DNA of 64,000 nucleotides. Source: an uncultured Acidimicrobiaceae bacterium. Its GTDB lineage: Bacteria; Actinomycetota; Acidimicrobiia; Acidimicrobiales; Bog-793. Below the pieces are notes generated by a model that saw only the letters and a list, made by a program, of their open reading frames with translations, searched no databases and was not told the origin of the DNA. The stretch spans positions 247,454-311,453 of the forward strand of contig CAWJBM010000002.1 of the NCBI GenBank assembly GCA_963841155.1. The letters are read 5' to 3'. Positions 1 to 64,000 of the stretch are shown piece by piece. The position numbers and the translations under genes were made by a program. The stretch's first letter is position 1; the number at the start of each line of letters is the position of its first letter.

Positions 1-2567
1 TTCGTGAGGCCCGTCACCTTGCAGGACAGCGCGCCGGTTGTCGAGCAGGTCCTGGCGCCTGGCGCAGAGGTGACGAGGTAGGAGGCAACTGCGCCACCGC
101 CGGGCGCGGGCGCCCGCCAAGAGACGATCGCGGAGGCGTTACCTGGCGTCGCGAAGACCGATGTGGGTGACCAGGGGAGGCCGACGTGGACGGGCGCGGA
201 GTTGGCGGAGGCAGGGCTATCGCCCTGCTCGTCAAGAGCCACGACGGCAAAGGTGTAACTCCTGCCGTTGGTGAGGCCCCTCACGGTGCAGGTGAGCGGG
301 CCCGAGGACCAGGTACAGGTCTTGGCGCCCGGCGACGAGGTCACCGTGTAGCTCGTCACGCCTGAGCCCGCGTAGGCGGGGGCGGACCAGGTGACGATGG
401 CGCTCGCGTTCGCGCTCACAGCGCTGACCCCGAGCGGCGACGACGGGGGGCCAACAGGCCTTCCGAGCTTCGCAAGCGACGCAGGAGAGGTGCCTTCGGC
501 GTTCTTGGCCACCACGGTCACGGTGTAGGTGACGCCGTTGCTGAGGCCCGTGATCTGGCAGGAGAACGCAGGCGTCGAACAACTGTGGTGTCCTGGCGAC
601 ACGGTGGCGGTGTAGTCGTCGACCGGGTAACCGTTGCCGGCAGCCGGTGACCACGAGATGACGAGGCTCTTGTTCTGGTCGTAAACGGAGACCCCAGTCG
701 GAACCGATGGCGTGCCAATGAGGACTGCATTCGACTTCGCCGACGAGGCCCCGGACCCGACCCGGTTGGTCGCGACGACGGTGAAGCTGTAGCGCGACCC
801 GAGCGTAAGTGGGGCGACCGTGCAGGACAGCGATGCGGTCCGACACGACGCTCCTCCGGGCGAGGCGGTCGCGGTGTAGGCGGTGACAGGAGCACCACCG
901 TTGTTGGCCGGCGCTCGCCACGCGACGGTGGCTGACCGGTTGCCAGCGACGGCGCTCACCTTGAGCGGCTGGCCTGGGTCCATTGCCGGGATGACGGTGT
1001 TCGACTCGAGCGAGGGAGCGGACGCGCCGTAGGCATTCCGCGACTTCACCGTGAAGGTGTAGGAGTTGCCGTTGGTGAGACCCGTCGCCGTGCAGGACAG
1101 CGCGCCGGTGGTCGAGCAACTCTGGTCGCCCGGCGAAGCGGTAGCCATGTAGCCCGTGATCGCCGAGCCGCCGTTCGAGGTGGGTGCCAACCAGGAGACG
1201 ACCGCGCTCGCAGGTCGAGCAGCAGCGATCACCTTGCTCGGTGGAGACGGGGGCCCCTTCGGGATGACCGCGTTCGACGGGCTGCTCGCCTGTCCAGCAC
1301 CGGCGGCGTTGGCGGCCTGCACCGTGAAGGTGTACGTGGCGCCGTTGGTGAGGCCGGTCACTGTGCAGGACAGCGCACCGGTGGTCGAGCAACTCTGGCC
1401 GCCCGGCGCGGCGGTCGCCGTGTAGGCCGTGATCGCCGAGCCGGTGTCGTAGGCCGGCTGCCACGACACCGTAGCGCTGCCGTCACCGGCTGCTGCGGTC
1501 ACCGCTGATGGAGCTCCCGGAGGGCCGTAAGGTGTCACCGAGACAGGAGGAGAGGGGGACGAGTTCCCCACCGAGTTGGTGGCCGTGACGGTCACCGAAT
1601 ACGTGGTCCCATTGCTGAGACCCGTGATCGTGCACGAGGTGCCACCGGTGCTGCACGAAGGCCCACCGCCGGAGGTGGCCGCCGTGTAGGAGTTGATCGG
1701 AGAACCCCCGTCGTTTGGTACCGACCACGAGATCGTGGCCGAACCGTTGCCAGGAGACGCCGACAGAATGCTAGGCGGGGAGGGTACCGCGGCGGAAGAC
1801 GCACCCCAGAGCGGAGCGGAGGGAGCGGCTTCGTCCTCGTCTGGCTGGCCGGTCATCTCCGGCTCGTCGTACTGCCAAGCGGCATGCTGGGCAGCGCATG
1901 GCGGCCAGGCGGCATCCGACCAGCTCGGCGCGCTTCCCGGACCCGATGGCTTGGTCCCAAAGAGCGGCTCGTACTCACTGGTGTACAACTCAGTATTACC
2001 GACAGCGCTGTCAGCCGCGACGGCGGCGCAGTACGCGCCAGAGAATTGTCCGTTGACAGGGTTGCCGTAGAGTCCCGGTGCGTAGCCCCCGGCCGACACT
2101 GCGCTGAACCACGCCTCGACGAACGCGGCGTCGATAGCGGAGCCCTGTTCGACATCCTTGAAGATTGCGACGCCAGGCGGCGCGCCGAGAGCCTCCGCTG
2201 CTGCTACGGCAGCGTCGCCCTCGCTGGTTCCGTTCGATGCCCCGACGGTGTTGTTCGGGTCCAGGGTGTGGTCTTGCACAAGCAACAGCAGATCGATTCC
2301 CTGTGAGAGATCCCACTGCGCCTGAGAAGCAGTAATCGCCGAAAACGAGTAGGTGTAGATGTACTGGCCCCAGAACGCTGGTACCGCTCCGCCAGTATCA
2401 CCCTCGATTGTCCCGAGTTCGGACTGAGCAGACGACGCCGAATCGACCCCCCACAACTGACCGCCGGGCGTGGTGAGCGACGATGCACTCGCCGCAATCA
2501 TCGGCTGGATCAGCTGTGCCAGAACGAATGCCGCGGTGGCCAACGCGCAACGCAGGACCACGAACAT
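1..2567 (-). CDS. Secreted multidomain protein: DUF1906/Rv2525c-like glycoside-hydrolase-like N-domain followed by 7 fibronectin type III repeats; 3' end runs off the window
   Basis: Absent from the ORF track because there is no stop in the window. My minus-strand translation from ATG 2567-2565 (SD GGGAGG 6 nt upstream) stays open for 855 codons down to position 3. It begins MFVVLRCALATAAFVLAQ (signal-like). Next comes WGVDSAS..FWGQYIYTY..AIFKDVEQG (DUF1906-like). Then 7 units carry the FN3 signature, e.g. SCSTTGALSCTVTGLTNGATYTFTV. Listed ORF 232..1464(-) is an out-of-frame shadow. Confidence 0.8.
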   Translation of the reverse strand, partial: MFVVLRCALATAAFVLAQLIQPMIAASASSLTTPGGQLWGVDSASSAQSELGTIEGDTGGAVPAFWGQYIYTYSFSAITASQAQWDLSQGIDLLLLVQDHTLDPNNTVGASNGTSEGDAAVAAAEALGAPPGVAIFKDVEQGSAIDAAFVEAWFSAVSAGGYAPGLYGNPVNGQFSGAYCAAVAADSAVGNTELYTSEYEPLFGTKPSGPGSAPSWSDAAWPPCAAQHAAWQYDEPEMTGQPDEDEAAPSAPLWGASSAAVPSPPSILSASPGNGSATISWSVPNDGGSPINSYTAATSGGGPSCSTGGTSCTITGLSNGTTYSVTVTATNSVGNSSPSPPVSVTPYGPPGAPSAVTAAAGDGSATVSWQPAYDTGSAITAYTATAAPGGQSCSTTGALSCTVTGLTNGATYTFTVQAANAAGAGQASSPSNAVIPKGPPSPPSKVIAAARPASAVVSWLAPTSNGGSAITGYMATASPGDQSCSTTGALSCTATGLTNGNSYTFTVKSRNAYGASAPSLESNTVIPAMDPGQPLKVSAVAGNRSATVAWRAPANNGGAPVTAYTATASPGGASCRTASLSCTVAPLTLGSRYSFTVVATNRVGSGASSAKSNAVLIGTPSVPTGVSVYDQNKSLVISWSPAAGNGYPVDDYTATVSPGHHSCSTPAFSCQITGLSNGVTYTVTVVAKNAEGTSPASLAKLGRPVGPPSSPLGVSAVSANASAIVTWSAPAYAGSGVTSYTVTSSPGAKTCTWSSGPLTCTVRGLTNGRSYTFAVVALDEQGDSPASANSAPVHVGLPWSPTSVFATPGNASAIVSWRAPAPGGGAVASYLVTSAPGARTCSTTGALSCKVTGLT

Positions 2568-2919
2568 CTTCCCCCTCCCAGTCGCGGCAGCTCGGAAGAA
2601 TCCCCGCAGTCCGCCGAGAACACCGTGCACCGACAACGCCGTCATTAGTCGGAACCTCACACGCATGGCGCCTCGCAATCGGCAGACATCTTGTCACAAG
2701 AGAGAGCGCAATACCGACGGACGTCGCCCGAACAGGGGAACGGATCAGCTGCGCAGGAATCACAGGGTCGTCAGATGCTCGGGTCGTCTGATTCCCTTGC
2801 TACTGGTTTGCTACTCAACTGGGGGCCACTGGCAAGACTGGGGACTACGGGGTGGACTGGCGGCCCAACCTGAGCTGCCCATACGGACAGGACCACACTT
2901 GCTGGACGTCCGGGACCGC

Positions 2920-2966
2920 ACTACGGATCAGAAGGTTGGGGATTCGAGTTCCTCCGAGCGCGCTGA
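2920..2966 (+). repeat. tRNA-Arg(ACG)-like 3' half (anticodon loop to discriminator); left att-type direct repeat
   Basis: Sequence ACTACGGATCAGAAGGTTGGGGATTCGAGTTCCTCCGAGCGCGCTGA. It reads as anticodon loop CTACGGA, stem strand TCAGA, variable AGGTT, T-arm GGGGA/TTCGAGT/TCCTC, acceptor strand CGAGCGC and discriminator G. No D-arm or 5' acceptor (GCGCTCG) lies upstream, so this is not an intact tRNA. It is 46/47 identical to 24814..24860. Confidence 0.75.
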
Positions 2967-3079
2967 CCAGGGATTATGTACGGCGAGAGAATCTAATTAG
3001 GGTGGCACAGCGCAGGCTAAGCGTCTAATATGTACCCTCAGGCAGGGCCGTTAGTGGCCCTGACCAGGAGGGTCGGGCA

Positions 3080-4006
3080 ATGAGTAAGGCGCTTGACATC
3101 GAGGGGCTGGACACGATCGAAGCCGTGCTTCCGGACTTCTCACTCTCGCTGCGAGCACGCAACCGCTCGCCTCGCACGGTCCAGAGCTACTGCGAGGCCG
3201 CGAGGCTGTTCGACACCTACTTGACCGAACGTGGCATGCCGCGGAACCTTCGGAACATCGGTCGCGAACATGTCGAGGCATTCATTGACGACCAGTTGAC
3301 TCGGCGCAGTCACGCGTCGGCCGCTGTCCGCTTTCGCTCGCTTCAGCAATTCTTCCGCTGGGCGAAGGAAGACGGACAGATCACCGCGTCGCCGATGGCG
3401 AACATGTCGCCGCCGTCCGTCACCGCTCCCCCGGTCCCGGTCGTGAAGGACGACCACTTCAGGCTCTTGCTCAAGACCTGCGAGGGCAAGACGTTCGAGG
3501 ACTACCGCGACGCCGCGATCCTGTCACTGCTCTTTGACACTGGCGCTCGGCTGAGTGAGATCACCAACCTCCGACTCTCAGACGTGGACAACGGCGAGAT
3601 GCCGCAGATTCGTGTCATAGGCAAGGGTCGACGCGCTCGGTCGGTTGACTACGGCGTCAAGACTCGCAAGGCACTTCGCAACTACGAGAAGGCGAGATCA
3701 CTGCATCCGCTCGCAAACCTCGATTGGCTGTGGCTCGGCAGTCGCGGCAAGCAACTCACGCAATCGGGCATCGCTCAGATGTTGCGCCGTCGTTGCCGCG
3801 CGGCTGGCATCCCCGAACTTCACCCGCACATGTTCAGACACAGCTTTGCTCATTCGTGGCTCGCCAGCGGTCGCGAAGAGGGCGACCTGATGCGACTCGC
3901 CGGCTGGTCGTCCCGTGACATGTTGCAGCGCTACGGTGCCAGTGCCGCCGTTGAGCGTGCACACGACGCCTACCGCCGTGGTGGCTCGCCGGTAGACCGC
4001 CTGTAG
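3080..4006 (+). CDS. int: Tyrosine recombinase / phage-type integrase (XerC/D-like)
   Basis: 308 aa. Catalytic motifs: ARLSEITNLRLSDVD (Arg), HPHMFRHSFAHSW (H-x-x-R), LAGWSSRDMLQRYGA (Tyr). It starts 113 bp downstream of the tRNA-half repeat. Confidence 0.9.
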   Translation: MSKALDIEGLDTIEAVLPDFSLSLRARNRSPRTVQSYCEAARLFDTYLTERGMPRNLRNIGREHVEAFIDDQLTRRSHASAAVRFRSLQQFFRWAKEDGQITASPMANMSPPSVTAPPVPVVKDDHFRLLLKTCEGKTFEDYRDAAILSLLFDTGARLSEITNLRLSDVDNGEMPQIRVIGKGRRARSVDYGVKTRKALRNYEKARSLHPLANLDWLWLGSRGKQLTQSGIAQMLRRRCRAAGIPELHPHMFRHSFAHSWLASGREEGDLMRLAGWSSRDMLQRYGASAAVERAHDAYRRGGSPVDRL

Positions 4007-4346
4007 GCAGCTGGGGTGCCCATGTCAGACCTTGTCAGTCCAGGGTTTTGTTCGTGAAGGACATGCTCAACGTCGACTGGGTCGAGGTCCCGGGCGGTGT
4101 GCTTATCCGAGGCACCACCCGGCAGACGAGGCCGACGATGTTGTCTGTCGTCACGCCGACTAAGGCCTCCCCTGTTCCTACTTTGCCAAGGAGTTGCTAT
4201 TGGGCCGAACGGTGATCGGCGACCTGTCGTCGTCGCGGCCGAGCACATCACCAACGTGGGAGCTGGCAATGGCCAATGGCGAGTGCTCGTTACTACCGAG
4301 GCGATTCGCGGGTAAACCATACCCTTGTCGCTAGACGTCCCTACGC

Positions 4347-4388
4347 AGCCTGTTCCGCAGGTTCTGGGTTCGAGTCCCAGGGGGCCGC
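4347..4388 (+). other. Second tRNA-like 3' fragment (variable-arm hairpin + T-arm + acceptor strand), no 5' half
   Basis: AGCCTGTTCCGCAGGTT forms a hairpin. It is followed by CTGGG-TTCGAGT-CCCAG (canonical T-arm) and GGGGCCG + C. I could not fold an anticodon arm, D-arm or complementary 5' acceptor from the 90 nt upstream. Confidence 0.5.
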
Positions 4389-4511
4389 ACGAAAGCCCCG
4401 ATCACGGCGGTTTCGGGCATGGTACAAAGCCTCCGTTCCGGGTCCGGGGAGCCAATCTGGGAGCCAGTTGAGACCCGCTGCCCCTCTCTCTGGCCAGCAC
4501 GAAACGCCAGC

Positions 4512-5409
4512 TCACACCGCGATCGTGTCCTGGCGCGCCCGGGTGCAGGCGACGTACAGCTTCCGATGGGTGTCGTCCTCGACAGAAAGTCCTGCTTGCA
4601 GCGCTGCCTCTTCACTGGCCGCAAGCCGCACGGCGACAGTCTCCCACTCGCGTCCTTTCGCCTGGTGGGCAGTAAGTCCTGGAACCGGTCGGCCAGCTCG
4701 CAGAAGCCGCTTCGAGACTTCTGCGAGCCGCCCTGTGTGGGCAGGGTGAGCGCGCCGCATCACGCGAGGGGAAACCTCACGCATCACTTTTGTGAGCGCC
4801 TCGTATGAGCGTTTCAACGATTGGGGGTCCTTTACCCGGAGCAGGTCCACAACCTCCTGGAGGTCGGTCTCTAGCTGCCTCGGTAGTTCGGGATCGGCAA
4901 TGGCGAGAGCCGTAAGCGCTTCGCGCAAATAAGTCGCGTCCTCGTTGAAGATATGCCGAGTGATGTGGTTCAGGAGAAGCGTGGCGGCCGCTTCTTCGAC
5001 CCCCCCTTTGAAGGTGTGGAACGCGAGGGGCAAGACCTCGGGACCCACTTCCCACAGCGGTTTCCAGAAGAGGCTGAGCACGACGTCTGTCCGCTCATGC
5101 CAGGCGTCGTCAGTCGACAAAGTCACCGACTGGCCTGCTCGTAGGCGGTCGGCGAGATCTTCCTGCTTCTTGGTCCGCCATCGGAAGGAGCGCGTGAGCG
5201 GCATTGTCTGAAACTGTGCGCGCCTAAGAAGCTCATGGACTCTTTCGGGTCTGGCTCCACGGAAGAGGTAAAGCGCCTGCCAGGGGTCTCCTACCAGCGT
5301 CACGGAGATACCGCCGGAGAGGGCAAGCTCGATCACCTGCAGGTCAAGGTCGTTCGCGTCAAAGATCTCATCGACGATGAGGGACCGTGTGGTCTCAGCG
5401 AGTCGGTTA
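4512..5409 (-). pseudogene. UvrD/PcrA-like superfamily-1 helicase, C-terminal part only, truncated at the IS1380 end
   Basis: The reading frame is open up to the IS boundary: ..SLIVDEIFDANDLDLQ (motif II-like DExx), GDPWQALYLFRGA (motif III), TAHQAKGREWETV (motif V), YVACTRAR (motif VI). No Walker A region is present anywhere nearby. Confidence 0.8.
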
Positions 5410-7085
5410 CTAACCTCGATTATTCGCGCGATAGCGGCATGAAGCTGCCAGTATCCGCGTAAAAGGCCTCCTCAACTGGGAGAATGGCTGTGTTCCAAAG
5501 CAGCTCTCCAACCCAGGAGGAGGCCTCCTTGAAGGTGCATCGTAGCCGCTCGGTCCGCCGGGTCGAGGTAACCACCGACGGGCGCAACCTCGTCTCGCAC
5601 GCGGGCACCGCGTTGTTGTGCGAACTGGCCGATCGCACAGGGTTGACACACGGGTTGTCCGAGGCGATGGCCGACTGCGGCATCTCGTGGAACACCCACG
5701 ACCCGGGCGTCGTGCTCACTCACCTCGCCGTCGCCATCGCGGATGGGGCCGACTGCCTCAAAGACATCGACGCACTTCGCAAGCAGTCCGAGCTGTTCGG
5801 AGAGGTCGCGTCGATCTCGACCGCGTGGAGGGCGGTGAAGGCCACGGCGTCGCTCGAGCTGCGCCAGATCCCAAGGGCCGTGGCAAAGTCACGGGAGATC
5901 GTCTGGGCCGCGGCACCGCCGGGCGACATCACGATCGACTTCGACGCCACGCTCGTCACCGCGTTCTCCGACAAGCAGGACGCTCGCCCGACGTACAAGC
6001 ACGGTTATGGCTTTTACCCGCTCGGCGCCTGGTGCGACACGACCGTAGAGCCGCTCGGGGCGATGCTCCGTCCGGGTAACGCCGGCTCGAACGACGCCGA
6101 CGATCACCTCGAGTTGTTGGACCAGGTGATCGCCGCCCTCCCGCCGGAGTACCAGGTAGGTCACCAGCCCGGCGACGACCCGAGCCTTGTCCGACATCAC
6201 ATCCTTGTGAGGGCCGACTCGGCCGGGGCGAGCCACGACTTTGTCTCTGGCCTTGTGGAAGCCAACATCGAGTACTCGATCGGCCACCCGGTCGACTCAG
6301 GCGTGCGAGAGGCCTTGTTGTTGTTCCAAGAAGAGGACTGGGTCGGAGCGCTCGAGGCGGACGGGACCGACCGGGACGGTGCATGGGTGGCCGAGCTCAC
6401 AGATCTCATGGACTTGTCGGCCTGGGGTGAGGACGCACGGCTCATCTGCCGGCGAGAACGCCCTCACCCAGGGGCCCAGCTCAGCTTGTTCGACACCTCG
6501 GAGGGTTTTAGGCACACGTGTTTCATCACGAACGCGAATGCCTTGAACATCGACGCCGCTGCACTCGAGCTTCGTCACCGCGGCCATGCCCGCGTCGAGG
6601 ACCGGGTCCGGTGCTGGAAGGACTGCGGGTTACAGAACCTGCCGTTCGCGAGCTTCACCCAGAACCTCGCCTGGGTGGCCACCAGTCTCATCGCCGGGGC
6701 GCTTATCGCCTGGGCGCAGATGACCTGCCTCGACGGCGAGCTCGCAAAGGCCGAGCCGAAGACGATCCGCTACCGGCTGTTGCACGTCGCCGCCGTCCTC
6801 GTGCGCCGTGGGCACCGGCTCATCTTGCGCCTGGACGAGACATGGCCGTGGGCAGCACCGCTCAGGCGAGCATTCCTGAAGTTGCGGACCGCGTTCCCCT
6901 GACGAACAGGGTCCCGGCGCCCGACCCGGCCACGGTGAGTCTCCCGAGGGCGTGACATCCGACAAGAGCACGAAACTCTGACTCGTCGCGCCCTGCCACG
7001 ACCGGGCGCCCTCACCGTCACCCCATCGTCACGACTCGACCGCTCGCCGTCAGCTTCCCGAGGCAAGATGAATTCTCGAGGTTAG
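5410..7085 (+). mobile_element. IS1380-family insertion sequence, copy 1
   Basis: Terminal inverted repeats are CTAACCTCGAT.. (left) and ..CTCGAGGTTAG (right). The ends were also delimited by alignment to copy 2 (20973..22651). There is no matching flanking direct repeat. The left flank is helicase coding sequence and the right flank is an rve-transposase remnant. Confidence 0.8.
5484..6902 (+). CDS. IS1380-family DDE transposase
   Basis: 472 aa. The N-terminus ..VTTDGRNLVSHAGTALLCELADRTGLT..HDPGVVLTHLAVAIADGADCLKDIDALR..ELFG.VAS..TAWR is the typical IS1380 architecture. Confidence 0.85.
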   Translation: MAVFQSSSPTQEEASLKVHRSRSVRRVEVTTDGRNLVSHAGTALLCELADRTGLTHGLSEAMADCGISWNTHDPGVVLTHLAVAIADGADCLKDIDALRKQSELFGEVASISTAWRAVKATASLELRQIPRAVAKSREIVWAAAPPGDITIDFDATLVTAFSDKQDARPTYKHGYGFYPLGAWCDTTVEPLGAMLRPGNAGSNDADDHLELLDQVIAALPPEYQVGHQPGDDPSLVRHHILVRADSAGASHDFVSGLVEANIEYSIGHPVDSGVREALLLFQEEDWVGALEADGTDRDGAWVAELTDLMDLSAWGEDARLICRRERPHPGAQLSLFDTSEGFRHTCFITNANALNIDAAALELRHRGHARVEDRVRCWKDCGLQNLPFASFTQNLAWVATSLIAGALIAWAQMTCLDGELAKAEPKTIRYRLLHVAAVLVRRGHRLILRLDETWPWAAPLRRAFLKLRTAFP

Positions 7086-7232
7086 GAGCACCGTCCGCGT
7101 CGCGGCCTGGATCAGAAGGCGCTGGGGACCTTGGGGCTTGTGCCGGACCCGATCGATGAGCCCGACTTGACGCCGTTACGACGAACCGAGATCCTCGACG
7201 GCCTCATTCATGAGTACCGCCTCTTGGCGTGA
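7086..7232 (+). pseudogene. C-terminal remnant of an rve (IS481/IS3-type integrase-core) transposase
   Basis: In-frame from the IS1380 boundary: EHRPRRGLDQKALG...LRRTEILDGLIHEYRLLA*. This matches the classic ..YN.HRPH..L....RR..LGGLIHEY..AA* tail. Confidence 0.65.
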
Positions 7233-7388
7233 CCTGGTCGGATCGATTCTCGGCAGGCACAGGTATCGATGAACCTCGCCAACGCAGATGACGCCCCAGG
7301 AATCTTGACAACCCACCCCGCCAGCGCGAAACTGCACTTCAGGGGTACCTCCTCTCATTCACACCCTTTCTCAGCGACGGAGGGCGCT

Positions 7389-8422
7389 ATGCCCATTTCG
7401 CGACTTGTGAGGCGCTTTCCTCGGCGGTCCCTCGCTATCACCGCGGCCCCGTTGTGTACTGCGCTTGCACTTCTTTCTCTAGTCCTGGCTCCCGCGCATG
7501 CGTTCGCCTCCGACAGTCCGGGCAATTACTACTATGGTGCAGATAGTGGCAATCCCACAGCGCTGGGGACCGGACCCTATACGATGCCAACGGTGGGCGG
7601 AACGTTTGGAGTATACGTGGCTGAGGACGGACCTGGTCTGATATGCAGGGATGTGCAAGTTACAAGTATAGACTGATTAGCAATACTGATGTGACGGCCG
7701 CTAATTGGGAGTTCACCTCCCTGTACGGCTCAGTAGGTGAGCCGTGGCCCGAAGGCGCCGCCATGTATTGGTATATGGCTGGTCCTGGAGCCGACCCTGA
7801 GTACAATCCGAGCACGTACACCCTTGCTGAAGCGACAGCCTGGGGGAAAGAGCAGGCCGAAGCCGCGAACAGCTGGTGGCTGGCTCATGGACCCGGGATC
7901 ACTTCGGGCGTAGTGTTTATGGATATAGAGGGTGGCTATACCGCTGATGGAGTAAACTACGCGAACGGGTGGAATGAATGGGTGTACAGTTCTGGTACCG
8001 ATTGCGGAGAGATCATCTCTAGTGAGGATATACCGCCCGCCATCGATCGCGGGGTTGTGAATGGTTTTGGAACCTGTATCGACGGGCAGACCTTGACTTC
8101 CGCCGTCTACTCATCTCCCGATTACTGGGCAGAAACGTTCGGCACGTGCAGCAGCTCTAATCGTCCTGCCTGTCTTACTGAGACTCCCGAATGGACATCG
8201 GAGGGCGACTCGGGTTGTGCACTACCCGGTCCACATGGATGGGCTCAGGCTGCTGGTGTCTGTGGTGCGGAATCGGGCACGTTTTTCGGTGATGTTGGCA
8301 GCACTTACCAGCTCGGATGGCAATGGTGTGAAGCCAGTAGTCTTGACGACTATTGCAACCTCAACAATCAGCAGGACGCCGATTTCGATCAGTCCGATGC
8401 CTCCAACTGGCCGCTTGGCTGA
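7389..8422 (+). pseudogene. Secreted DUF1906-like (glycoside-hydrolase-like) protein, frameshifted
   Basis: ORF 7269..7676 supplies SD GGAGGG, ATG 7389 and a signal peptide (..ALALLSLVLAPAHAFA). ORF 7643..8422 supplies the rest. The two overlap in different frames between 7625 and 7676, so one shift there would join them. The region is visibly AT-richer than its surroundings. Confidence 0.6.
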
Positions 8423-8457
8423 TGAAGAGACTTAGCAGAATGGGGAGCTGAGAGTCC

Positions 8458-9204
8458 GTGATGGCGAGACGTGGCTACAGGAAATATCGGGGTCTGATGG
8501 TTGTCGGACTGCTGGTTTTGTCATTGATAGTGATAGTGGTGGCGCTTGGTGCGCCGGCCAGAGGCGTGTTGGCGCGAGTTCAAGCTTCGTCGCTTCGTAA
8601 TCATGCGGCTCGAGAACCGGCGGGCCGTACCGCGTCTCGGTCTAGGTCCAGGGAGGTCGCTGACGCGTCCGATCCCGTGTGTGCCGCGGGTCAGCTGGCT
8701 TTGTCGAGTCAACTTTACCAAGTGGGTATGCCGGGTGCCTTTGAGATCTATTCGATAACAAACGTGGGAGTCACGCCATGTAGCTTGGTGGGCGCGCCGA
8801 TCTTCGCCGCTAAGAATGCTGACGGACAGGCGGTCGAAGCCGACTCCGAGACTTTTAGCAATGCGGCGGGTGGCGCGGTGGAGAGCAGTGTAGCGGGCGA
8901 CCCAGTGGATCTTTCGCCGGGGGCGAGCGGTTCTTTCGCGGTGTGGTGGCAGAATTGCTCAGACCCCGTTCCCAGTTCCGGGTTGACGTTGCAAAACGTA
9001 ACCACGATTTGGACGTTCTCCGGTCAGGAGGCTGGGATCACTCGAGTCATGCCGAATGCCACGGTTAGCTGCCCGAATGTGGTTCTCGTGGCTTCTGAGA
9101 TTGAGCCTGGAGTCATGTCGAGTCCGCCTTGGTTGCCAGCGCCTTCAGCTGGGTTGCCGCCGGGAGGTGTTGCTCCGACCGAAGGTTCGCTGAGGAGCAA
9201 CTGA
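8458..9204 (+). CDS. Membrane-anchored secreted protein, DUF4232-like
   Basis: N-terminal TM segment (MVVGLLVLSLIVIVVAL). Then C..GQLAL....GMPGAFEIYSITNVGVTPCSLVG.P, a paired-Cys pattern typical of DUF4232. Confidence 0.55.
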   Translation: MMARRGYRKYRGLMVVGLLVLSLIVIVVALGAPARGVLARVQASSLRNHAAREPAGRTASRSRSREVADASDPVCAAGQLALSSQLYQVGMPGAFEIYSITNVGVTPCSLVGAPIFAAKNADGQAVEADSETFSNAAGGAVESSVAGDPVDLSPGASGSFAVWWQNCSDPVPSSGLTLQNVTTIWTFSGQEAGITRVMPNATVSCPNVVLVASEIEPGVMSSPPWLPAPSAGLPPGGVAPTEGSLRSN

Positions 9205-9226
9205 CGCACGCTGAGTGGGCCTTCCT

Positions 9227-9242
9227 GTACGCGCGTGCGTAC
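9227..9242 (+). terminator. Possible hairpin terminator after 8458..9204
   Basis: GTACGC-GCGT-GCGTAC is a perfect 6-bp stem followed by TTAT. The U-tract is weak. Confidence 0.3.
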
Positions 9243-9366
9243 TTATCGCAGTTGGCTACCTGCCCAGCTTGACAGGTGGCTGTAGCAATGAGAGCCGGGT
9301 GAACAAGTGTTGAGCCGATATCGGAGTCTGGCCGGATTTATAGGGGCGAGAAAAAGCCGATCCTCA

Positions 9367-10452
9367 ATGTGGACCCCACCTAGCGGACCGATCGGTACTG
9401 GAGTGTGGGTTCCCGTCGGCGCCGCTCTTCTCATTATGTTCTCTTCCTGCACGAGCGCGTTGCCGCACGGATCCCGCACTACAACACGACATGCACCCCG
9501 ACCGTCGGTCGAGATCACGGGATTCCGCTGGAGCCAGGTTCAAACGAAAAGTGCTCCGCCGCCACGGGTCATGGCGCAGATGGCCTACGATACCGCTAGC
9601 GCTCAGCTGATCTTGGTCGGCGGCGAGCGCCAGGTCGAGACCCAATCTACGCCGATCATAAAGGCCACAGCCCTCGACGACACCTGGGTTCTCTTGGGAA
9701 CCACCTGGATTCGCCTTCACCCCATCACTTCGCCTCCAAAGGAACCGCTTACCGCCGCGTACGATCCCGCCAACAGGCAACTGATCCTCATCGCGGCGCC
9801 TCTGCGCACTCGGGCCGGGCGAGTGCTCCCTTCTACCACGTGGACGTGGAGAGGACGGACCTGGTCGAGGCTTGCTGGAATGACGCCGAACCCGGGCACG
9901 AACGGCGAGGACATGGCATACGACTCGGCCACGCGTCAGCTCGTGTTCGTCGGTGGAGGCACCTGGGTGTTGAGAGACTCAAAGTGGCGTCGCGTGTCGG
10001 TTCTGCAACCAATGATTACGGCCATTGCGTTCGACCCATTGAGCGACAGACTCGTGGGCGGCTCAAGTCAGAGCGAGCGCATGTGGTGGTGGGACGGGCG
10101 GCAGTGGAGGGAGTACGCAGAGCCGCCAAGCTTGGAGCTGAATCCCGTGTACAACCCGGAGCCGTCGGCCAACTGGGTCACAGACACTGCGGTCAACGAA
10201 ATCTTCGTCGAGGGCGACTGCGGCTTCACGCCAAGCGGCAAGCAGGCATACGCTTGTACCTGGAGCGGTGATGTCTGGGTCCCGATTCTCACGGCGTCCA
10301 CTCCTGCGATTGACAATCCCGAGAACTTCTCTCTTGCCTACGATCCGCCACTCCACGCCGTTGTCGCCTTTGGAGGTGACCAAGGAGTGCGAACCCCTGC
10401 CGGTGACTGGATCGTTGGAGGCAGTCAGACCTGGTTTCTGACCCATGGCTAG
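9367..10452 (+). CDS. Kelch-like beta-propeller lipoprotein candidate
   Basis: Lipobox-like LLIMFSSC. Repeated units of the form ..MAYD.A..QL.LVGG....DTW.L.G..W.. (Kelch-type). Confidence 0.6.
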   Translation: MWTPPSGPIGTGVWVPVGAALLIMFSSCTSALPHGSRTTTRHAPRPSVEITGFRWSQVQTKSAPPPRVMAQMAYDTASAQLILVGGERQVETQSTPIIKATALDDTWVLLGTTWIRLHPITSPPKEPLTAAYDPANRQLILIAAPLRTRAGRVLPSTTWTWRGRTWSRLAGMTPNPGTNGEDMAYDSATRQLVFVGGGTWVLRDSKWRRVSVLQPMITAIAFDPLSDRLVGGSSQSERMWWWDGRQWREYAEPPSLELNPVYNPEPSANWVTDTAVNEIFVEGDCGFTPSGKQAYACTWSGDVWVPILTASTPAIDNPENFSLAYDPPLHAVVAFGGDQGVRTPAGDWIVGGSQTWFLTHG

Positions 10453-10659
10453 GTGTAGGGCACCAGTATTCCGATCGCTCATCGGAGCGCCAGATGCAGG
10501 TCGGCTTCGGGAAGAGCGCCCCGGATTGTCTTTGAAAGTGGCGCGCGACCCACCAGCGATTGCGCTGTCGTCATCCGGTCGTCCAATTGAGAAGGCCAAT
10601 GCCGGGTGACCGCAAACGGAGCGACCAGAGGTGTGGACAATTCGGCCAGCGAGAAGCTC

Positions 10660-10870
10660 GACTACGCGGCGGCTTGGTACTCGTGGATGATCCCACCCAG
10701 CACGTCGCGACGGCCGATGTCGCTGAACGATGAGGCAGCAGAGGTCACTGCGCTGAGTGGTGCGGGCACTTGGAGTCGAAGGCCGAGGTGAGGCCGATGC
10801 TGGTTGTAATGCCGGACGTAGTCGCGAAGGACGGCTTCGAGATGGGGACGGCCGAGAACGAGCGTGTTGG
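10660..10870 (-). pseudogene. C-terminal remnant of a second rve-type transposase
   Basis: Minus-strand translation: ..TLVLGRPHLEAVLRDYVRHYNQHRPHLGL...RRDVLGGIIHEYQAAA*. The upstream limit is ambiguous because it abuts or overlaps the IS256 remnant. Confidence 0.65.
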
Positions 10871-11344
10871 GTGCATAAATCCGCCAACATCCTCGATGCC
10901 CTGCCCAAATCCATCCAGCCGCTCGCGAGGAAGATGCTCGCCAAGGTGAGAGACGCCGAGGACCGTGAACATGCCCGAGACGCCGCCAAGGCCTTCGACA
11001 ACGAGTTCCATGCCAAGTGGCCGAAGGCCGCCGAAAAGCTCCGCGACGACCTCGAGCCGTTGTTGTGCTTCTTCGACTTCCCCGCCGAGCACTGGGTGCA
11101 CCTGAAGACCTCGAACCCGATCGAGTCGACCTTTTCGACCGTGAGGCTCAGGACAAAAGTGACCAAGGGCCCGGGCTCGCGAGCTGCCGGGCTCGCCATG
11201 GCCTTCAAGCTCATCGAGGCCGCAGAGGACCGCTGGCGTTACGTCAACGGTGCCGCGCTCGTCGCTCTCGTGCGCGCAGGTGCAACGTTCCGAAAGAGGG
11301 TATTGGTCGAGACCGTTGCGAAACAGGAGGAGGTCGCCGCGTGA
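10853..11344 (+). pseudogene. IS256-family (Mutator-type) transposase, C-terminal fragment
   Basis: ..RACWVHKSANILDALPKS..EFHAKWPKAAEKLRDDLEPLLCFFDFPAEHWVHLKTSNPIESTFSTVRLRTKVTKG.. is the conserved IS256 C-terminal half. The N-terminal half is absent. Confidence 0.8.
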
Positions 11345-11776
11345 TCAGCGGGTCGGGCCGATCCACAACTTTTGACTATTCCTCTCAGCCAACGCTCCGA
11401 GACCTGTACGGTCGTGGTCCGACTGCCACTTTTGCAAGGTCTCCGGCGGGTAGTCGTGAGGTCTGATGCGATCGACGAGGTCGTGGTGGGGCTTGCAGAG
11501 CAGCACCACGTTTGCGTAGGCGGCTCGTTTCTCATCTGACATATTGGGGTCGTACCGAGCGGAGTTCGGCTTCGCACCCCGGATGTGCGAGATGTGCACG
11601 TTGACGACCGGGACACCCTCCGCGAACTCGATCACCGGTCGATGGCATCCGGGGTAGTAGCAGGTGCCCTGCGAGAGGGCGAAGAGCGCTTTCTCCGTTC
11701 CGCTTCTGTAGTCACGGGGCCCGGGCATCGGCAAGCAGTCTACGGAAACCCTGTGACTGCCTTGCCTCGTGCTCAT
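11345..11776 (-). CDS. HNH endonuclease
   Basis: 143 aa. CYYPGCHRP....VHISHIRGAKPNS.RYD....NVVLLCKPHHDLVD is a His-Me finger pattern. Confidence 0.75.
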   Translation of the reverse strand: MSTRQGSHRVSVDCLPMPGPRDYRSGTEKALFALSQGTCYYPGCHRPVIEFAEGVPVVNVHISHIRGAKPNSARYDPNMSDEKRAAYANVVLLCKPHHDLVDRIRPHDYPPETLQKWQSDHDRTGLGALAERNSQKLWIGPTR

Positions 11777-12183
11777 GCCGGTTTACGACACGGACGCCAC
11801 AGGTCAGGTGATCTGGGTGCTTCCGCTGGTAACTACGATGCAGGCGCTCAAGCGCGTAATCGGCGTGATGAGTGGGTGGCCGTGCAGGGCAGGGGGCTCG
11901 GCTCTCGGCGCGCCGCTCGAAGCACTCTCAAACCCCTCACCGGGCGTCGTCGATCCCGATATCACACGTCAGCGTCGGGGCATTCTCCTCGGACAAGGGC
12001 ATAAAGTTGATCGATCCGTGCACTGACCTCGTGGTTCGAGAATCATCCCATCATCTCCCACAGTAACCGCGAGCACGCCGCGCGTCTGGAGGAAGGAGAA
12101 CTTGACTCGGACGCAGCACGCTAGTACAACCCCGAGAGGAGGCAGAAGATGTCACAGGGATAAGCGCGCTATAACTTTGGTTG

Positions 12184-12210
12184 CCCTCGCCCTCTGGGCG
12201 GGGGTTTTTT
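12184..12210 (+). terminator. Rho-independent terminator
   Basis: CCCTCGCCC-TCT-GGGCGGGGG forms 9 bp with one G-U pair, followed by TTTTTT. A 4-codon mini-ORF (ATG 12149, MSQG*) with SD GAGGAGG sits 20 nt upstream. Confidence 0.7.
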
Positions 12211-12234
12211 GTATGTGTGTCGGAGGAATTGACG

Positions 12235-13102
12235 TTGGCAGACACGAGCGATGAGCGTCGTTTGTGGTCAGTTGTGAACGTGATCACTAACCTCGGAGAC
12301 ATATGCCGACTTGCCTTACTGATTGGACCGCCTCTGTTCTTCGGTTTGAGTTGGTCACGCGGAGTGTGGGCCCATCACCCACTTGTGCGGTACGTCGAAG
12401 TCAGCTCCTTGCTACCTGTCGGTCTCATTGTCGGAGTCACCGTGGTGCACCCGTGGCTCTCTCAGTTTCTCGTGCGAAGACAATCCTCGCTCGAGGATGT
12501 GCGATTTGAGGTTCACGCCCGGTTCAGAAACGGTAAACGTGTACCCACCGAATGGACGCAAGTCAGAGAGTTGAGAGTTGCGAGCTCTGAAGGAGGGAGT
12601 CGACGAAATAAACATCTTCTATGGTTATGGCGATAGCTCCCGGGATGTCAAAATCGACGTCATGAATGGCGGGCGTGTCGCAGAACAATGGCAGGCGGGA
12701 GACGGCCGCTGGTACGCGCAGATTCGATTTCCACAGAGCCTGCGGAAGCATGAACGACACACAATACGGCTGGGTTATCAACTACCAGAGCAAGCGCCAG
12801 AGTGTCCTCCTTATTGCACTGTGACTGCCGCTGAGCTCATCAGGAACCTCGTGATAGAAGTGGACTTCGGTACTAGGAATGCAGTACCGGAATCTATAAA
12901 GAGCGCCTATTGGGTGAGCGATGTGAGTAGCATCCGTTGCATTGATGGCGCGCTACATGCGGACAAGAATGGAGTAGTGCGATACCGCAATCGGCGCACG
13001 AAGCCTGGACACCGTTACGGCATTGTATGGGATTGGGGAGATCCCCGGTCCGCAACAGCCCCTGCACAAGAAGGGACCGGCGTAGCGAGCCGGAACGCGT
13101 AG
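12235..13102 (+). pseudogene. Hypothetical 2-TM membrane protein with soluble C-domain, apparently frameshifted near 12575
   Basis: TTG 12235 lies 7 nt after GGAGGA. The frame of ORF 12181..12636 ends at 12636, and ORF 12578..13102 continues in the +1 frame. AT-richer patch. No family recognised. Confidence 0.4.
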
Positions 13103-13390
13103 AGGAATCTCGAGTGAGGAGCTGCGAACGGCTTTTGAGAACCGCCAGGCAGCCGCGCTTGCCTCTTTGCTTGCCGAAGCGGAAGACGTTGATCGGGCGA
13201 CGCTAATCGTCGAGCGACTCCTCGAGAGACTTTTGCACTGACTTCCACAGTACCGACAGATGATGCCCGTTAACTCCTTCAACCGCCCCTCGTATAAACG
13301 GCTGGACGTCCACGGTGCGGCGAGTGCAACAAGATCAAGGGGCGCTCAGCCACCTCGTCAACGAGGTCCCGGCAGCGTATTGGTGCCAGA

Positions 13391-13447
13391 CCGGAGTTTG
13401 GCGCGACTTTCGCGTCGTTCCAGGTAGATGAGGTCGCGGAAGAGACG
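13391..13447 (-). mobile_element. Terminal 57 bp of an IS1634/IS4-like remnant (copy A), separated from the rest by the IS21 insertion
   Basis: The reverse complement continues the alignment of 19608..20095 with copy B (33040..33531) through ..CATCTACCTGG.ACGAC..GAAA..CGCGCCAAACTCCGG. Both copies lose similarity at that point, which marks the IS end. Confidence 0.7.
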
Positions 13448-13609
13448 TGTCAACGGCCAGTTTGTGGTACCCACTGGTGGCCAGCAAAAGTACCCACCCC
13501 TCTTGGTGCTTTGCTTTGACGATCGCGGTTCATTTCCTTGATTCAGATCGTCTGTGCCGGCGAGCGGCCAACCCTTCGATCTCGGGCTGACCGCAACACC
13601 AGCGAGCTC

Positions 13610-14098
13610 TCAGATGCTGTCGCTCACCTCCTTTGCAGCCGTCTCCGTCGTCGGCGCTCCACGCGGCAGTTTCGCCCCGGCAGATCGCTGGCGTGCCTCT
13701 TTCATGCGGAACGACTCGCCGTCGGTGACAACGACGATTCCGTGATGCAGGAGTCGGTCGAGCATGCTGACCGCCGTCGTGTGCTCGGGCAGGAACCGGC
13801 CCCACTGGTCGAAGGGCCAGTGGCTGCCGATCCCGAGCGAGACGCGCTCGTAGGCCGCTGCCACGAACCGGAACAGCAGCTGTGCACCGGCGTCATCGAG
13901 CGGGGCGAAGCCAAGCTCGTCGACGATCACGGCGTCCGCACGGAGGATCTGCTCGATCACCTTGCCGACGGAGTTGTCTGCGAGCCCTCGATACAGCGTC
14001 TCGACGAGCTCGGCCGCGGTGAAGTAGCGCACCCGCTTTCCCGCTTCGACGGCGGCATGGCCGAGGGCGATGAGGATGTGGCTCTTGCCGGTGCCGGC
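13610..14098 (-). pseudogene. istB: istB, C-terminal part (from the Walker A motif onward)
   Basis: Begins AGTGKSHILIALGHAAVEAGKRVRYFTAAELV..AVIVDELGF.. (Walker A and B of the IstB AAA+ helper). Confidence 0.85.
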
Positions 14099-14423
14099 AG
14101 AGATAGCGACAGACTGCAACATCTTCGGCAATCACTGCCGTGCGAGGTACGCGTCACGGCGCCTACGCACCCGTTGTTCGGCCGCCTGCTTCGAGCATCG
14201 GGGTTCAGGCGGCGCAGCGGCGTGCTGCTGCTCGTGGTGGATCTTCCCGATGGAACGCCGGGCACGATTCGCGCCGACGCCACCAACGCGTTCGTGGATG
14301 CGGTCGCCGATGTCCCTTTGACGGTCCTTTCGGTCGAAGGAATGCGCCAGCTCCGCCGGCTGACCGCCGCGCTGGTGATTGCCTGGTCGCGTGATCGTCG
14401 TGTCCGGAAGGACCGAGGCGGGA

Positions 14424-14660
14424 ATGCGTGACGCTTCTGACCGGCGTGCGAGGGAGGCGTTCTCGTGCGAATCGTGCGGGCGGTTCATCGTCACGGCCGT
14501 CGAAGGCCTGTTCCGCAACTCTCGGGTGGGGTCTAGAACCCGCTTCTGCTCGCCGAGCTGTCGACAGGCCGCCTATCGCCGCCGTCGTGCCGGCGTCGAC
14601 GAGAACGCGCCTCGCCAGCGCAAGGGCGGACGAGGGCGACGCCTCGGCGAGCGGCCGTGA
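14424..14660 (+). CDS. Small zinc-ribbon-like protein
   Basis: MRDASDRRAREAFSCESCGRF....RFCSPSCRQAAYRRRRAG, a C-x2-C ... FCS-x2-CRQAAYRRR motif. The ATG overlaps the stop of an upstream open frame. Confidence 0.5.
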   Translation: MRDASDRRAREAFSCESCGRFIVTAVEGLFRNSRVGSRTRFCSPSCRQAAYRRRRAGVDENAPRQRKGGRGRRLGERP

Positions 14661-14827
14661 TCTCCCGAGTTCTCGCATGAGACGTCGGGTCAGAGCCAGT
14701 TGGCAGAGCGGCGATGACGTGTCTGGCGTCGATGCCAGGTGTCATCTCGCCGCCGACGGCGGTCCGCGACCCTCCCCAGACGCGCAAATAGGCTCGACCG
14801 ACCCTGTACGCGCCAACGAACTGGGAG

Positions 14828-15013
14828 GTGAGCCTTTTGCGAAGGCTCAGGATAGCCGCGCCCACTCAGCTGCCCCTGGATCTCGACGGGGTGGCCCCGA
14901 CACCGACACAGCGGTGGTCGATGTTGCCCGAGACCGCACGCGAGCGCGTGCTCGTGCTGCTCGCCCGCCTCATCGCCCGCGGGGTGCTCGACAAGGAGGA
15001 CTCCGATGAGTGA
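14828..15013 (+). CDS. Small accessory ORF overlapping the recombinase start
   Basis: 61 codons with a GC3-rich coding look. Its stop TGA 15011-15013 overlaps the recombinase ATG 15006 (ATGAGTGA). The start codon is uncertain. Confidence 0.45.
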   Translation: MSLLRRLRIAAPTQLPLDLDGVAPTPTQRWSMLPETARERVLVLLARLIARGVLDKEDSDE

Positions 15014-17336
15014 CCTGTTGTCCAAGCTGACGCCGGGCCACCTCGGCCGCGACGCCTACATCTACGTGCGCCAGTCGACCCTCACCCAGGTCCGCGAGCA
15101 CACCGAGAGCCTCGAGCGCCAGTACGAGCTCGCCGATCGCGCCATGAACCTCGGCTGGCAGCCGCGCCAGGTGGTCATCGTTGACGAGGACCTCGGTCGT
15201 TCAGGCGCCGAGGCGACCGCCCGGGAGGGCTTCAAGGGACTCGTCGCCGACGTCGGTCTCGGGAAGGTGGGGATCATCTTCGGGATCGAGGTCTCCCGCC
15301 TCGCCCGCAACAACGCCGACTGGTACCAGCTCCTCGATCTGTGCGCCATGACCGACACGCTGATCGCCGATGGGGACGGGCTCTATCACCCGGCCGACTT
15401 CAACGACCGGTTGGTGCTCGGGCTGAAAGGGACGATGTCAGAGGCTGAGCTCCATCTCATCCGTCACCGGCTCACGGCCGGGCTGCGGCACAAGGCGGCC
15501 AAAGGTGAGCTCCGCCAGGGGGTGCCCGTCGGTTACTGCTACGACGCCGATGGCCGTATCGTGATGGACCCCGACGAGTCCGTGAGAGCGGCGATCGCGA
15601 GCGTGTTCCGGCTCTTCGACGAGGTCGGCACCGCCAGGCAGGTGATGTTGGTGATGCAGTCCGACGGGCTGCTCGTGCCTCGACGGCCGACGGCCTCGCG
15701 CCGGGTCACCTGGGCCCGGGCCAGCTACCCGTCGATCCACGACTTCCTTACCAATCCCACCTACGCCGGCGCGTTCGTGTTCGGCCGCACCCGCACCGAG
15801 AAGCGGCTCGACGAGAACGGTCGCCTTGTCGTGCGCACGCGTCAGGTGCCCCGCTCGGAGTGGGAGGTTCTGATCCCCGACCACCACGCCGGCTATGTCT
15901 CCTTCGAGCGCTACGAGGCGATCCAGGACGAGCTGCGCGCCAACTGGCACCCGCCGAGAGGCGAAGGGGGCGGTCCCGCCCGCGAGGGCACGGCGTTGCT
16001 GCAGGGCCGTCTGCGGTGCGGTCGGTGCGGGCGGATGATGCAGACCGGCTACTCGGGGGCGAAGGGCAACTGCCCGCGCTATGTTTGCGGACGGGCGCGC
16101 ATGCTCTATGGGAGCGAAGGGTTCTGCCAAAGCCTCGGTGGCAGGCGCCTGGAGCAGCGCGTGCTCGACGAAGTCTTCGCCGTTCTCGAGCCGGCGGCCT
16201 TGGCAGCGACGGCCAAAGCGCTCGAGGAGGCGGAAGCCCTTCACGCCAAGCGCCTTTCGGCTTTCGAACTCGCGGTGGAGCGTGCTCGCTTCGAGGCCGA
16301 TCGGGCTCGCCGCCAGTTCGACGCTGTCGAGCCAGAGAACCGGCTCGTCGCCCGCACGCTCGAGGCCGCCTACGAGCAGGCGCTCGTGGCGCAGCGACAA
16401 GCCGAGGCGGATCTCAGCGTCCAGCGTTCTCGTCAGCCGACGAGACTGACGAGTGAGGAGCTCGCCTGGGTCGCCCGGGCAGGAGCCGACCTGCGTGCGG
16501 TCTTCGACGCTCCGACGACCACGTACCGGGAACAGAAGCAGCTGCTCCGGGCGGTCGTGGCAGAGGTCGTCGTGACGGTGCGAAAGGACGATCGTGAGGC
16601 CGACCTGCGCATCATCTGGGAGGGCGGTGCGACGACGGAGTTCGTGATGACGCTCACCAAGATCGGTGGTCACTTCCGCACGACCGACGAGGACACCGTC
16701 GATCTCGTGCGCCGCCTGGCCGCCCGCTACGACGATGCCACCATCGCCGTCATCCTCGCTCGCCAGCATCGCCGCACTGCCAGCGGGCTCACGTTCACCA
16801 AGACCCGCGTGGCGAGCCTCCGGGTGTCCAGGCAGATCGCCGTCTTTCGACCCGAGAGTGTCACACCCACCGACGATGATGTCGTCGTGGTCGGAGTCGG
16901 CCGAGCAGAGCAGATCCTCAGGGTCTCCAGGTCCACGATCTACCGGTGGCTGCGCGACGGGTTCATTGCCGGCGAGCAGCTGACCGCAGGGAGTCCCTGG
17001 CACCTCCGCATCGATGCCGCCATGCGGGCCAAGGTGGTTGCTGAGGTTCCCGAGGGTTGGGTCGACCTGGACCGGGCGGCAATCGCGCTCGGCGTGGCCC
17101 GCCAGACGGTGCTCGACCGCATCCGTCGTGGTGAGCTTCGAGCGGTTCACGTCAATCGGGGCCGCCGCCGAGGCCTCGCCATCGAGATCGCACCGCAGGG
17201 ATCAACGAGGCTCTTCGAGAACGCGCCGGTTGGGGGGCCGAACCGAGTATCAAACGGTCCAGATGGGACCATGCGAGCAGGCAAAGCCATCAGGTCAGGC
17301 CGAAAACACCAGCAACCGCTGGGGTCTTTGGGCTGA
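15006..17336 (+). CDS. Large serine recombinase
   Basis: 776 aa. N-terminal resolvase domain AYIYVRQSTLTQ..SLERQ (catalytic Ser), recombinase domain, Cys-rich zinc-ribbon (CGRCGR...CPRYVC), coiled-coil, and a C-terminal HTH-like repeat (STIYRWLRDG; ARQTVLDRIRRGEL). Confidence 0.9.
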   Translation: MSDLLSKLTPGHLGRDAYIYVRQSTLTQVREHTESLERQYELADRAMNLGWQPRQVVIVDEDLGRSGAEATAREGFKGLVADVGLGKVGIIFGIEVSRLARNNADWYQLLDLCAMTDTLIADGDGLYHPADFNDRLVLGLKGTMSEAELHLIRHRLTAGLRHKAAKGELRQGVPVGYCYDADGRIVMDPDESVRAAIASVFRLFDEVGTARQVMLVMQSDGLLVPRRPTASRRVTWARASYPSIHDFLTNPTYAGAFVFGRTRTEKRLDENGRLVVRTRQVPRSEWEVLIPDHHAGYVSFERYEAIQDELRANWHPPRGEGGGPAREGTALLQGRLRCGRCGRMMQTGYSGAKGNCPRYVCGRARMLYGSEGFCQSLGGRRLEQRVLDEVFAVLEPAALAATAKALEEAEALHAKRLSAFELAVERARFEADRARRQFDAVEPENRLVARTLEAAYEQALVAQRQAEADLSVQRSRQPTRLTSEELAWVARAGADLRAVFDAPTTTYREQKQLLRAVVAEVVVTVRKDDREADLRIIWEGGATTEFVMTLTKIGGHFRTTDEDTVDLVRRLAARYDDATIAVILARQHRRTASGLTFTKTRVASLRVSRQIAVFRPESVTPTDDDVVVVGVGRAEQILRVSRSTIYRWLRDGFIAGEQLTAGSPWHLRIDAAMRAKVVAEVPEGWVDLDRAAIALGVARQTVLDRIRRGELRAVHVNRGRRRGLAIEIAPQGSTRLFENAPVGGPNRVSNGPDGTMRAGKAIRSGRKHQQPLGSLG

Positions 17337-17387
17337 CCTGGACCGAATGATCAAGTCGATGAAAGGAAAGCGCAGTGTCAACCATGT

Positions 17388-17728
17388 CCGGCCGGCCCCA
17401 CAAGGCACGGGTTCTCCCGGGCATCGATCCACTCGAGCGATGCCAGGTAGTCAAAGGTCCCCCGTGGGATCGAGGAAGCGTGCACGTCGAAGTCCTCGAG
17501 CGACTTCGAGACGGGAAAGCGTGCTTGTTTCAACCTCGCCATCGCGTTGGAGGCGTCCCTGCTCTCGATCTCGGCTTCGACGAGGGTCCGCAGCAGCTCC
17601 ACCGGCGCCCAGCGCTGGGTCTTGGCGACGGCGAGGACATCGGGCCCGATGCGGCGCATGGTGGCGAGCTTGAGACGCCGCAGGCCTGCCACGAGATCGG
17701 CGGGCAGCTCGGCCGGCGGGGCGCTCAT
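17388..17728 (-). pseudogene. istB: istB, N-terminal part
   Basis: MSAPPAELPADLVAGLRRLKLATMRR...FDYLASLEWIDARENPCLVGPAG, then runs into the cassette. The ATG overlaps the stop of the upstream small ORF (ATGA). Confidence 0.85.
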
Positions 17729-17988
17729 GAGGTGGTCTCCATGAGCCGGCGGGCGAAGTGCAAAAGTGCCGAGCGAAGCTCGCACACGCCGTAGCCGGGG
17801 GCATATGCCTGCATGGCCGCGTGCATGAGTCGGGGCTCGGCCTTCAACCAGCCGGCCACGAACTCGAGCATCTCGGCGCACTCGTATCTCTCCTCGGGTG
17901 CGAGCACCTTCGAGCTTTCGGGGCCATCGACATGCTCGACGCCCTCCTCGTTCGGATCAAGCCCGGAGCTTCCCTGCGGCGGGGTCAT
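17725..17988 (-). CDS. Hypothetical 87-aa protein encoded between istA and istB
   Basis: GC3-rich codon usage. Its ATG 17988 overlaps the istA stop (ATGA) and its stop overlaps the istB ATG 17728 (ATGA). No family recognised. Confidence 0.6.
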   Translation of the reverse strand: MTPPQGSSGLDPNEEGVEHVDGPESSKVLAPEERYECAEMLEFVAGWLKAEPRLMHAAMQAYAPGYGVCELRSALLHFARRLMETTS

Positions 17989-19445
17989 CGGAGCTCTCCG
18001 AAGCCGTAGGCGGACAGGGGCCTGGTGGGAACTTCGGGGAAGGCGGCACTGAGCGGCTCGCCGACCGCCTGCAGGCGGGGCACACCCGCGCCGGCATCGA
18101 GGATGGAGCGCACATCGGCGAGGGAAAAGCGCGAGTAGGTGGTCGCCCGCTCGAGTGCACAGATAAGCGCGTCGCGTCCGTAGGCGCTCTCGAGGGCCAC
18201 GATGGCCCCGAGCTCGCCGCCGAGCTTGCTCGCACCGCCCGCCGCCGCGGCCTTCAAGAACGCCATGCCCACCTCGCCGAGACCGACCATGGCGTGCTCG
18301 GCCGCGGTACGAGGCCGGGGCGCCCGCTGCGGTAGAGGCCGCGGACCGCCATAGTGGTCGTCGTTGATGGACGTCTCACCCGGTGCCACGAGATCGTGCA
18401 AGGCCATCTCGACGCCGAGATGCACGACGGCGAGCTTGCCGCCGGCGACCTCCACCTCGACCTGCTTTCCGATGAGGCGCATCGGGACCGAGTAACGGGC
18501 CGAGCCGAAGCGCACGCAGCTGAGCTTGTCCACCTTTCGGATGACCGCCTTTGCGACGCGGGGGCGCAGCGACGGCAACGGGGAGAACAGCGGTGCTTCG
18601 ACCCTGAGCCGCTCGGTGGGAATCGCACAGATCTCCGAGTGCTCGACGCAGTTGACCTCCTCGCACCACGCGGCCGCGGCGACATTGGCCGAGGCGAGGT
18701 CGAAGAACGGGACCTGCGGGACCATGAGGTCGGCCTTGGCGTAGCCCACGAGGTTCTCGACCAGTCCCTTCGACTCCGGGTCGTTGGCCTCGCAGAAATC
18801 CGGCCGGAAGCGATAGTGGGCGGCGAAGCGGACGTAGGCCGGTGTCGCCACGACGAGGTTGGCCACCACGCCTGCTTTGAGGCAACCCATGCGATCGGCC
18901 AGCACCACCTTCGGCACCCCGCCCAGGAGCTCGAAGCAATCGATCAGCATCGAAAGCGTCGTGTCGGAGCGCTCGTTGTCCGAAAAGCGCACAAAGCGCC
19001 ACCGGCTCCAGGCCGACACCGCACAGAACACGTGCAGGCCGAACTCCGAGCCCCAGTCGATGACGAGTGTCTCGCCCGGGCTCCAGATCGCCGGGCGCCG
19101 TCCCCGGTGGTGCTCGTCGCGCCAGTCGCTCTTTGTCCTGGCGACAAGACGTCGGAAGTTGCGGGCCGAGCCGGTGTAGCCGGCGGCGCGTGCCTCGGGC
19201 AGGAGACGCTTGGCCGAGATGCGCCCGCTCGTCTTTCTCACCTTGGTGGCCACGATGCCCGCGACGACGTCGTAGTTCCTCTTGCGCTCGGCCGCCTTGT
19301 CTTGAGTCGCGTCCCGTTCTTCGCGTTTGAGCACTGCACGCTTCACGGTCCGGTGCGTCGTGTTGCAGATTGCTGCGGCGCCCCGGTAGCTGCCCACCTC
19401 TCGGTAGGCGGCGATGATGTCCATTGTCTGCCTCACTGATTTCAT
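17985..19445 (-). CDS. istA: IS21-family transposase IstA
   Basis: MKSVRQTMDIIAAYREVGSYRGAA.. (HTH) followed by an rve-type core ..VIDWGSEFGLHVFCAVSAWSRWRFVRF... I chose ATG 19445; the listed ORF extends further 5'. Confidence 0.9.
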   Translation of the reverse strand: MKSVRQTMDIIAAYREVGSYRGAAAICNTTHRTVKRAVLKREERDATQDKAAERKRNYDVVAGIVATKVRKTSGRISAKRLLPEARAAGYTGSARNFRRLVARTKSDWRDEHHRGRRPAIWSPGETLVIDWGSEFGLHVFCAVSAWSRWRFVRFSDNERSDTTLSMLIDCFELLGGVPKVVLADRMGCLKAGVVANLVVATPAYVRFAAHYRFRPDFCEANDPESKGLVENLVGYAKADLMVPQVPFFDLASANVAAAAWCEEVNCVEHSEICAIPTERLRVEAPLFSPLPSLRPRVAKAVIRKVDKLSCVRFGSARYSVPMRLIGKQVEVEVAGGKLAVVHLGVEMALHDLVAPGETSINDDHYGGPRPLPQRAPRPRTAAEHAMVGLGEVGMAFLKAAAAGGASKLGGELGAIVALESAYGRDALICALERATTYSRFSLADVRSILDAGAGVPRLQAVGEPLSAAFPEVPTRPLSAYGFGELR

Positions 19446-19607
19446 GGTTCTGTCCTCCGGTCGGAGCGGTGTTTGGTTGGCACCGCCACCGTGTCCGGCC
19501 GGAGGGCACGAACGGTGGATGTTCAGTGAGGGGTGGGTACCTCTACATGGCCACGAGTGGGTACCTCGTCCTGGCCACACGCGGGTACTTTTTCATGGCC
19601 ACGGACA

Positions 19608-20095
19608 AGACGTGTCCCCCTACGCGTGAGCTGAACGCCCTGGTCAGGCGATTTCGGCCTTGGACCAGGTCGAGGTGTCGACGGAGAGGGCCCGGAGCAC
19701 CTTGGCCTAGAGGGCGCTGCGCCGGTTCACGAGCTTGATCTGGCAGTCGCCGGCGGAGATGTGCTGTAACCGGACCTCTTTCAACACCGAGAGGGCCCGC
19801 CGTGGCGTCATCGACTGGAAGGCCAGGTTGGGATCGGTCAGCTTCGCGTTCACGAGGTCTTGTGCCATGACGGCCTCGATGGTGGCCGCTAGCACGCAGA
19901 GCGCCACGTGTCCGCGCACCCGGGCCTCGGTCCAGTGGAACATCGGCCGCAGCGACAAGAAGTCCCTCATCACCCGGAAGCGGCGTTCGATTGACTGCAG
20001 GCTCTTGTAGTAGCGCAGCACCTGGGCGGCAGAGGCCTCTGAAGTCGTCAGCGATGTCGTGATGACGAGGCGCCCGAAAGGAACAGGTCAGGAAC
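19608..20095 (-). pseudogene. IS1634/IS4-like transposase 3' remnant (copy A)
   Basis: ORF 19707..20021: LRYYKSLQSIERRFRVMRDFLSLRPMFHWTEARVRGHVALCVLAATIEAV... is the C-terminal DDE-E region. DNA-level homologue of 33040..33531 in inverted orientation. The right limit is approximate. Confidence 0.7.
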
Positions 20096-20232
20096 TGGGG
20101 GGTTGAGTACAGGCGGCAACACGGCCTGTAGGGCAACGGTGCCCTCACACAGCACGGAGCCCCGGGAACGAGCCTGCACCGTCCCGTACGTGTGGCAGGG
20201 TAGTCACCGCCTAGAGACCAGGAGAGTCGGCG

Positions 20233-20679
20233 ATGGATGTGATATGGCGGCCTGAACAGGATGGAGATGTGATCCCGGCGCTCGCGCTCCTAATGGAGCT
20301 CTTGCGGGAGCTGGCAAACGCCGGTGAGGAGCTTACTGAGGCCGGCTTGCCGGTCGCTCACTCAAAGGCCATCGAGGAGCGAGCTGCTGGCACGGCCGCG
20401 AGAAGCGCTGATTTTGGTGAGACCGTCTACGCGGCCCACAGCGCCGCTGCTGTTCAGCGCTTCGCGGCGACAGATCACCTGCGACAGTTCGCCAAAATGT
20501 TCCAGACTGCGCCAGTTCCTGTCTACTCGCACCTATGTGTCGAGAGGTCGTCGCTTGAGACAGCGGCGCTCAGTTACTGGTTCACAGAGCCTGGAATAGG
20601 AGCCGATGCCAGGGTACGTAGTGCGTCCAAGCCTCGCCAGCTGCTCATCGCTGGCACCACCCAGCATGTCCGAAATTAG
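20233..20679 (+). CDS. Hypothetical protein
   Basis: 148-aa ORF, helical-looking, no recognisable motif. The coding strand is not certain. Confidence 0.3.
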   Translation: MDVIWRPEQDGDVIPALALLMELLRELANAGEELTEAGLPVAHSKAIEERAAGTAARSADFGETVYAAHSAAAVQRFAATDHLRQFAKMFQTAPVPVYSHLCVERSSLETAALSYWFTEPGIGADARVRSASKPRQLLIAGTTQHVRN

Positions 20680-20972
20680 CGTGCCCGTGTAAGGCAGCGA
20701 GATGCCATCGACGGACGTCGTCTTTTCGTTCGCGATCAGCCGCCACCCGAACGAGGCGGCATCCGCTCGGACTCGCGGCACAACGTGATCTCGAGGGCCC
20801 CGCCAGCCGTGACGAGCTCGTGCACGCAAAAGCCGCGTGTTCGCGAATACGCGGCCTATCGATTACGCGTCGTTACCGGTAGGGCCTCCATCCGGGCAGG
20901 TCAGACGTTTGTGTCACACTCCGCCGGTACGATTTCAGCATGGATGAGGTAAAGGACGAGGCGACCACTCGC

Positions 20973-22651
20973 CTATTAGCCTCAAAAATCCGTGCGACCC
21001 CGGGAAACTGACGGCGAACGGTCGAGCCGTGACGATGGGGTGACAGTGAGGGCGCTTGGCCGTGGCAGGGCGCGACGAGTCAGAGCTTCGTGCTCTTGTC
21101 AGATGTCACGCCCTCGGGAGACTCACCGTTGTCGGGTCGGGCGCCGGGACCCGGGTTGTTATGGGAACGCGGTCCGCAGCCTGAGAAATGCTCGCCTGAG
21201 CGCTGCTGCCCACGGCCATGTCTCGTCTAGGCGCAAGATGAGCCGGTGCCCACGACGCACGAGGACGGCGGCAACGTGCAACAGCCGGTAGCGGAGCGTC
21301 TTCGGCTCGGCCTCTTTGAGCTCGCCATCCAGGCAGGTCATCTGCGCCCAGGAAAGCAGCGCCCCGGCGACGAGACTCGTGGCCACCCAGGCGAGGTTCT
21401 GGGTGAAGCTCGCGAACGGCAGGTTCTGTAACCCGCAGTCTTTCCAGCACCGGACCCTGTCTTCGACGCGGGCATGGCCGCGTTGGCGAAGCTCGAGTGC
21501 AGCGGCGTCGATGTTCAAGGCATTCGCGTTCGTGATGAAACACGTGTGCCGGAAGCCCTCCGAGGTGTCGAACAAGCTGAGCTGGGCCCCTGGATGAGGA
21601 CGCTCTCGCCGGCAGATGAGCCGTGCATCTTCACCCCAGGTGGACAAGTCCATGGGATCTGTGAGCTCTGCCACCCATGCACCGTCGCGGACGGTCCCGT
21701 CCACCTCGATGGCTTCGACCCAGTCCTCTTCTTGGAACAACAACAAGGCCTCCCTGACACCTGAGTCGACAGGGTGCCCGATCGAGTACTCGATGTTTGC
21801 CTCCGTGAGGCCGGAGACAAAGTCGTGGGTCGCCCCAGCCGAGTCGGCCCTCACGAGAATGTGATGTCGCACCAGGCCGGGGTCGTCACCGGGCTCGTGA
21901 CCTACCTGGTACTCCGGCGGGAGAGCGGCGATCGCCTGGTCCAACAGCTCGAGGTGATCATCGGCGTCGTTCGAGCCGGCGTTGCCCGGACGCAGCATCA
22001 ACGCGAGAGGCTCTCCGGTCGTGTCGCACCAGGCGCCGAGGGGATGAAATCCATAGCCATGCTTGTACGTCGGGGCAGCATCCTGTTTCTCCGAGTGAAC
22101 ATCAACAAGCGTGGCGTCGAAGTCGATCGTGATGTCACCTTGTGGCGCCTCGGCCCAGACGATCTCCCGTGTCTTTGCCACGGCCCCTCTGATCGCGCGC
22201 AGCTCTGGAGCGGTCGTGGCCTTCACCGCTCTCCAGGCGGTCGTCACCGACGCGACCTCTCCAAACAGCTCGGACTGTTTCCGAAGCGCGTCGATGTCTT
22301 TGAGGCAGTCGGCTCCGTCGGCAATGGCGATGGCGAGATGGGTGAGGACCACGCCAGGATCGTGGGTGTTCCACAAGATGCCGCAGTCGGCCATCGCCTC
22401 GGACAACCCGTGTGTCAGCCCAGTGCGATCGGCCAGCTCCGACAGCATCGCGGTGCCGGCGTGCGAGACGAGATTGCGGCCGTCGGTGGTGACCTCGGCC
22501 TGACGGACCGAGCGGCTACGATGCACCTTCAAGGAGGCCTCCTCCTGGGTTGTTTGACTGCTTAGGAACACAGTCATTCTCCCAGTTGAGGAGGCCTTTT
22601 ACGCGGATACTGGCAGTCTCATGCCGCTATCGCGCGAAAAATCGAGGTTAG
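20973..22651 (-). mobile_element. IS1380-family insertion sequence, copy 2 (inverted relative to copy 1)
   Basis: Aligns to copy 1 end to end. The outer end is ..ATCGAGGTTAG and the inner end is a degenerate CTATTAGCCTC... No flanking direct repeat. Confidence 0.8.
21159..22577 (-). CDS. IS1380-family DDE transposase
   Basis: 472 aa, collinear with 5484..6902. Roughly nine-tenths identical by eye, with substitutions scattered throughout. Confidence 0.85.
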   Translation of the reverse strand: MTVFLSSQTTQEEASLKVHRSRSVRQAEVTTDGRNLVSHAGTAMLSELADRTGLTHGLSEAMADCGILWNTHDPGVVLTHLAIAIADGADCLKDIDALRKQSELFGEVASVTTAWRAVKATTAPELRAIRGAVAKTREIVWAEAPQGDITIDFDATLVDVHSEKQDAAPTYKHGYGFHPLGAWCDTTGEPLALMLRPGNAGSNDADDHLELLDQAIAALPPEYQVGHEPGDDPGLVRHHILVRADSAGATHDFVSGLTEANIEYSIGHPVDSGVREALLLFQEEDWVEAIEVDGTVRDGAWVAELTDPMDLSTWGEDARLICRRERPHPGAQLSLFDTSEGFRHTCFITNANALNIDAAALELRQRGHARVEDRVRCWKDCGLQNLPFASFTQNLAWVATSLVAGALLSWAQMTCLDGELKEAEPKTLRYRLLHVAAVLVRRGHRLILRLDETWPWAAALRRAFLRLRTAFP

Positions 22652-22729
22652 GTAGAGGCTCGTCACCGTCTGACACCTTGTCGGCGCCGGTCTCGTTCGC
22701 AACCAACACCACGACGCTCAAGGAGACCA

Positions 22730-22945
22730 ATGGCCAATACCGACGCCCTGCCGCAGCTCCTCACCATCGACCAGCTCGCCGAGCGGCTCGGTGTGAGCGT
22801 CCGCCACATCCGCCGGCTCATCGCCGAACGACGGGTGCCCTACCTGAAGGTCGGTTGGTTCATCAGATTCGACCCGGCCGAGATCGCCGCCTGGCTCGAC
22901 GGTGCTCGGCACCCAGAACACCTCGACCACGGGCGACGGGTCTGA
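22730..22945 (+). CDS. Excisionase-family helix-turn-helix DNA-binding protein
   Basis: 71 aa. LLTIDQLAERLGVSVRHIRRLIAERRVPYLKVGWFIRFDPAEIAAWL is an HTH_17/Xis-type pattern. Confidence 0.75.
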   Translation: MANTDALPQLLTIDQLAERLGVSVRHIRRLIAERRVPYLKVGWFIRFDPAEIAAWLDGARHPEHLDHGRRV

Positions 22946-23029
22946 CCTTCAGAAGATCGTGACGACCGTCGGCCGAGTCTATACTCGAAGTTGGCGTAAA
23001 TACACGTAGAACGTGAATAAGGGACCAGC

Positions 23030-23809
23030 ATGGCGACTGATCGAAGTCTGAGGCTTCTGGACAAGCTTGCTAGCGAGGGGCGTACAGCCTTCACGGCGTC
23101 TGAGATCCAGGACGCCCTGGAGCTGTCGCCGCAGGCGACGTCCAACGTGCTGGGTCGACTCGTCGAGGCCGGCTTCATCGATCGCGTCAGCTCTGGACGC
23201 TACGCCATCCGTCAAATCGGGGCCCTCGGTACCGCGGCTGTTTGGGACGACCTCGGCTCTGCCGTCGCGGCCGTCTTCGCCGGTCACCCCCATCGGATCG
23301 GTTATTTGACCGCCCTGGATCATCACGGCCTCCTGATCCGGCCGGTGAGGGCGATCCAGGTCGCGAGTGCCTATCGACCCCGCTCGAAGGCCCTTGCCGG
23401 CAGACCGCTCAGAGTGATTCGCGAGAACCCGTTGACGGTACTCGCTGGTACCGAGCCGCTGGGCCCATCCCGGGTGGCCACCGTGGAGAGGGCTCTCCTT
23501 GATGCCGCGTCACGGCCAAGACTGGTCAGCGGCGCCTCGCGAGTTGCCGAGTCCCTAGCGGCCGTCATGGCTACAGAGGGACTTGTAAAGTTGGCTCATG
23601 CGGTGGGTGCCGAGGCCGGATACCGGCGGATCGGCTCGATCAGCACCGCGCTGTCGCTCCCCGTCGGTCATGGGCTTGAACCTGAGCCGTGGCGAACTCT
23701 TGTGGACCTGGATACCACTGCCCAGCATGAGCATGGATGGGTCGACAGAACCTGGGGCGTCGCCTGGCCCTACCCCGTCTCCCAGCTCGAGGCGGTGGTC
23801 TCCTCGTGA
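23030..23809 (+). CDS. abiEi: AbiEi-family antitoxin / transcriptional regulator
   Basis: 259 aa. N-terminal wHTH (FTASEIQDALELSPQATSNVLGRLVEAGFIDRV) plus a C-terminal AbiEi-type domain. Its stop overlaps the downstream GTG (GTGA). Confidence 0.75.
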   Translation: MATDRSLRLLDKLASEGRTAFTASEIQDALELSPQATSNVLGRLVEAGFIDRVSSGRYAIRQIGALGTAAVWDDLGSAVAAVFAGHPHRIGYLTALDHHGLLIRPVRAIQVASAYRPRSKALAGRPLRVIRENPLTVLAGTEPLGPSRVATVERALLDAASRPRLVSGASRVAESLAAVMATEGLVKLAHAVGAEAGYRRIGSISTALSLPVGHGLEPEPWRTLVDLDTTAQHEHGWVDRTWGVAWPYPVSQLEAVVSS

Positions 23810-24624
23810 TCGCCAAAGGCGTCATCACCAGACGCGCCAACGAGGAACAGCTCTCGGCCCAGACGATCGAACGTGACTACATCCTCGCTCATCTGTGTGC
23901 CGAAATCGGCTCCATCGGGGAACCGAGGCTCGTTTTCAAGGGTGGGACGTTGCTTCGCCTCTGTTACTTCTCCGGTTGCCGGTACTCGGCTGATCTCGAC
24001 TTCTCGGCCGTGGATGGCCTCTCCAACAACGAGGCGCTCGGCATCGTCGCGACTGCAGCGGTGTCCTGCAAAATTCGCACCGAGCTTCCGATGCTCGAGG
24101 TCTCGGACGGGGATAGTGCAACGGTGTGGGTGACCTACACGGGTCCCCTCGGATCGAGGCCTCGCAGGCTCAAGCTCGACGTGTCCGATACTGAGCTGGT
24201 CGAGTCCCATCGTCGGCTCGACATACAGCACCTATGGGCCGACCTTCCCGAGAACGCCGGCATCGAGGGTTACAGCCTCCGCGACGTCGCGGCCGAGAAG
24301 ATCCGCTGCATTGCCGAGCGGCTTCAGTGCCGAGATCTGTACGACCTCCACGAGCTGCTCGACGGCGGACACGTCGATCCTCTCGAAGCCTGGCATCTGT
24401 ACCTCGACAAGGCGGCTAACGACGTGTTGAGGAGTCGACAGCGAACGCCGCCGGCGAAGTGGTTCGCCACCTTCGAGCGGCGCATGGATGCCTACCGGGA
24501 CCGGTGGGAGAGCGAACTGAGCGACTACATCTCGGTAGATCTTCCGACCTTCGGCGATGTTGAGCGACGAAGCCGCCGCTACCTCGCGCCAGTGCTTGCC
24601 GCGGCACGAGATCTTGCAGAGTGA
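23806..24624 (+). CDS. abiEii: AbiEii/AbiGii-family nucleotidyltransferase toxin (DUF1814)
   Basis: IERDYILAHL...LVFKGGTLLRLCYFSGCRYSADLDFS... is the hallmark FKGGT..L...R.S.DLDF. GTG 23806 was chosen from the GTGA overlap with abiEi. Confidence 0.8.
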   Translation: MIAKGVITRRANEEQLSAQTIERDYILAHLCAEIGSIGEPRLVFKGGTLLRLCYFSGCRYSADLDFSAVDGLSNNEALGIVATAAVSCKIRTELPMLEVSDGDSATVWVTYTGPLGSRPRRLKLDVSDTELVESHRRLDIQHLWADLPENAGIEGYSLRDVAAEKIRCIAERLQCRDLYDLHELLDGGHVDPLEAWHLYLDKAANDVLRSRQRTPPAKWFATFERRMDAYRDRWESELSDYISVDLPTFGDVERRSRRYLAPVLAAARDLAE

Positions 24625-24813
24625 CGGGAGCGGGCGCTGAAAAAGGCCCGCCCGTGAGAACCGCCGTGAGAACCATAGCTCCGCCAAAGCCGGAAAAAGG
24701 AGGTGACGGGCGGTTGTCGGCGGTCGTGTCGGTTCGGATGAAGTCACTGGTAGAGGGCACTATTGGTAACGAATTGCCACGACCGGTTTCCAAAGGAAAA
24801 TGCCCCGGGCAGA

Positions 24814-24860
24814 ACTACGGATCAGAAGGTTGGAGATTCGAGTTCCTCCGAGCGCGCTGA
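24814..24860 (+). repeat. tRNA-Arg(ACG)-like 3' half, right att-type direct repeat
   Basis: Matches 2920..2966 at 46/47 positions. The single difference (A at 24834) breaks a T-stem pair. No tRNA 5' half lies upstream. Confidence 0.75.
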
Positions 24861-25059
24861 GCTAGTCGAAGTGGACACCTAACGTATCTCGCCGGAAGCA
24901 CGGGGTGGCCCTGCTCTGGCAGCCAAGCTGGCAGCCGAGCCGATCGACGCAGATCGACTGACAGCTAGCTCAAGCAGGGACACTGTCGGTCACGACGATC
25001 GCTTCAGGAGTCTGTTGCAGGTGCCGGCGGGACTGAAGGACTGGCTGCTGCACGAGAGC

Positions 25060-25275
25060 ATGGCCGTCATGTCGCACTTGGACCGGATCACGAGCGATCA
25101 GGCCATTTGCCACGGCAGGCCTGCCTTTCGCGGCTTGCGGTATCCGGTCGAGTCGCTTCTCGAGCTTCTAGCGTCCGGAATGACGACCGAAGAGATCCTC
25201 ATCGACTTCCCTGACCTCGAGCGAAATGACATCCTGGCCGCGCTCGAGTTCGCCGCCGTGGCCTTCGCCAGATAG
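25060..25275 (+). CDS. DUF433 domain protein (antitoxin-like)
   Basis: ICHGRPAFRGLRYPVESLLELLASGMTTEEILIDFPDLERNDILAALEFAA matches the DUF433 pattern. No partner PIN/DUF5615 gene follows it. Confidence 0.7.
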   Translation: MAVMSHLDRITSDQAICHGRPAFRGLRYPVESLLELLASGMTTEEILIDFPDLERNDILAALEFAAVAFAR

Positions 25276-25280
25276 AGCCG

Positions 25281-25838
25281 CTACGAGCCTGAGCACTCGA
25301 CAGGGCGGCCCGGAAAGCCGGGGGTCTTGTGCGGACTTGTGTAGTGCGGCAAGCTCACCGAGACGCTGAAAGTGTCGTAGGCCTCGCGGCCGAGCCATTC
25401 CGCATACCGCACCGTTACGACAACGTTGGCCACATCCAAGGCAGGGCCAGGCCAAATGCTGGGGAGACTCACGCTGACAAGTGGTGCGCTCGAGTCCTGG
25501 TTCAGATCTTGGAGGGCGTCGTCCCAGGCGGCGCTGGCCACGCATAGGGTCATCGTTTGACTGCGGAAGATGTCGGGCACGTAGTAGTTGCCGTCCTCCG
25601 TCCCCATGTACCTGAGGGGTGCCGCGACCACGGCCGCTTGCATCCCCTCTGACACGGCTCGCTCGACTCGTTGCTGCACCTTGTCGCGGATACTGCTGTT
25701 GATGGCGACGTCGGCAATCCAGCCAGCCAGGACAAGAGCCACTATCGCCACGATGCCTAAAAGCCAACCCCGCGTGCGCCTTCGTCGTCCGACTGGGGCG
25801 GTTGTTAGCTCTGCGAGCGTCGGTGCCGGTCCAGCCAT
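25281..25838 (-). CDS. Single-pass membrane protein, hypothetical; separated from its SD by the ISL3
   Basis: 185 aa with a TM segment WLLGIVAIVALVLAGWI. Its ATG lies inside the left copy of the ISL3 target duplication. Confidence 0.6.
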   Translation of the reverse strand: MAGPAPTLAELTTAPVGRRRRTRGWLLGIVAIVALVLAGWIADVAINSSIRDKVQQRVERAVSEGMQAAVVAAPLRYMGTEDGNYYVPDIFRSQTMTLCVASAAWDDALQDLNQDSSAPLVSVSLPSIWPGPALDVANVVVTVRYAEWLGREAYDTFSVSVSLPHYTSPHKTPGFPGRPVECSGS

Positions 25839-25842
25839 TGCG

Positions 25843-27279
25843 GGCTCTTCTCAATGAACTGGGGCGCGTGAACAACTGACCGCGCTCCGATAGGTATCCA
25901 CCGGCGCGGCCAGGGGCCCCGCCATTCTCGTGGTTGTTCGACGACCGAGAGAACTGGAGGACCCCTGACAATGGGCGACGGTACCGAATTCGATGACGCG
26001 CTGTTGGGACTGCGCGGGTTCCGGGTGGTGGCGGTGACCGAAGACGGCGATGAGCTGCTCGTCGGCGTCGAGACGATCCGCCGGGCGGCCGGGTGTCCGA
26101 GCTGTGGCGTGATCGCCAGAACCAAGGACCGCCTCCGGGTGATCATCAGAGACCTGCCGGCCTTCGACCGGCGCGTGCGCCTCGTGTGGTCCAAGCGACG
26201 GTTCTCTTGCCCGGAGCCGGACTGCCCGGTCCAGACCTGGACCGAACACTGCGACGAGCTCCCCGACCGCCGCGTGCTGTCCGCGCGTGCGGGACGTGAG
26301 TGCACGCGAGCGGTTGGCGAAGAAGCGCGTTCAGTCGCCTCGCTCGCACGTTGGCTCGGTGTCTCCTGGGCGACGGTGATGACGGCCGTGCGCGACTACG
26401 GGACACCGCTTGTGGACGACCCGGGCCGGGTCGAGGAGGTGAGCTCGCTCGGCATCGACGAGACGGCGTTTCTGAAGGCGAACGCCGAGCACCCGACGAT
26501 GTACGTCACCGGTCTTGTCGACCTCGAGCAACGAGTGCTCATCGACATGATCGAGGGAAACCGGGCGATCGACGTCTCGCGTTGGCTCTCGAGCAAGGAC
26601 GAGGCCTTCCTGGCCGGCATTACGACCGTCGCCTGCGACCTGCACGAGGGCTACCGGTCCGGGCTGCACCCGCATCTCGACCATGCCCGCCAGGTGGCCG
26701 ATCCGTTCCACGTGGTGGCAGCCGCGAACCGCTGCGTCGATGAGGTGCGCCGCAGGGTGCAAAACGAGCTGTTGGGACATCGCGGTCGAAAGGATGACCC
26801 GCTCTACAAGATCCGCCGGGTGCTGCTCACCGGTTCGGAGCGCCTCAACCAGAGAGGCGTAGACCGCATGGCTCTTGGTCTTCGTCTCGGCGATCCCGAC
26901 GACGAAGTCCTCGGAGCGTGGCTCGCCAAGGAGTACCTGCGCGACGTCTATCTCACCGCTGATCCGAACGAGGCCGCAGTGCTCTTGGACCGGGTGATCG
27001 CAGGTTGCCTCGCGGATGAGGTCGATGAGATCGTCTCTCTCGGCAACACCTTGAAGCACTGGCGCACCCAGATCCTCGCTCACCATCTCACCGGCGCTTC
27101 GAACGGGCCGACCGAGGCGATGAACCTGCTCGTCAAGAAGATCAAGCGTTGCGGGCACGGCTTCAAGAGTTTTAGGAACTACCGCCTACGCGTCCTTTTG
27201 CACTGCGGTGGGATCCAATGGAAGGCTCATCCGGCTACGACAATGCGGGCCCGCTCACCCCAGTTGGTCGCGTAGAGCC
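25843..27279 (+). mobile_element. ISL3-family insertion sequence with 8-bp target duplication
   Basis: IRs are GGCTCTTCTCAATGAACTGGGG.. and ..CCCCAGTTGGTCGCGTAGAGCC. A direct repeat CCATTGCG is present at 25835-25842 and 27280-27287. Confidence 0.9.
25971..27275 (+). CDS. ISL3-family transposase
   Basis: 434 aa. Zinc-finger CPSCG...FSCPEPDC, then ..LGIDETAF..., ..VACDLHEGYR.., ..DPFHVV.., ..SNGPTEAMNLLVKKIKRCGHGFKSFRNYRLRVLL. Confidence 0.9.
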   Translation: MGDGTEFDDALLGLRGFRVVAVTEDGDELLVGVETIRRAAGCPSCGVIARTKDRLRVIIRDLPAFDRRVRLVWSKRRFSCPEPDCPVQTWTEHCDELPDRRVLSARAGRECTRAVGEEARSVASLARWLGVSWATVMTAVRDYGTPLVDDPGRVEEVSSLGIDETAFLKANAEHPTMYVTGLVDLEQRVLIDMIEGNRAIDVSRWLSSKDEAFLAGITTVACDLHEGYRSGLHPHLDHARQVADPFHVVAAANRCVDEVRRRVQNELLGHRGRKDDPLYKIRRVLLTGSERLNQRGVDRMALGLRLGDPDDEVLGAWLAKEYLRDVYLTADPNEAAVLLDRVIAGCLADEVDEIVSLGNTLKHWRTQILAHHLTGASNGPTEAMNLLVKKIKRCGHGFKSFRNYRLRVLLHCGGIQWKAHPATTMRARSPQLVA

Positions 27280-27280
27280 C

Positions 27281-27295
27281 CATTGCGTGCCTCCT
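27281..27295 (-). promoter_or_regulatory. Orphaned Shine-Dalgarno plus duplicated ATG of the 25281..25838 gene
   Basis: The minus strand reads AGGAGG-CACGCA-ATG. The ATG belongs to the right copy of the ISL3 target duplication. Confidence 0.7.
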
Positions 27296-27562
27296 GCTTG
27301 CTTCAGGCAGTGTAGTGAGCCCCGACTTGTGGTCTTGAACCCTATCCCCAACTACGCCCCGTAGGGCTTGAGCTCGTCACGGCTGCTGGGCCTTGAACAA
27401 CGGGGCAAGGAAATCGGAGCGATATGTGCGCAGGATCGCTCTGCTCCGGCGAGTGCACCGCCGCCGTTTTGGGCGCCTCCCGACGGCGGGCTTGGCACCC
27501 ATGCCGAGCGCGATACCAATCGTTGTGTGCATCGGTTCGTCTGCATCGGTTCGGGTCGCGTC

Positions 27563-28735
27563 TCAAGTCTCGTCGGAGCGGCGCCTGACGATGTATTGCT
27601 GGAAACCCGGGATCGAGAACGCGAGCAGCCCGTGCTCGGGCGCATGAACGATACCCTTGCGGATCAGAGCGTCGCGCGTGGGCGAGACCGCAGAGAGCTC
27701 GCGATTGAGCACCCGAGCGACGCCGCCGGAACGTACTCGGTCGCCTTCGGCGTCCATGAGATCCGACATGGCGAACAGGTACGTGCGCTCGGCCTCCGTC
27801 GCGCCTTCGAAGCGGACGCCGTAGATTCCAGCTTCGATCTGGCGTTGCGCGACGGGCTCGCCTGCCACCGCGTCCGCGAGGGTGATCGTCTGGATGGCAC
27901 CGGCGCGTGCTGCCGCCTCCCAGGCCTCGAACGCGTAGAGCTGGAGGAAGTACGGATACCCAGCAGCAACAGCGACGACCTTGGCGAGCGCGTCATCGTC
28001 CCAACCCACAGCCTCTGCCGCTGCCGGCTCGAGGACGGCGACGCGCGCCTCTTGGTCGTGCAGGTTGTCCGTGGGCTCGTAGCGGAACCGCTCGGTGTAG
28101 GTCGCGGCCTTGGCGATGTAAGAGGGTAGGTGTGGCAACCCCGCGCCGATGAAGGCGAAGGGCAGCCGGTCGCGCAGGTCCTGGGCGACGTGCACGAGCG
28201 CGCCCAGGCTGGCAAGCGAGATGGCCTGCAACTCGTCGACGATGAGCGCGACGCCAAGCCCGTCCTCGCGGGCGGCGCCCGCCAGCGTGGCAAGCACCAT
28301 GGCGAGGTCGTTGTATGTCGGTACGGGCCGGTTGCTGGCTACATTGGCGCCGCTTCCGAGCACCTGTAAGCCGCCGCCGCGGCGCAGCAGCTGGCGCACG
28401 CGGCGCGTCAGCTTGGCGCCAGGGCGGAGGTGGGCGGCGAAGCGCTCGGCGACGACACCGAGCGCCTTGTCGACGGCCAGGCCGCGACGCAACTCGAGGT
28501 ACGGTGCGTACCAGCCGGCGCGGGCCAGACGATCGGCGATCTCTTTCAGCAGGACAGTCTTGCCGACGCCACGCAGGCCCAGGTAGATGAGACCGTTTGC
28601 CGCATACCCCGATTCGAGCTGGCTGCGCACGCTCTCGGCGAGAGCGAGTTGGTCGGATCGCCCGACGAGAGCGCGCGGTCGGTCGCCGGCTCCGGGCGTG
28701 TATGGATTCGGCTGGATTGCGGCTCGAGTATTCAT
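27563..28735 (-). CDS. AAA+ ATPase (Orc1/Cdc6- or archaeal-ATPase-like) with C-terminal winged-helix-like region
   Basis: LVGRSDQL....LIYLGLRGVGKTVLLKEI (Walker A), ALIVDELQ (Walker B). I chose ATG 28735 (MNTRAAIQPNPYTPG); the listed ORF starts 84 nt earlier. Confidence 0.7.
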   Translation of the reverse strand: MNTRAAIQPNPYTPGAGDRPRALVGRSDQLALAESVRSQLESGYAANGLIYLGLRGVGKTVLLKEIADRLARAGWYAPYLELRRGLAVDKALGVVAERFAAHLRPGAKLTRRVRQLLRRGGGLQVLGSGANVASNRPVPTYNDLAMVLATLAGAAREDGLGVALIVDELQAISLASLGALVHVAQDLRDRLPFAFIGAGLPHLPSYIAKAATYTERFRYEPTDNLHDQEARVAVLEPAAAEAVGWDDDALAKVVAVAAGYPYFLQLYAFEAWEAAARAGAIQTITLADAVAGEPVAQRQIEAGIYGVRFEGATEAERTYLFAMSDLMDAEGDRVRSGGVARVLNRELSAVSPTRDALIRKGIVHAPEHGLLAFSIPGFQQYIVRRRSDET

Positions 28736-28757
28736 ACGTCGATAAGTATAGCTAGTT

Positions 28758-28779
28758 CCTATACTATAGGACCTATAGG
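28758..28779. promoter_or_regulatory. AT-rich palindrome cluster upstream of the ATPase gene (operator candidate)
   Basis: CCTATA-C-TATAGG is immediately followed by A-CCTATAGG (self-complementary). It lies in an unusually AT-rich stretch, 23-44 nt upstream of ATG 28735. Confidence 0.4.
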
Positions 28780-29113
28780 CAGCAAGCGCGGTAGCAGGCG
28801 ACCTGGCTGAAGAAACCACTTAGCGGGTACCGGCGACCGCAGACCGTTCCAGCCGGGACGAAACAGCGGACCCATGTGCCATTGACTCTGTGCGCCCCAA
28901 CGTCGATCAGGTGCCGCCCAGCAGACCTTGACGGGCCTTATGGCCTCGGTGGGACCGTGACTACGGCTCACTGGACGACCTGGGCTAGATCATGCCGTCG
29001 ACACGAGGGACAAGGTCCGTTGTGGGACGGGAGGTGGAGCTACGTTGCGATGACCGACACTAGCCGGTAGCGGCGTTTAGACCTGGAGCGTCCGCGTTTG
29101 CTAGACCGAAATC

Positions 29114-30247
29114 ATGCGATTGGGAATACCGAGCGAGACAACGCCCGGCGAGCGCCGGGTCGCGCTCGTCCCCAGCGTCGTCCCAAGGATCACTGCCCTG
29201 GGCCCGAGCGTCGCCATGCAAGCCGGCGCCGGTGCCGCCTCACTGTTCGCCGACGAAGCCTACCTGGCCGCGGGCGTCACGCTGCTGGACGCCCCGACGC
29301 TGTTGAGCACATCCGGGTTCATCTGCAAGGTGCAGCCTCCGAGGTTGGAAGAGGTGGGCCTCATGAGCGAAGGCTCCGGCGTCGTGAGCTATCTCCAGCC
29401 CACTGCCGACCTCGAGCTCATCCGCGCGCTGGTGGACCACCGGATCTCCGCGTTCAGCCTCGACCTGCTGCCTCGGATAACCCGGGCGCAGTCGATGGAC
29501 GTGCTCTCGTCCCAGGCACTGGTCTCGGGCTACCGCGCAGTGCTGTTAGCAGCTGAGCAGCTCCCGAAGTTCTTCCCTCTCTACATGACCGCGGCCGGCA
29601 CGGTGCCGCCCGCCAAGGTGCTCGTGCTCGGTGCCGGCGTCGCCGGGCTGCAGGCGATCGCGACCGCACGCCGCCTCGGCGCGAACGTCCGCGCATACGA
29701 CGTCCGATCAGCAGCGCGCACGGAGGTGAAGAGCCTCGGTGCCGCTTTCGTCGAGCTTGATCTCGAGGCCCAGGAGGGTGAAGGCGGCTACGCCCGGGAG
29801 CAGTCCGAGGACTTCCTGCGCCGCCAGCGTGAGCTCATCGGCAAGGAGGTCGCTGCCGCCGACGTCGTGATCACGACCGCGGCGATCCCCGGCCGCAAGG
29901 CACCGGTGCTGGTCACCGGGGAGATGGTGCACCAGATGGCACTGGGCAGCGTCATCGTCGACCTTGCAGCCGAGACGGGCGGCAACTGCGAGCTCAGCCG
30001 CCCGGGAGAGGATCTCGATGAAGGCGGCGTCACGATCATCGGCGTGAAGAACCTCCCGAGCTCGATGCCCCTGCACGCGAGCTTCCTCTATTCCCGCAAC
30101 ATCGCCGAATTCCTGACGGTGATCGTGAAGGAGGGGGAGTTCGCCCCGGACTTCGACGACGAGATCGTCGCCGGCACGTGCGTCACCCATGCGGGCGAGG
30201 TCCGCCATGCTCCCACCCGCGAACTGCTCGAAGGAGGGACCCAATGA
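29114..30247 (+). CDS. pntAA: NAD(P) transhydrogenase subunit alpha part 1
   Basis: MRLGIPSETTPGERRVALVPSVV.., Rossmann motif VLVLGAGVAGLQAIATARRLGA. ATGA overlap with the next gene. Confidence 0.9.
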   Translation: MRLGIPSETTPGERRVALVPSVVPRITALGPSVAMQAGAGAASLFADEAYLAAGVTLLDAPTLLSTSGFICKVQPPRLEEVGLMSEGSGVVSYLQPTADLELIRALVDHRISAFSLDLLPRITRAQSMDVLSSQALVSGYRAVLLAAEQLPKFFPLYMTAAGTVPPAKVLVLGAGVAGLQAIATARRLGANVRAYDVRSAARTEVKSLGAAFVELDLEAQEGEGGYAREQSEDFLRRQRELIGKEVAAADVVITTAAIPGRKAPVLVTGEMVHQMALGSVIVDLAAETGGNCELSRPGEDLDEGGVTIIGVKNLPSSMPLHASFLYSRNIAEFLTVIVKEGEFAPDFDDEIVAGTCVTHAGEVRHAPTRELLEGGTQ

Positions 30248-30606
30248 TCGCCGTCGCAGCTGGCGGGGACATCCTCTCGCTCATCACCGTGTTCGTGCTT
30301 GCGGCCTTCGTGGGTTTCGAGGTCATCGCCAAGGTACCGAGCACGCTGCATACGCCGCTGATGTCCGGTACCAACGCGATCCACGGCGTCGTGCTCGTCG
30401 GCGCGATGCTCGTCCTCGGCACGGTGCACGGCACCGGGGAGCTGGTACTCGGGTTCGCCGCCGTGGTGCTGGCCACCTTGAACGTCGTCGGTGGCTTCGT
30501 GGTGACCGACCGGATGCTCGAGATGTTCAAGGTCCGCAAGCCGCCCAAAGTCTCGACGGAAGCGGCCGGCGCGGCCGCGCCTAGCACCGAGGGGGACCCG
30601 AAGTGA
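30244..30606 (+). CDS. pntAB: NAD(P) transhydrogenase subunit alpha part 2 (membrane)
   Basis: 120 aa, hydrophobic. ..FVGFEVIAKVPSTLHTPLMSGTNAIHGVVLVGA.. is conserved PntAB sequence. Confidence 0.85.
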   Translation: MIAVAAGGDILSLITVFVLAAFVGFEVIAKVPSTLHTPLMSGTNAIHGVVLVGAMLVLGTVHGTGELVLGFAAVVLATLNVVGGFVVTDRMLEMFKVRKPPKVSTEAAGAAAPSTEGDPK

Positions 30607-31988
30607 GCCTCGGTACGGGCATCCGCCTCGCCGACTTGATCGCGGCGATCTGCTTCATCCTCGCGCTACGCGGCCTTACGGGGCCCAAGACCGCCCGCTA
30701 CGGGAACCTCCTCGGCGCCGTTGGCATGGCCCTCGCCATTGCGATCACCTTCGCTACCAACGGCTTGCACCACTTCCTGTTGATCGCCGTAGCAATGCTC
30801 GTCGGTGCGGCCATCGCGGTACCCGCGGCACGCCTGGTCAAGATGACCGCGATGCCGCAGATGGTGGCGGCCTTCAACGGTGTCGGCGGTGGCGCGGCCG
30901 CGCTGATCGCCCTCTCCAAGTTCCTCACTGCCCCGACCGGCTCACTCGCCGTCTACCAGGTCGTCGAGGTCCTCCTCGGCGTGGTCATCGGCTGCGTCTC
31001 GTTCTCCGGAAGCTGCATCGCCTTCGCGAAGCTCCAAGAGCTCATGACCGGCAGGGCCATCACCTACCCTGGCCAGCAGGTCTGGAACGCCATCGTGGGC
31101 GTGGGCATACTCGGGCTGGCGATCACGCTTTGCGTCAGCTCAACCAGCTGGCTCATCGTGATCGTTCTCGGCCTCGCTTTGATATTCGGTGTCGCGTTCG
31201 TCCTGCCCATCGGCGGCGCGGACGTGCCCGTCCTGATCTCGTTGCTGAACTCGTTCACTGGTCTGGCTGTCGCGGCGAGCGGCTTCGTGCTCCACTCGGT
31301 CGTGCTCGTCGTTGCGGGTACCCTCGTCGGCGCCTCGGGCACGCTCCTCACCCAGAAGATGAGCCAGGCGATGGGACGCTCGCTCCCGAACATCCTGTTC
31401 AGCGCTTTCGGTTCGGTCATCACGGCCACCGGTGGCGCCGAGGGCGACACGACCCGCAGCGTCCGGTCCGCGAGCGCCGAGGATGTGGCCATCCTGCTCG
31501 CGTATGCGAACAAGGTGATCATCGTCCCCGGCTACGGGCTCGCCGTCGCCCAGGCTCAGCACACGATCCGCGAGCTTGCCGACCTGCTCGAGTCGCGTGG
31601 CGTCGAGGTCATCTACGCCATCCACCCAGTCGCGGGCCGCATGCCGGGCCACATGAATGTCCTGCTCGCGGAGGCCAACGTCCCCTACGAGCAGTTGAAG
31701 GAAATGGACGAGGCGAACCCGGAGTTCCAGTCCGCCGACGTGGCGTTGGTGGTCGGCGCCAACGACGTCGTCAACCCGGCAGCCAAGAACAACCCGGGGA
31801 GCCCCATCTACGGTATGCCGATCCTCGCCGTCGACGAAGCCCGCAACATCGTGTTCATGAAGCGCTCGATGCGCCCCGGCTTTGCCGGCATCGACAACGA
31901 ACTTCTCTTCGACCCGAAGACCACGATGTTGTTCGGTGACGCCAAGGACTCGCTGACGAAGGTCGTGGCCGCGGTCAAGGCGCTCTGA
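30603..31988 (+). CDS. pntB: NAD(P) transhydrogenase subunit beta
   Basis: 461 aa. Multi-TM N-half and NADP(H)-binding C-half ..IIVPGYGLAVAQAQH..HPVAGRMPGHMNVLLAEA..VVGANDVVNPAA.. GTGA overlap with pntAB. Confidence 0.9.
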   Translation: MSLGTGIRLADLIAAICFILALRGLTGPKTARYGNLLGAVGMALAIAITFATNGLHHFLLIAVAMLVGAAIAVPAARLVKMTAMPQMVAAFNGVGGGAAALIALSKFLTAPTGSLAVYQVVEVLLGVVIGCVSFSGSCIAFAKLQELMTGRAITYPGQQVWNAIVGVGILGLAITLCVSSTSWLIVIVLGLALIFGVAFVLPIGGADVPVLISLLNSFTGLAVAASGFVLHSVVLVVAGTLVGASGTLLTQKMSQAMGRSLPNILFSAFGSVITATGGAEGDTTRSVRSASAEDVAILLAYANKVIIVPGYGLAVAQAQHTIRELADLLESRGVEVIYAIHPVAGRMPGHMNVLLAEANVPYEQLKEMDEANPEFQSADVALVVGANDVVNPAAKNNPGSPIYGMPILAVDEARNIVFMKRSMRPGFAGIDNELLFDPKTTMLFGDAKDSLTKVVAAVKAL

Positions 31989-32269
31989 CCGTCCGCCTGT
32001 AACGGCGCCAGCCGGTGCCCGGAGAACCCACTCACCTCGACCGTCATCATCGCTACGACACCCTCAGGCACGACTGATCACGAGACTCTTTCGGTGATTT
32101 CGAGACGACCGTCCACCACACTAGACGTAGCTTGTTCGAGGCTGAGTAGTGGTGGCTCGTCTCGGGAGTGACTTGTGGCTGCCCGGCGTGGGTCGCACGG
32201 AGATTGCTGCGGCCGTCGAGCCCTCCTCTTGATCATTCGATGCATTGACTGAATCAGCCCCCAACTGTC

Positions 32270-33531
32270 ATGACCAACGTTTGCGGCAGTACCAGGCTCT
32301 CCGTTACGACCTCACATCGAGCTACTTCTAGACGGTCGCCATCGGACGTAGGGTCTTTCCCTCCCTCGTCTTCGGCTACAGCCGCGATCACCGGGGCGAC
32401 CGGCCGCAGATCATGATCGGCCTGCTCGTGACCTCCGACGGCATCCCGATCGCCCATCACGTCTTCTCGGACAACACGGCCGATGTCTTGATACCTCCGG
32501 GCGTGACGGAGTACCTGAAGTCATGCTTCGTCGTCGGCCAGATCGCCCTTGTCGCGGACCGGGGCCTCATCTCAGGAGACAACCTGGCCCTGGTCGTCGC
32601 GCACGGCTTCGACCACGTGCTGGCCACTCGCCTTCACCACGACGGCGTTAGAGCCGTGCTCGAGATGGCGAACGTGCCGAGTTCGTCGTGAGAAGCGGTC
32701 CCCGAGGCGCTGACCTTGTGTGCCGATCTCACCCATCAGGATCGGCGCTTTGTGGTCGTGTTCTCTCCCGTGCGCTGTTTCCGGGACCGGTATCGTCACC
32801 TCGCCCTGTGCGCCCGCATCGAAGACGGACTCATCGCCATCGAAGAGAGAGTTCGGGCGGGAAAGCTCGCCGACCCGGCCAACACCGGCGCCGCGGCCGA
32901 CCGTGTCCTTTCCTCCTCGCCGGTCGGGTGCTGCTTTGCCGTCACGATCCGGAAGGGCTTCTTATCCTGGGACTTCGACCAAGAAGCGCGCAGATACGAC
33001 GAGGGGCACCTGTGCGGGCGCTTTGTCATCACGGCATCGCTGACGACTTCGCAGGCCTCTGCCGCGCAGGCGCTGCGCTACTACGAGCCTGCAGTCAGTC
33101 GAACGTCGCTTCAGGGTGATGGAGGACTGCTTGTCGCTGCGGCCGATGTTCAACTGGACCAAGGCCCGGGTGCGCGGACACGTGGCACTCTGCGTGCTGG
33201 CGGCCACCATCGAGGCCGTCATGGCACAAGTCCTCGTGACGCGAAGCTGGCCGATCCAGTCCTGGCCTTGCAGTCGATGACGCCAAGGCGGGCCGTTTCG
33301 GTGTTGAAAGAGGTCCGGTTACAGCACATCTCCGCCCACGACAAGCAGATCAAGCTCGTGAACCGGCAGTGCCCTCCAGGCCAAGGTGCTCCGGGCCCTT
33401 GCCGTCGACACCTCAACCTGGTCCGAGGCCGAAATCGGCTGAGCTGGGCGAACAGGCCCCGCGTAGGGGGAACACGTATCGTCCGCGACCCCATCTACCT
33501 GGGACGACAGGAAACTCGCGCCAAACTCCGG
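32270..33531 (+). pseudogene. IS1634/IS4-like transposase remnant (copy B) with in-frame stop and frameshifts
   Basis: ..YDLTSSYF* then ..QIMIGLLVTSDGIPIAHHVFSDNTADV..ALVADRGLIS. (compare the full-length 49937..51685). The C-terminal region is readable only by switching frames. The terminus ..CGCGCCAAACTCCGG is shared with copy A. The left limit is approximate. Confidence 0.7.
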
Positions 33532-33670
33532 CCCGCGAAGCAGAAGGTCTTTCAGTCCGGGACTTTAGGCCCTACGCACGGTCACGAATCGAGCGCAACA
33601 TCAAGGTGAGCACAAATGGAGGGGAGTGACCCACGGAAGACACCCGTTGTTCGAATCGCGGAGGCGCGTT

Positions 33671-34720
33671 ATGTCGGCGTTCGTGACTGCCAGTCGTGTG
33701 GACACCGGGCAAGATTCACTGCCCGTTGTTGGTGACGACGGCTTTTTCGGTGTCCGTTTCGAGTCGATCGGCGGGCTCGGTGCCCACCTCGCCGGTCGGA
33801 TCCTCGCCGAAGCCTGTGTTTTGGGGCAGGGCTTCAATGGCGCGCACTTCTCCTCGTACGGCTCAGAGAAGAAGGGCACGCCGGTAAAGTCGTTCGTCCG
33901 TATCTGCCCGGGTGATCGGGAGGTGCGGACGAGTAGCCCGATCGAGAGCCCCCAGGTGGTTGCTGTCTTCCACGAAGCCCTGGTGGGCTCACTCGACGTT
34001 GCCGCCGGCTTGCCCGCGACAGGCACCCTGATCATGAACAGTCGTAAGACTCCGGAGGAGATTCGGGACCTGCTCGGTCTGAGCTCCGGAACGGTAGCTG
34101 TGGTCGACGCCCTCGGCATCGCGCTCGAGGAGAAGACGCGCATAAACACCGCCATGCTCGGCGCCGTCGCCCGCGCATGTCCCTTCCTCGACCCCGAGGC
34201 GATAAAGAATTCGATCCGTCAGAGCCTGTCGGCCCGGTACGCCTCCTTGGTGGAAGCCAACCTTCGCACCTTTGACCGCGGCTATAGCGAACTGCGGAGC
34301 ATCACTTGGCCTGCCGCTCCTGGCGACACCGGGCGGCCGGTACAGCGGGCCGCGCCTGCATTCGGCTACCTCGACGCGACGATCGGCGGTGCGATCCTCG
34401 ACGCGGGCAACAGCATCCGCAAGAACCTGACCACGTCGCGGCAGGGCTTCCTGCCCGATTACGACCCGGCCACGTGCGTGCACTGCGGGATCTGCGACAT
34501 CGTCTGTCCCGATCTCTGTTTCGCCTGGTCTAACGACCCCGACAACGAGCCCGCAGTGCGCCTGCTCGGCATCGATTACCACTATTGCAAGGGCTGCTTG
34601 AAGTGCGTTGACGCCTGCCCGACGGGCTCGCTCACCGAGATTCGCGAAGAAGACGGCTGGGCGGAGGAGCATCGAGTCCCGCTCTTCGCCTGGCTCGAGA
34701 CCAAGAAGGGAGCTGCGTGA
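33671..34720 (+). CDS. 2-oxoacid:ferredoxin oxidoreductase, fused gamma + delta (4Fe-4S ferredoxin) subunit
   Basis: Gamma domain: VRFESIGGLGAHLAGRILAEA..FSSYGSEKKGTPV. Delta domain: CVHCGICDIVCPD...YCKGCLKCVDACP. The start is uncertain (ATG 33671 or GTG 33626). Confidence 0.8.
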   Translation: MSAFVTASRVDTGQDSLPVVGDDGFFGVRFESIGGLGAHLAGRILAEACVLGQGFNGAHFSSYGSEKKGTPVKSFVRICPGDREVRTSSPIESPQVVAVFHEALVGSLDVAAGLPATGTLIMNSRKTPEEIRDLLGLSSGTVAVVDALGIALEEKTRINTAMLGAVARACPFLDPEAIKNSIRQSLSARYASLVEANLRTFDRGYSELRSITWPAAPGDTGRPVQRAAPAFGYLDATIGGAILDAGNSIRKNLTTSRQGFLPDYDPATCVHCGICDIVCPDLCFAWSNDPDNEPAVRLLGIDYHYCKGCLKCVDACPTGSLTEIREEDGWAEEHRVPLFAWLETKKGAA

Positions 34721-37011
34721 TGGTCGTCGCAACGCCCACACTGGAGCCGATTACCGGGTCCCGCCAGGTTGTCGGGTTTCGCACCGGCAACGAGATGGCT
34801 GCGATCTCCGCTAAGCAGATCAACTTCCACCTGATGGGGTACTTCCCGATCACCCCCTCGACAGAGGTAGCCGAACTGGTTGACGAGATGAAGGCCGCCG
34901 GCGAGCACGACATCGTGATGGTGGCCGCCGACGGCGAGCACTCAGCAGGTGGGATCTGCTTCGGGGCCGCGGCGGGAGGCGGCCGCGTCTTCAACGCGAC
35001 GAGCGCGCAGGGCCTGCTGTTCCAGCTCGAGGAGCTACCTGTGCAATCGGGGTCGCGCTATCCGATGCTGCTCGACCTCGCGACCCGGACGGTGAGCGGG
35101 CCGCTTGACATCCGTGGCGATCACTCGGACGTGTACTTCGCCTTGAACGCGGGCTGGCTGATCTTCATGGCTCGCGACCCACAGGCCGTCTACGACCTAA
35201 ACCTCATCGCCTTGCGTGTCGCCGAGCGGGCTGACGTCCGCCTACCGGCGATCGTGGCTTTCGACGGCTTCTTCACGAGCCACCAAAAGCGCCGAGTCTT
35301 CACCTTTGCGGAGGACTTCACGGTTCAGGAGTGGCTGGGCCCCGTGGCCGAGCCGGTGAAGGCACTCGACCCGCGGCATCCCGTGACGATCGGTCCGTAC
35401 ATGAACGACCCCGATCTGATCAACAACAAGTACCAGCTCGAGCGGGCCATGGACGCCGCGATGGCTGCGATCCCGGAGGTTGTCGCTGAGTACGAGGCCT
35501 TGAGCGGCCGGCGCTACGACCCGGTCGACCTCTATCGCATGGAGGACGCCGAGGTCGCCGTTCTCCTGATCAACTCGGCGGCGCAGACCGCAAAGGACGT
35601 GGTCGACCGGCTTCGCTCCCAGGGAATCCGAGCCGGTGTGCTCAGCCCCAACCTGATCCGGCCCTTCCCCGCAGACACCATCCGTGACGCCCTGCGAGGC
35701 GTAAAGGCGGTTCTCATCGGAGAGCGCGCCAGCTCCTACGGAGCACACGGCGCCAACATCACTCACGAGGTGAAGTCCGCTCTCAAGGACGACCCAGAGA
35801 ACCACACCCTCTGCCTGAGCCGCGTCTACGGTCTCGGTGGCCGTGATTTCTATGCGGAGGACGCCGAGGCGTTCTTCCGCCTCACGCTGCAAGCGGTCGA
35901 GAGTGGCACCGTCGACGTGCCGTTTGACTACTACGGCGTGGAACCGGGCGATCCCGAGAAGTCTCGGCCACTGAACGGCACGCCGCCGCTCACTCGCGAG
36001 GAGGTGACGAGCGGGCTGCTCCAGATAAGGCCACGCCCAGACGGCAGGCTGGATGTGGAAGCACCGCCCTATTGGGAGCTCGCGACCAAGCCCAAGCGAG
36101 TCACCCCGGGCCACGGCGCCTGCCCCGGCTGTGGCATATTTCCGGCGCTCGACCAGTTCCTGCGTGGTATCGAGGGCGACGTCGTCGTGCTGTACCAGAC
36201 AGGCTGCGCGATGGTCGTCAGCACCGGTTACCCATTCACGTCACACCGGGTCACGTACCTGCACAACCTGTTCCAGAACGGCGCAGCCGCGCTGAGTGGA
36301 CTCGTCGAGGTGTTCCACGAGCGGGTACGCCGCGGTGAGCTGCCCGCTGACACGGACATCACGTTCCTGATGGTCACCGGGGACGGCGGCATGGACATCG
36401 GCATGGGTGCGGCTATCGGTGCCGCACTTCGCGTGCACGGGATGATCATGATCGAGTACGACAACCAGGGTTACATGAACACGGGCAGCCAGCTCAGCTA
36501 CTCGACGCCCCTCGGACACATGACATCGACAAGTCATGTCGGTCCCGGAGAGCAGGGCAAGGCCTTCCACCACAAGGACACCCCGCAGATCATGGCGGCG
36601 ACCAACATCCCGTACGTCTTCACGGGCGTGGAGGGCTATCCGGACGATCTCGTCGCCAAGGCGGCGAAGGCCCAGTGGTACTCGCATCACGTGGGCACGG
36701 TCTACGGCAAGGTGCTGATCACCTGCCCACTCAATTGGAAGGTCGAGGACCGCGTAGGCGTCGAGATTTCACAGGCGGCAGTGGACTCCTGCTTCTTCCC
36801 TCTCTACGAGATCGAGCGCGGCGTCACTCACATCACCTACGACCCGGAGCCCATCGGGCGGCGGACGCCCGTCGCCGATTGGCTGAAGCTGATGGGGAAG
36901 ACGAAGCACCTCTGCCAGGCTGGCAACGAGGCGACGCTCGCCGCGATTGAGGCCGAGATCCAGCGTCGCTGGCTGCGGCTCAAGGCGATGAATGACAACC
37001 CTCTCCTCTGA
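34717..37011 (+). CDS. 2-oxoacid:ferredoxin oxidoreductase, fused alpha + beta (TPP-binding) subunit
   Basis: Alpha domain: YFPITPSTEVAE...GGRVFNATSAQGL. Beta domain: GHGACPGCG...VTGDGGMDIGMGAAIGA...YDNQGYMNTGSQ. ATGA-type overlap with the upstream gene. Confidence 0.85.
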   Translation: MMVVATPTLEPITGSRQVVGFRTGNEMAAISAKQINFHLMGYFPITPSTEVAELVDEMKAAGEHDIVMVAADGEHSAGGICFGAAAGGGRVFNATSAQGLLFQLEELPVQSGSRYPMLLDLATRTVSGPLDIRGDHSDVYFALNAGWLIFMARDPQAVYDLNLIALRVAERADVRLPAIVAFDGFFTSHQKRRVFTFAEDFTVQEWLGPVAEPVKALDPRHPVTIGPYMNDPDLINNKYQLERAMDAAMAAIPEVVAEYEALSGRRYDPVDLYRMEDAEVAVLLINSAAQTAKDVVDRLRSQGIRAGVLSPNLIRPFPADTIRDALRGVKAVLIGERASSYGAHGANITHEVKSALKDDPENHTLCLSRVYGLGGRDFYAEDAEAFFRLTLQAVESGTVDVPFDYYGVEPGDPEKSRPLNGTPPLTREEVTSGLLQIRPRPDGRLDVEAPPYWELATKPKRVTPGHGACPGCGIFPALDQFLRGIEGDVVVLYQTGCAMVVSTGYPFTSHRVTYLHNLFQNGAAALSGLVEVFHERVRRGELPADTDITFLMVTGDGGMDIGMGAAIGAALRVHGMIMIEYDNQGYMNTGSQLSYSTPLGHMTSTSHVGPGEQGKAFHHKDTPQIMAATNIPYVFTGVEGYPDDLVAKAAKAQWYSHHVGTVYGKVLITCPLNWKVEDRVGVEISQAAVDSCFFPLYEIERGVTHITYDPEPIGRRTPVADWLKLMGKTKHLCQAGNEATLAAIEAEIQRRWLRLKAMNDNPLL

Positions 37012-37017
37012 AAATGG

Positions 37018-37860
37018 ATGGCTATGGACACGACTGCACGGATCATCGAAAAGCAAGATTTGACGGGGATAACCAAGCTGTTCGTCGTGCACGCTCCGCT
37101 CGTAGCGCGAAACGCTGCTCCCGGCCAGTTCATTATTCTCCGAGTCACCGAGACTGGTGAACGGATCCCCATCAGTCTCACGGACTTCGACCGGGACACC
37201 GGGACGGTCACGATCGTCGTCCAGCAGGTCGGTCGTACGAGCGCTCTCGTCAACGCTTTGGACCTGGGTGACGATTTCCTGGACTTCGTCGGTCCGCTCG
37301 GTGACCCAGTGCCACTTCCCGAGGACGGTCACGCAGTGCTCATCGGCGGTGGGTTCGGTACGGGCGCGCTGTTCCCGTTGGCGCGCGAGCTGCGCAAGCG
37401 AGGCGTGAGGGTTTCGTCCATCATCGGCGCTCGGACACGCTCCCTGTTGATCCTCACTGAAATGCTGTCAAGGCAGAGCGACGAGTTGCACGTGTGCACC
37501 GACGACGGCTCAGTCGGCTACCACGGCTTCGTTACCGGCCGCTTGGAGGAGCTCATGGACGCCGGAGCGGGATTCACGCACTGTTTCGCTGTCGGCCCGA
37601 TGCCGATGATGCGCGCCGTCGCGACCACTACGCAAGAGCGCGGCCTGCCCGCCATGGTCTCGCTCGATCCGCTCATGGTCGACGGGACGGGCATGTGCGG
37701 CGGTTGTCGCGTGAGTGTTGGCGGCAAGTCGCTCTTTGCCTGCGTGGACGGCCCCTTCTTCGACGCGCACCAAGTCGACTTCGACGTGGCGGACGATCGT
37801 TTGAGGATCTACAGGGAGCAGGAAAAGGTTGCCTGTGAGCTGACAGGACTGGAGAGGTAG
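37018..37860 (+). CDS. nfnA: PyrK-like FAD/NAD(P)-binding [2Fe-2S] protein (NfnA-type subunit)
   Basis: 280 aa. ..GQFIILRVTETGERIPISL.., ..LIGGGFGTGALFPLA.., C-terminal GTGMCGGCRV....ACVDGP. Confidence 0.75.
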   Translation: MAMDTTARIIEKQDLTGITKLFVVHAPLVARNAAPGQFIILRVTETGERIPISLTDFDRDTGTVTIVVQQVGRTSALVNALDLGDDFLDFVGPLGDPVPLPEDGHAVLIGGGFGTGALFPLARELRKRGVRVSSIIGARTRSLLILTEMLSRQSDELHVCTDDGSVGYHGFVTGRLEELMDAGAGFTHCFAVGPMPMMRAVATTTQERGLPAMVSLDPLMVDGTGMCGGCRVSVGGKSLFACVDGPFFDAHQVDFDVADDRLRIYREQEKVACELTGLER

Positions 37861-37865
37861 GCGAC

Positions 37866-39608
37866 ATGCCCATCGTGTATCCACACAAGACGGAGATGCC
37901 CGTCCGAGACCCTCAAGCGCGGCGACGGAGTTGGGACGAGGTCGCCGAGGGCTACACGGTGGAGCGCGCGATCGCCGAGGCCCGTCGCTGTCTCAACTGC
38001 CAGGACCCCGTCTGCGAGCTTGGGTGCCCTGTCAACGTGCCGATACGGGAATTCGTACGCTGCGTCGCCATAGGGGACTTTGACGGAGCCGCCAGCGCGA
38101 TCCGCCGGCGCAACCTGCTACCGGCGATCTGCGGACGCGTGTGTCCGGTCGAGCATCAGTGCGAGGCCCGCTGCGTCCTGTTTCCCCACCAGGATCCTGT
38201 GGGAATTGGCCGGTTGGAGCGGTTTGCTGCCGACTGGGTCCGTGAGCACGGCAACGGTGGCGAGAGCGCTGCACAGCGGGTGTGGCGGGAACAGAAGGTT
38301 GCGATCGTCGGATCCGGTCCGGCTGGACTCACAGTAGCCAGCGACCTCGCTCAGCTCGGCTACCCGGTCTCGATCTTCGAGGCTCTGCACGCCTTCGGCG
38401 GCGTGCTCCGTTACGGGATTCCTCAGTATCGTCTGCCGAAGGAGATCGTCGACGAAGACGTCGAGCACCTCAAGGCGCTCGGCGTGGAGTTCGTGCGCGA
38501 CGTGATCATCGGCAAAACCGTCACCATCGACCAGCTCTTCGACGAGCTCGGTTACTCGGCCATATTCGTAGGTACAGGTGCTGGTTCGCCCATTTTCATG
38601 AACATTCCCGGGGAGAACCTGAAGGGCATCTACTCGGCCAACGAGTTTCTGACGCGTGTCAACCTGATGAAGGCGTACGCGTTCCCCGAGTACGACACGC
38701 CCGTCTACAGGCCGAGGCGAGCCGCAGTGATCGGTGCCGGCGACACCGCGATGGATGCAGTGCGGTGCTCGATCCGCCTCGGCGCAGAAGAGGGCCACAT
38801 CGTATACCGCCGTTCGGAGAACGAGAAAGGTGCACGAGCAGAGGATTTCGAGCGGGCGCGCGATGAGGGCGTGATCTTCGACTGGCTCACGCTTCCCCAG
38901 CGTTACCTTGGTGACGAGAACAACTGGGTACGGGGCCTCGAGTGCATTCGCACCGAGCTCGGTGAACCCGATGAATCGGGTCGCCGCCGCCCGGTTCCCG
39001 TGCCGGGTTCAGAGTTCGTTATAGAGGCCGACCTCGTCGTCATAGCCCTCGGCACGAACCCGAACCCACTCGTGCCGCATTCGACCCACGGTCTCGATGT
39101 CGACTCTCACGGATGCATCATCGCCGACCCGGAAACGGGTGCCACGAGCCGCGAGGGCCTGTTCGCCGGTGGCGACATCGTGACCGGCGCCGCCACCGTG
39201 ATCCTGGCAATGGGGGCAGGCCGCAAGGCCGCGACCGCCATCCATGAATACCTGCAAGAACAACACACAGAGAAAGTAGCGGCGCGAGGCGAAGCTGCCC
39301 AGGCTCAGGTCCAGACAAGCGACGATGCCGTGGCTTCTCGACTGGATGTCTCATTCGCCGAACATGAGGTCGAGGAACGCCACCGAGGCTACGGGGACGG
39401 GACCGTATGGGCACGCGACTACGCAACCGCCAATGAGCTGCGCGGCTTCGTGGAGAGCTTCCGACGCCGAACCGATAGCGCCTCGGAGATAGTCAAGAAC
39501 GGGCTAGAGCACATGAGCGTTGAAGGCTCCTCCGACTTCGAAGGTCCGTACTGGGAAGGATTCCTCGAAGGAGCCGAAGAGGTGTTCATAGAGGGGACCG
39601 GCAGTTGA
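37866..39608 (+). CDS. nfnB: GltD/NfnB-type NADPH-dependent oxidoreductase with an unassigned ~115-aa C-terminal extension
   Basis: CLNCQDPVCELGCPV...CGRVCPVEHQCE (two Fe-S motifs), VAIVGSGPAGL, GGVLRYGIPQYRLPK, VIGAGDTAMD, GGDIVTGAATV. The usual family end (..AIHEYL) is followed by about 115 acidic residues. Confidence 0.8.
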   Translation: MPIVYPHKTEMPVRDPQARRRSWDEVAEGYTVERAIAEARRCLNCQDPVCELGCPVNVPIREFVRCVAIGDFDGAASAIRRRNLLPAICGRVCPVEHQCEARCVLFPHQDPVGIGRLERFAADWVREHGNGGESAAQRVWREQKVAIVGSGPAGLTVASDLAQLGYPVSIFEALHAFGGVLRYGIPQYRLPKEIVDEDVEHLKALGVEFVRDVIIGKTVTIDQLFDELGYSAIFVGTGAGSPIFMNIPGENLKGIYSANEFLTRVNLMKAYAFPEYDTPVYRPRRAAVIGAGDTAMDAVRCSIRLGAEEGHIVYRRSENEKGARAEDFERARDEGVIFDWLTLPQRYLGDENNWVRGLECIRTELGEPDESGRRRPVPVPGSEFVIEADLVVIALGTNPNPLVPHSTHGLDVDSHGCIIADPETGATSREGLFAGGDIVTGAATVILAMGAGRKAATAIHEYLQEQHTEKVAARGEAAQAQVQTSDDAVASRLDVSFAEHEVEERHRGYGDGTVWARDYATANELRGFVESFRRRTDSASEIVKNGLEHMSVEGSSDFEGPYWEGFLEGAEEVFIEGTGS

Positions 39609-39972
39609 ACACCTGAAGCTCCCTGTTTGTCAGCCTTCTACTCCATACCACGAACCTTCCTTCCGGTAGGGTGGCGATGGCCCTGCGCACCGAGTTCGCC
39701 TCGGCGGGTCCGGCCGTTGCGACAGGCTCAGAGAAACCAAAGGGTCACCGGGTTCGGCCCACATACCGGCGATGCTGTCATGATTCCTCCATGTCAATAG
39801 AGTTCGGGCGCACTGCGGAGGACTATGCACGCCACCGGGCAGGCCTTCCGCCGTCGCTGTTCGAGCGACTCAGCACCTTTGGCGTCGGACTCCGCAGCCA
39901 AGATCTTGGACGCGTCCACAACGGGTCGTCCTGCTGCCTCCAGAGACGCTCAGCCCGCTCCCCGGACACGGA

Positions 39973-40767
39973 CTACGCTCCGTCGGTCTTGCGGTACACC
40001 GAGACGTGTCGCGCGCTTGCCGAGTCGAAGCTCCGCCGGTCGTAGTCGCCGAACCTTTCAGTCAGCTGCAGCCCTGCCACGAGCGCCATCGCATCGAGCT
40101 CTGCGGGCCAGGCGTAGCGGAGGACGACTGGATACAACCGGACTCCGCCCTCCCACAACACGACGTGGCTGGCGGTTATGGTCTGCGAGACGGGATCGTG
40201 TCGCGATACGTCGAGCATCACCGAGTCGGTGTCGACTTTCATGACGCTCGTCGCCTGATTGTTCCGAAACCGCCCGAGGTCCGGGACGAACGCCTCCATG
40301 ACGAACACCCCGTGATCCTCAAGGTGGTTTGAGACGTTCCCCAGGCAGCGGATCTGCTCGGCTTGGCTCGGCAGTGCGAAGAAGGTCGTGAACGGGACGT
40401 AGATCAGCGCGAACTTGCCCTCCACGTCGACATCGGCGAAGTCGCCCATCGTGACCGGGATCCCGTCACCGCCTGGCTTGGTTCGGAGCTTGCCCACCAT
40501 CTCCTCGGACACGTCGATTCCCGAGACGTCGACACCCCTCGCAGCGAGCGGGAGCGCTACTCGTCCGGTGCCGATTCCGAGCTCAAGAGCGCGCCCACCG
40601 TTGGCGAGCTGAGCGAGCAGCTCGACAGCGGCGGACGGGTCCATCTGGTTGAGGTACAAGTCGTCATAGACATCTGCGATGCGGTCGCCGTAGGTCGAGG
40701 GTCGATAGCTCACCCCGCAAGTGAACCACGAGCTCTGCCCCAGCACCAGGACCTGGCCGATCTGCAC
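39973..40767 (-). CDS. Class I SAM-dependent methyltransferase
   Basis: ..YGDRIADVYDDLY...RALELGIGTGRVALPLAARGVDVSGIDVSEEMV... is motif I. The start is uncertain (GTG 40767 chosen; the listed ORF is open to 41049). Confidence 0.75.
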   Translation of the reverse strand: MQIGQVLVLGQSSWFTCGVSYRPSTYGDRIADVYDDLYLNQMDPSAAVELLAQLANGGRALELGIGTGRVALPLAARGVDVSGIDVSEEMVGKLRTKPGGDGIPVTMGDFADVDVEGKFALIYVPFTTFFALPSQAEQIRCLGNVSNHLEDHGVFVMEAFVPDLGRFRNNQATSVMKVDTDSVMLDVSRHDPVSQTITASHVVLWEGGVRLYPVVLRYAWPAELDAMALVAGLQLTERFGDYDRRSFDSASARHVSVYRKTDGA

Positions 40768-41378
40768 GTCGTCGCGTCCATGGCCGCGCCTGACCCCGCC
40801 GCCCTCCTCAGGCTCGGCAGAGCGGACCCGTAGTCGTCGATACGCTCTTCGATTCGGGGTCGTTCCGGCGCCGTATCCGCACAGACGGACCGAGATCTCA
40901 CGGCCCGCCGTGAGTGGCAAGAGGCCGCTCGCGGTCGCCGGAGCGAGGTGGGGCTCGCGTCGGAGGACCGACGGCGAGAATCTCCGACTTGTAGCAGGAC
41001 GTCCGCGGTGGGTGAATACCCACGTTGGGAGAACGGGATACGGACTCAATCCGCAGGAAGGTCGCTAAGACGAAGGGAGGCAATGTGCAGGAAGCAGAGT
41101 TCACGCTCCATCTTCGTGATCAGTGTCACACCAACGAAGATCCAGGTCGATGGGTTCGGGTGACGTTCTCGGCGAGTACAGGTGGGTTGCCCCAACGGCG
41201 CCTCGTCCCTCTCCCCTGACCTCGCGCCCTGGACCTCCACCCCGGTCTGTCTTCCTCCCTCTGTGCCCGTCGGTCGCCGGTCGACCAGGCGAATACCGTC
41301 GAGCTTCCGGCCGCAGATCCTATGAGGAAGTTAAGTCTAAGTGGGTTCGTGATCCCTCTTGGGAGACCACTTGGGTGA

Positions 41379-42869
41379 CTACTTCGTTAGCTTCTCGAGG
41401 GTCGCGCAGCTGCCTGCAACCACATCGCGCACAGCTACGCCGTTCAGTAGCTCACGGTACGGCCGGAGGAACTGCGGATCCGACCAGTCCCACACCCGCG
41501 ACGGCCTGCTATCGACCGGCACCGGGTTGGCGCTCCAGCAGAACCCGCCACGGAGCACCCCTCCGGTGGCATTGACGAACCCGCCCCAGCAGAGGAGGGC
41601 GAGCATCATCGCTGCCACGGCAACACGGGCGACCCCGGAAACGGCACGAGTCGCTGCACTGCTCTGCTTCAACAAGAAGGACAAGGCTGGAGCGGAGAGT
41701 ACCGTCAGGAAGGGCAGCGTGTCGATCATGAGACGGGGTCCATACGTGGCACCGCCAGTCGACTCGTAGGCCGAGATCGTCAACCAGTGACCGACGACTG
41801 CGACGCACATGAGCACGTCAATGTCTGTCAACCGCCGGGCTCGGATGCGAGCTGCGACGCCAAAGCCGGCGAGAAACACGATCGGGTCGTATATGAGCAG
41901 TCCCCGCGACGGCGAGATCAAGTTCATGAACAACGAGTTCCAGAATGTGAACGGGCCCAGTTGTTCCAAACGGCTCGGAACGTAGTACGGCGGAAGCGCC
42001 TGCCCGTACTGGTTGAGCGACACGGCTACGAAGGGAACCGCACACACGGCAATACCCACGAGCACGAAGGGAAGAGCCGTCCGCTTTCGCCACACCAGCC
42101 AGCCAACGACCAGCACGACAATGATCGCGTTCGTCGGCCTTGTGAGAAAGGCCATAGCGAGAAAGACGCCGAGCAGGAAGGGCCACACGCGGCTCTTGTC
42201 GATCCTTTGAATCGCGAGCAACACCGCCGCGAGGAAGAGCATCGAAGTCGTCTGTTGCCAGAGAGCTCGCGATCCCACCGACCAGGCGCTCGTGCAGAAG
42301 GCGAAGACCAAAGCAGCGAGCACGGCGACCGACGGGCGACTCCACGGAGAATCCAGCGCGCTCACAATCCGCCTGATCATGACAGCTGTGATCGCGACGA
42401 GGAGACTTGCAGTCGCGACCTCCAGTGGCCAGGTCCGGTTCGGGCTGCTGATTGAAAGCAGGGCTGGGTTGTGCCCGGTAAGAGAGTAGAGAACATCGGC
42501 CGGGATCGCGAACAGCATCGTGGGCCAGGGGAAGAAAGGCAGAATGTGGCCGGCGTGCTTGACCATGTCGTAGTGGTTTGTGAGCTCGGTCACCCGCGGG
42601 TACTGCTCGAGATGAAGGTTCAAGTGGTGGAGGAACTGCCAAGCGGTGACGACCGAGAGCCGTGAGTCGCCTGTCTGGGGTGTGGGGCTGAGTGACTGCA
42701 CGACAAACACAACCGCCGCGATCATCAGGTCCCAGCGCCAGAGCCCGTGCTGTCGTGGGGATGGCCTTTGGTGGCGGCGGCGACCGCGCGATTCGTCCAC
42801 CTGCGCCGCGTCGATTACATCACCAGACTTGGCCGCCTCGACATGGGTGTCGATCTCGGACTGCTCCAT
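41379..42869 (-). CDS. Polytopic membrane protein, GT-C (ArnT/PMT-like) glycosyltransferase candidate
   Basis: 496 aa with about 10 or more hydrophobic segments and large loops. The assignment rests on architecture only. Confidence 0.45.
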   Translation of the reverse strand: MEQSEIDTHVEAAKSGDVIDAAQVDESRGRRRHQRPSPRQHGLWRWDLMIAAVVFVVQSLSPTPQTGDSRLSVVTAWQFLHHLNLHLEQYPRVTELTNHYDMVKHAGHILPFFPWPTMLFAIPADVLYSLTGHNPALLSISSPNRTWPLEVATASLLVAITAVMIRRIVSALDSPWSRPSVAVLAALVFAFCTSAWSVGSRALWQQTTSMLFLAAVLLAIQRIDKSRVWPFLLGVFLAMAFLTRPTNAIIVVLVVGWLVWRKRTALPFVLVGIAVCAVPFVAVSLNQYGQALPPYYVPSRLEQLGPFTFWNSLFMNLISPSRGLLIYDPIVFLAGFGVAARIRARRLTDIDVLMCVAVVGHWLTISAYESTGGATYGPRLMIDTLPFLTVLSAPALSFLLKQSSAATRAVSGVARVAVAAMMLALLCWGGFVNATGGVLRGGFCWSANPVPVDSRPSRVWDWSDPQFLRPYRELLNGVAVRDVVAGSCATLEKLTK

Positions 42870-43583
42870 GCTGGCATCAACCTAGCAGTTGATCTCGATG
42901 TGGCCACGTCCGACAGTTCCCGCACGATTGCAAGGGAAAGCCGGGTGGCCGCTGGCAGGCTTGCCGTCCCCGACAACCGGCCGGCGTCCTCAGCCGGCCG
43001 TCGACGGCGTAGGTGTCAGCCCGGCCGGCCACAGCCCCCTGCCCCTGGCCTTCACCACGGTGCGGCGTTCGGTGAAGAACCGCGTCAGCTCCCGCAGCCG
43101 GGTACCTGCCCTGAGTCGCGCCGTTCGTGGTCGGCCTTGACCGCCGCACAGGCTGCCTCATGACCGTCAGGCTGGTTCGAGCGCGCCCGCTGCCGTGGCT
43201 TGGACCTCAACCAAGCCTGCCGTGCTCAGAGCGCCCAGCCACCTCGCCCGGACGACGGAAGCTGAGAACAGGCCTTGACGAGTGCGTCTGTTCTTGGAGG
43301 ATCCTCGCGATCGCTACGAATGCTGGCACGGTGGCCCCAATCACCCATTGGCAAAGGGAATGGAGTCACGGCGTTGTGGACAGATCGTCAGACAGGAAAT
43401 CGACTGGTACCGTGCCACGGGAGGCGATACCGCTGTCAAGGTCCATCGAGTGGTACCGGCCATGTCGTCGACTCAGCAACTGAACCCGTCTGCGTCGGTG
43501 CCGAGCATCTGGCGAAATGTGCGCCGCCCGCGAACGAACCGCTGTCTGCCCCGGTGCACCGCCGGTAGAACGCGGCCGTCGCT

Positions 43584-45278
43584 ATGATCATCGCTGTGCA
43601 CGCCCGACGATTGTCCTTCCTCGTCGGCGCTGTCGCCCTCGTGGTCGTGCTCGTTGTGACCCTCGTGTCCCTGGGTGTCGGCACCAACAACTCGACGACG
43701 CGGAGCGGCAAGTCGACCAGCACCACTACGTCCGGCTCGACCAAGACGAAGCCCGCAGGGGCCCAGCCCAACCCGGCGCACAGCCACACGTTTCTCGGCC
43801 CCTACGGGGTCGAGGCGTCGTGGGTGATCGCCGAGAACAAGCTGCCGGGCACGACGGACTGGCAGATCCGGGACGAGCCGAGTAGGGGCTCGATCGCGGG
43901 TTTCTCGAACAAAACGTATGCCGCGGCAGGCAACCACGTGACCCTGTATGTGAGCAGCACGGCTCCGCGCTTTCACGTAGAGGCCTACCGGATGGGCTAC
44001 TACGGGGGAAAGGGAGGCCGCCTCGTCTGGAGATCGGCTGAGGTGACAGGGCGCGACCAGCCGAACTGCCCGCTGACGCAGGGGGTCAACATGGTGGCAT
44101 GCGACAACTGGAAGCCATCGCTCAGGTTTCGGGTTACCTCGGCCTTCCTCCCCGGCGAGTACCTCTTGAAGCTCGTCGGCAGCGACAGCGCCCAAAGCTA
44201 CGTCCTGTTGACGGTGTGGGACCCCTCGAGCCACGCGGCCTACCTGTTCAAGGGGGACGTGTACACCGAGGAGGCCTGGAACACCTACGGCGGCTACGAC
44301 TTCTACCAGGGGCTCGGGAACTGCGCGCCCACATACCCCGTGTGCAACCGGGCGCGAGTCGTCTCGTTCGACCGGCCCATAGCCACCGGAGACGGTGCCT
44401 CCGACTTCCTCGGCAATGAGTACCCGCTGTTGAGCCTCATGGAAGCACATGGCCTCGACGTCACTTACGCCGACGACATCACCGTGGAGCAGCACCCCTC
44501 TATTCTCCTCCAGCATCGGGCGCTGCTTTCGCTCGGCCACGACGAGTGCTGGTCCCTCGCCGAGCGCCTCGCCGCCGACCGGGCGCAGGACCACGGCGTG
44601 AACATGATCTTCTTCGGGGCGAGCGCCGTGCTTCGCCACGTGCGCCTACAGGCGTCGCCGTTCGGGCCCGACCGCGAGCTGGTCGACTACCGCGACTCCA
44701 GCGAGGACCCGCTCAACGGCAAGGGGAACCCACTCGAGGTCACCGGCAACACCTGGTTCAACCCGCCGACGGACTGGCCAGAGAGCGGCTTCACCGGCGA
44801 GATGTACGCCGGCTTCCTCGAACCCGACTCTCCAAGCGCGCCGTTCGTCGTCGAGGATGCGAACGCCTGGATCTTCAAGGGAACAGGGCTGCACGACGGC
44901 TCCGCGGTTCCGGGTGTCATCAATACCGACTTCGACCATGTGGCCCCGTCATGGCCCATGCCATCTGATCTTCAGGTGCTCGGTCACTCGCCGATCCCGT
45001 TGTCCGAGGTGCAGACGGACCTTGGGCAGTGGGGGACGTACACGTACTCGGACGCGACGTACTACACGACTGCTTCCAGCAAGGCCGGGGTCTTCGATAG
45101 CGGCAACAACAACTGGATCTTCTCCCTGCGCCCTTGTCCGGCGAGCGCGGTCATGTGCTCGGCAGGGGTCATGCAGAAGATCACGGGCAACCTACTCTGG
45201 CTTTTCGGCCAGGGCCCGGCCGGCCGCCTCGTTCCGTCGGTGACAAACTGGCGCCAGGTGGTCCCCGCCGGCTCGTGA
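43584..45278 (+). CDS. N,N-dimethylformamidase beta-subunit-like family protein, membrane-anchored
   Basis: TM anchor, then ENKLPGTTDWQI..FHVEAYRMGYYGGKGGRLVW...VVSFDRP...LSLGHDECWS...GVNMIFFGASA... The order and motifs are typical of this family. Confidence 0.65.
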   Translation: MIIAVHARRLSFLVGAVALVVVLVVTLVSLGVGTNNSTTRSGKSTSTTTSGSTKTKPAGAQPNPAHSHTFLGPYGVEASWVIAENKLPGTTDWQIRDEPSRGSIAGFSNKTYAAAGNHVTLYVSSTAPRFHVEAYRMGYYGGKGGRLVWRSAEVTGRDQPNCPLTQGVNMVACDNWKPSLRFRVTSAFLPGEYLLKLVGSDSAQSYVLLTVWDPSSHAAYLFKGDVYTEEAWNTYGGYDFYQGLGNCAPTYPVCNRARVVSFDRPIATGDGASDFLGNEYPLLSLMEAHGLDVTYADDITVEQHPSILLQHRALLSLGHDECWSLAERLAADRAQDHGVNMIFFGASAVLRHVRLQASPFGPDRELVDYRDSSEDPLNGKGNPLEVTGNTWFNPPTDWPESGFTGEMYAGFLEPDSPSAPFVVEDANAWIFKGTGLHDGSAVPGVINTDFDHVAPSWPMPSDLQVLGHSPIPLSEVQTDLGQWGTYTYSDATYYTTASSKAGVFDSGNNNWIFSLRPCPASAVMCSAGVMQKITGNLLWLFGQGPAGRLVPSVTNWRQVVPAGS

Positions 45279-45532
45279 ATTAGGCCGGGGTTACTTGCCG
45301 GGTCTCGTCAGCAAACACCGCCATACAGTGCGTGATGTGATGGCTCGGCAAAGAGCGCTGTCACCGGGTGACTTCGTTGCAACATCGACGCAGCGATCGC
45401 TGCCGCACCATAGGCCCGGTTCCAAGGCGACGGTCCGGGAGCACCGAGCCAGACGCCTGTCCATGCAGGTCCTAGCGGCGGGATCGAGCTTCTGGAGTCC
45501 GACTGAGCTCAGAGCGGTTCAGGTCTGCGAGC

Positions 45533-46306
45533 TCAGTCGGTCGCAGCGCCGGTAGCGCCATCGTCGTGGTGTCTGGCCGGAACGGGGAGGGCTGCGCCGT
45601 CGGCACTTCGCTCTGTCGCCTCCTCCAGGATGGCAGTTGTCGCGGTGGCGCCGAATCTCGTGACTCCGATGGCGACGAACTCGAGCAGCCGGTCCAGCGT
45701 GCGAACTCCGCCTGCGGCTTTGATCTGTACTTTCGGAGACGTGGCCTCGACCATGAGCAGCAGATCGTGCGCCGTCGCACCTCCGGGAGCAAAGCCGGTC
45801 GAGGTCTTGATGAACTCGGCGCCGGCACGTTCGCTGAGCCGGCTGCCCTCGACGATCTGCTCGTCGCTTAGATAGGCGTTCTCGAGGATCACCTTGGCCA
45901 GGCCGTGCGCTGAGTGGGTGGCCTGGACGATCTGGGCGATCTCATCCTCAACATAGTCGTGCTTCCCGCCGCGCAGTGCCCCGATGTTGATGACCATGTC
46001 GATTTCGCGTGCGCCGTCATAGAGCGCTTGGCAGGTCTCGAAGAGCTTGCTCTCCGTCGTAGAGTGCCCGTGCGGGAAGCCCACGACCGTCCCGACGGCC
46101 ACACTCGTGCCCGCGAGCAGGCGGGCGGCAAATGCAACGTCGGCCGGTCTCACGCACACCGACCACGTGCCGTGTTGGGCGGCGAGCGCGCAACCGCGGC
46201 GAACATCGTCATCGGTGAGCTCGGGGCGCAGAAGCGAGTGATCGATGAGCGCTGCAATTTCGCGCACCGTTAACTGGGTCGGGATGACCCTGGTAGAGGT
46301 GCTCAT
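45533..46306 (-). CDS. deoC: Deoxyribose-phosphate aldolase
   Basis: ..IDHSLLRPE...VCV.P..V.....VGTVVGFPHG....EIDMVINIG....KVILE...FIKTSTGF (Schiff-base Lys)...IKAAGGVR. Confidence 0.9.
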   Translation of the reverse strand: MSTSTRVIPTQLTVREIAALIDHSLLRPELTDDDVRRGCALAAQHGTWSVCVRPADVAFAARLLAGTSVAVGTVVGFPHGHSTTESKLFETCQALYDGAREIDMVINIGALRGGKHDYVEDEIAQIVQATHSAHGLAKVILENAYLSDEQIVEGSRLSERAGAEFIKTSTGFAPGGATAHDLLLMVEATSPKVQIKAAGGVRTLDRLLEFVAIGVTRFGATATTAILEEATERSADGAALPVPARHHDDGATGAATD

Positions 46307-46597
46307 TGGAGCGGGCCCTTTCACGTGAAGTAACTCACACACCTCAGCTCAGAAGAACTGCGACTCGGTCATATACAGTAGCCGGGCCGCCGCATGATTG
46401 TTCAACATCGGTCATTGACGCGACCGCGTGTGTCGGGGGGTCGAAAGACGCGAAAACGGGCTCTTCGCGTCGGAGCAGGGAGATTCAGTCGAGACCGGTC
46501 GCAGCCGGGTCCGCCTCACGCCCCTCGCAGACGGAGGGCGGATTCCGAGTCTTCGGTGCACACGGCATCGACGCCTCTGGCGCAAGCGTCGGTCAGC

Positions 46598-46879
46598 TCA
46601 CCGTCTGTCTTCGCGTCTCCCGAGCAATCCCCGGTCGTGGAGTCGTCCGATATCGATTTTCGAAAGCAGGACGCTTTGGATGTGCACGGCGTCGAACCGG
46701 CCCCCGATCGCTGTCTCGGTGACGATCTGCTCGTACAGATGATCGTTCATCCACGGGCAGTGCTCCGGTGAAAAGAGTCCGAAGCGAGCTGTGGCCAGTT
46801 CCAAGCGGAGCCGCGCGAGGACGACGAGATGGGAGCCGGTGAACTCCACCCGCTCGACGACGTTGTTGACTACCGTCAC
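46598..46879 (-). CDS. Hypothetical protein; coding signal extends upstream to the TAG of the preceding gene
   Basis: The listed GTG start is at 46879. The same frame is open and GC3-rich for 34 more codons, up to the TAG at 46982-46984, with no canonical start in between. Confidence 0.35.
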   Translation of the reverse strand: MTVVNNVVERVEFTGSHLVVLARLRLELATARFGLFSPEHCPWMNDHLYEQIVTETAIGGRFDAVHIQSVLLSKIDIGRLHDRGLLGRREDRR

Positions 46880-46981
46880 CGAACCCCAGAGATAGGTGTA
46901 GGCGGCCCTGGCGTTGATGGTGCCGTTGTTGACGATCGTGGCACCGTTCGAAACTACTTGTCGATCACGCTGCGCAAGCCA

Positions 46982-48202
46982 CTAGGCGTGCGCTGAGAAA
47001 TGCTCGATGATCATCCGAATGCCCGACCCATTACGGTTGGATCCTTCGCCCACCGCCCAGCAGTCCTTCGCTAACGGACAGGCCACGCCGCTGAGCATCT
47101 GAAAGCCATACAACGGACTGGGGCTTGTTTCCCTCAACCAACGGGACCCGTTCCACCCCTCGGTGAGCACCAGCGCCTCGTCCTCCCCCCAGCCGCGTGA
47201 GCCGACCGCCTGGCACGCGGTCAGAGCGGCACATGCGACCGCCTCGAGCTCGGGGTAATTGGCGGCGCCTCCCAGCGGGCTGCGGACGAAGGTGAACGAG
47301 TTCCCGTTCCAGCGCTCGACGAGGGGGCGGATCGGAATGATGCCGGAGCCTTTCGTCACGGTCTGGCCGACGGCCCAGCAACTCGTGGGAGTATTCCCCG
47401 GCCGACAGTCGACGCCCTCTAGAGAGCCGCCGCCCGGGAGCTCGCCGGCAACTGCGACGCGCGACCAGGCGTGGCCATTCCACCGCTCGGCCAGGACCTG
47501 GCCTGCACCATGCTTTGGCGTAGCGAAGCCAACCATCAGACAATCCTCTTCGGTCGCGCAGGCCACCCCCTTCACTTGGACGAACGACGCCGAAAGCGGT
47601 ACCGAACTGACGTAATGCCAGGCACCGCCGACGAGCCGGAACGCAATGGCGCTGCGGGAGTCGCTCGACGATCCGACCGCCCAGCACTCGCCGTCGGAGG
47701 ATTCACAGGTCACCGCGGACAGCTCCCCCTGCGGCGCCGGCGTGTCGACGACCGTCCAGCCAGTGTGAGCGCTGTAGTGCTCGAGGAGGTTCCCCGGATG
47801 CGAGCCGCTGCGCATGCCGACGGCCCAGCAGTTCGTGGCCGACAGGCAGCTGACTCCGGAGAGCTCGTCCAGCGTGCCCCGTTGAGCGGGGGCTGCAGGA
47901 ACCGGCGTCCAGTGATCGGTGACGTAGTGCTCGATGAGGGCAGGTCCGGAGTCCGACGAGGACGACTTGAAGCGATTGCCGACGGCCCAACAGTCGGTGG
48001 CGATTGGGCAGGTCACCGCGACGAGCGAAGTGATCGACGCGCTGGGCACGCTTGGCGTGCTGGCCGACCAGGCCGGCCCGGCCTCTGGGCGAACGGGACC
48101 GGCGACCGCCGGAGCCGACAACAAGAGTCCTCCGCCGAGAAGGCTGGCGGAGACGAGGGCAAGGGCACGAAAACACGACGTGATATGCATGCTGTCAAAC
48201 AT
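46982..48202 (-). CDS. Secreted protein with 7 tandem C..CWAVG repeats (beta-propeller-like)
   Basis: Signal peptide MFDSMHITSCFRALALVSASLLGGGLLLSAPAVA. Seven units of the form L.[AG]V.C.....C[WLQ][AM]VG....(L/I).E.W.G..W (ATDCWAVG, ATNCWAVG, DGECWAVG, EEDCLMVG, PTSCWAVG, LTACQAVG, AKDCWAVG). Confidence 0.7.
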   Translation of the reverse strand: MFDSMHITSCFRALALVSASLLGGGLLLSAPAVAGPVRPEAGPAWSASTPSVPSASITSLVAVTCPIATDCWAVGNRFKSSSSDSGPALIEHYVTDHWTPVPAAPAQRGTLDELSGVSCLSATNCWAVGMRSGSHPGNLLEHYSAHTGWTVVDTPAPQGELSAVTCESSDGECWAVGSSSDSRSAIAFRLVGGAWHYVSSVPLSASFVQVKGVACATEEDCLMVGFATPKHGAGQVLAERWNGHAWSRVAVAGELPGGGSLEGVDCRPGNTPTSCWAVGQTVTKGSGIIPIRPLVERWNGNSFTFVRSPLGGAANYPELEAVACAALTACQAVGSRGWGEDEALVLTEGWNGSRWLRETSPSPLYGFQMLSGVACPLAKDCWAVGEGSNRNGSGIRMIIEHFSAHA

Positions 48203-49200
48203 AGAGTTACGGCAGGAGTCCTCCAAGTGCCTCTTGTCGCGCGGTTCGGACGTGCCTGGCGCTTGATCGGGCACAAAGGCGGGTTGGGCTCAACAGACGG
48301 CCGCTTCACTAGGCTCCCCAACCTCACGTGGGTTTGCCCCACGGCGCCACGTCTCTGTCTTGTGACCCGCCTCCGAGCGCGCCGGCGACGGGCCATGGCA
48401 AGGGGCGCGCTTGAGCTTCTGCAGTCGGGTCAAAGAGGCTCAGGTCGACGCCGGAAGCCGCGCTGACTGCTCCGAACGGCTATTGCCTCTTTGTCCACCA
48501 GCGGGGTGTCTCGCGACGCTCTTTGCACGTCAGGCCGGCGACTGCTGTTCGCGTGTGCCCGCCGATGTGACAAAGCGGGCGGATCTTCCGGCGCCCCAGG
48601 CAGCGTCGTTCGACGAACAATTCGTCGTCACCTGATGACGGTGAGGGTCTCCCCGGCCGAGGTCGAGCTCCCGAGGTTCGTGCTTCCCCGTAGGCGGCGG
48701 CGCAGCAGCAGGCGCCCGCCCGTGAGCTTCCTGGCCGAGAGCGTGCACGGTCTCCCCTGCCCGACGAGAGCTTGACCTTGAACAGCGCTGTCGTGGACTG
48801 CCTCACCATCCGCGGCGCGTGCGCCGGAGTCTTAGCGCCGGAGTCGACGGTCGCTCAGGGTCCGGCGCCGAGTTGGCTCCTCGTCCAAGCCGAGTCGCGC
48901 AAGCCATCGAACATGGGGTCGCCTCCTGCTAGGTGCTAACCCCCTGCGCGGTCGCCGGTGAGGCGACGCCACGGAGTCAACCGACCTTCACGATCGGCAC
49001 TCGGTGCGAATCGACCCTCGTCACGATCGTCACTCCCTCCGCGCACTTCGCCTCGCTGGCAACCTCCGCGTGCCGGTGAAGATCCGGCCTGCAGCGGTCC
49101 CCGCACGGGGCTCGGCTAAGCGGCCGAAGGTCCTGGCCTGCGGCCGGATGGCTGCAGAGCGTTCTCCAGTGGCCGCGGGACAGGTCCGGCTCGATGAAGC

Positions 49201-49623
49201 TCAGACGCGCTTGTCGGTCGCCGAGTCGGTCAGACCGTCGAAGTACCGGTCGAGCACCTGCCCGAATGCTGGTTCGCCGGGCGCAGCCCGCAGGAACAAG
49301 GTCATTGACGAGCGCAACTTCTGCGCGTCGATGCCACCAAAGATCTGCTCCGCGGTCCCAGCCTGGGCCTCCAGAACGATGCCCGCGCATTCGATCAGCC
49401 GCGCGCCCAGCACGGGATGGCGAAGATACGCCTTCGCCTCCTCCAGCGACGAGATCGCGAATCTTCTCGACATCGGGCTTTGCCCGAGGCCGGCGATCTG
49501 CGGAAAGACGAACCACATCCAGTGGCCTGTCTTGTGGCCGCGTCGCAACGACTCGACGGCGTGGTCGTAGATGCCTTCGTTCTGCGCGGCAACGAAACGC
49601 TCGAGGTTGTACGGGTCGTCCAT
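49201..49623 (-). CDS. DUF1810 family protein
   Basis: MDDPYNLERFVAAQ...Y..A..EL..G.K.GHWMWFVFPQI.GLG.S..S..FAI.SLEEA.AYL.HP.LG.RL. Confidence 0.65.
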   Translation of the reverse strand: MDDPYNLERFVAAQNEGIYDHAVESLRRGHKTGHWMWFVFPQIAGLGQSPMSRRFAISSLEEAKAYLRHPVLGARLIECAGIVLEAQAGTAEQIFGGIDAQKLRSSMTLFLRAAPGEPAFGQVLDRYFDGLTDSATDKRV

Positions 49624-49638
49624 CGTCAGCTCCTGTTT

Positions 49639-49734
49639 CTAGGCGATCAGAGCGAGGACGTGGTCGCGCCCGATTGTCCTTGCAGCCAGGCGCTCCCCGT
49701 TGGCGCGCCGTGCGAGGGCGCCCTCGGCGATCAT
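49639..49734 (-). pseudogene. 31-codon N-terminal remnant of a second AbiEii-like toxin
   Basis: MIAEGALARRANGERLAARTIGRDHVLALIA* aligns with the start of 23806..24624 (VIAKGVITRRANEEQLSAQTIERDYILAHL). Confidence 0.45.
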
Positions 49735-49936
49735 GAAGCGACCAACCCGATGAGCGGCTCGCAGCACGTGCCGGTCGGCGCGGCGGCTCCTGAGGACCCG
49801 GGCACACGACTCCGATCCCCGAGCTCGGAGCCGCTCGAAGCCCTCACGTCGATTTCGGGCTGAAGTTCCCCTCGGCGTCTCAGCAGAGTCCGGCCACAAC
49901 CTGGTCTTTCGCGTCGGCGAAAGGCCGAAGTACTGA

Positions 49937-51685
49937 CTACGCGTAGCCGAGGCGATGCGGGACACCGAGCAGCTCGAAGGCTCGGCGCTGGATAGGGGTC
50001 GGTGTGGTGATCACCGTGAAGACGGGCAGATCGGTCTTGAGCGGCTGGACTCTGTTGGCGGCGATCGTGGCCAGGTCCTCGAGCAAGGTGGCGAAGCAGT
50101 GGACCGGCTCGTTGTGCACGGTGCGCTTGGTGCGGACCTTTCTCACTGCTCTCTCCGGGCGCAACGCGGGGGCGAGCGGGCTCGTGCGTTGCGCCTCGGC
50201 GCCCTGGTGGTGGTCGTCCTTGAGGAGCATCGGTGCGAGTCGGCGCTCCATGTGCCAGGTGATGTAGTAGGAGAGCATGCGCAGGAACACGTGAGCGCGG
50301 ATGCGCTCTTCGCTCCGGTGGCGGATCGGGCGGATGTCGAGGTCGGTGTCGAACCCCCGGAAGACCCGCTCGACTTTCTCCAGGGCCTTGTAGGAGGAAA
50401 CCACCTCATCTTTGCCGAACGCTTCTTCGCCAAGGCTCGTGCGCAGCACGTAGACCCCGTCGAGAGCGGCCTCGGCGGCGATCTTCGCCTCGTCGCGGTT
50501 GAACGAGAAGACGTCGTCATCGATCTCGAGAACGAAGTGCTTGCCCATCTTGTGGTGGTTAATGACTTTGCCGACCCGCAGTGCGATCTTGTCCTTGCCC
50601 CGTAACGGCCGGCTCTGGCGTCGCACGGCTGCGGCGATGGTGGCCAGCTCGGCCTCGGTAGAAGTAAGCAGCGACTCTCGCTTCCTGGCCCGCTGTTCAG
50701 CGAGCAGCGGGTTCTTGCTGGCGACGAGGCGTTCTCCCGGGTAGTCGGCGTGCGCGATCTCGAAAAGGTCGGAGGTGTCGAACAAGGAGAGCTGGATGGC
50801 ACCAGATTCGACCAGGGCCTTGATCTGCGGTGGGCGCAGTGCGGCGATGAACTCGAGCTGTGCGGGGATGACGCCGTCTTGGTGGCGGGCCTTGGTCAGC
50901 ATCCCCCGGTCGCCCACCAGGGCGACACGCGAGAGGGAGAAGCGCTCTCTCAGCTTTTGCACCTGGGAGGCGACCGTGGCGGAGTCGCCGGTGTTGGCCT
51001 TGAAGACCTCGACGGCCACGGGGATGCCCTCTTTGGTGGCCAGCAAGCCGTAGACGATCTGGAGCCGGCCGCGCGCACCGTCTTTCGCATGGCCGAGCGC
51101 ACCGAGCAGCCAGGTCCTGCCCTCAAAGGCGGCCGAGGAGACATCATGGAGCAGGAGCGTGCCGTCTTTGAGGTGCCGGGCGGCCAGGGCGTCCTCGATC
51201 GCCGCCTGACGAGGTCCCAGCCAGTCCATGGCCGCGTAGAGGTCGTCCTCGTCGACGCCGGTCAGAGAGAGCACCTCGCCGAGCGAGCTCGAGACCGTCT
51301 CGGCCCGCAGCCCGCGCGCCAAGGCGAACTCCGAGGGCGCCTCGATCACCTGGGCCACGACCATCGCGACCACCAGGTCACGCGAGCGTGAGGGGACATG
51401 GTCGATGAGCTCTTCGAGGCCCAGGTTCTTCAGCGTCCCCAGCACCGCGGCGACCTGACCGTGGGGAAGGCTGCGGATGACGTCGAAGCTCCCCGGGAGG
51501 CTGGCTGTGATCGCACGCCCCTTGAGCACGGCTGCGAGCGCGTCGACCTTCTCCTCGGGCCAGCGCGAGAGGTTGGCCAGCGTCCGGTTCTTGACCTTGC
51601 CCCCCTCGCGGTAGCTTTCCCGCAGCAGGATCGCCGGTGGTGAACCCCGGTTAGGCACCTTGGCGATGTACATGTCGACCATCAT
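49937..51685 (-). CDS. IS1634-family transposase (full length); IS ends not resolved
   Basis: 582 aa. MYIAKVPNRGSPPAILLRESYREGGKVKNRTLANLSRWP..., ..ALVGDRGMLT.., C-terminal ..YKALEKVERVFRGFDTDLDIRPIRH... An AT-richer 5' UTR lies at 51686-51760. Confidence 0.85.
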   Translation of the reverse strand: MMVDMYIAKVPNRGSPPAILLRESYREGGKVKNRTLANLSRWPEEKVDALAAVLKGRAITASLPGSFDVIRSLPHGQVAAVLGTLKNLGLEELIDHVPSRSRDLVVAMVVAQVIEAPSEFALARGLRAETVSSSLGEVLSLTGVDEDDLYAAMDWLGPRQAAIEDALAARHLKDGTLLLHDVSSAAFEGRTWLLGALGHAKDGARGRLQIVYGLLATKEGIPVAVEVFKANTGDSATVASQVQKLRERFSLSRVALVGDRGMLTKARHQDGVIPAQLEFIAALRPPQIKALVESGAIQLSLFDTSDLFEIAHADYPGERLVASKNPLLAEQRARKRESLLTSTEAELATIAAAVRRQSRPLRGKDKIALRVGKVINHHKMGKHFVLEIDDDVFSFNRDEAKIAAEAALDGVYVLRTSLGEEAFGKDEVVSSYKALEKVERVFRGFDTDLDIRPIRHRSEERIRAHVFLRMLSYYITWHMERRLAPMLLKDDHHQGAEAQRTSPLAPALRPERAVRKVRTKRTVHNEPVHCFATLLEDLATIAANRVQPLKTDLPVFTVITTPTPIQRRAFELLGVPHRLGYA

Positions 51686-51881
51686 GCTGTATCTCTGTAG
51701 TCCATATCAAGTAGTACAAGAGTTCTCCTGACATCGGCTCATCTTTCACATGACTACGCTGCTGCCGCCTTGAGGGCGCAGAGTCCCTGCTAATGATCGT
51801 GCGATAGTGTCTGAGCCGAGGCGATCAGAGGGGACTGCGGGCTAGAAAGGGGGCGGTAGTCCTACAAGCCAGGGAGGCAGC

Positions 51882-54800
51882 GTGGACGTCAGCCAGTGGG
51901 TTTGTGTCGATGGCAACGAGGCCGCTGCCCGTGTCGCCTACGCCCTTTCGGAAGTGATCGCGATCTACCCCATCACACCGGCGTCGCCGATGGCCGAGTA
52001 CGCCGACGACTGGGCAACGGCGGGCAAAGAGAACCTCTGGGGCCAAGTGCCTGACGTGATCGAGATGCAGTCGGAAGCCGGCGCGGCGGGCACCCTCCAC
52101 GGTGCCCTGCAAAAGGGAGCCTTGGCCACGACGTTCACCGCGTCACAAGGCCTGCTCTTGATGGTGCCCAACATGTTCAAGATCGCCGGAGAGCTGACTC
52201 CTGCGGTGGTCCACGTCGCTGCCCGCACCGTCGCGACTCATGCCCTGTCGATCTTCGGAGACCACTCCGATGTGATGCATGCCCGGACGACGGGTTGGGC
52301 CATGCTGGCAGCCAGCTCGGTCCAGGAGGCCCACGACTTCGCACTGGTCGCCCACGCTGCCACCTTGCGGGCGCGCGTGCCGTTCCTCCACTTCTTCGAC
52401 GGATTCCGGACCTCCCATGAGCTGGCGAAGATCGCCCTGCTCTCGACCGAGGACATAGCCGCGCTCATCGACACCGACGCCCTGATCGAGTTCCGCCTCC
52501 GGGGAATGAACCCCGACACGCCCGACGTGCGGGGCACTGCACAGAACCCGGACGTGTTCTTCCAAGCTCGCGAGGCATGCAATCCCTATCACCTCGCCGT
52601 GCCTGGGATCGTGCAGGAAACGATGGACTCTCTCGGCGAGAGAACCGGACGCTCGTACCGCCTTGTCGAGTATCACGGCGCTCCCGACGCCGAACGGGTC
52701 ATCGTGCTCATGGGATCGGGCGTCGGCGCGGCGCGCGAGGCGGTCGACGCTCTCGTCGAGGATGGGGAGCGGGCAGGGATGGTGACCATTCGCCTCTACA
52801 GACCCTTCCCGGCTGAGCAGTTCGTATCCGCCCTTCCGCCGAGCGTGCGCTCGGTCGCCGTGCTCGACCGGACCAAGGAGCCCGGTGCCGTCGGTGAACC
52901 TCTTTACCTCGACGTTCGCGCCGCGGTGGACGAAGCAATGGACAGCCCTCGGCCAGCCTTCAGCCAAGCGCCGCGGGTCATCGGAGGCCGATACGGCCTG
53001 TCTTCCAAGGAATTCACGCCGGCCATGGCCAAGGCCGCTCTCGACGAGCTGACGAGCGATTGGCCCAGGCGCCACTTCACAGTCGGCATCTTCGACGACG
53101 TGACCTCACTGAGCCTTCCCTGGGACCGGGATTTCCGCCCGGCCAGGCCCGCCAACGAGGTCCAGGCCGTCTTCTTCGGACTGGGATCGGACGGTACCGT
53201 CGGCGCCAACAAGAACAGCGCCAAGATCATCGTCGACGCCACCGACGACTTCGTGCAGGGCTACTTCGTGTACGACTCGAAGAAGTCGGGCGCCATGACC
53301 GCTTCGCACCTGCGATTCGGGCCGGAGCCCATCAACTCGACCTATCTCATAACCCACGCCGACTTCGTCGCCTGCCATCAATTCGGCCTTCTCAGCCGAG
53401 TGGACATCCTCGACGTCGCCAGAGACGGAGCGACCTTCCTGCTCAACAGCCCTTACGGACCCCTCGAGGTGTGGGACCAGCTACCGGGCAAGGTGCAGCG
53501 CCAGCTGCAGGACAAGCACATTCAGTTCTGGGTGGTCGACGCAAACAAGGTCGCGGCCGAGGCCCAGCTCGGCAGCCGGATCAACACGGTGATGCAGCCT
53601 TGTTTCTTCGCTCTTTCGGGGATATTGACGGCCGAAAAGGCGGTGGAGGAGATCAAGGCCTCGATCACCAAGGCCTACGGCAAGCGGGGTCGCACCATCG
53701 TGGACCGCAACTTCGCCGCCGTCGACGCGGCGCTGGCCGGCCTGGCTCAGGTGGAGATACCCGAAGAGACTGCCGCCTCCGGATCGATCGGCATCACTAT
53801 CCCCGAGTCCGCCCCGGACTTCGTCCGGCATGTCACCTCGATGCTCATGGACGGCCAGGGCGACCTCTTGCCCGTGTCGGCGCTTCCGGCGGACGGCCGC
53901 TTTCCCTCAGGGACGACTCGCTACGAGAAGCGGGCCATCGCAGTGGACATGCCGATATGGGACCCGGACGTTTGCATCGACTGCGGCAAGTGCACGATCG
54001 TCTGCCCCCACGCAGTCATCCGCATGAAGGTGTTCGCTCCAGAAGCGCTCGCCGGGGCTCCCGACGGGTTCTTGTCCAAGCCTTTCCGTTCCAAGGATCT
54101 GGCCGGTCACCACATGGTCATCCAGGTGGCTCCTGACGACTGCACCGGTTGCGGCGTATGTGTCGACGTGTGCCCGGCGAAGTCCAAGACGGAGGCCAGG
54201 CACAAGTCCATCAACATGGAACCTGCGATCGCTCACCGCGACCGGCTGCGGACTCACTGGGACTTCTTCCTGTCCATCCCGGAGCTGGACCGCTCCCTGC
54301 TGCCCCACGACTCGGTGAAGGGTTCCCAAGCTCTTCAGCCACTGTTCGAATTCTCCGGTGCGTGTGACGGTTGCGGGGAGACCCCGTACTTGAAGCTGGC
54401 CAGCCAGTTGTTCGGGGACCGCATGCTTGTGGCCAATGCCACGGGCTGCTCGTCGATCTACGGCGGCAACCTGCCGACGACGCCGTGGGCCATGAACCCC
54501 GAAGGGCGCGGGCCGGCTTGGGCCAACTCACTGTTCGAGGACAACGCCGAGTTCGGCCTCGGCATCCGGCTCGGTCTCGAGGCCCAGCAACGCAGGGCTC
54601 AAGCCCTGCTCCGCTCCCTCGCCGGGGCGGTGGGTGAGGATCTGGCCACCTCGATCCTGGATGCCGTCCAGGACCAGGAGGAGGCTGTGTTCGCGCAACG
54701 GGAACGTGTCGCCCGGCTGAACGAGGAGCTGCGCCGCCTGGCCGCTTCCGGCGACGACGCTGTTGGCCCACCCGCCCGCCACTTGCTCACATTGACCAGT

Positions 54801-55535
54801 GCCTTGGTCCGTAAGAGCGTGTGGATCGTCGGTGGTGACGGCTGGGCCTATGACATCGGCTTCGGCGGGCTCGACCATGTCCTGTCCTCGGGCCGCGATG
54901 TCAACATCCTCGTGCTCGACACCGAGGTCTACTCGAACACCGGCGGCCAGGCGTCAAAGGCCACTCAACGCGGGGCAATTGCCAAGTTCGCGGCGGCAGG
55001 AAAAGAGTCGCCCAAGAAGGACCTCGGTGCGGTGGCGCGCTCGTACGGCAACGTGTACGTCGCCCAGATCTCCATGGGGGCCAACGACCTGCAAGCAACC
55101 AAGGCACTGCTCGAGGCCGACGCCTACCCCGGCCCCTCGCTGGTGATCGCCTATTCGACTTGCATTGCCCACGGCATCGACATGACCAAGTCGATGACGC
55201 ACCAAAAGGACGCCGTCCGGTCGGGCTACTGGCCCTTGTACCGGTTCCATCCACCGCTGGCGGAGCCAGGTCAGCCCTTCCAGCTCGACTCCAAGGCGCC
55301 GTCGATCCCGCTGGCCGACTTCGCCGCCACCGAGGCCCGCTATGCCATGCTGGCCCGGACCTACCCGCAGCAGGCGGCTCGCCTGGCACCGCTGGCACAG
55401 GCCGACGTGGCCGAGCGGTGGCGGTACTACGAGCAGCTGGCCGAAGTGCAGCGCACCGTTCCCCAGGCCGCGTCCGACGTCGAACCCGATGTCGACTCCG
55501 ATGCCGGATACCGCTACGACGAGGAGGTCGACTAA
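51882..55535 (+). CDS. por: Pyruvate:ferredoxin (flavodoxin) oxidoreductase, single-polypeptide NifJ/YdbK type
   Basis: 1217 aa. DGNEAAARVAYALSEVIAIYPITPASPMAE.., two ferredoxin motifs (CIDCGKCTIVCP, CTGCGVCVDVCP), TPP domain GGDGWAYDIGFGGLDH. GTG start 6 nt after GGGAGG. Confidence 0.95.
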   Translation: MDVSQWVCVDGNEAAARVAYALSEVIAIYPITPASPMAEYADDWATAGKENLWGQVPDVIEMQSEAGAAGTLHGALQKGALATTFTASQGLLLMVPNMFKIAGELTPAVVHVAARTVATHALSIFGDHSDVMHARTTGWAMLAASSVQEAHDFALVAHAATLRARVPFLHFFDGFRTSHELAKIALLSTEDIAALIDTDALIEFRLRGMNPDTPDVRGTAQNPDVFFQAREACNPYHLAVPGIVQETMDSLGERTGRSYRLVEYHGAPDAERVIVLMGSGVGAAREAVDALVEDGERAGMVTIRLYRPFPAEQFVSALPPSVRSVAVLDRTKEPGAVGEPLYLDVRAAVDEAMDSPRPAFSQAPRVIGGRYGLSSKEFTPAMAKAALDELTSDWPRRHFTVGIFDDVTSLSLPWDRDFRPARPANEVQAVFFGLGSDGTVGANKNSAKIIVDATDDFVQGYFVYDSKKSGAMTASHLRFGPEPINSTYLITHADFVACHQFGLLSRVDILDVARDGATFLLNSPYGPLEVWDQLPGKVQRQLQDKHIQFWVVDANKVAAEAQLGSRINTVMQPCFFALSGILTAEKAVEEIKASITKAYGKRGRTIVDRNFAAVDAALAGLAQVEIPEETAASGSIGITIPESAPDFVRHVTSMLMDGQGDLLPVSALPADGRFPSGTTRYEKRAIAVDMPIWDPDVCIDCGKCTIVCPHAVIRMKVFAPEALAGAPDGFLSKPFRSKDLAGHHMVIQVAPDDCTGCGVCVDVCPAKSKTEARHKSINMEPAIAHRDRLRTHWDFFLSIPELDRSLLPHDSVKGSQALQPLFEFSGACDGCGETPYLKLASQLFGDRMLVANATGCSSIYGGNLPTTPWAMNPEGRGPAWANSLFEDNAEFGLGIRLGLEAQQRRAQALLRSLAGAVGEDLATSILDAVQDQEEAVFAQRERVARLNEELRRLAASGDDAVGPPARHLLTLTSALVRKSVWIVGGDGWAYDIGFGGLDHVLSSGRDVNILVLDTEVYSNTGGQASKATQRGAIAKFAAAGKESPKKDLGAVARSYGNVYVAQISMGANDLQATKALLEADAYPGPSLVIAYSTCIAHGIDMTKSMTHQKDAVRSGYWPLYRFHPPLAEPGQPFQLDSKAPSIPLADFAATEARYAMLARTYPQQAARLAPLAQADVAERWRYYEQLAEVQRTVPQAASDVEPDVDSDAGYRYDEEVD

Positions 55536-56581
55536 TGACCGGGCCGGACGCAGTAGACCTGAGGACGACCTACCTGGGCCTCCAGTTGTCGTCGCCGATC
55601 GTCGCCTCGGCAGGACCGCTCACACGAGACCTCGGCGGAGCCAAAGCGCTCGCCGACGCCGGGGTGGGCGCCCTTGTCCTGCCGTCACTTTTCGAGGAGG
55701 AGATCGTCACCGAGGAGGTAGGGCTGTCATTCGCCCTCGAAGCCGGGAGCGAGCATTTCGCCGAGGCACTCGACTACTTTCCCGCCGTCACCAACTTCAC
55801 CAGCACCGCAGACCTGTACCTGAAACTGCTTGAACAGACCAAGAAGGCCGTCGAGGTTCCAGTAGTCGCCAGTCTGAACGCCTCGTCCACTGGTGGCTGG
55901 GTCCGCTATGCCAACCTTCTCACCGACGCCGGCGCCGATGCCCTCGAGTTGAATGTTTACCGGGTCCCCACCGATCCGCACCTGACTGCGGCACAGGTGG
56001 AGGAGACGGACTTGGCGCTGGTGACAAACGTGTGCGCCAGCGTGTCACTGCCGGTGGCCGTGAAGTTGTCCCCGTACTACTCGGCTATGGCCGGCTTCGC
56101 GGCCAAGGTGGTGGCGGCGGGCGCCGCCGGACTGGTCCTGTTCAATCGCTTCTACCAGCCCGACCTGGACCTGGACACGATGGACGTGGTATCGAAGGTG
56201 GAATTGTCCCGGACCTGGGAGCTGCGCCTGCCGTTGCGCTGGATCGCCATCTTGCGCCCCCAGCTGGGACCGGGCACGTCACTGGCCGCGACGTCGGGGA
56301 TCCACACCGGATCTGACGTCGTCAAGGTTCTCGCAGTGGGCTCCGACGTAGCCATGATGACCTCGGCTCTGCTTCGGTTGGGCCCAACCCACGTCAACTT
56401 CGTCGAGTCCGAGTTGCGCTCCTGGCTGGCCGAGCACGACTACACCTCAGTGGCCGAGCTGCGTGGCTCGGTGTCCCAAGCGACCTCGATCGACGCGAGC
56501 GCGTTCGAACGGGCCAACTATCTCAAGACCATGCACTCTTGGACGACAGTCGACCAACATCTTGTCCCTGGACGCGATTGA
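55535..56581 (+). CDS. Dihydroorotate dehydrogenase-like protein (PFOR-associated)
   Basis: 348 aa. TTYLGLQLSSPIVASAGPLT...LVLPSLFEEE...ELNVY... is the class-1 DHOD fold pattern. Its ATG overlaps the PFOR stop (TAATG). Confidence 0.75.
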   Translation: MTGPDAVDLRTTYLGLQLSSPIVASAGPLTRDLGGAKALADAGVGALVLPSLFEEEIVTEEVGLSFALEAGSEHFAEALDYFPAVTNFTSTADLYLKLLEQTKKAVEVPVVASLNASSTGGWVRYANLLTDAGADALELNVYRVPTDPHLTAAQVEETDLALVTNVCASVSLPVAVKLSPYYSAMAGFAAKVVAAGAAGLVLFNRFYQPDLDLDTMDVVSKVELSRTWELRLPLRWIAILRPQLGPGTSLAATSGIHTGSDVVKVLAVGSDVAMMTSALLRLGPTHVNFVESELRSWLAEHDYTSVAELRGSVSQATSIDASAFERANYLKTMHSWTTVDQHLVPGRD

Positions 56582-56608
56582 CAGCCAGATGCACGCGGGA
56601 GACCCGCC

Positions 56609-57586
56609 GTGAGCTCTACGACGACGCAAAGTTCAGGAGGCCTCGGCAACCTGGTCGTCCGGCCTCTGGTCGAACGTGACCTCGACCGGGCCGACCGGAT
56701 CTTTCGCACTGCGTTCGGCACCTTCTTGGGAGCGCCTGAGCCGGAGAAGTTCTTCGGCGACGTCGACCTCGTGCGAACACGCTGGCGGGCCGATCCGGCG
56801 GCGGCTTTCGGAGCCGAGCTGGACGGCACGCTGGTCGGCTCGAACTTCCTCACGAACTGGGGCAGTGTCGGGTTTTTCGGACCCTTGACCGTGCGGCCCG
56901 AGTACTGGGACCGCGGCATAGCCCGGCGCCTCCTGGGCCCGACGATGGACCTGTTCGCCTCCTGGAAGACCCGGCACGTAGGGCTGCTGACCTTTGCCGA
57001 GAGCCCGAAGCACGTCGGCCTGTACCAAAGCTTCGGGTTCTGGCCCAGATACCTGATCGCCGCGATGTCAGCGCCGGTGGTTCCGCCGGAACGGGCAGTC
57101 TCGTACACCAGGTTCTCAGAAGCCGCCTCGCACGACCGCAGCGGCGCGACCAACGATGTTCGTGAGCTCACGTCCTCGGTCTTCGACGGCCTCGACGTCA
57201 CCCGGGAGGTCGACGCGGTTCTCGACCAGAAGCTCGGCGAGACCGTGCTGATCTACGAAGCCTCGGGTCTGCAAGCAATGGCGGTATGTCACATCGGTCC
57301 CGGGACCGAGGCCGGGAGCGGCATGTGCTACGTGAAGTTCGGAGCGGCAAAGCCCGGCCGCAAGGCGGCCGGTTCGTTCGGCCGGCTGATCGACGCGTGC
57401 CAGGACCTCGCCGCGACCGCGGGTGCCTCGGTCATCTCGGCCGGTGTGAACCTCGGGCGTGAGCATGCCTACGCCGCGCTCCGGCAAAGAGGGTTTCGAC
57501 ACACATACCAGGGCGTCTCGATGCATCGCCCGAACCAGCCCGCCTACGACAGGCCCAACTGCTACGTCATTGACGATTGGCGATGA
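56609..57586 (+). CDS. GNAT-family N-acetyltransferase
   Basis: ..VRPLVERDLDRADRIF...GTLVGSNFLTNWGSVGFFGPLTVRPEYWDRGIARRLL.. is acetyl-CoA-binding motif A. Confidence 0.7.
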   Translation: MSSTTTQSSGGLGNLVVRPLVERDLDRADRIFRTAFGTFLGAPEPEKFFGDVDLVRTRWRADPAAAFGAELDGTLVGSNFLTNWGSVGFFGPLTVRPEYWDRGIARRLLGPTMDLFASWKTRHVGLLTFAESPKHVGLYQSFGFWPRYLIAAMSAPVVPPERAVSYTRFSEAASHDRSGATNDVRELTSSVFDGLDVTREVDAVLDQKLGETVLIYEASGLQAMAVCHIGPGTEAGSGMCYVKFGAAKPGRKAAGSFGRLIDACQDLAATAGASVISAGVNLGREHAYAALRQRGFRHTYQGVSMHRPNQPAYDRPNCYVIDDWR

Positions 57587-58590
57587 CGTCGCATCCCTCA
57601 GCCGAACGGCCGGCCCTGTCCAGGTCATCTGCGGGGTCACCTGACGACTGGACGTTCCGCGTCGAGGCTCTCACCAAGCGGTTCGGCGCGCTCGCCGCCA
57701 ACGACTCCATCACGCTTCGCGTCCGGCCCGGCGAGGTCTACGGTCTGCTCGGCCCAAATGGAGCAGGCAAGTCCACGCTCGTGAAGCAGACGATCGGTCT
57801 CCTGAAGCCGACCTCCGGTCGTATCACGCTCGGTCGCTTCGACCTCGTCGCCGACCCCGATGCGGCGCGGCAACTGTGCTCCTACTTGCCACAGGTGCAG
57901 ATGCCGATCGACTCGTTCCACGTCGTTGAAGCAATCGAGCTCGCCGGCCGCATCAGGGGCGCCGGCGCGAGAGACGTCCGGGGGCGCACGGCGTCGCTTA
58001 TCGATGCACTCGACCTCGGCGAGTGGAAGGACGCTCTCGGGCACACCTTGTCCGGCGGCGTCAAGCGCCTCGTCGGGTTCTGCATGGCCATTGTCCGCCC
58101 GGGGCGCCTGGTGATCCTCGACGAGCCCACGAACGACGTCGACCCATTGCGCCGGCGCCTGCTGTGGGAGGAGATCCGCTCCCTCGGCGCGCATGGGTGT
58201 GCCGTCCTGCTGGTGACCCACAATGTGCTCGAGGCCGAGAAGTCGGTCGACCGCCTGGCGGTGATCCACAAGGGACGGCTCGTGGCAGAGGGGACGCCGT
58301 CCTCGATGAAGGCGGCCGACCGGTCGCAGCTCCGGCTGCAGTTGATGCTCACACCGGGCACGGCCACGCCCGCCCTGCCACCGTGGGCCGGTCCGGCGGT
58401 ACGCGTCGGGCACAACCTCGTCACCGCGATCGCCGAGGTCGACGCCTCCACCGCGATCTCGTGGGCAGCGGAGTTGACCAATGCCGGTGTCGCGGAGGAG
58501 TACGCGCTGAGCGCCATGACCCTGGAGGACGCGTACATCCGGCTCACCTCGCACATGTCGGGCGACGGAGACGACGACGGTGATGCCTGA
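57583..58590 (+). CDS. ABC transporter ATP-binding protein (ABC-2/DrrA-like)
   Basis: GLLGPNGAGKST (Walker A), LSGGVKRL (signature), LVILDEPT (Walker B). ATG 57583 overlaps the GNAT stop (ATGA). Confidence 0.9.
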   Translation: MTSHPSAERPALSRSSAGSPDDWTFRVEALTKRFGALAANDSITLRVRPGEVYGLLGPNGAGKSTLVKQTIGLLKPTSGRITLGRFDLVADPDAARQLCSYLPQVQMPIDSFHVVEAIELAGRIRGAGARDVRGRTASLIDALDLGEWKDALGHTLSGGVKRLVGFCMAIVRPGRLVILDEPTNDVDPLRRRLLWEEIRSLGAHGCAVLLVTHNVLEAEKSVDRLAVIHKGRLVAEGTPSSMKAADRSQLRLQLMLTPGTATPALPPWAGPAVRVGHNLVTAIAEVDASTAISWAAELTNAGVAEEYALSAMTLEDAYIRLTSHMSGDGDDDGDA

Positions 58591-59380
58591 GCTCCAGGAT
58601 GCGAGCGTCATCGTCCCGCACGGCACTGTCGAACGCGGGGCGAGGCACTGGTGGCACGACTACGCCGTGATGGTGCAATGGCATCTCGCCAGCCTGCGCG
58701 TCTGGCTGGTGACGCTAACGATCGTCCAGCTGCTGGCGGGCGTCGGGTTCGTGCTCGGAATCTCCCTGTTCTTCGTCCGGGTCCCGATGACAGCCGCCCT
58801 GTTCGTCTCGACCGGCGTGCCGGTCATCAACTTGATGACAGTCGGGTTGATCCTCGGGCCCCAGCTCGTGGCCGACCAGAAGTCCAATGGGAGCTACGAG
58901 TACCTGCGCTCGATGCCGGTCAGCCGGTCGGTGACTGCCGCCGCCTGGTACACGGTCTGCCTCATCGGCGGCGTACCGGCGATGGTCGTGTCTCTCGGAG
59001 TGGCACGGCTGCGCTACGACCTGCCGCTGCACGTCTCGCCGATGATCGTCCCAGCTGTCCTTCTCACCTCGTTCGCCGGCACGATGCTCGGCTACGCCCT
59101 CGGGCACGCCATAGGCAGCCCGATGGCGACGAGGCTGATCACCCAGCTTCTCGTCTTCGCCATCTTCGGTTTCGCTCCCATCCTCTTCCCCCTCTCCCAG
59201 ATGCCACGCTGGCTCGGCACCCTCAATTGGTGGTTCCCATTTCGTCAGATGGCCGTCGTCACACGCGCTGCCCTCACGCCGGGAGGCCATGCGGCGGTGC
59301 TGTCCGCGTACGTGGTGCTCGGCCTGTGGGCGATCGCCTGTGCAGGGCTCGCAGGGCGGGCGCTCGGACGGCGACCATGA
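58580..59380 (+). CDS. ABC-2 type transporter permease
   Basis: 266 aa with 6 hydrophobic segments. Overlaps the ATPase stop. Confidence 0.8.
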   Translation: MMPELQDASVIVPHGTVERGARHWWHDYAVMVQWHLASLRVWLVTLTIVQLLAGVGFVLGISLFFVRVPMTAALFVSTGVPVINLMTVGLILGPQLVADQKSNGSYEYLRSMPVSRSVTAAAWYTVCLIGGVPAMVVSLGVARLRYDLPLHVSPMIVPAVLLTSFAGTMLGYALGHAIGSPMATRLITQLLVFAIFGFAPILFPLSQMPRWLGTLNWWFPFRQMAVVTRAALTPGGHAAVLSAYVVLGLWAIACAGLAGRALGRRP

Positions 59381-60180
59381 CCGTCGTCGTCGCCGGAGGT
59401 CGCCCGAGGCACCTACCACAGTCCGAGCTGCGGTCGGGGACGGGCTACTGGGTTGCCAGCCTGGTCTCGATGATGCACTTCGACTACGGCCGCGTGCGCC
59501 AATGGGTGCCGATGATGATCGTCATCCAGACGATGATGGGGGCCGGCATGGCATTGCTGTACGGGTTCTTCTACCCGCATGTCACCGCCACCCGGGCCTT
59601 GTACATCACGACCGGCGCACCGACGCTGGCACTCATACCCCTCGGCTTCGTGATGCTCCCGGGTACTGTCGCCGAGCAGAAGCTCGAGGGAACCTTCGAC
59701 TACATCTGGTCACTGCCCTCACCAAGAAGCGCCCAGGCCGCGTCCACCTTCGTGCTCTACACGCTCCTCGCCCTCCCGGGTTCGGTGTTCGCCCTCCTCG
59801 TTGCGGCGTGGCGGTACCACGTGCACCTCGCGTTCTCGCCGCTCCTGGTCCCAGCGGTCCTTCTCTGCGCGCTGATGGCGATCACGGTCGGTTACGGCAT
59901 GGCACTGGCCATCTCCAACCCGATGGTGACCAACGTCGTGACGAACGCACTGATGTTCGTCGTGCTGCTGTTCTCCCCGATCGTCTACCCGGTGTCGCAG
60001 CTGCCCCGCTGGCTCGCCACTGTCCACTACTTCTTGCCCTTCTACAACATGGCCGTCGTCATCCGGGCCGGCCTCACTTCCGGCGTCGTTGCTCACGTGG
60101 CGATCTCGTTCGTCGTCCTGGCGGCGTGGACCGCCGCCGGTGGCGCGGCGACGGCGTGGGTCGTCGGCCGCCGCCGCTAG
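59377..60180 (+). CDS. ABC-2 type transporter permease (second, paralogous)
   Basis: ATG 59377 overlaps the previous stop (ATGA). It lies within listed ORF 58651..60180. Shares the ..YPVSQLPRWL...FLPFYNMAVVIRA.. motif with the first permease (..FPLSQMPRWL..WFPFRQMAVVTRA). Confidence 0.8.
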   Translation: MTVVVAGGRPRHLPQSELRSGTGYWVASLVSMMHFDYGRVRQWVPMMIVIQTMMGAGMALLYGFFYPHVTATRALYITTGAPTLALIPLGFVMLPGTVAEQKLEGTFDYIWSLPSPRSAQAASTFVLYTLLALPGSVFALLVAAWRYHVHLAFSPLLVPAVLLCALMAITVGYGMALAISNPMVTNVVTNALMFVVLLFSPIVYPVSQLPRWLATVHYFLPFYNMAVVIRAGLTSGVVAHVAISFVVLAAWTAAGGAATAWVVGRRR

Positions 60181-60283
60181 AGATCCTCTCGCTCAGGCGC
60201 TCGGAAGGCCGAAGGCGAAGCAGCTTGCCTGCAGATAGCGGCAGCTTCCAAGCCGCTGGGAGCACCGTAGCTAGTCTTGAGCT

Positions 60284-61120
60284 GTGGCATTCACGAGCGG
60301 GCAAGGCCTCACGAGCTCGGAGCTCGGCTGGACAAGGGCCGACTCGCAACGGAAGATATGGGGCCTGAGCCACACTCATCTGGCGAATGCCATAGACCGG
60401 TTCTCTAATGGCCCCGGAGAAGGACCCGACGAGTCGCCAATACGAGAAGCAGCCGCCGCGCGGACTGGCTTCGCATGGTTGGCAGAGCTCGGAGCGCGAC
60501 TCGAGTTGACACAGCCGCTGGCGACGGCGTGCGACGACTTCGTCATGGGTCTGGCTGAGGGAGACCAGGAGCGGACTATGCGCGGGTATTCGGCCGTTGA
60601 GACGATCGTCAGCCGGATTCGCGCGCAGTTCGGTTACGACGTCGGCCGGTCATGGAATCTGCAGAAGATCGATGAGGAGTTCGATCAGCTGATCGAGGCC
60701 TCGGCATTGTTGGTCGGCCGGCTCAAGCACGAGCACCCGACGGATACAGATACCAAGAACACCTACGAGTTGGCGGTCAAGATCGCCCACGGCTGGGCAC
60801 GGCTCGTCAACGGAAGTTACTTCCTCCTGTACTCGGCGCCGTACTCAGAAGCGGCAGCAAGCGTCGTCTCGGGAATGAGCGATCGCGATTGCGGGTGTGT
60901 TCAGGCTGGTGTCGAGCAGATGGTCGAGCTCGGCGCGCGGCTGTCCGAGGGGTCGACGACGATCGTCGAAGGTGGACAGCCCCGTAAGGGCGACCCGGTC
61001 AAGTTCCCCAATGCGGTGCCCGGCGGCCGCTATGTCGCCGCCGCTGACGGACGTCCCGTCGAAGGCCACTCTGACCGGTGGTCGGTCGACGTGGTCCTCT
61101 CAGACCCTCGGGACGGGTGA
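60284..61120 (+). CDS. Hypothetical protein
   Basis: 278-aa ORF with more A/T-ending codons than its neighbours. No motif recognised. Confidence 0.45.
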   Translation: MAFTSGQGLTSSELGWTRADSQRKIWGLSHTHLANAIDRFSNGPGEGPDESPIREAAAARTGFAWLAELGARLELTQPLATACDDFVMGLAEGDQERTMRGYSAVETIVSRIRAQFGYDVGRSWNLQKIDEEFDQLIEASALLVGRLKHEHPTDTDTKNTYELAVKIAHGWARLVNGSYFLLYSAPYSEAAASVVSGMSDRDCGCVQAGVEQMVELGARLSEGSTTIVEGGQPRKGDPVKFPNAVPGGRYVAAADGRPVEGHSDRWSVDVVLSDPRDG

Positions 61121-61146
61121 CCAGCGGCGCTGCCCGGTCCGGCAGG

Positions 61147-62010
61147 TCAGGTTATGTCGGAGCGCAGGGTCGTCAAGGTTCCGACGACGGCGAGCGCGAC
61201 GCCATAGATCAGAAGCATGATGGCCCCTCCCCACCAGGGCAAAAGTGGCGTGTTGCCACCCCCGAAGCTCGTCCGTGCGGCATCCTCGAGTGCCGTTGCG
61301 GCCGCGCCGGGAAGGTACTCGCCAATCGTGGGCCACACGGCCGCGACAATCGACTCCACGACCAGGGTGAAGATGAGGCCAACAACGATGGCAACGATCT
61401 GGTTCTTCAACAACGCGCCGAGACCGAGGCCATAAATGGCAAACAGGCCTGTCCCGAGCACGACTCCGGGCGCAATCCGCGACCAGTCGTGCCACATGCT
61501 GTGGGAGCTGGCGAGGTAGTAGAGGCCGTGCTTCGCGCTGCACAGTGCCTGCGACATTCCCTGGGTCACGCCTGCGGGTGCCAGGCAGGAGTGGGCCCCG
61601 AGGCCGACGAGCACCAAGCCGATGACCAGTCCCGTCAACATCGTGAGCGCGCCCAGCACGACACCAGCTCCGAAGCTGGTCCCCAGCTTGGCGATGACGA
61701 CGCGACCGCGACGCGGCTCGGCGAGGAACGTCGGGGTCACGGTCTTGTGGCGGTACTCGCCTGTGATGATGATCGCACCGAGAACAAGGGCGAGAAGCCG
61801 CGAGTTGTCGAGCACGGAGAACACGTTGGTGAACCACTGGGACGAGCCGTGCGGGACGATCCCGGCCCTGCCGCCGTGCCGGCCGCCTGGAGCGAAGGCA
61901 ACGAGGAAGCCGAACGCGACGTCGATGAACACGACGATCCCGAAGATCACGTACGTCGACCAGATCGTCCAGAGCTTGCGGACCTCGGCTCTGAGCAGCC
62001 TGGTCATCAC
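61147..62010 (-). CDS. ABC-2 type transporter permease
   Basis: 287 aa. LLRAEVRKLWTIWSTYVIFGIVVF.. and 6 TM-like segments. Overlaps the upstream ATPase gene. Confidence 0.8.
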   Translation of the reverse strand: MMTRLLRAEVRKLWTIWSTYVIFGIVVFIDVAFGFLVAFAPGGRHGGRAGIVPHGSSQWFTNVFSVLDNSRLLALVLGAIIITGEYRHKTVTPTFLAEPRRGRVVIAKLGTSFGAGVVLGALTMLTGLVIGLVLVGLGAHSCLAPAGVTQGMSQALCSAKHGLYYLASSHSMWHDWSRIAPGVVLGTGLFAIYGLGLGALLKNQIVAIVVGLIFTLVVESIVAAVWPTIGEYLPGAAATALEDAARTSFGGGNTPLLPWWGGAIMLLIYGVALAVVGTLTTLRSDIT

Positions 62011-63047
62011 TGACCGCCTATCGCGCCGGCAGAGGGCGGCGGCGTGGGCGAATCCTTTGGCGCGTCATTGAACCGGCGGTAGTCGCCCACCGGCCCCGCC
62101 GCATGTCCGACCTGCATCCCCTCACCGCCGGTCAGAGAGAAGAAGAGCGACTCGAGCGACTCGGTGGACGAGACCATCTCGTGCACTTCGATGCGGTTCT
62201 CGACCATGATCGGGCCCACTGTCTCGGGCGCAACGCCCTCACACACGACGCAGCCGTCCCGCACCGCTGCTGGAAGGCTCGCGGCTTGTAGAGCCTGAAC
62301 GAGGCGCTCGGCATCGGGCGTGCGCACCCTCACAGCCCGTTTGGTGCCGACGAGCAGGTCCGCCAGTCTCCCTTGGGCCGCGAGACGGCCGGCCGTCAGG
62401 ACGATGACGTCGTCCACGATCAGCTGCGCCTCCGACAGCAGGTGTGACGACACGATCACGATGCGGCCGCCCTCCGGCTCAGCCGCTTTCTCGGACGCGT
62501 AGAACCTGAGGAAGTCGCGAAGCCATGCGATGCCCTGCGGGTCGAGGCCGTTGGCCGGTTCGTCGAGAACGAGGATGTCGGGCTTGCCCAGCAGCGCCCG
62601 GGCGAGCTCGAGGCGCTGGCGCATGCCCATCGAGAAGCCGCCGACTCTCCGGTTCCCGGACTCGGACAAGCCCACTAGGTCGAGGCACTCCTCGACCCTG
62701 CTGAAAGGAATGCCTGCCGTCGTCGCGATCAGCTTCAGGTGGTTGCGCGCCGTGCGGGCCGGGTGGAATCCCGACGCCTCGAGCACGGCGCCGACCCGCA
62801 TCGTGGGGTGGGGCAGGTGACGGTAGCGGTGCCCGTCGATGACCACCGAGCCCGAGGTCGGAGTCACCAGTCCGAGGAGCATCCGCAGTGTCGTGGTCTT
62901 GCCGGCGCCGTTGGGCCCGAGGAACCCTGTGACCCCGCCTGGGATCGCGTCGAAGTCGAGGTGGTCGACGGCAAGGACGTCCGCGCCGAAACGCTTCGTC
63001 AGTCCCCGAGCTTGGATTGTCGGCATCTCTGGCCCGGCCTCCGTCAA
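62007..63047 (-). CDS. ABC transporter ATP-binding protein
   Basis: GFLGPNGAGKTT, FSMGMRQRL, LVLDEPANGLD. A C-terminal extension is present. Confidence 0.9.
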   Translation of the reverse strand: MTEAGPEMPTIQARGLTKRFGADVLAVDHLDFDAIPGGVTGFLGPNGAGKTTTLRMLLGLVTPTSGSVVIDGHRYRHLPHPTMRVGAVLEASGFHPARTARNHLKLIATTAGIPFSRVEECLDLVGLSESGNRRVGGFSMGMRQRLELARALLGKPDILVLDEPANGLDPQGIAWLRDFLRFYASEKAAEPEGGRIVIVSSHLLSEAQLIVDDVIVLTAGRLAAQGRLADLLVGTKRAVRVRTPDAERLVQALQAASLPAAVRDGCVVCEGVAPETVGPIMVENRIEVHEMVSSTESLESLFFSLTGGEGMQVGHAAGPVGDYRRFNDAPKDSPTPPPSAGAIGGQ

Positions 63048-63271
63048 GCTTCGTCGATCAGCATCCGCGCGAGGCGGTGCGAGGTGACCTTACTTCCGCC
63101 GACACATCAGGTTGTGCGACTGCCGCGGACAAGATTGGCCTGACCAACTGACTCGGAGCACTGAAAGCCAGGAGCTGCGGTTCCGCAAGTCCCGCTCAAC
63201 TTTGCGGCACCCGTGCCGACTAATTGAAACCAGCGAGGGTATTTTGCCGCGCTCCGAGAAGGAGGCCGCAC

Positions 63272-64000
63272 ATGTTGAGCAGACTCAAGGAATTGCGTCT
63301 TGGAAGGATCGTCCCGGTGACTGTCGTGGTCATTCTCGGGGCATCCGCTGTCGCCGCCGGAGCCACACCCGCAGCCCGCGTCTCCGCACGCCAGCACGAA
63401 GGGGGCCCGGCGATCGTCACCTCCGTGAACGGCGTCTCCACCGCGGGCACCTGCGGCGTCTCTGGCGCCACGGGCAGCTTCACGCTGGTCGGCAGGCACC
63501 AGGTCATCCTGACCGTCGACGTCACCTCGACGACGACCTTCACGGACTCCGCCGACCCGACGCCGTCATTCCTCGACGTCTGCGTCGGCAGCCAGGTCAA
63601 GGCCCTGGGCGCCCTCGCGTCCGGCGCGCTGACGGCGACCTCGGTCACGGTCGTGCCGCCACGCCCGGTCCAGGCAAAGGGGGTCGTCACCTCCGTGAAC
63701 GGCGTCTCCACCGCGGGCACCTGCGGCGTCTCTGGCGCCACGGGCAGCTTCACGCTGGTCGGCAGGCACCAGGTCATCCTGACCGTCGACGTCACCTCGA
63801 CGACGACCTTCACGGACTCCGCCGACCCGACGCCGTCATTCCTCGACGTCTGCGTCGGCAGTCGCGTGGTGGCCCTCGGCGCACTGGCGTCCGGCGCGCT
63901 GACGGCGACCTCGGTCACCGTCGTGCCGCCACGCCCGGTCCAGGCAAAGGGGGTCGTCACCTCCGTGAACGGCGTTCCCACCGCGGGCACCTGCGGCGTC
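63272..64000 (+). CDS. Secreted protein built of tandem DUF5666-like ~90-aa repeats; 3' end runs off the window
   Basis: Not in the ORF track (no stop in the window). SD GAAGGAGG, ATG 63272. MLSRLKELRLGRIVPVTVVVILGASAVAAGA (signal), then repeats of VTSVNGVSTAGTCGVSGATGSFTLVGRHQVILTVDVTSTTTFTD... Listed ORF 63220..63990(-) is its antisense shadow. Confidence 0.75.
   Translation, partial: MLSRLKELRLGRIVPVTVVVILGASAVAAGATPAARVSARQHEGGPAIVTSVNGVSTAGTCGVSGATGSFTLVGRHQVILTVDVTSTTTFTDSADPTPSFLDVCVGSQVKALGALASGALTATSVTVVPPRPVQAKGVVTSVNGVSTAGTCGVSGATGSFTLVGRHQVILTVDVTSTTTFTDSADPTPSFLDVCVGSRVVALGALASGALTATSVTVVPPRPVQAKGVVTSVNGVPTAGTCGV
63414..64000 (+). repeat. 270-bp tandem repeat, about 2.2 copies visible, continuing beyond the window
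   Basis: Units start at about 63414, 63684 and 63954. They are nearly identical except for a 30-bp patch (63591-63620 versus 63861-63890). Confidence 0.9.

Follow-up and report, generated by a model that had tools for sequence, protein, structure and literature searches.

The window, a 64,000-nucleotide stretch of a contig from an uncultured Acidimicrobiaceae bacterium, carries on its minus strand an IS21-family insertion sequence whose istA and istB genes are separated by a third gene, which we call X (Table 1). IstA scores 191.7 bits against the NCBIfam IS21 family transposase profile NF033546 (cutoff 160) and also matches rve and Mu-transpos_C_2, and IstB matches both IstB_IS21 and the NCBIfam profile NF038214. 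The istA start codon was placed by alignment with the IstA protein of locus L007. The left inverted repeat is followed by a GTGGCCA...GTACCC motif repeated three times in direct orientation (~19540-19600), and uninterrupted copies of the element on metagenome contigs (L016, L019 and L020) are 99.3–99.8% identical and share the same inverted-repeat ends. Compared with the rejoined window element, L019 is 99.7% and L020 99.4% identical. IstA, IstB, terminal inverted repeats, subterminal motifs and a target-site duplication together identify the element as a member of the IS21 family. The element has three coupled genes and its istA is not directly followed by istB, making it a variant rather than a canonical IS21.

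Table 1. Coordinates in the window of the IS21-family element and of the insertion that splits its istB gene
Feature	Position	Strand	Basis
istA, DDE transposase, 486 aa	17985..19445	-	ATG at 19445; TGA at 17985-17987 overlaps the X start
X, third gene, 87 codons plus stop	17725..17988	-	Sequence, codon-position GC, dN/dS, homologs, AF2 model
istB 5′ part, codons 1 to ~114	17388..17731	-	IstB_IS21 profile positions 3-104; ATG at 17729-17731 overlaps the X stop
istB 3′ part, Walker A to stop	13610..14098	-	IstB_IS21 profile positions 102-237, E = 1.4e-36
Left terminal inverted repeat, TGTCCGTGGCCA	19596..19607	-	First base 19607; homology of independent copies L018-L020 begins exactly there
Right terminal inverted repeat, reverse complement TGTCAACGGCCA	13448..13459	-	Intact copies L016, L019 and L020 end here
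Target-site duplication CGTCT, 5 bp	19608..19612, second copy 13443-13447	-	Read from both flanks
Insertion splitting istB, 3,289 bp	14099..17387	+	Boundaries from blastn against intact IS copies

The insertion within istB encodes a large serine recombinase (15006-17336, 776 aa; Pfam Resolvase, Recombinase and Zn_ribbon_recom), an interruption that the original prediction had overlooked. In blastn comparisons, homology to intact relatives runs from 19612 to 17388 and resumes from 14098 to 13441, and the insertion has the 5-bp sequence CCGGC at each of its junctions (14094-14098 and 17388-17392). Because the insertion lies in the Walker A codons, the istB frame terminates there, at 17378 (GPAGHG followed by a stop). 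Removal of the insert with one CCGGC rejoins istB into a 274-aa frame with an intact GPAGTGKS motif, and the whole element measures 2,866 bp after the insertion is subtracted. Since its istB is split, the copy in the window is inactive and unable to transpose by itself.

Gene X reads ATG ACC CCG ... ACC ACC TCA TGA from 17988 to 17725 and overlaps both of its neighbors. The istA gene ends in GAG CTC CGA TGA, where the TGA has three bases in common with X at its ATG (ccgATGAcc), and the X stop TGA likewise has three bases in common with istB at its ATG (ctcATGAgc). Each junction is a 4-nt overlap, a GGAG-type Shine-Dalgarno sequence lies 8–13 nt upstream of the X and istB starts and is kept in all alleles, and the five distinct X alleles found in the window's clade all retain both overlaps as ATGA or GTGA. 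Open frames are abundant in GC-rich DNA, with 48 ORFs of at least 50 aa overlapping a 6-kb stretch here, so an ORF by itself is no proof of a gene and signs of coding were sought. GC content at codon positions 1, 2 and 3 is 0.67, 0.48 and 0.82 in X, compared to 0.68, 0.50 and 0.86 in istA and 0.70, 0.48 and 0.85 in istB. Among the five alleles, dN/dS is 0.16–0.45 in the X frame and ~0.9–6.8 in the two other frames, and the related copies contain neither stops nor frameshifts. Selection is strongest in the core of the protein (residues 28–87), where dN/dS of 0.05–0.28 is similar to that of istB (0.09–0.19); the N-terminal 27 residues show values of 0.3–1.15 and contain indels. Codon-position GC, dN/dS, the conserved overlaps and an acidic helical product together establish X as a genuine protein-coding gene under selection and as the third gene of an actinobacterial 2.87-kb IS21-family element. 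Since X overlaps both istA and istB, all three proteins would be made together.

The X protein has a pI of 4.8 (family median 4.2) and is predicted to consist of a variable, disordered segment (residues 1–27) followed by an acidic three-helix bundle of ~55 aa (residues 28–87). An AF2 model of X built from 13 sequences places helices at residues 31–50, 52–62 and 68–84 after the disordered N-terminus, and a model of family member P0106 built from 99 sequences (pLDDT 85.4) also contains three helices, with a low-confidence C-terminal tail; the core exceeds pLDDT 90 in both independent models. Conserved residues of the family include E36, E39, L41, E42, F43, Y66, L71 and R72, with E36, E39 and E42 all positioned on helix 1. 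Most family members end in a C-terminal tail of the form RFAFLLGG[DP]G[ED]R[LF][FV].G[DE][DE]R; the window's clade instead ends in RRLMETTS and has gained a variable N-terminal extension. Searches with X and up to 50 family members returned no match in Pfam, NCBIfam, PHROGs or PADLOC, and a sequence-profile search of the PDB was likewise negative. Foldseek comparison of the two models to the PDB gave best E values of 1.2 and 2.4; the matches were generic helical hairpins, EsxB and saposin among them, and we treated them as noise. X has the small size and strong acidity of DNA-mimic and anti-restriction proteins of the Ocr/ArdA-like class, a trait not specific to that class, and PDB sequence, Foldseek, PHROGs and PADLOC searches matched no known DNA mimic to the X family. 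The original prediction had described an 87-codon frame exactly filling the gap between istA and istB with ATGA at both junctions, GC-rich at third positions like its neighbors, with an acidic, helical and unrecognizable product; the sequence, profile matches, codon composition, models and searches agree with this description in each respect.

The family to which X belongs is undescribed, has more than 1,000 members and is confined almost entirely to Actinomycetota. Searching with the single X sequence recovered 12 close homologs, and a profile search recovered 1,124 proteins at E <= 0.01, all 66–87 aa long among the 120 matches listed. When 1.84 billion representative proteins were scanned by HMMER without filters, the X family was matched only as standalone small proteins, and none was fused to IstA or IstB or contained within a longer protein; istA does not extend through the X region in relatives. 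Actinomycetota account for 29 of the 31 genome loci that were found using a 17-sequence X alignment (Acidimicrobiia, Pseudonocardia, Nocardia, Streptosporangiaceae, Catenulispora and others), and the remaining two are short contigs binned to Gemmatimonadota/Gemmatimonadales. Using tblastn with the window X and family member P0055, we found nothing among the PLSDB plasmids.

Gene context was resolved for ~40 lineages, a small and non-random sample of a family that exceeds 1,000 proteins, and places X-family genes in several kinds of mobile element. The arrangement istA-X-istB with 4-nt overlaps on both sides occurs in at least eight IS21 lineages, including the window's clade (L007-L012), L039, L054, L062-L064, the P0042 contig, L069-L070, L071-L072 and L073-L074, and the most distant of these share only 30–34% IstA identity. 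In one further IS21 lineage (L047-L049) X lies 14 nt downstream of istB, and a Catenulispora IS21 element (L013) has a 360-nt gap between istA and istB that contains no ORF. Two loci (L051 and L053) carry X 29–41 nt downstream of an IS30-like transposase with HTH_38 and rve domains. The extent of this IS30-like unit is defined solely by a 2.3-kb block that the two loci share at 86% identity inside different flanks, and a search for inverted repeats at its ends returned low-complexity GC-rich pairs only. Tyrosine-recombinase elements form a third setting. At L014, L036 and related loci, X is the first gene and is ATGA-coupled to a tyrosine recombinase that is itself ATGA-coupled to a second one, and in one MAG three copies (L031, L032 and L033; 99.9% identical) of a 2,628-bp element encode only the tyrosine recombinases YrecA and YrecB followed by X as the last gene. 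Tn554-like sets, in which two recombinases of 369 and 763 aa accompany DUF6262, also carry X alongside. Several other X loci have no clear transposon link; one lies next to a NaeI endonuclease, and the neighbors of others have no Pfam match. Together, these loci show that the X family recurs in tight linkage with several unrelated classes of transposon in Actinomycetota.

Comparison of related elements reveals that X does not follow the backbone in which it is embedded. Between the window element and L063, IstA is 72% and IstB 82% identical and X only 31% identical, with different C-termini, which argues against X as a subunit fitted to IstA or IstB. Sliding nucleotide identity between the two elements is 0.7–0.8 in istA and istB, falls to 0.13–0.52 exactly across X and recovers at the istB start. 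The reverse pattern appears between L063 and L069, where X is 62% identical and IstA 34%. Across 15 non-independent pairs, the distances of X do not track those of IstA (rho 0.27) or IstB (0.31), and the distances of IstA do track those of IstB (0.90). A neighbor-joining tree of X, weak for a 70-aa protein, recovers a partial and loose clustering by element class. These sequence comparisons show that X has either been exchanged as a cassette or diverged very rapidly within the IS21 backbone.

We propose that X is a portable accessory module, an adaptor or inhibitor that acts on a partner common to these elements rather than a dedicated IstA or IstB subunit, and we give this reading about an even chance. 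Ribosomes finishing istA would restart on X and those finishing X would restart on istB, and a protein-binding adaptor or inhibitor would thereby be produced only while the mobility genes of the element are expressed. Since its expression is locked to the mobility genes, X probably acts at the time of transposition. The use of X by elements with a DDE transposase and an AAA+ protein, with a DDE transposase only and with tyrosine recombinases, its restriction to one phylum and its lack of co-variation with IstA and IstB lead us to infer a common partner outside the element. This partner could be a host factor, a host defense, or something linked to the circular intermediate that is reported or expected for these elements. 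Circular intermediates are used by both IS21 and IS30 (bioRxiv 10.1101/2023.06.07.543989) and have been proposed for tyrosine-recombinase transposons as well (PMC10214605). In many unrelated IS families the transposase binds one host protein, the beta clamp, sometimes via a separate small ORF (PMC3971601). A host protein is a more likely target of X than either IstA or IstB. A stronger form of this proposal, in which X represents a new class of portable, host-directed accessory that is exchanged as a cassette among IS21, IS30-like and tyrosine-recombinase elements in an arms race with the host, is one we hold only tentatively, as possible and on balance somewhat unlikely. Such an accessory might, for example, inhibit an Actinomycetota-specific defense or repair activity or serve as adaptor to a protein of replication or of the nucleoid. 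Against the common-partner reading, the quick divergence of X could mean relaxed or shifted constraint instead of a host arms race, clustering of X by element class would also fit class-specific partners, and the slot between istA and istB would be the expected place for a transpososome subunit or regulator. The original prediction of a transposition accessory factor holds to the extent that it fits the tight operon position of X; it sits less well with a family that is not IS21-specific and with an X that varies independently of the backbone.

That slot is the starting point for an alternative that we consider unlikely, in which X serves IS21 transposition specifically, binding IstA or IstB as a cofactor or regulator, for example in IstB loading, ATPase control or transposase inhibition, and other element classes have recruited adapted versions. 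In at least eight IS21 lineages X fits exactly between the two ist genes, overlapping each by 4 nt, and would be made in step with both proteins, purifying selection on X equals that on istB in strength, and the loose clustering of X by element class points the same way. Required small auxiliaries have precedents in tyrosine-recombinase transposons, as in Tn554 TnpC and SE Srap (PMC10214605), and no role has yet been defined for the IstA C-terminal region (PMC11208146). However, the well-studied elements IS21 and IS5376 need only IstA and IstB (PMC11208146), the family accompanies mechanistically unrelated enzymes, and neither the sharp fall in identity limited to X between the window and L063 nor the closely related X proteins of elements with distant IstA proteins would be expected of a subunit dedicated to IstA or IstB. 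Passenger cargo unrelated to transposition, such as an immunity or antitoxin-like protein, an anti-defense protein or another useful trait, would explain the presence of X in many element classes and at several loci with no obvious adjacent transposase, its small size and strong acidity, and its cassette-like replacement, and UniRef labels family member P0043 as 'CdiI immunity protein domain-containing'. When P0043 and 16 further members were compared with Pfam at E <= 10, no CdiI family was detected and the label was rejected; PADLOC gave no match. Cargo genes usually carry their own expression signals and lie outside the transposition operon, whereas X is lodged between two essential genes or stands first in a coupled recombinase operon and constitutes one of three genes in a 2.6-kb element, and no toxin partner was seen; we accordingly regard a cargo role as quite doubtful.

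Two further readings are effectively excluded. The density of open frames in this DNA, the coupling at both X ends, which would serve to relay ribosomes from istA to istB, and the poorly conserved N-terminal third with its indels are what would be expected of a chance frame or a mere translational relay. This reading is highly improbable given the low dN/dS of the core, the more than 1,000 homologs with conserved residues, the confident predicted fold, and homologs in positions where a relay is unnecessary, either after istB or as an element's final gene. X also occupies exactly the place where the C-terminal tail of IstA and the N-terminal dimerization domain of IstB would be encoded, and could in principle be one of these pieces detached by a frameshift. 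Both IstA (486 aa) and the rejoined IstB (274 aa) are full length, however, with the IstB profile match starting from position 3, and no fused form occurs among the representative proteins scanned, making a detached piece exceedingly improbable. In hhalign comparisons of the X profile, the probability was 0.2% for the IstB N-terminus and 1.3% for the IstA C-terminus, and X was rejected as either.

IS21 serves as a structural model for AAA+-controlled transposases, and descriptions of it comprise two proteins. This model is incomplete for a widespread actinobacterial branch in which a third protein is conserved and coupled, and a conserved third gene of IS21 that is common to tyrosine-recombinase and IS30-like elements would surprise transposition specialists. 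The occurrence of X in operons of unrelated chemistries, together with its apparent cassette exchange, points to a host-specific need or threat that these elements share. Compact tyrosine-recombinase transposons of Actinomycetota are poorly covered by existing catalogs, and X also provides a practical marker for annotating them.

The window element resembles the canonical elements IS21, IS5376, ISMyo2 and ISLxc1 in its DDE transposase IstA and AAA+ protein IstB, in coupling by stop/start overlap, and in its TGT-type inverted repeats, repeated subterminal motifs and 5-bp target duplication (PMC11208146, PMC4608216). The IS21 members described to date, actinobacterial ISMyo2 and ISLxc1 among them, consist of two genes, and the istA stop overlaps the istB start directly (PMC4608216, PMC2516522, PMC11208146); the window element, in contrast, has a third conserved gene interposed and coupled on both sides. 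Our search of the full-text literature, which did not extend to ISfinder or TnPedia, found no description of a three-gene IS21. X shares several traits with Tn554 TnpC, SE Srap and GInt GinD, the auxiliary proteins of multi-tyrosine-recombinase transposons: all are small, lack a catalytic motif and are encoded within the recombinase operon of a compact transposon, and X relatives lie in comparable places beside recombinase pairs. Recombination requires TnpC and Srap (PMC10214605). Unlike TnpC, whose slot in the Tn554-like loci is filled by DUF6262, X is an extra gene there and has no detectable similarity to DUF6262. The C-terminal coiled coil described for Srap and GinD sets X apart from both, and X also occurs in DDE elements. 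Unrelated IS families converge on one host partner via a flexible C-terminal peptide or, in some cases, a separate small ORF (PMC3971601, PMC4549789), and the beta-clamp consensus is Q-L-S-L-F/L with Q1 and L4 as key positions (PMC3971601). Most X-family tails resemble the hydrophobic end of this motif. We rejected the tails as clamp-binding motifs, as the G-E-R-L-F or E-R-F-V-F of the relatives lacks Q1 and the tail is absent altogether from the window's clade. IS66-family operons consist of three genes, tnpA-tnpB-tnpC. In IS66 the transposase shares one operon with small accessory ORFs (PMC3971601). The transposase of IS66 belongs to another family and its accessories are not homologous to X, but the two systems share the same organization, in which a small accessory ORF joins the transposase in a single operon.

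Relatives of the serine-recombinase element that splits istB in the window occur at loci L001–L006, where they share ~70% nucleotide identity with it across part of the recombinase gene and interrupt istA of a sister IS21 at a site equivalent to window position 18770. In the L001–L006 elements a DUF5372 gene adjoins the recombinase gene; no DUF5372 match was detected within the 14099-17387 element of the window. Because the L001–L006 elements cut istA, unlike the window element with its istB site, the IS21 lineage has been struck twice by the same kind of element at different sites, which may reflect either a preference for IS21 DNA or merely IS-rich surroundings. Beyond the left end of the window IS21, the ORF with resemblance to a transposase C-terminal end had no Pfam match at E <= 0.01, and if its IS4/IS1634-type reading is correct, the IS21 would itself have inserted in or next to another insertion sequence.

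Features of the window IS21 region and examples of related serine-recombinase elements
Feature	Coordinates	Strand	Remarks
Serine-recombinase element, 3.3 kb	14099-17387		Interrupts istB at Walker A codons; CCGGC at each junction
93-aa ORF	14379-14660		Within istB-splitting element; weak zf-FCS-like match
Large serine recombinase gene, 776 aa	15006-17336	+	Within istB-splitting element
ORF just beyond left end of IS21	19707-20021	-	Resembles IS4/IS1634-type transposase C-terminal end (...YYKSLQSIERRFRVMRDFLSLRPMFHW...)
Related serine-recombinase elements	L003:1361-3966; L001:3499-5219		Examples

Most members of the X family, the small acidic proteins to which the third gene of the window IS21 belongs, share a conserved C-terminal tail, LLGG[DP]G[ED]R[LF][FV].G[DE][DE]R (for example P0106, P0076 and P0029), that is modeled with low AF2 confidence and has the look of a docking site of the short linear motif type. 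In the window's clade this tail is replaced by RRLMETTS, the codons of which also contain the GGAG Shine-Dalgarno sequence for istB. One member from Catenulispora subtropica (P0043, WP_344656720.1, L013:5001-5213) is named 'CdiI immunity protein domain-containing protein' in UniRef, a label that appears unsupported because Pfam CdiI models match neither this protein nor 16 other X-family members.

The genomic settings of X homologues vary. In three IS21 contigs of ~2.7 kb (L047, L048 and L049), mutually identical or 99.9% identical, X lies downstream of istB; the MAGs to which they are assigned belong to three different taxa, Gemmatimonadota, Phycicoccus and Frankiales, so that either an IS with multiple copies has been mis-binned or horizontal transfer took place very recently. 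Elsewhere the neighbor of an X homologue is a non-transposase gene, for a NaeI-type restriction endonuclease (L050:6350-7303) or a group II intron reverse transcriptase (L045:6359-7636). A location inside a transposon is not demonstrable for every family member.

X homologues are also carried with tyrosine recombinases (Yrec). A 4.56-kb multi-copy unit (L036:4948-9506; further copies at L037, L038, L042 and L055; MAG CAWILM01) is bounded by perfect 15-bp terminal inverted repeats (CTAGTGTAGTGTCAG) and contains, in this order, a DDE_3 gene of IS630 type and X-Yrec1-Yrec2, an arrangement that may represent a nested or composite element now mobile as a single unit. A 2,628-bp element present in three copies of 99.9% identity in one MAG (L031:3625-6252, L032 and L033; CAWKBX01) has no coding content other than a pair of tyrosine recombinases and one X homologue, which makes it a very compact tyrosine-recombinase transposon; no match to a described family was found for it.

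Follow-up and report, generated by a model that had tools for sequence, protein, structure and literature searches.

A four-gene operon of an uncultured Acidimicrobiaceae bacterium that probably couples a fused POR/VOR-class 2-oxoacid:ferredoxin oxidoreductase to NfnAB

Gene organization of the locus

The window analyzed here is the whole stretch of 64,000 nucleotides from an uncultured Acidimicrobiaceae bacterium, and all positions are counted from its first letter. An ORF scan of the window showed open reading frames on the + strand at 33626-34720, 34717-37011, 37018-37860 and 37866-39608, which are precisely the positions at which an earlier note on this DNA had claimed four abutting or overlapping genes for a 2-oxoacid:ferredoxin oxidoreductase (OFOR) and a downstream NfnAB-like pair (Table 1). 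The reading frame of the first gene was placed correctly, but its start is most likely not at 33626 but at the ATG at 33671, which has a ribosome-binding site (GGAGG-N6) that is kept in relatives and yields the 349 aa of the public gene calls. For the alpha-beta gene, ATG 34720 is the most likely start, giving a protein of 763 aa and a TGATG overlap of 1 nt with the gamma-delta gene; this gene is followed by gaps of 6 nt before the NfnA gene (12 nt if the public NfnA call of 278 aa is correct) and 5 nt between the NfnA and NfnB genes. NfnB was likewise identified correctly in that note; it is 580 aa in length rather than about 470 aa, with some 100 additional residues that form a C-terminal module.

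The four-gene arrangement is not a sequencing artefact, because identical proteins were found on 13 contigs assembled independently and the 580-aa NfnB recurs in at least 10 cluster members. The gene spacing suggests that the four genes are co-transcribed, and 33671-39608 is best read as a single operon, coupled at the level of translation, that encodes two soluble, cooperating redox enzymes. The roughly 140 nt upstream of the first gene are the sole portion of the spacer between pntB and the OFOR genes common to relatives, with strong conservation in six strains; in this region covariation support for an RNA structure was not found, nor was an Rfam match or a Rex box.

Table 1. Coordinates of the operon and of neighboring features in the window
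Feature	Position	Strand	Description
pntAA-pntAB-pntB, proton-translocating NAD(P) transhydrogenase	29114..31988	+	AlaDh_PNT_N/C, PNTB_4TM and PNTB domains
pntAA	29114-30247		
pntAB	~30244-30606		PNTB_4TM
pntB	30603-31988		
IS-transposase remnant	33015..33485	+	between pntB and the operon
Conserved upstream region, ~140 nt (promoter or 5' leader)	33532..33670	+	ends in the GGAGG ribosome-binding site
Four-gene operon (best reading)	33671-39608	+	co-oriented genes; 1-nt overlap, then 6-nt and 5-nt gaps
OFOR gamma-delta fusion	33671..34720	+	349 aa; gamma (III) CoA-binding domain and delta (V) domain with two [4Fe-4S]
OFOR alpha-beta fusion	34720..37011	+	763 aa; domains I-II, conserved linker of ~55 aa, TPP/[4Fe-4S] domain VI
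NfnA small subunit	37018..37860	+	280 aa; FAD, NAD(H) site, [2Fe-2S] with Asp and three Cys
NfnB large subunit, core	37866..39305	+	two [4Fe-4S], FAD, NADP(H) site
NfnB C-terminal orphan module	39306..39608	+	~100 aa, fused in frame
Single-chain PFOR	51882-55535	+	domain evidence
DHOD-like FMN protein	55535-56581	+	TAATG overlap, translationally coupled to PFOR

The pntAA-pntAB-pntB genes just upstream and the pair of PFOR and DHOD-like genes downstream, both proposed in the earlier note, were located by domain searches. The former make up a separate transcription unit; the 1.64 kb between it and the operon hold the IS remnant (89% identical, in inverted orientation, to 19602-20076 of the window, a region with a transposase C-terminal fragment). 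The further suggestion that the locus is unusually dense in such redox genes stood only in part. The PFOR/DHOD-like pair directly adjoins the operon in two other lineages (loci L009 and L005), and in a third locus (L010) a KorAB-like OFOR and a KorC-like GltD/ferredoxin protein adjoin it; adjacency of pntAB to the operon, however, is limited to the closest Acidimicrobiaceae relatives (L001, L002, L011 and L055), and the 12 kb between operon and PFOR in the window contain unrelated genes and a transposase.

Domain and motif composition of the oxidoreductase

In the gamma-delta ORF (33626-34720), Pfam identified a POR gamma region (PF01558, 103 bits), and two 4Fe-4S motifs are present. Its gamma domain belongs to the pyruvate/2-ketoisovalerate family, with 110 bits for TIGR02175 against a cut-off of 81, and its delta (V) domain has two CxxCxxCxxxCP motifs, CVHCGICDIVCP and CKGCLKCVDACP. 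The best PDB matches of this protein were T. maritima PorC (2raa), the M. acetivorans PFOR gamma/delta chains (9bt4_E/G), and the oxalate oxidoreductase (OOR) subunit 5c4i_B. In the alpha-beta protein, POR_N (177 bits) and PFOR_II (83 bits) delimit alpha at residues 23-403 and TPP_enzyme_C delimits beta at residues 458-757, and the PDB comparison gave 192 bits for 9bt4_B and 150 bits for 9bt4_C. Public records give this protein no name more specific than 'transketolase C-terminal domain-containing' or 'TPP-dependent enzyme'.

The YPITP motif of alpha is present as YFPITPST, and R124, in the loop RTVSGPLDIRGDHSD, aligns with the carboxylate-binding Arg of 9bt4_B and 5c4i_A. In beta, the GDG...N motif for TPP reads VTGDGGMDIG...EYDNQGYMNTG and is invariant in 66 family members, and the four Cys of the proximal [4Fe-4S] cluster in beta, located in ACPGC, TGCAM and ITCPLNW, align with those of M. 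acetivorans PorB (9bt4_C). The highest scores of the subunits were to models of the PorA, PorB, PorC and PorD types and to M. acetivorans PFOR (9bt4). All OFOR cofactor motifs were found across the two fusion proteins, and on the best reading these form a complete, four-subunit OFOR of the POR/VOR class, compressed into two polypeptides.

The two fusion calls of the earlier note proved to be real, as the best 120 database matches of the alpha-beta protein are all 737-778 aa long and the linker is conserved, its motifs VPFDYYG and PKRxxPGHGACP being kept from Actinomycetota to Paenibacillus. More than 120 protein clusters and 74 genome loci contain the alpha-beta fusion. The fusions are ancient and do not stem from frameshifts.

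For assignment at the level of substrate, the curated NCBIfam equivalog cut-offs for POR, VOR, OOR, Pad, KOR/OGOR and IOR were used. None of these cut-offs was reached: the best models for the alpha-beta protein were of PorA type for alpha and PorB type for beta, at 289 bits against 590 and 217 bits against 405, respectively, while the KOR models gave merely 54-70 bits for the window alpha and the IOR models matched the gamma domain only, and weakly. The active-site loop of the alpha-beta protein is not diagnostic for substrate. Because no equivalog cut-off was reached, the fused OFOR is a distinct, uncurated family. Pyruvate is, tentatively, the likeliest substrate; the canonical PFOR encoded in the same window argues that the fused OFOR may instead act on some other 2-oxoacid.

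Sequence features of the NfnAB pair

NfnA contains DHODB_Fe-S_bind and scored 345 bits for NCBIfam NF004862 (cut-off 220), and NfnB contains Fer4_20 and Pyr_redox_2 and scored 555 bits for TIGR01316 (cut-off 472). In the PDB comparison NfnB scored 553 bits for 4ylf_B (T. maritima), 479 for 5jca_L (P. furiosus NfnI) and 446 for NfnII (5vj7_A), and NfnA scored 258 bits for the NfnI small subunit (5jca_S), 232 for 4ylf_A and 164 for NfnII. The scores against T. maritima NfnB (553 bits) and P. furiosus NfnI-S (258 bits) bear out the earlier assignment of this pair to the NfnAB type. The Asp and three Cys of the [2Fe-2S] site in NfnA are conserved (DGTGMCGGCRV...FACVDGP), and the eight Cys and one Glu that bind the two [4Fe-4S] clusters of NfnB, in CLNCQDPVCELGCP and CGRVCPVEHQCEARC, align with 4ylf_B; the ligand identities in both subunits follow the known structures.

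According to Huang et al. 2025, NfnB is discriminated by a long N-terminus with Cys42/45, by an equivalent of Arg333, and by an nfnA gene directly upstream, the last of which was taken here from PMC12221290 and PMC6405883. All three were found. The N-terminus of the window NfnB is extended, with C42 and C45 as the first cluster Cys (as Cys42/Cys45 in PfNfnI); Arg324 corresponds to PfNfnI-L Arg333 next to the bifurcating FAD, and Arg189 to Arg201, in the alignment with 5jca_L; and the 5-nt gap behind nfnA compares with 2-7 nt in most relatives. Judged on sequence, the pair shows every feature used to recognize the bifurcating type, while reviews hold that bifurcating activity is not assignable to Nfn homologues from sequence alone (PMC6405883).

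The C-terminal module of NfnB is acidic, has no Cys, and gave no Pfam match. In relatives it is either fused to NfnB or encoded by a separate small ORF after nfnB, and its family is rare: 1.84 billion proteins yielded 41 representative clusters. The predicted structure is a three-helix bundle (AF2 model, pLDDT 73), for which the PDB gave no fold match.

Conservation of the operon in relatives

The order gamma-delta, alpha-beta, NfnA, NfnB was found at 23 of 23 Actinomycetota loci and at three loci from Pseudomonadota MAGs, which amounts to 26 canonical loci in two phyla, and also at three NfnB homologues (77-79% identity) that were looked up independently, in reverse. The earlier note had named synteny in relatives as a check of its proposal, and the proposal was not refuted; the linkage is retained across many uncultured Actinomycetota. 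The gaps between the alpha-beta and NfnA genes and between the NfnA and NfnB genes are comparably small at the majority of the 29 related loci, and gene order and few-nt spacing persist from about 97% to about 57% alpha-beta identity. The identities of the four genes co-vary (r = 0.93-0.97), a correlation that shared ancestry alone would also give. At an Elusimicrobia locus an NfnA-like gene, independently placed, lies directly upstream of the same OFOR. The OFOR-NfnAB order is absent from the homologues in Chloroflexota, Acidobacteriota and Bacillota (about 40 Paenibacillus genomes), and in Thermaerobacter, too, the OFOR has no Nfn neighbor. The OFOR therefore does not require Nfn, and the coupling is clade-specific and not obligatory.

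Proposed function and alternative explanations

The operon probably encodes a POR/VOR-class OFOR that is redox-coupled to NfnAB, so that electrons of a 2-oxoacid and of NADH would reversibly be used to form NADPH, and it would most likely link the oxidation of 2-oxoacids, or the opposite reaction, to the NADH and NADPH pools. The route of the electrons, the substrate and the in vivo direction are inferred. The OFOR would convert a small 2-oxoacid to acyl-CoA and CO2 using TPP and CoA, and the two low-potential electrons would traverse three [4Fe-4S] clusters, one in beta and two in delta, to be received by the iron-sulfur clusters of NfnB. NfnA would take a hydride from NADH, and the two streams would merge at the FAD of NfnB, where two NADP+ would be reduced. 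The net reaction would be 2-oxoacid + CoA + NADH + 2 NADP+ -> acyl-CoA + CO2 + NAD+ + 2 NADPH. As it would run near equilibrium, the reverse would be possible, in which NADPH-driven reduction of ferredoxin feeds reductive carboxylation. Electrons may pass from the delta domain to NfnB by way of a ferredoxin encoded elsewhere or by direct contact, and a dedicated route from 2-oxoacid through ferredoxin to NADPH is plausible.

It is somewhat unlikely, on our reading, that the four proteins form one '2-oxoacid:NAD(P)+ oxidoreductase' complex with no free ferredoxin, in which delta docks on the distal [4Fe-4S] of NfnB. No stand-alone ferredoxin gene was found in the window or in the 28 related loci, which is consistent with such a complex, but ferredoxin genes commonly lie elsewhere in genomes. 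That all four genes are translationally coupled suggests that their products are made in stoichiometric amounts, and the neighboring OFORs in these lineages are also each paired with a flavoprotein (PFOR/DHOD-like in the window, L009 and L005; KorAB-like/KorC-like in L010); the Azoarcus KGOR with a GltD-family subunit (PMC10134865) is a precedent. However, the alignments of NfnA and NfnB with the free-standing T. maritima and P. furiosus enzymes run from end to end and show no extra docking element, and the sole extra piece, the C-terminal module, is also present in unrelated contexts and is absent from the operons of Thermoleophilia and Proteobacteria.

We consider it unlikely that the machinery runs mainly in reverse, with NfnAB bifurcating NADPH to reduced ferredoxin and NADH and the OFOR acting as a synthase (acyl-CoA + CO2 -> 2-oxoacid), for which PntAB in the closest relatives would keep NADPH reduced via the proton-motive force. 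Nfn is reversible and works near equilibrium (review PMC6405883), and pntAB lies directly upstream in the window, L001, L002, L011 and L055; that adjacency, however, is confined to one genus-level group, and in the window the IS remnant intervenes. In one Acidimicrobiia isolate the reversed oxidative TCA cycle serves for CO2 fixation, and POR and OGOR rank with its top transcripts, the source of reduced ferredoxin not being addressed in that work (PMC11697166), but its POR is most likely of the nifJ type and not the fused OFOR. The sequence alone is silent on direction.

A related proposal, also unlikely in our estimate, is that the operon, with the upstream pntAB of the closest relatives, provides aerobic or micro-aerobic Actinomycetota with their missing device for charging ferredoxin. 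PntAB would over-reduce NADP+ using the proton-motive force, NfnAB would bifurcate NADPH to give reduced ferredoxin, or directly reduce the delta domain within a four-protein complex, and the fused OFOR together with neighboring PFOR and KOR enzymes would carboxylate acyl-CoAs. If true, this would explain the low-potential electron source of respiring Acidimicrobiia with a reversed oxidative TCA cycle, and would place a bifurcating enzyme, thought to be nearly absent from aerobes, at the center of soil actinobacterial carbon metabolism.

It is quite unlikely that the Nfn-like pair is non-bifurcating, that is, a simple ferredoxin:NADP+ reductase or an Xfn-/sulfide-dehydrogenase-like enzyme that reoxidizes the acceptor of the OFOR. 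The NfnII of P. furiosus behaves differently from NfnI despite 70% identity (PMC6405883); the window pair, however, has all three discriminators of true NfnB versus monofunctional Fnor, is nearer to NfnI than to NfnII in both subunits, and includes an NfnA with intact NAD(H), FAD and [2Fe-2S] motifs. Very unlikely is a general redox balancer that shares the operon by chance in one genome radiation, with no specific partnership, since, although nfn genes occur in many different neighborhoods elsewhere (Fig. 2 legend of PMC6405883) and the OFOR family of Bacillota and Chloroflexota comes without Nfn, order and spacing are kept down to about 57% alpha-beta identity and in two phyla, the Elusimicrobia NfnA-like gene adjoins the same OFOR, and the three reverse look-ups always returned the OFOR.

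Comparison with known systems

The window pair resembles the crystallized NfnAB of T. maritima and P. furiosus in its nfnA-nfnB order, few-nt gap, cluster ligands, and FAD and NAD(P) motifs, with scores of 232-553 bits. It differs from them in being hard-wired behind an OFOR in one operon, in the orphan module of about 100 aa that NfnB carries (or, in relatives, precedes), and in its host, a soil or bog actinobacterial lineage and not a classical strict anaerobe. The OFOR shares domains I, II, III, V and VI, the motifs, and the best similarity with PorABCD/VorABCD (M. acetivorans PFOR, 9BT4; T. maritima PorC, 2RAA), in comparison to which the four subunits are compressed to two, with a conserved linker in alpha-beta.

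The oxalate oxidoreductase of Moorella thermoacetica (5C4I) also has a fused gamma-delta subunit, the only one among the solved OFORs compared, and 5c4i_B aligns over both window domains. Its alpha and beta are separate whereas those of the window are fused, and the window proteins score lower to OOR than to POR. In OOR the Thr of the YPITP motif is replaced by Arg, and an identity of the window enzyme as OOR was rejected on its FPITP versus YPIRP in 5c4i_A and on its alpha-beta fusion.

In KorABC, the 2-oxoglutarate:NADP+ oxidoreductase of Azoarcus evansii, OFOR electrons reach NADP+ through an iron-sulfur flavoprotein subunit of the GltD/NfnB family (PMC10134865, citing Ebenau-Jehle 2003). 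KorAB, however, is a two-subunit enzyme without a delta domain and has one flavoprotein, with no NfnA and no second nucleotide site; an Azoarcus-type KorABC was rejected for the window, where the OFOR is of POR/VOR type with a delta domain and its partner is the two-subunit NfnAB. As functional analogues, NADH-dependent phenylglyoxylate dehydrogenase (PadEFGHI) and eukaryotic pyruvate:NADP+ oxidoreductase (PNO) pass the electrons of OFOR chemistry to a pyridine nucleotide and not to free ferredoxin. The window proteins score 100, 198 and 143 bits with the gamma, alpha and beta models of Pad, whose equivalog cut-offs are far higher, at 300-700 bits. NCBIfam curates the NADH-dependent phenylglyoxylate dehydrogenase as built on OFOR subunits. 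PNO is a PFOR fused to a flavoprotein of the cytochrome-P450-reductase type, which is unrelated to Nfn. An OFOR wired to an NAD(P)-reducing flavoprotein has precedent in Pad and in Azoarcus KorABC.

Organization of the operon and authenticity of the fused genes

The open reading frames and domain matches bear out the proposal, made in an earlier note from sequence alone, that four adjoining or overlapping genes encode a 2-oxoacid:ferredoxin oxidoreductase (OFOR) packed into a gamma-delta (GD) and an alpha-beta (AB) fusion protein, followed by the two-subunit flavoprotein pair NfnAB. The most likely start of GD is the ATG at 33671, since a GGAGG lies 6 nt before it and neither the ribosome binding site nor the ATG varies among six related strains; the public gene calls give GD as 349 aa. 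AB most likely starts at the ATG at 34720, which gives a protein of 763 aa and a one-base overlap with the preceding TGA, and gaps of 6 nt and 5 nt follow between AB and NfnA and between NfnA and NfnB, respectively. The next gene downstream, encoding a methyltransferase, is convergent, and the operon thus ends at 39608. Opposite-strand ORFs were without support as genes and are expected from the 64% G+C content alone.

Both fusions are genuine, being seen in homologues throughout and in many independent assemblies. The best 120 database matches to AB are 737 to 778 aa long and cover 97% to 100% of it. AB is encoded at 74 genome loci in Actinomycetota, Chloroflexota, Acidobacteriota, Elusimicrobia, Pseudomonadota, and Bacillota, and the GD gene lies directly upstream at every one of these loci where upstream DNA is present. 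The linker motifs VPFDYYG and PKRxxPGHGACP are kept from the window to Paenibacillus, and the exact window proteins are present on 13 independently assembled contigs. The conservation of fusion and linker, together with the independent assemblies, rules out a frameshift or missed-stop artefact.

The ~140 nt that precede GD, a leader or promoter region, are very strongly conserved among the six strains (e.g., CCGGGACTTTAGGCCCTACACACGG and GCAACATCAA), and may be a candidate binding site for a regulator. An Rfam search of 28-41 kb at E <= 0.1 gave zero regulatory RNA matches, covariation was absent from the conserved 140 nt (covariation term +1.28), and a search for Rex operators found only weak matches distant from the operon and no recognised operator in the leader. 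Promoter and terminator scans gave counts not above those in shuffled sequence. ORF clustering over all loci revealed no common neighbour beyond the four operon genes and the C-terminal module of NfnB described below. In a Thermoleophilia-like clade of Nfn-linked operons, and only there, GD is directly preceded by a gene of about 239 aa without a Pfam match; the window lacks this gene.

Coordinates of features in the window and at other genome loci encoding OFOR homologues (L handles)
Feature	Sequence	Coordinates	Strand	Remarks
GD ORF	window	33626-34720	+	POR gamma domain, then two complete CxxCxxCxxxCP motifs
AB ORF	window	34717-37011	+	POR_N + PFOR_II (alpha, residues 23-403), linker, TPP-binding beta domain (458-757)
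NfnA	window	37018-37860	+	PyrK/NfnA-type FAD/NAD/[2Fe-2S]; NF004862, 345 bits (cut-off 220)
NfnB	window	37866-39608	+	GltD/NfnB-type; TIGR01316, 555 bits (cut-off 472)
NfnB C-terminal module	window	39306-39605		NfnB residues ~481-580
Conserved leader	window	33532-33670
Weak Rex operator matches	window	8055; 12272
Transposase remnant	window	33015-33485		IS remnant in spacer
Inverted copy of remnant	window	19602-20076		transposase C-terminal fragment, 89% identical
Second short repeat	window	33472-33531; 13391-13450
297-aa ORF	window	32716-33609		in public assemblies
Dimethylformamidase-like gene	window	43584-45278		564 aa; PF20254, 309 bits
Single-chain PFOR	window	51882-55535
DHOD-like FMN protein	window	55535-56581		NF005741, 407 bits
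Mobile-element genes	window	15006-17336; 17985-19580; 21159-22577; 25971-27275; 49937-51685
PFOR/DHOD-like pair	L009	11784-16291	-	Jatrophihabitans-like MAG
PFOR/DHOD-like pair	L005	5-1755
KorAB-like OFOR set	L010	11714-16212	-	Nocardioidaceae MAG
Flavoprotein	L026	10313-11290	-	325 aa; Paenibacillus tarimensis
~239-aa gene	L076	2086-2805
~239-aa gene	L056	5218-5934
~239-aa gene	L061	5218-5931
~239-aa gene	L077	2177-2866
Separate module ORF	L038	11649-11948
Tandem module	L064	11613-12032
Module ending Cys-rich protein	L058	12242-12463

Conservation and distribution

When the four window proteins were searched against the 74 loci with tblastn, the canonical order GD-AB-NfnA-NfnB was found in 26 loci, namely 23 of 23 in Actinomycetota (AB identity 71% to 97%) and three Pseudomonadota MAGs (57% to 62%). 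An Elusimicrobia locus is atypical, with an NfnA-like gene directly upstream of GD, and about 44 of the 74 loci carry no Nfn gene within their flanks; these Nfn-free loci belong to Chloroflexota/Dehalococcoidia, one Acidobacteriota, Thermaerobacter, Bacillus, and about 40 Paenibacillus. At the linked loci a few nucleotides separate one operon gene from the next, and the identities of the four operon genes co-vary (r = 0.93 to 0.97). A reverse look-up of three NfnB homologues (77% to 79% identity) led in each case to the same operon, so that the synteny, for which the earlier note had asked whether relatives share it, holds from both sides. In a neighbour-joining tree the linked Actinomycetota form one clade and the linked Proteobacteria another, with the unlinked Chloroflexota between them and the Bacillota outside, so that the OFOR-Nfn link either disappeared from Chloroflexota or arose repeatedly.

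Many soil and bog Actinomycetota lineages carry Nfn, among them Acidimicrobiia, Thermoleophilia, Nocardioidaceae, and Jatrophihabitans-like MAGs, and always have it wired to an OFOR. Surveys of bifurcating enzymes describe Nfn as nearly absent from aerobes (PMC6085437, PMC6405883), and its fixation in these lineages places Nfn outside the strict anaerobes. Our literature search found no paper on the two-polypeptide OFOR layout and none on a conserved OFOR-NfnAB operon; one of several gene maps in a review shows nfn beside a PFOR gene, uncommented (PMC6405883).

Class and substrate of the OFOR

The full set of OFOR cofactor features is present across GD and AB: the alpha domain carries the YFPITP motif and an Arg that aligns with the substrate carboxylate-binding Arg of Methanosarcina acetivorans PorA and of oxalate oxidoreductase (OOR) alpha, the beta domain carries the TPP motif GDGG...EYDNQGYMNTG and four Cys for a cluster, and the delta domain has two ferredoxin-type motifs. 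The alpha half of AB scored best against the pyruvate-type PorA/PorB models (289 and 277 bits), followed by those for 2-ketoisovalerate (VOR, 200 bits), phenylglyoxylate (Pad, 198 bits), oxalate (OOR, 196 bits), and 2-oxoglutarate (KOR, 54 to 70 bits) enzymes; the beta half gave 217 bits to PorA/PorB-type, 183 to VOR, 145 to OOR, and 143 to Pad models. As the best scores are to the Por models and neither half reaches an equivalog cut-off in any of these five classes, the window enzyme is, by its sequence, assignable to the POR/VOR class as a separate, uncurated family. The public records name AB a 'transketolase C-terminal domain-containing protein' or 'TPP-dependent enzyme', with no curated family name. 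Among solved structures, AB is most similar to the four-subunit PFOR of M. acetivorans (9bt4), with 192 bits for alpha and 150 bits for beta. Oxalate oxidoreductase ranks second, and its 'delta' subunit is the sole solved precedent for a gamma-delta fusion.

Pyruvate is the likeliest substrate, although we propose it with slightly less than even confidence, because the active-site loop is non-diagnostic and a canonical PFOR is encoded 12 kb from the operon. The loop, RxVSGPLDI[R/H/L][G/C]DHSD, is typical of the AB family and fits no verified substrate-specific pattern, and nothing in the neighbourhoods of the Nfn-free loci in Paenibacillus (L026) and Dehalococcoidia (L018) pointed to a substrate or function. 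Cultured Paenibacillus with the Nfn-free form of this OFOR offers an easy path to the substrate.

The NfnAB pair and the C-terminal module of NfnB

NfnB residues 7-464 align with Thermotoga maritima NfnB (553 bits) and Pyrococcus furiosus NfnI-L (479 bits), with a lower score to P. furiosus NfnII (446 bits), and NfnA scored 258 bits to NfnI-S, 232 to T. maritima NfnA, and 164 to NfnII. In NfnA the Asp+3Cys motif is kept, and NfnB retains its eight Cys and the motif with the Glu. Huang et al. 2025 (PMC12221290) listed three features that tell true NfnB from monofunctional NfnB-like Fd:NADP+ reductases, and all three are found in the window: a long N-terminus whose first Cys residues are 42 and 45, Arg324 as the equivalent of Arg333, and nfnA immediately upstream. 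The pair is thus NfnAB as judged from these features, with a putative bifurcating activity, bifurcation by Nfn homologues not being readable from sequence (PMC6405883).

NfnB ends in an acidic, Cys-free module of about 100 aa with the motifs E-E-x-x-R-G-x-x-D-G-x-x-W-A-x-D-Y-A-T-x-x-E-L and PYW-x-GF-x-x-GA-E-E-V. The module is fused in frame to NfnB in the window, in the L001-3, L055, and L062 strains, and in L004, L007, and L009; it is a separate small ORF after nfnB in L006, L012, L038, L071, and L072, is tandemly duplicated in L064, and ends a Cys-rich protein in L058, whereas the Thermoleophilia and Proteobacteria operons lack it. An exhaustive profile search of 1.84 billion proteins recovered it in only 41 representative clusters, some members having ribbon-helix-helix-like or GntR-like N-termini. 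AlphaFold2 predicted a three-helix bundle (pLDDT 73) without a fold match in the PDB, and with the lack of a Pfam match as well, assignment to a known domain was rejected. The module is not a ferredoxin, and it is probably not a dedicated docking adaptor, a role rejected since the module also occurs outside the operon, with a stand-alone copy (63% identical) in an unrelated neighbourhood.

Genomic surroundings

The pntAA-pntAB-pntB genes upstream, which the earlier note had placed there, are genuine, and outside the closest Acidimicrobiaceae relatives they do not adjoin the operon. The spacer between them and the operon is 1.64 kb in the window and only its last ~140 nt is common to relatives; the remainder contains an IS-transposase remnant with an inverted copy elsewhere in the window. 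A second short repeat also has one copy in the spacer, and a 297-aa ORF without a family match overlaps the remnant. The 12 kb between the operon and the PFOR hold methyltransferase, glycosyltransferase-like, dimethylformamidase-like (N,N-dimethylformamidase beta subunit C-terminal domain), DeoC-type aldolase, and transposase genes. Mobile-element genes are dense in the window and encode a serine recombinase, a probable IS21-type transposase (called by eye), and ISL3 and IS4-like DDE transposases. The region has undergone rearrangement, a point that bears on any argument from gene proximity.

The downstream PFOR and its DHOD-like partner were likewise recovered, coupled translationally by a TAATG overlap. 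In L009 and L005 this pair is an immediate neighbour of the OFOR-Nfn operon, which suggests a further partnership between an OFOR and a flavoprotein. In L010 a KorAB-like two-subunit OFOR, convergent to the operon, is partnered by a GltD-like protein of 543 aa that ends in a two-cluster ferredoxin domain and recalls Azoarcus KorC. The pairs at L009 and L005 and the set at L010 indicate that clustering of OFORs with flavoproteins is recurrent, so that the claim of an unusually dense locus is partly restored, while the exact arrangement in the window has been shaped by mobile elements. In one genome, that of L026, a thioredoxin-reductase-like flavoprotein (YpdA/FNR-like; Pyr_redox_3, 289 bits) follows the Nfn-free OFOR at a distance of about 1 kb and is convergent to it.

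Proposed function and comparison with known systems

The best-supported reading is that the OFOR would oxidise a small 2-oxoacid with CoA, the electrons would leave through its three [4Fe-4S] clusters, and NfnAB would merge them with electrons from NADH to reduce two NADP+, the whole system being reversible. The core of the earlier interpretation, a route from 2-oxoacid oxidation through ferredoxin to NADPH, is supported. No ferredoxin gene was found anywhere in the 64 kb of the window, nor at 28 related loci up to 7 kb from the operon. The carrier would therefore be a ferredoxin from another part of the genome or else the delta domain of GD. The latter would imply a direct complex in which the delta domain replaces free ferredoxin, and in its favour the genes are tightly coupled and other OFORs in related lineages are paired with flavoproteins; compared with the free-standing enzymes, however, NfnAB has no extra docking element, and we consider such a complex unlikely, at perhaps one chance in a few.

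A little less probable still is that NfnAB charges ferredoxin for carboxylation, aided by PntAB, which could help in the closest relatives only. This draws on a 2024 study (PMC11697166) of an Acidimicrobiia isolate that fixes CO2 via the reversed oxidative TCA cycle, in which POR and OGOR are highly transcribed and the origin of the reduced ferredoxin is not addressed; its comparative table has porA in a few Acidimicrobiia genomes, and the porB values among the rows listed are all zero, a pattern that would fit an alpha-beta fusion. The question raised is how these bacteria balance or generate low-potential electrons, whether hypoxic cells derive NADPH from 2-oxoacids or NADPH serves to reduce ferredoxin for the assimilation of CO2, as that study suggested for Acidimicrobiia. 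The operon offers a concrete and testable way into the metabolism of low-potential electrons in soil actinobacteria, which are abundant.

Each component belongs to a known family, OFORs and NfnAB both being well known; what is new is the two-polypeptide OFOR layout, the conserved NfnAB operon in uncultured Actinomycetota, and the orphan NfnB module. For an OFOR whose electrons end on NAD(P) there are two precedents, the Azoarcus 2-oxoglutarate:NADP+ oxidoreductase with its GltD/NfnB-family subunit, as cited in PMC10134865, and the NADH-dependent phenylglyoxylate dehydrogenase curated in NCBIfam.
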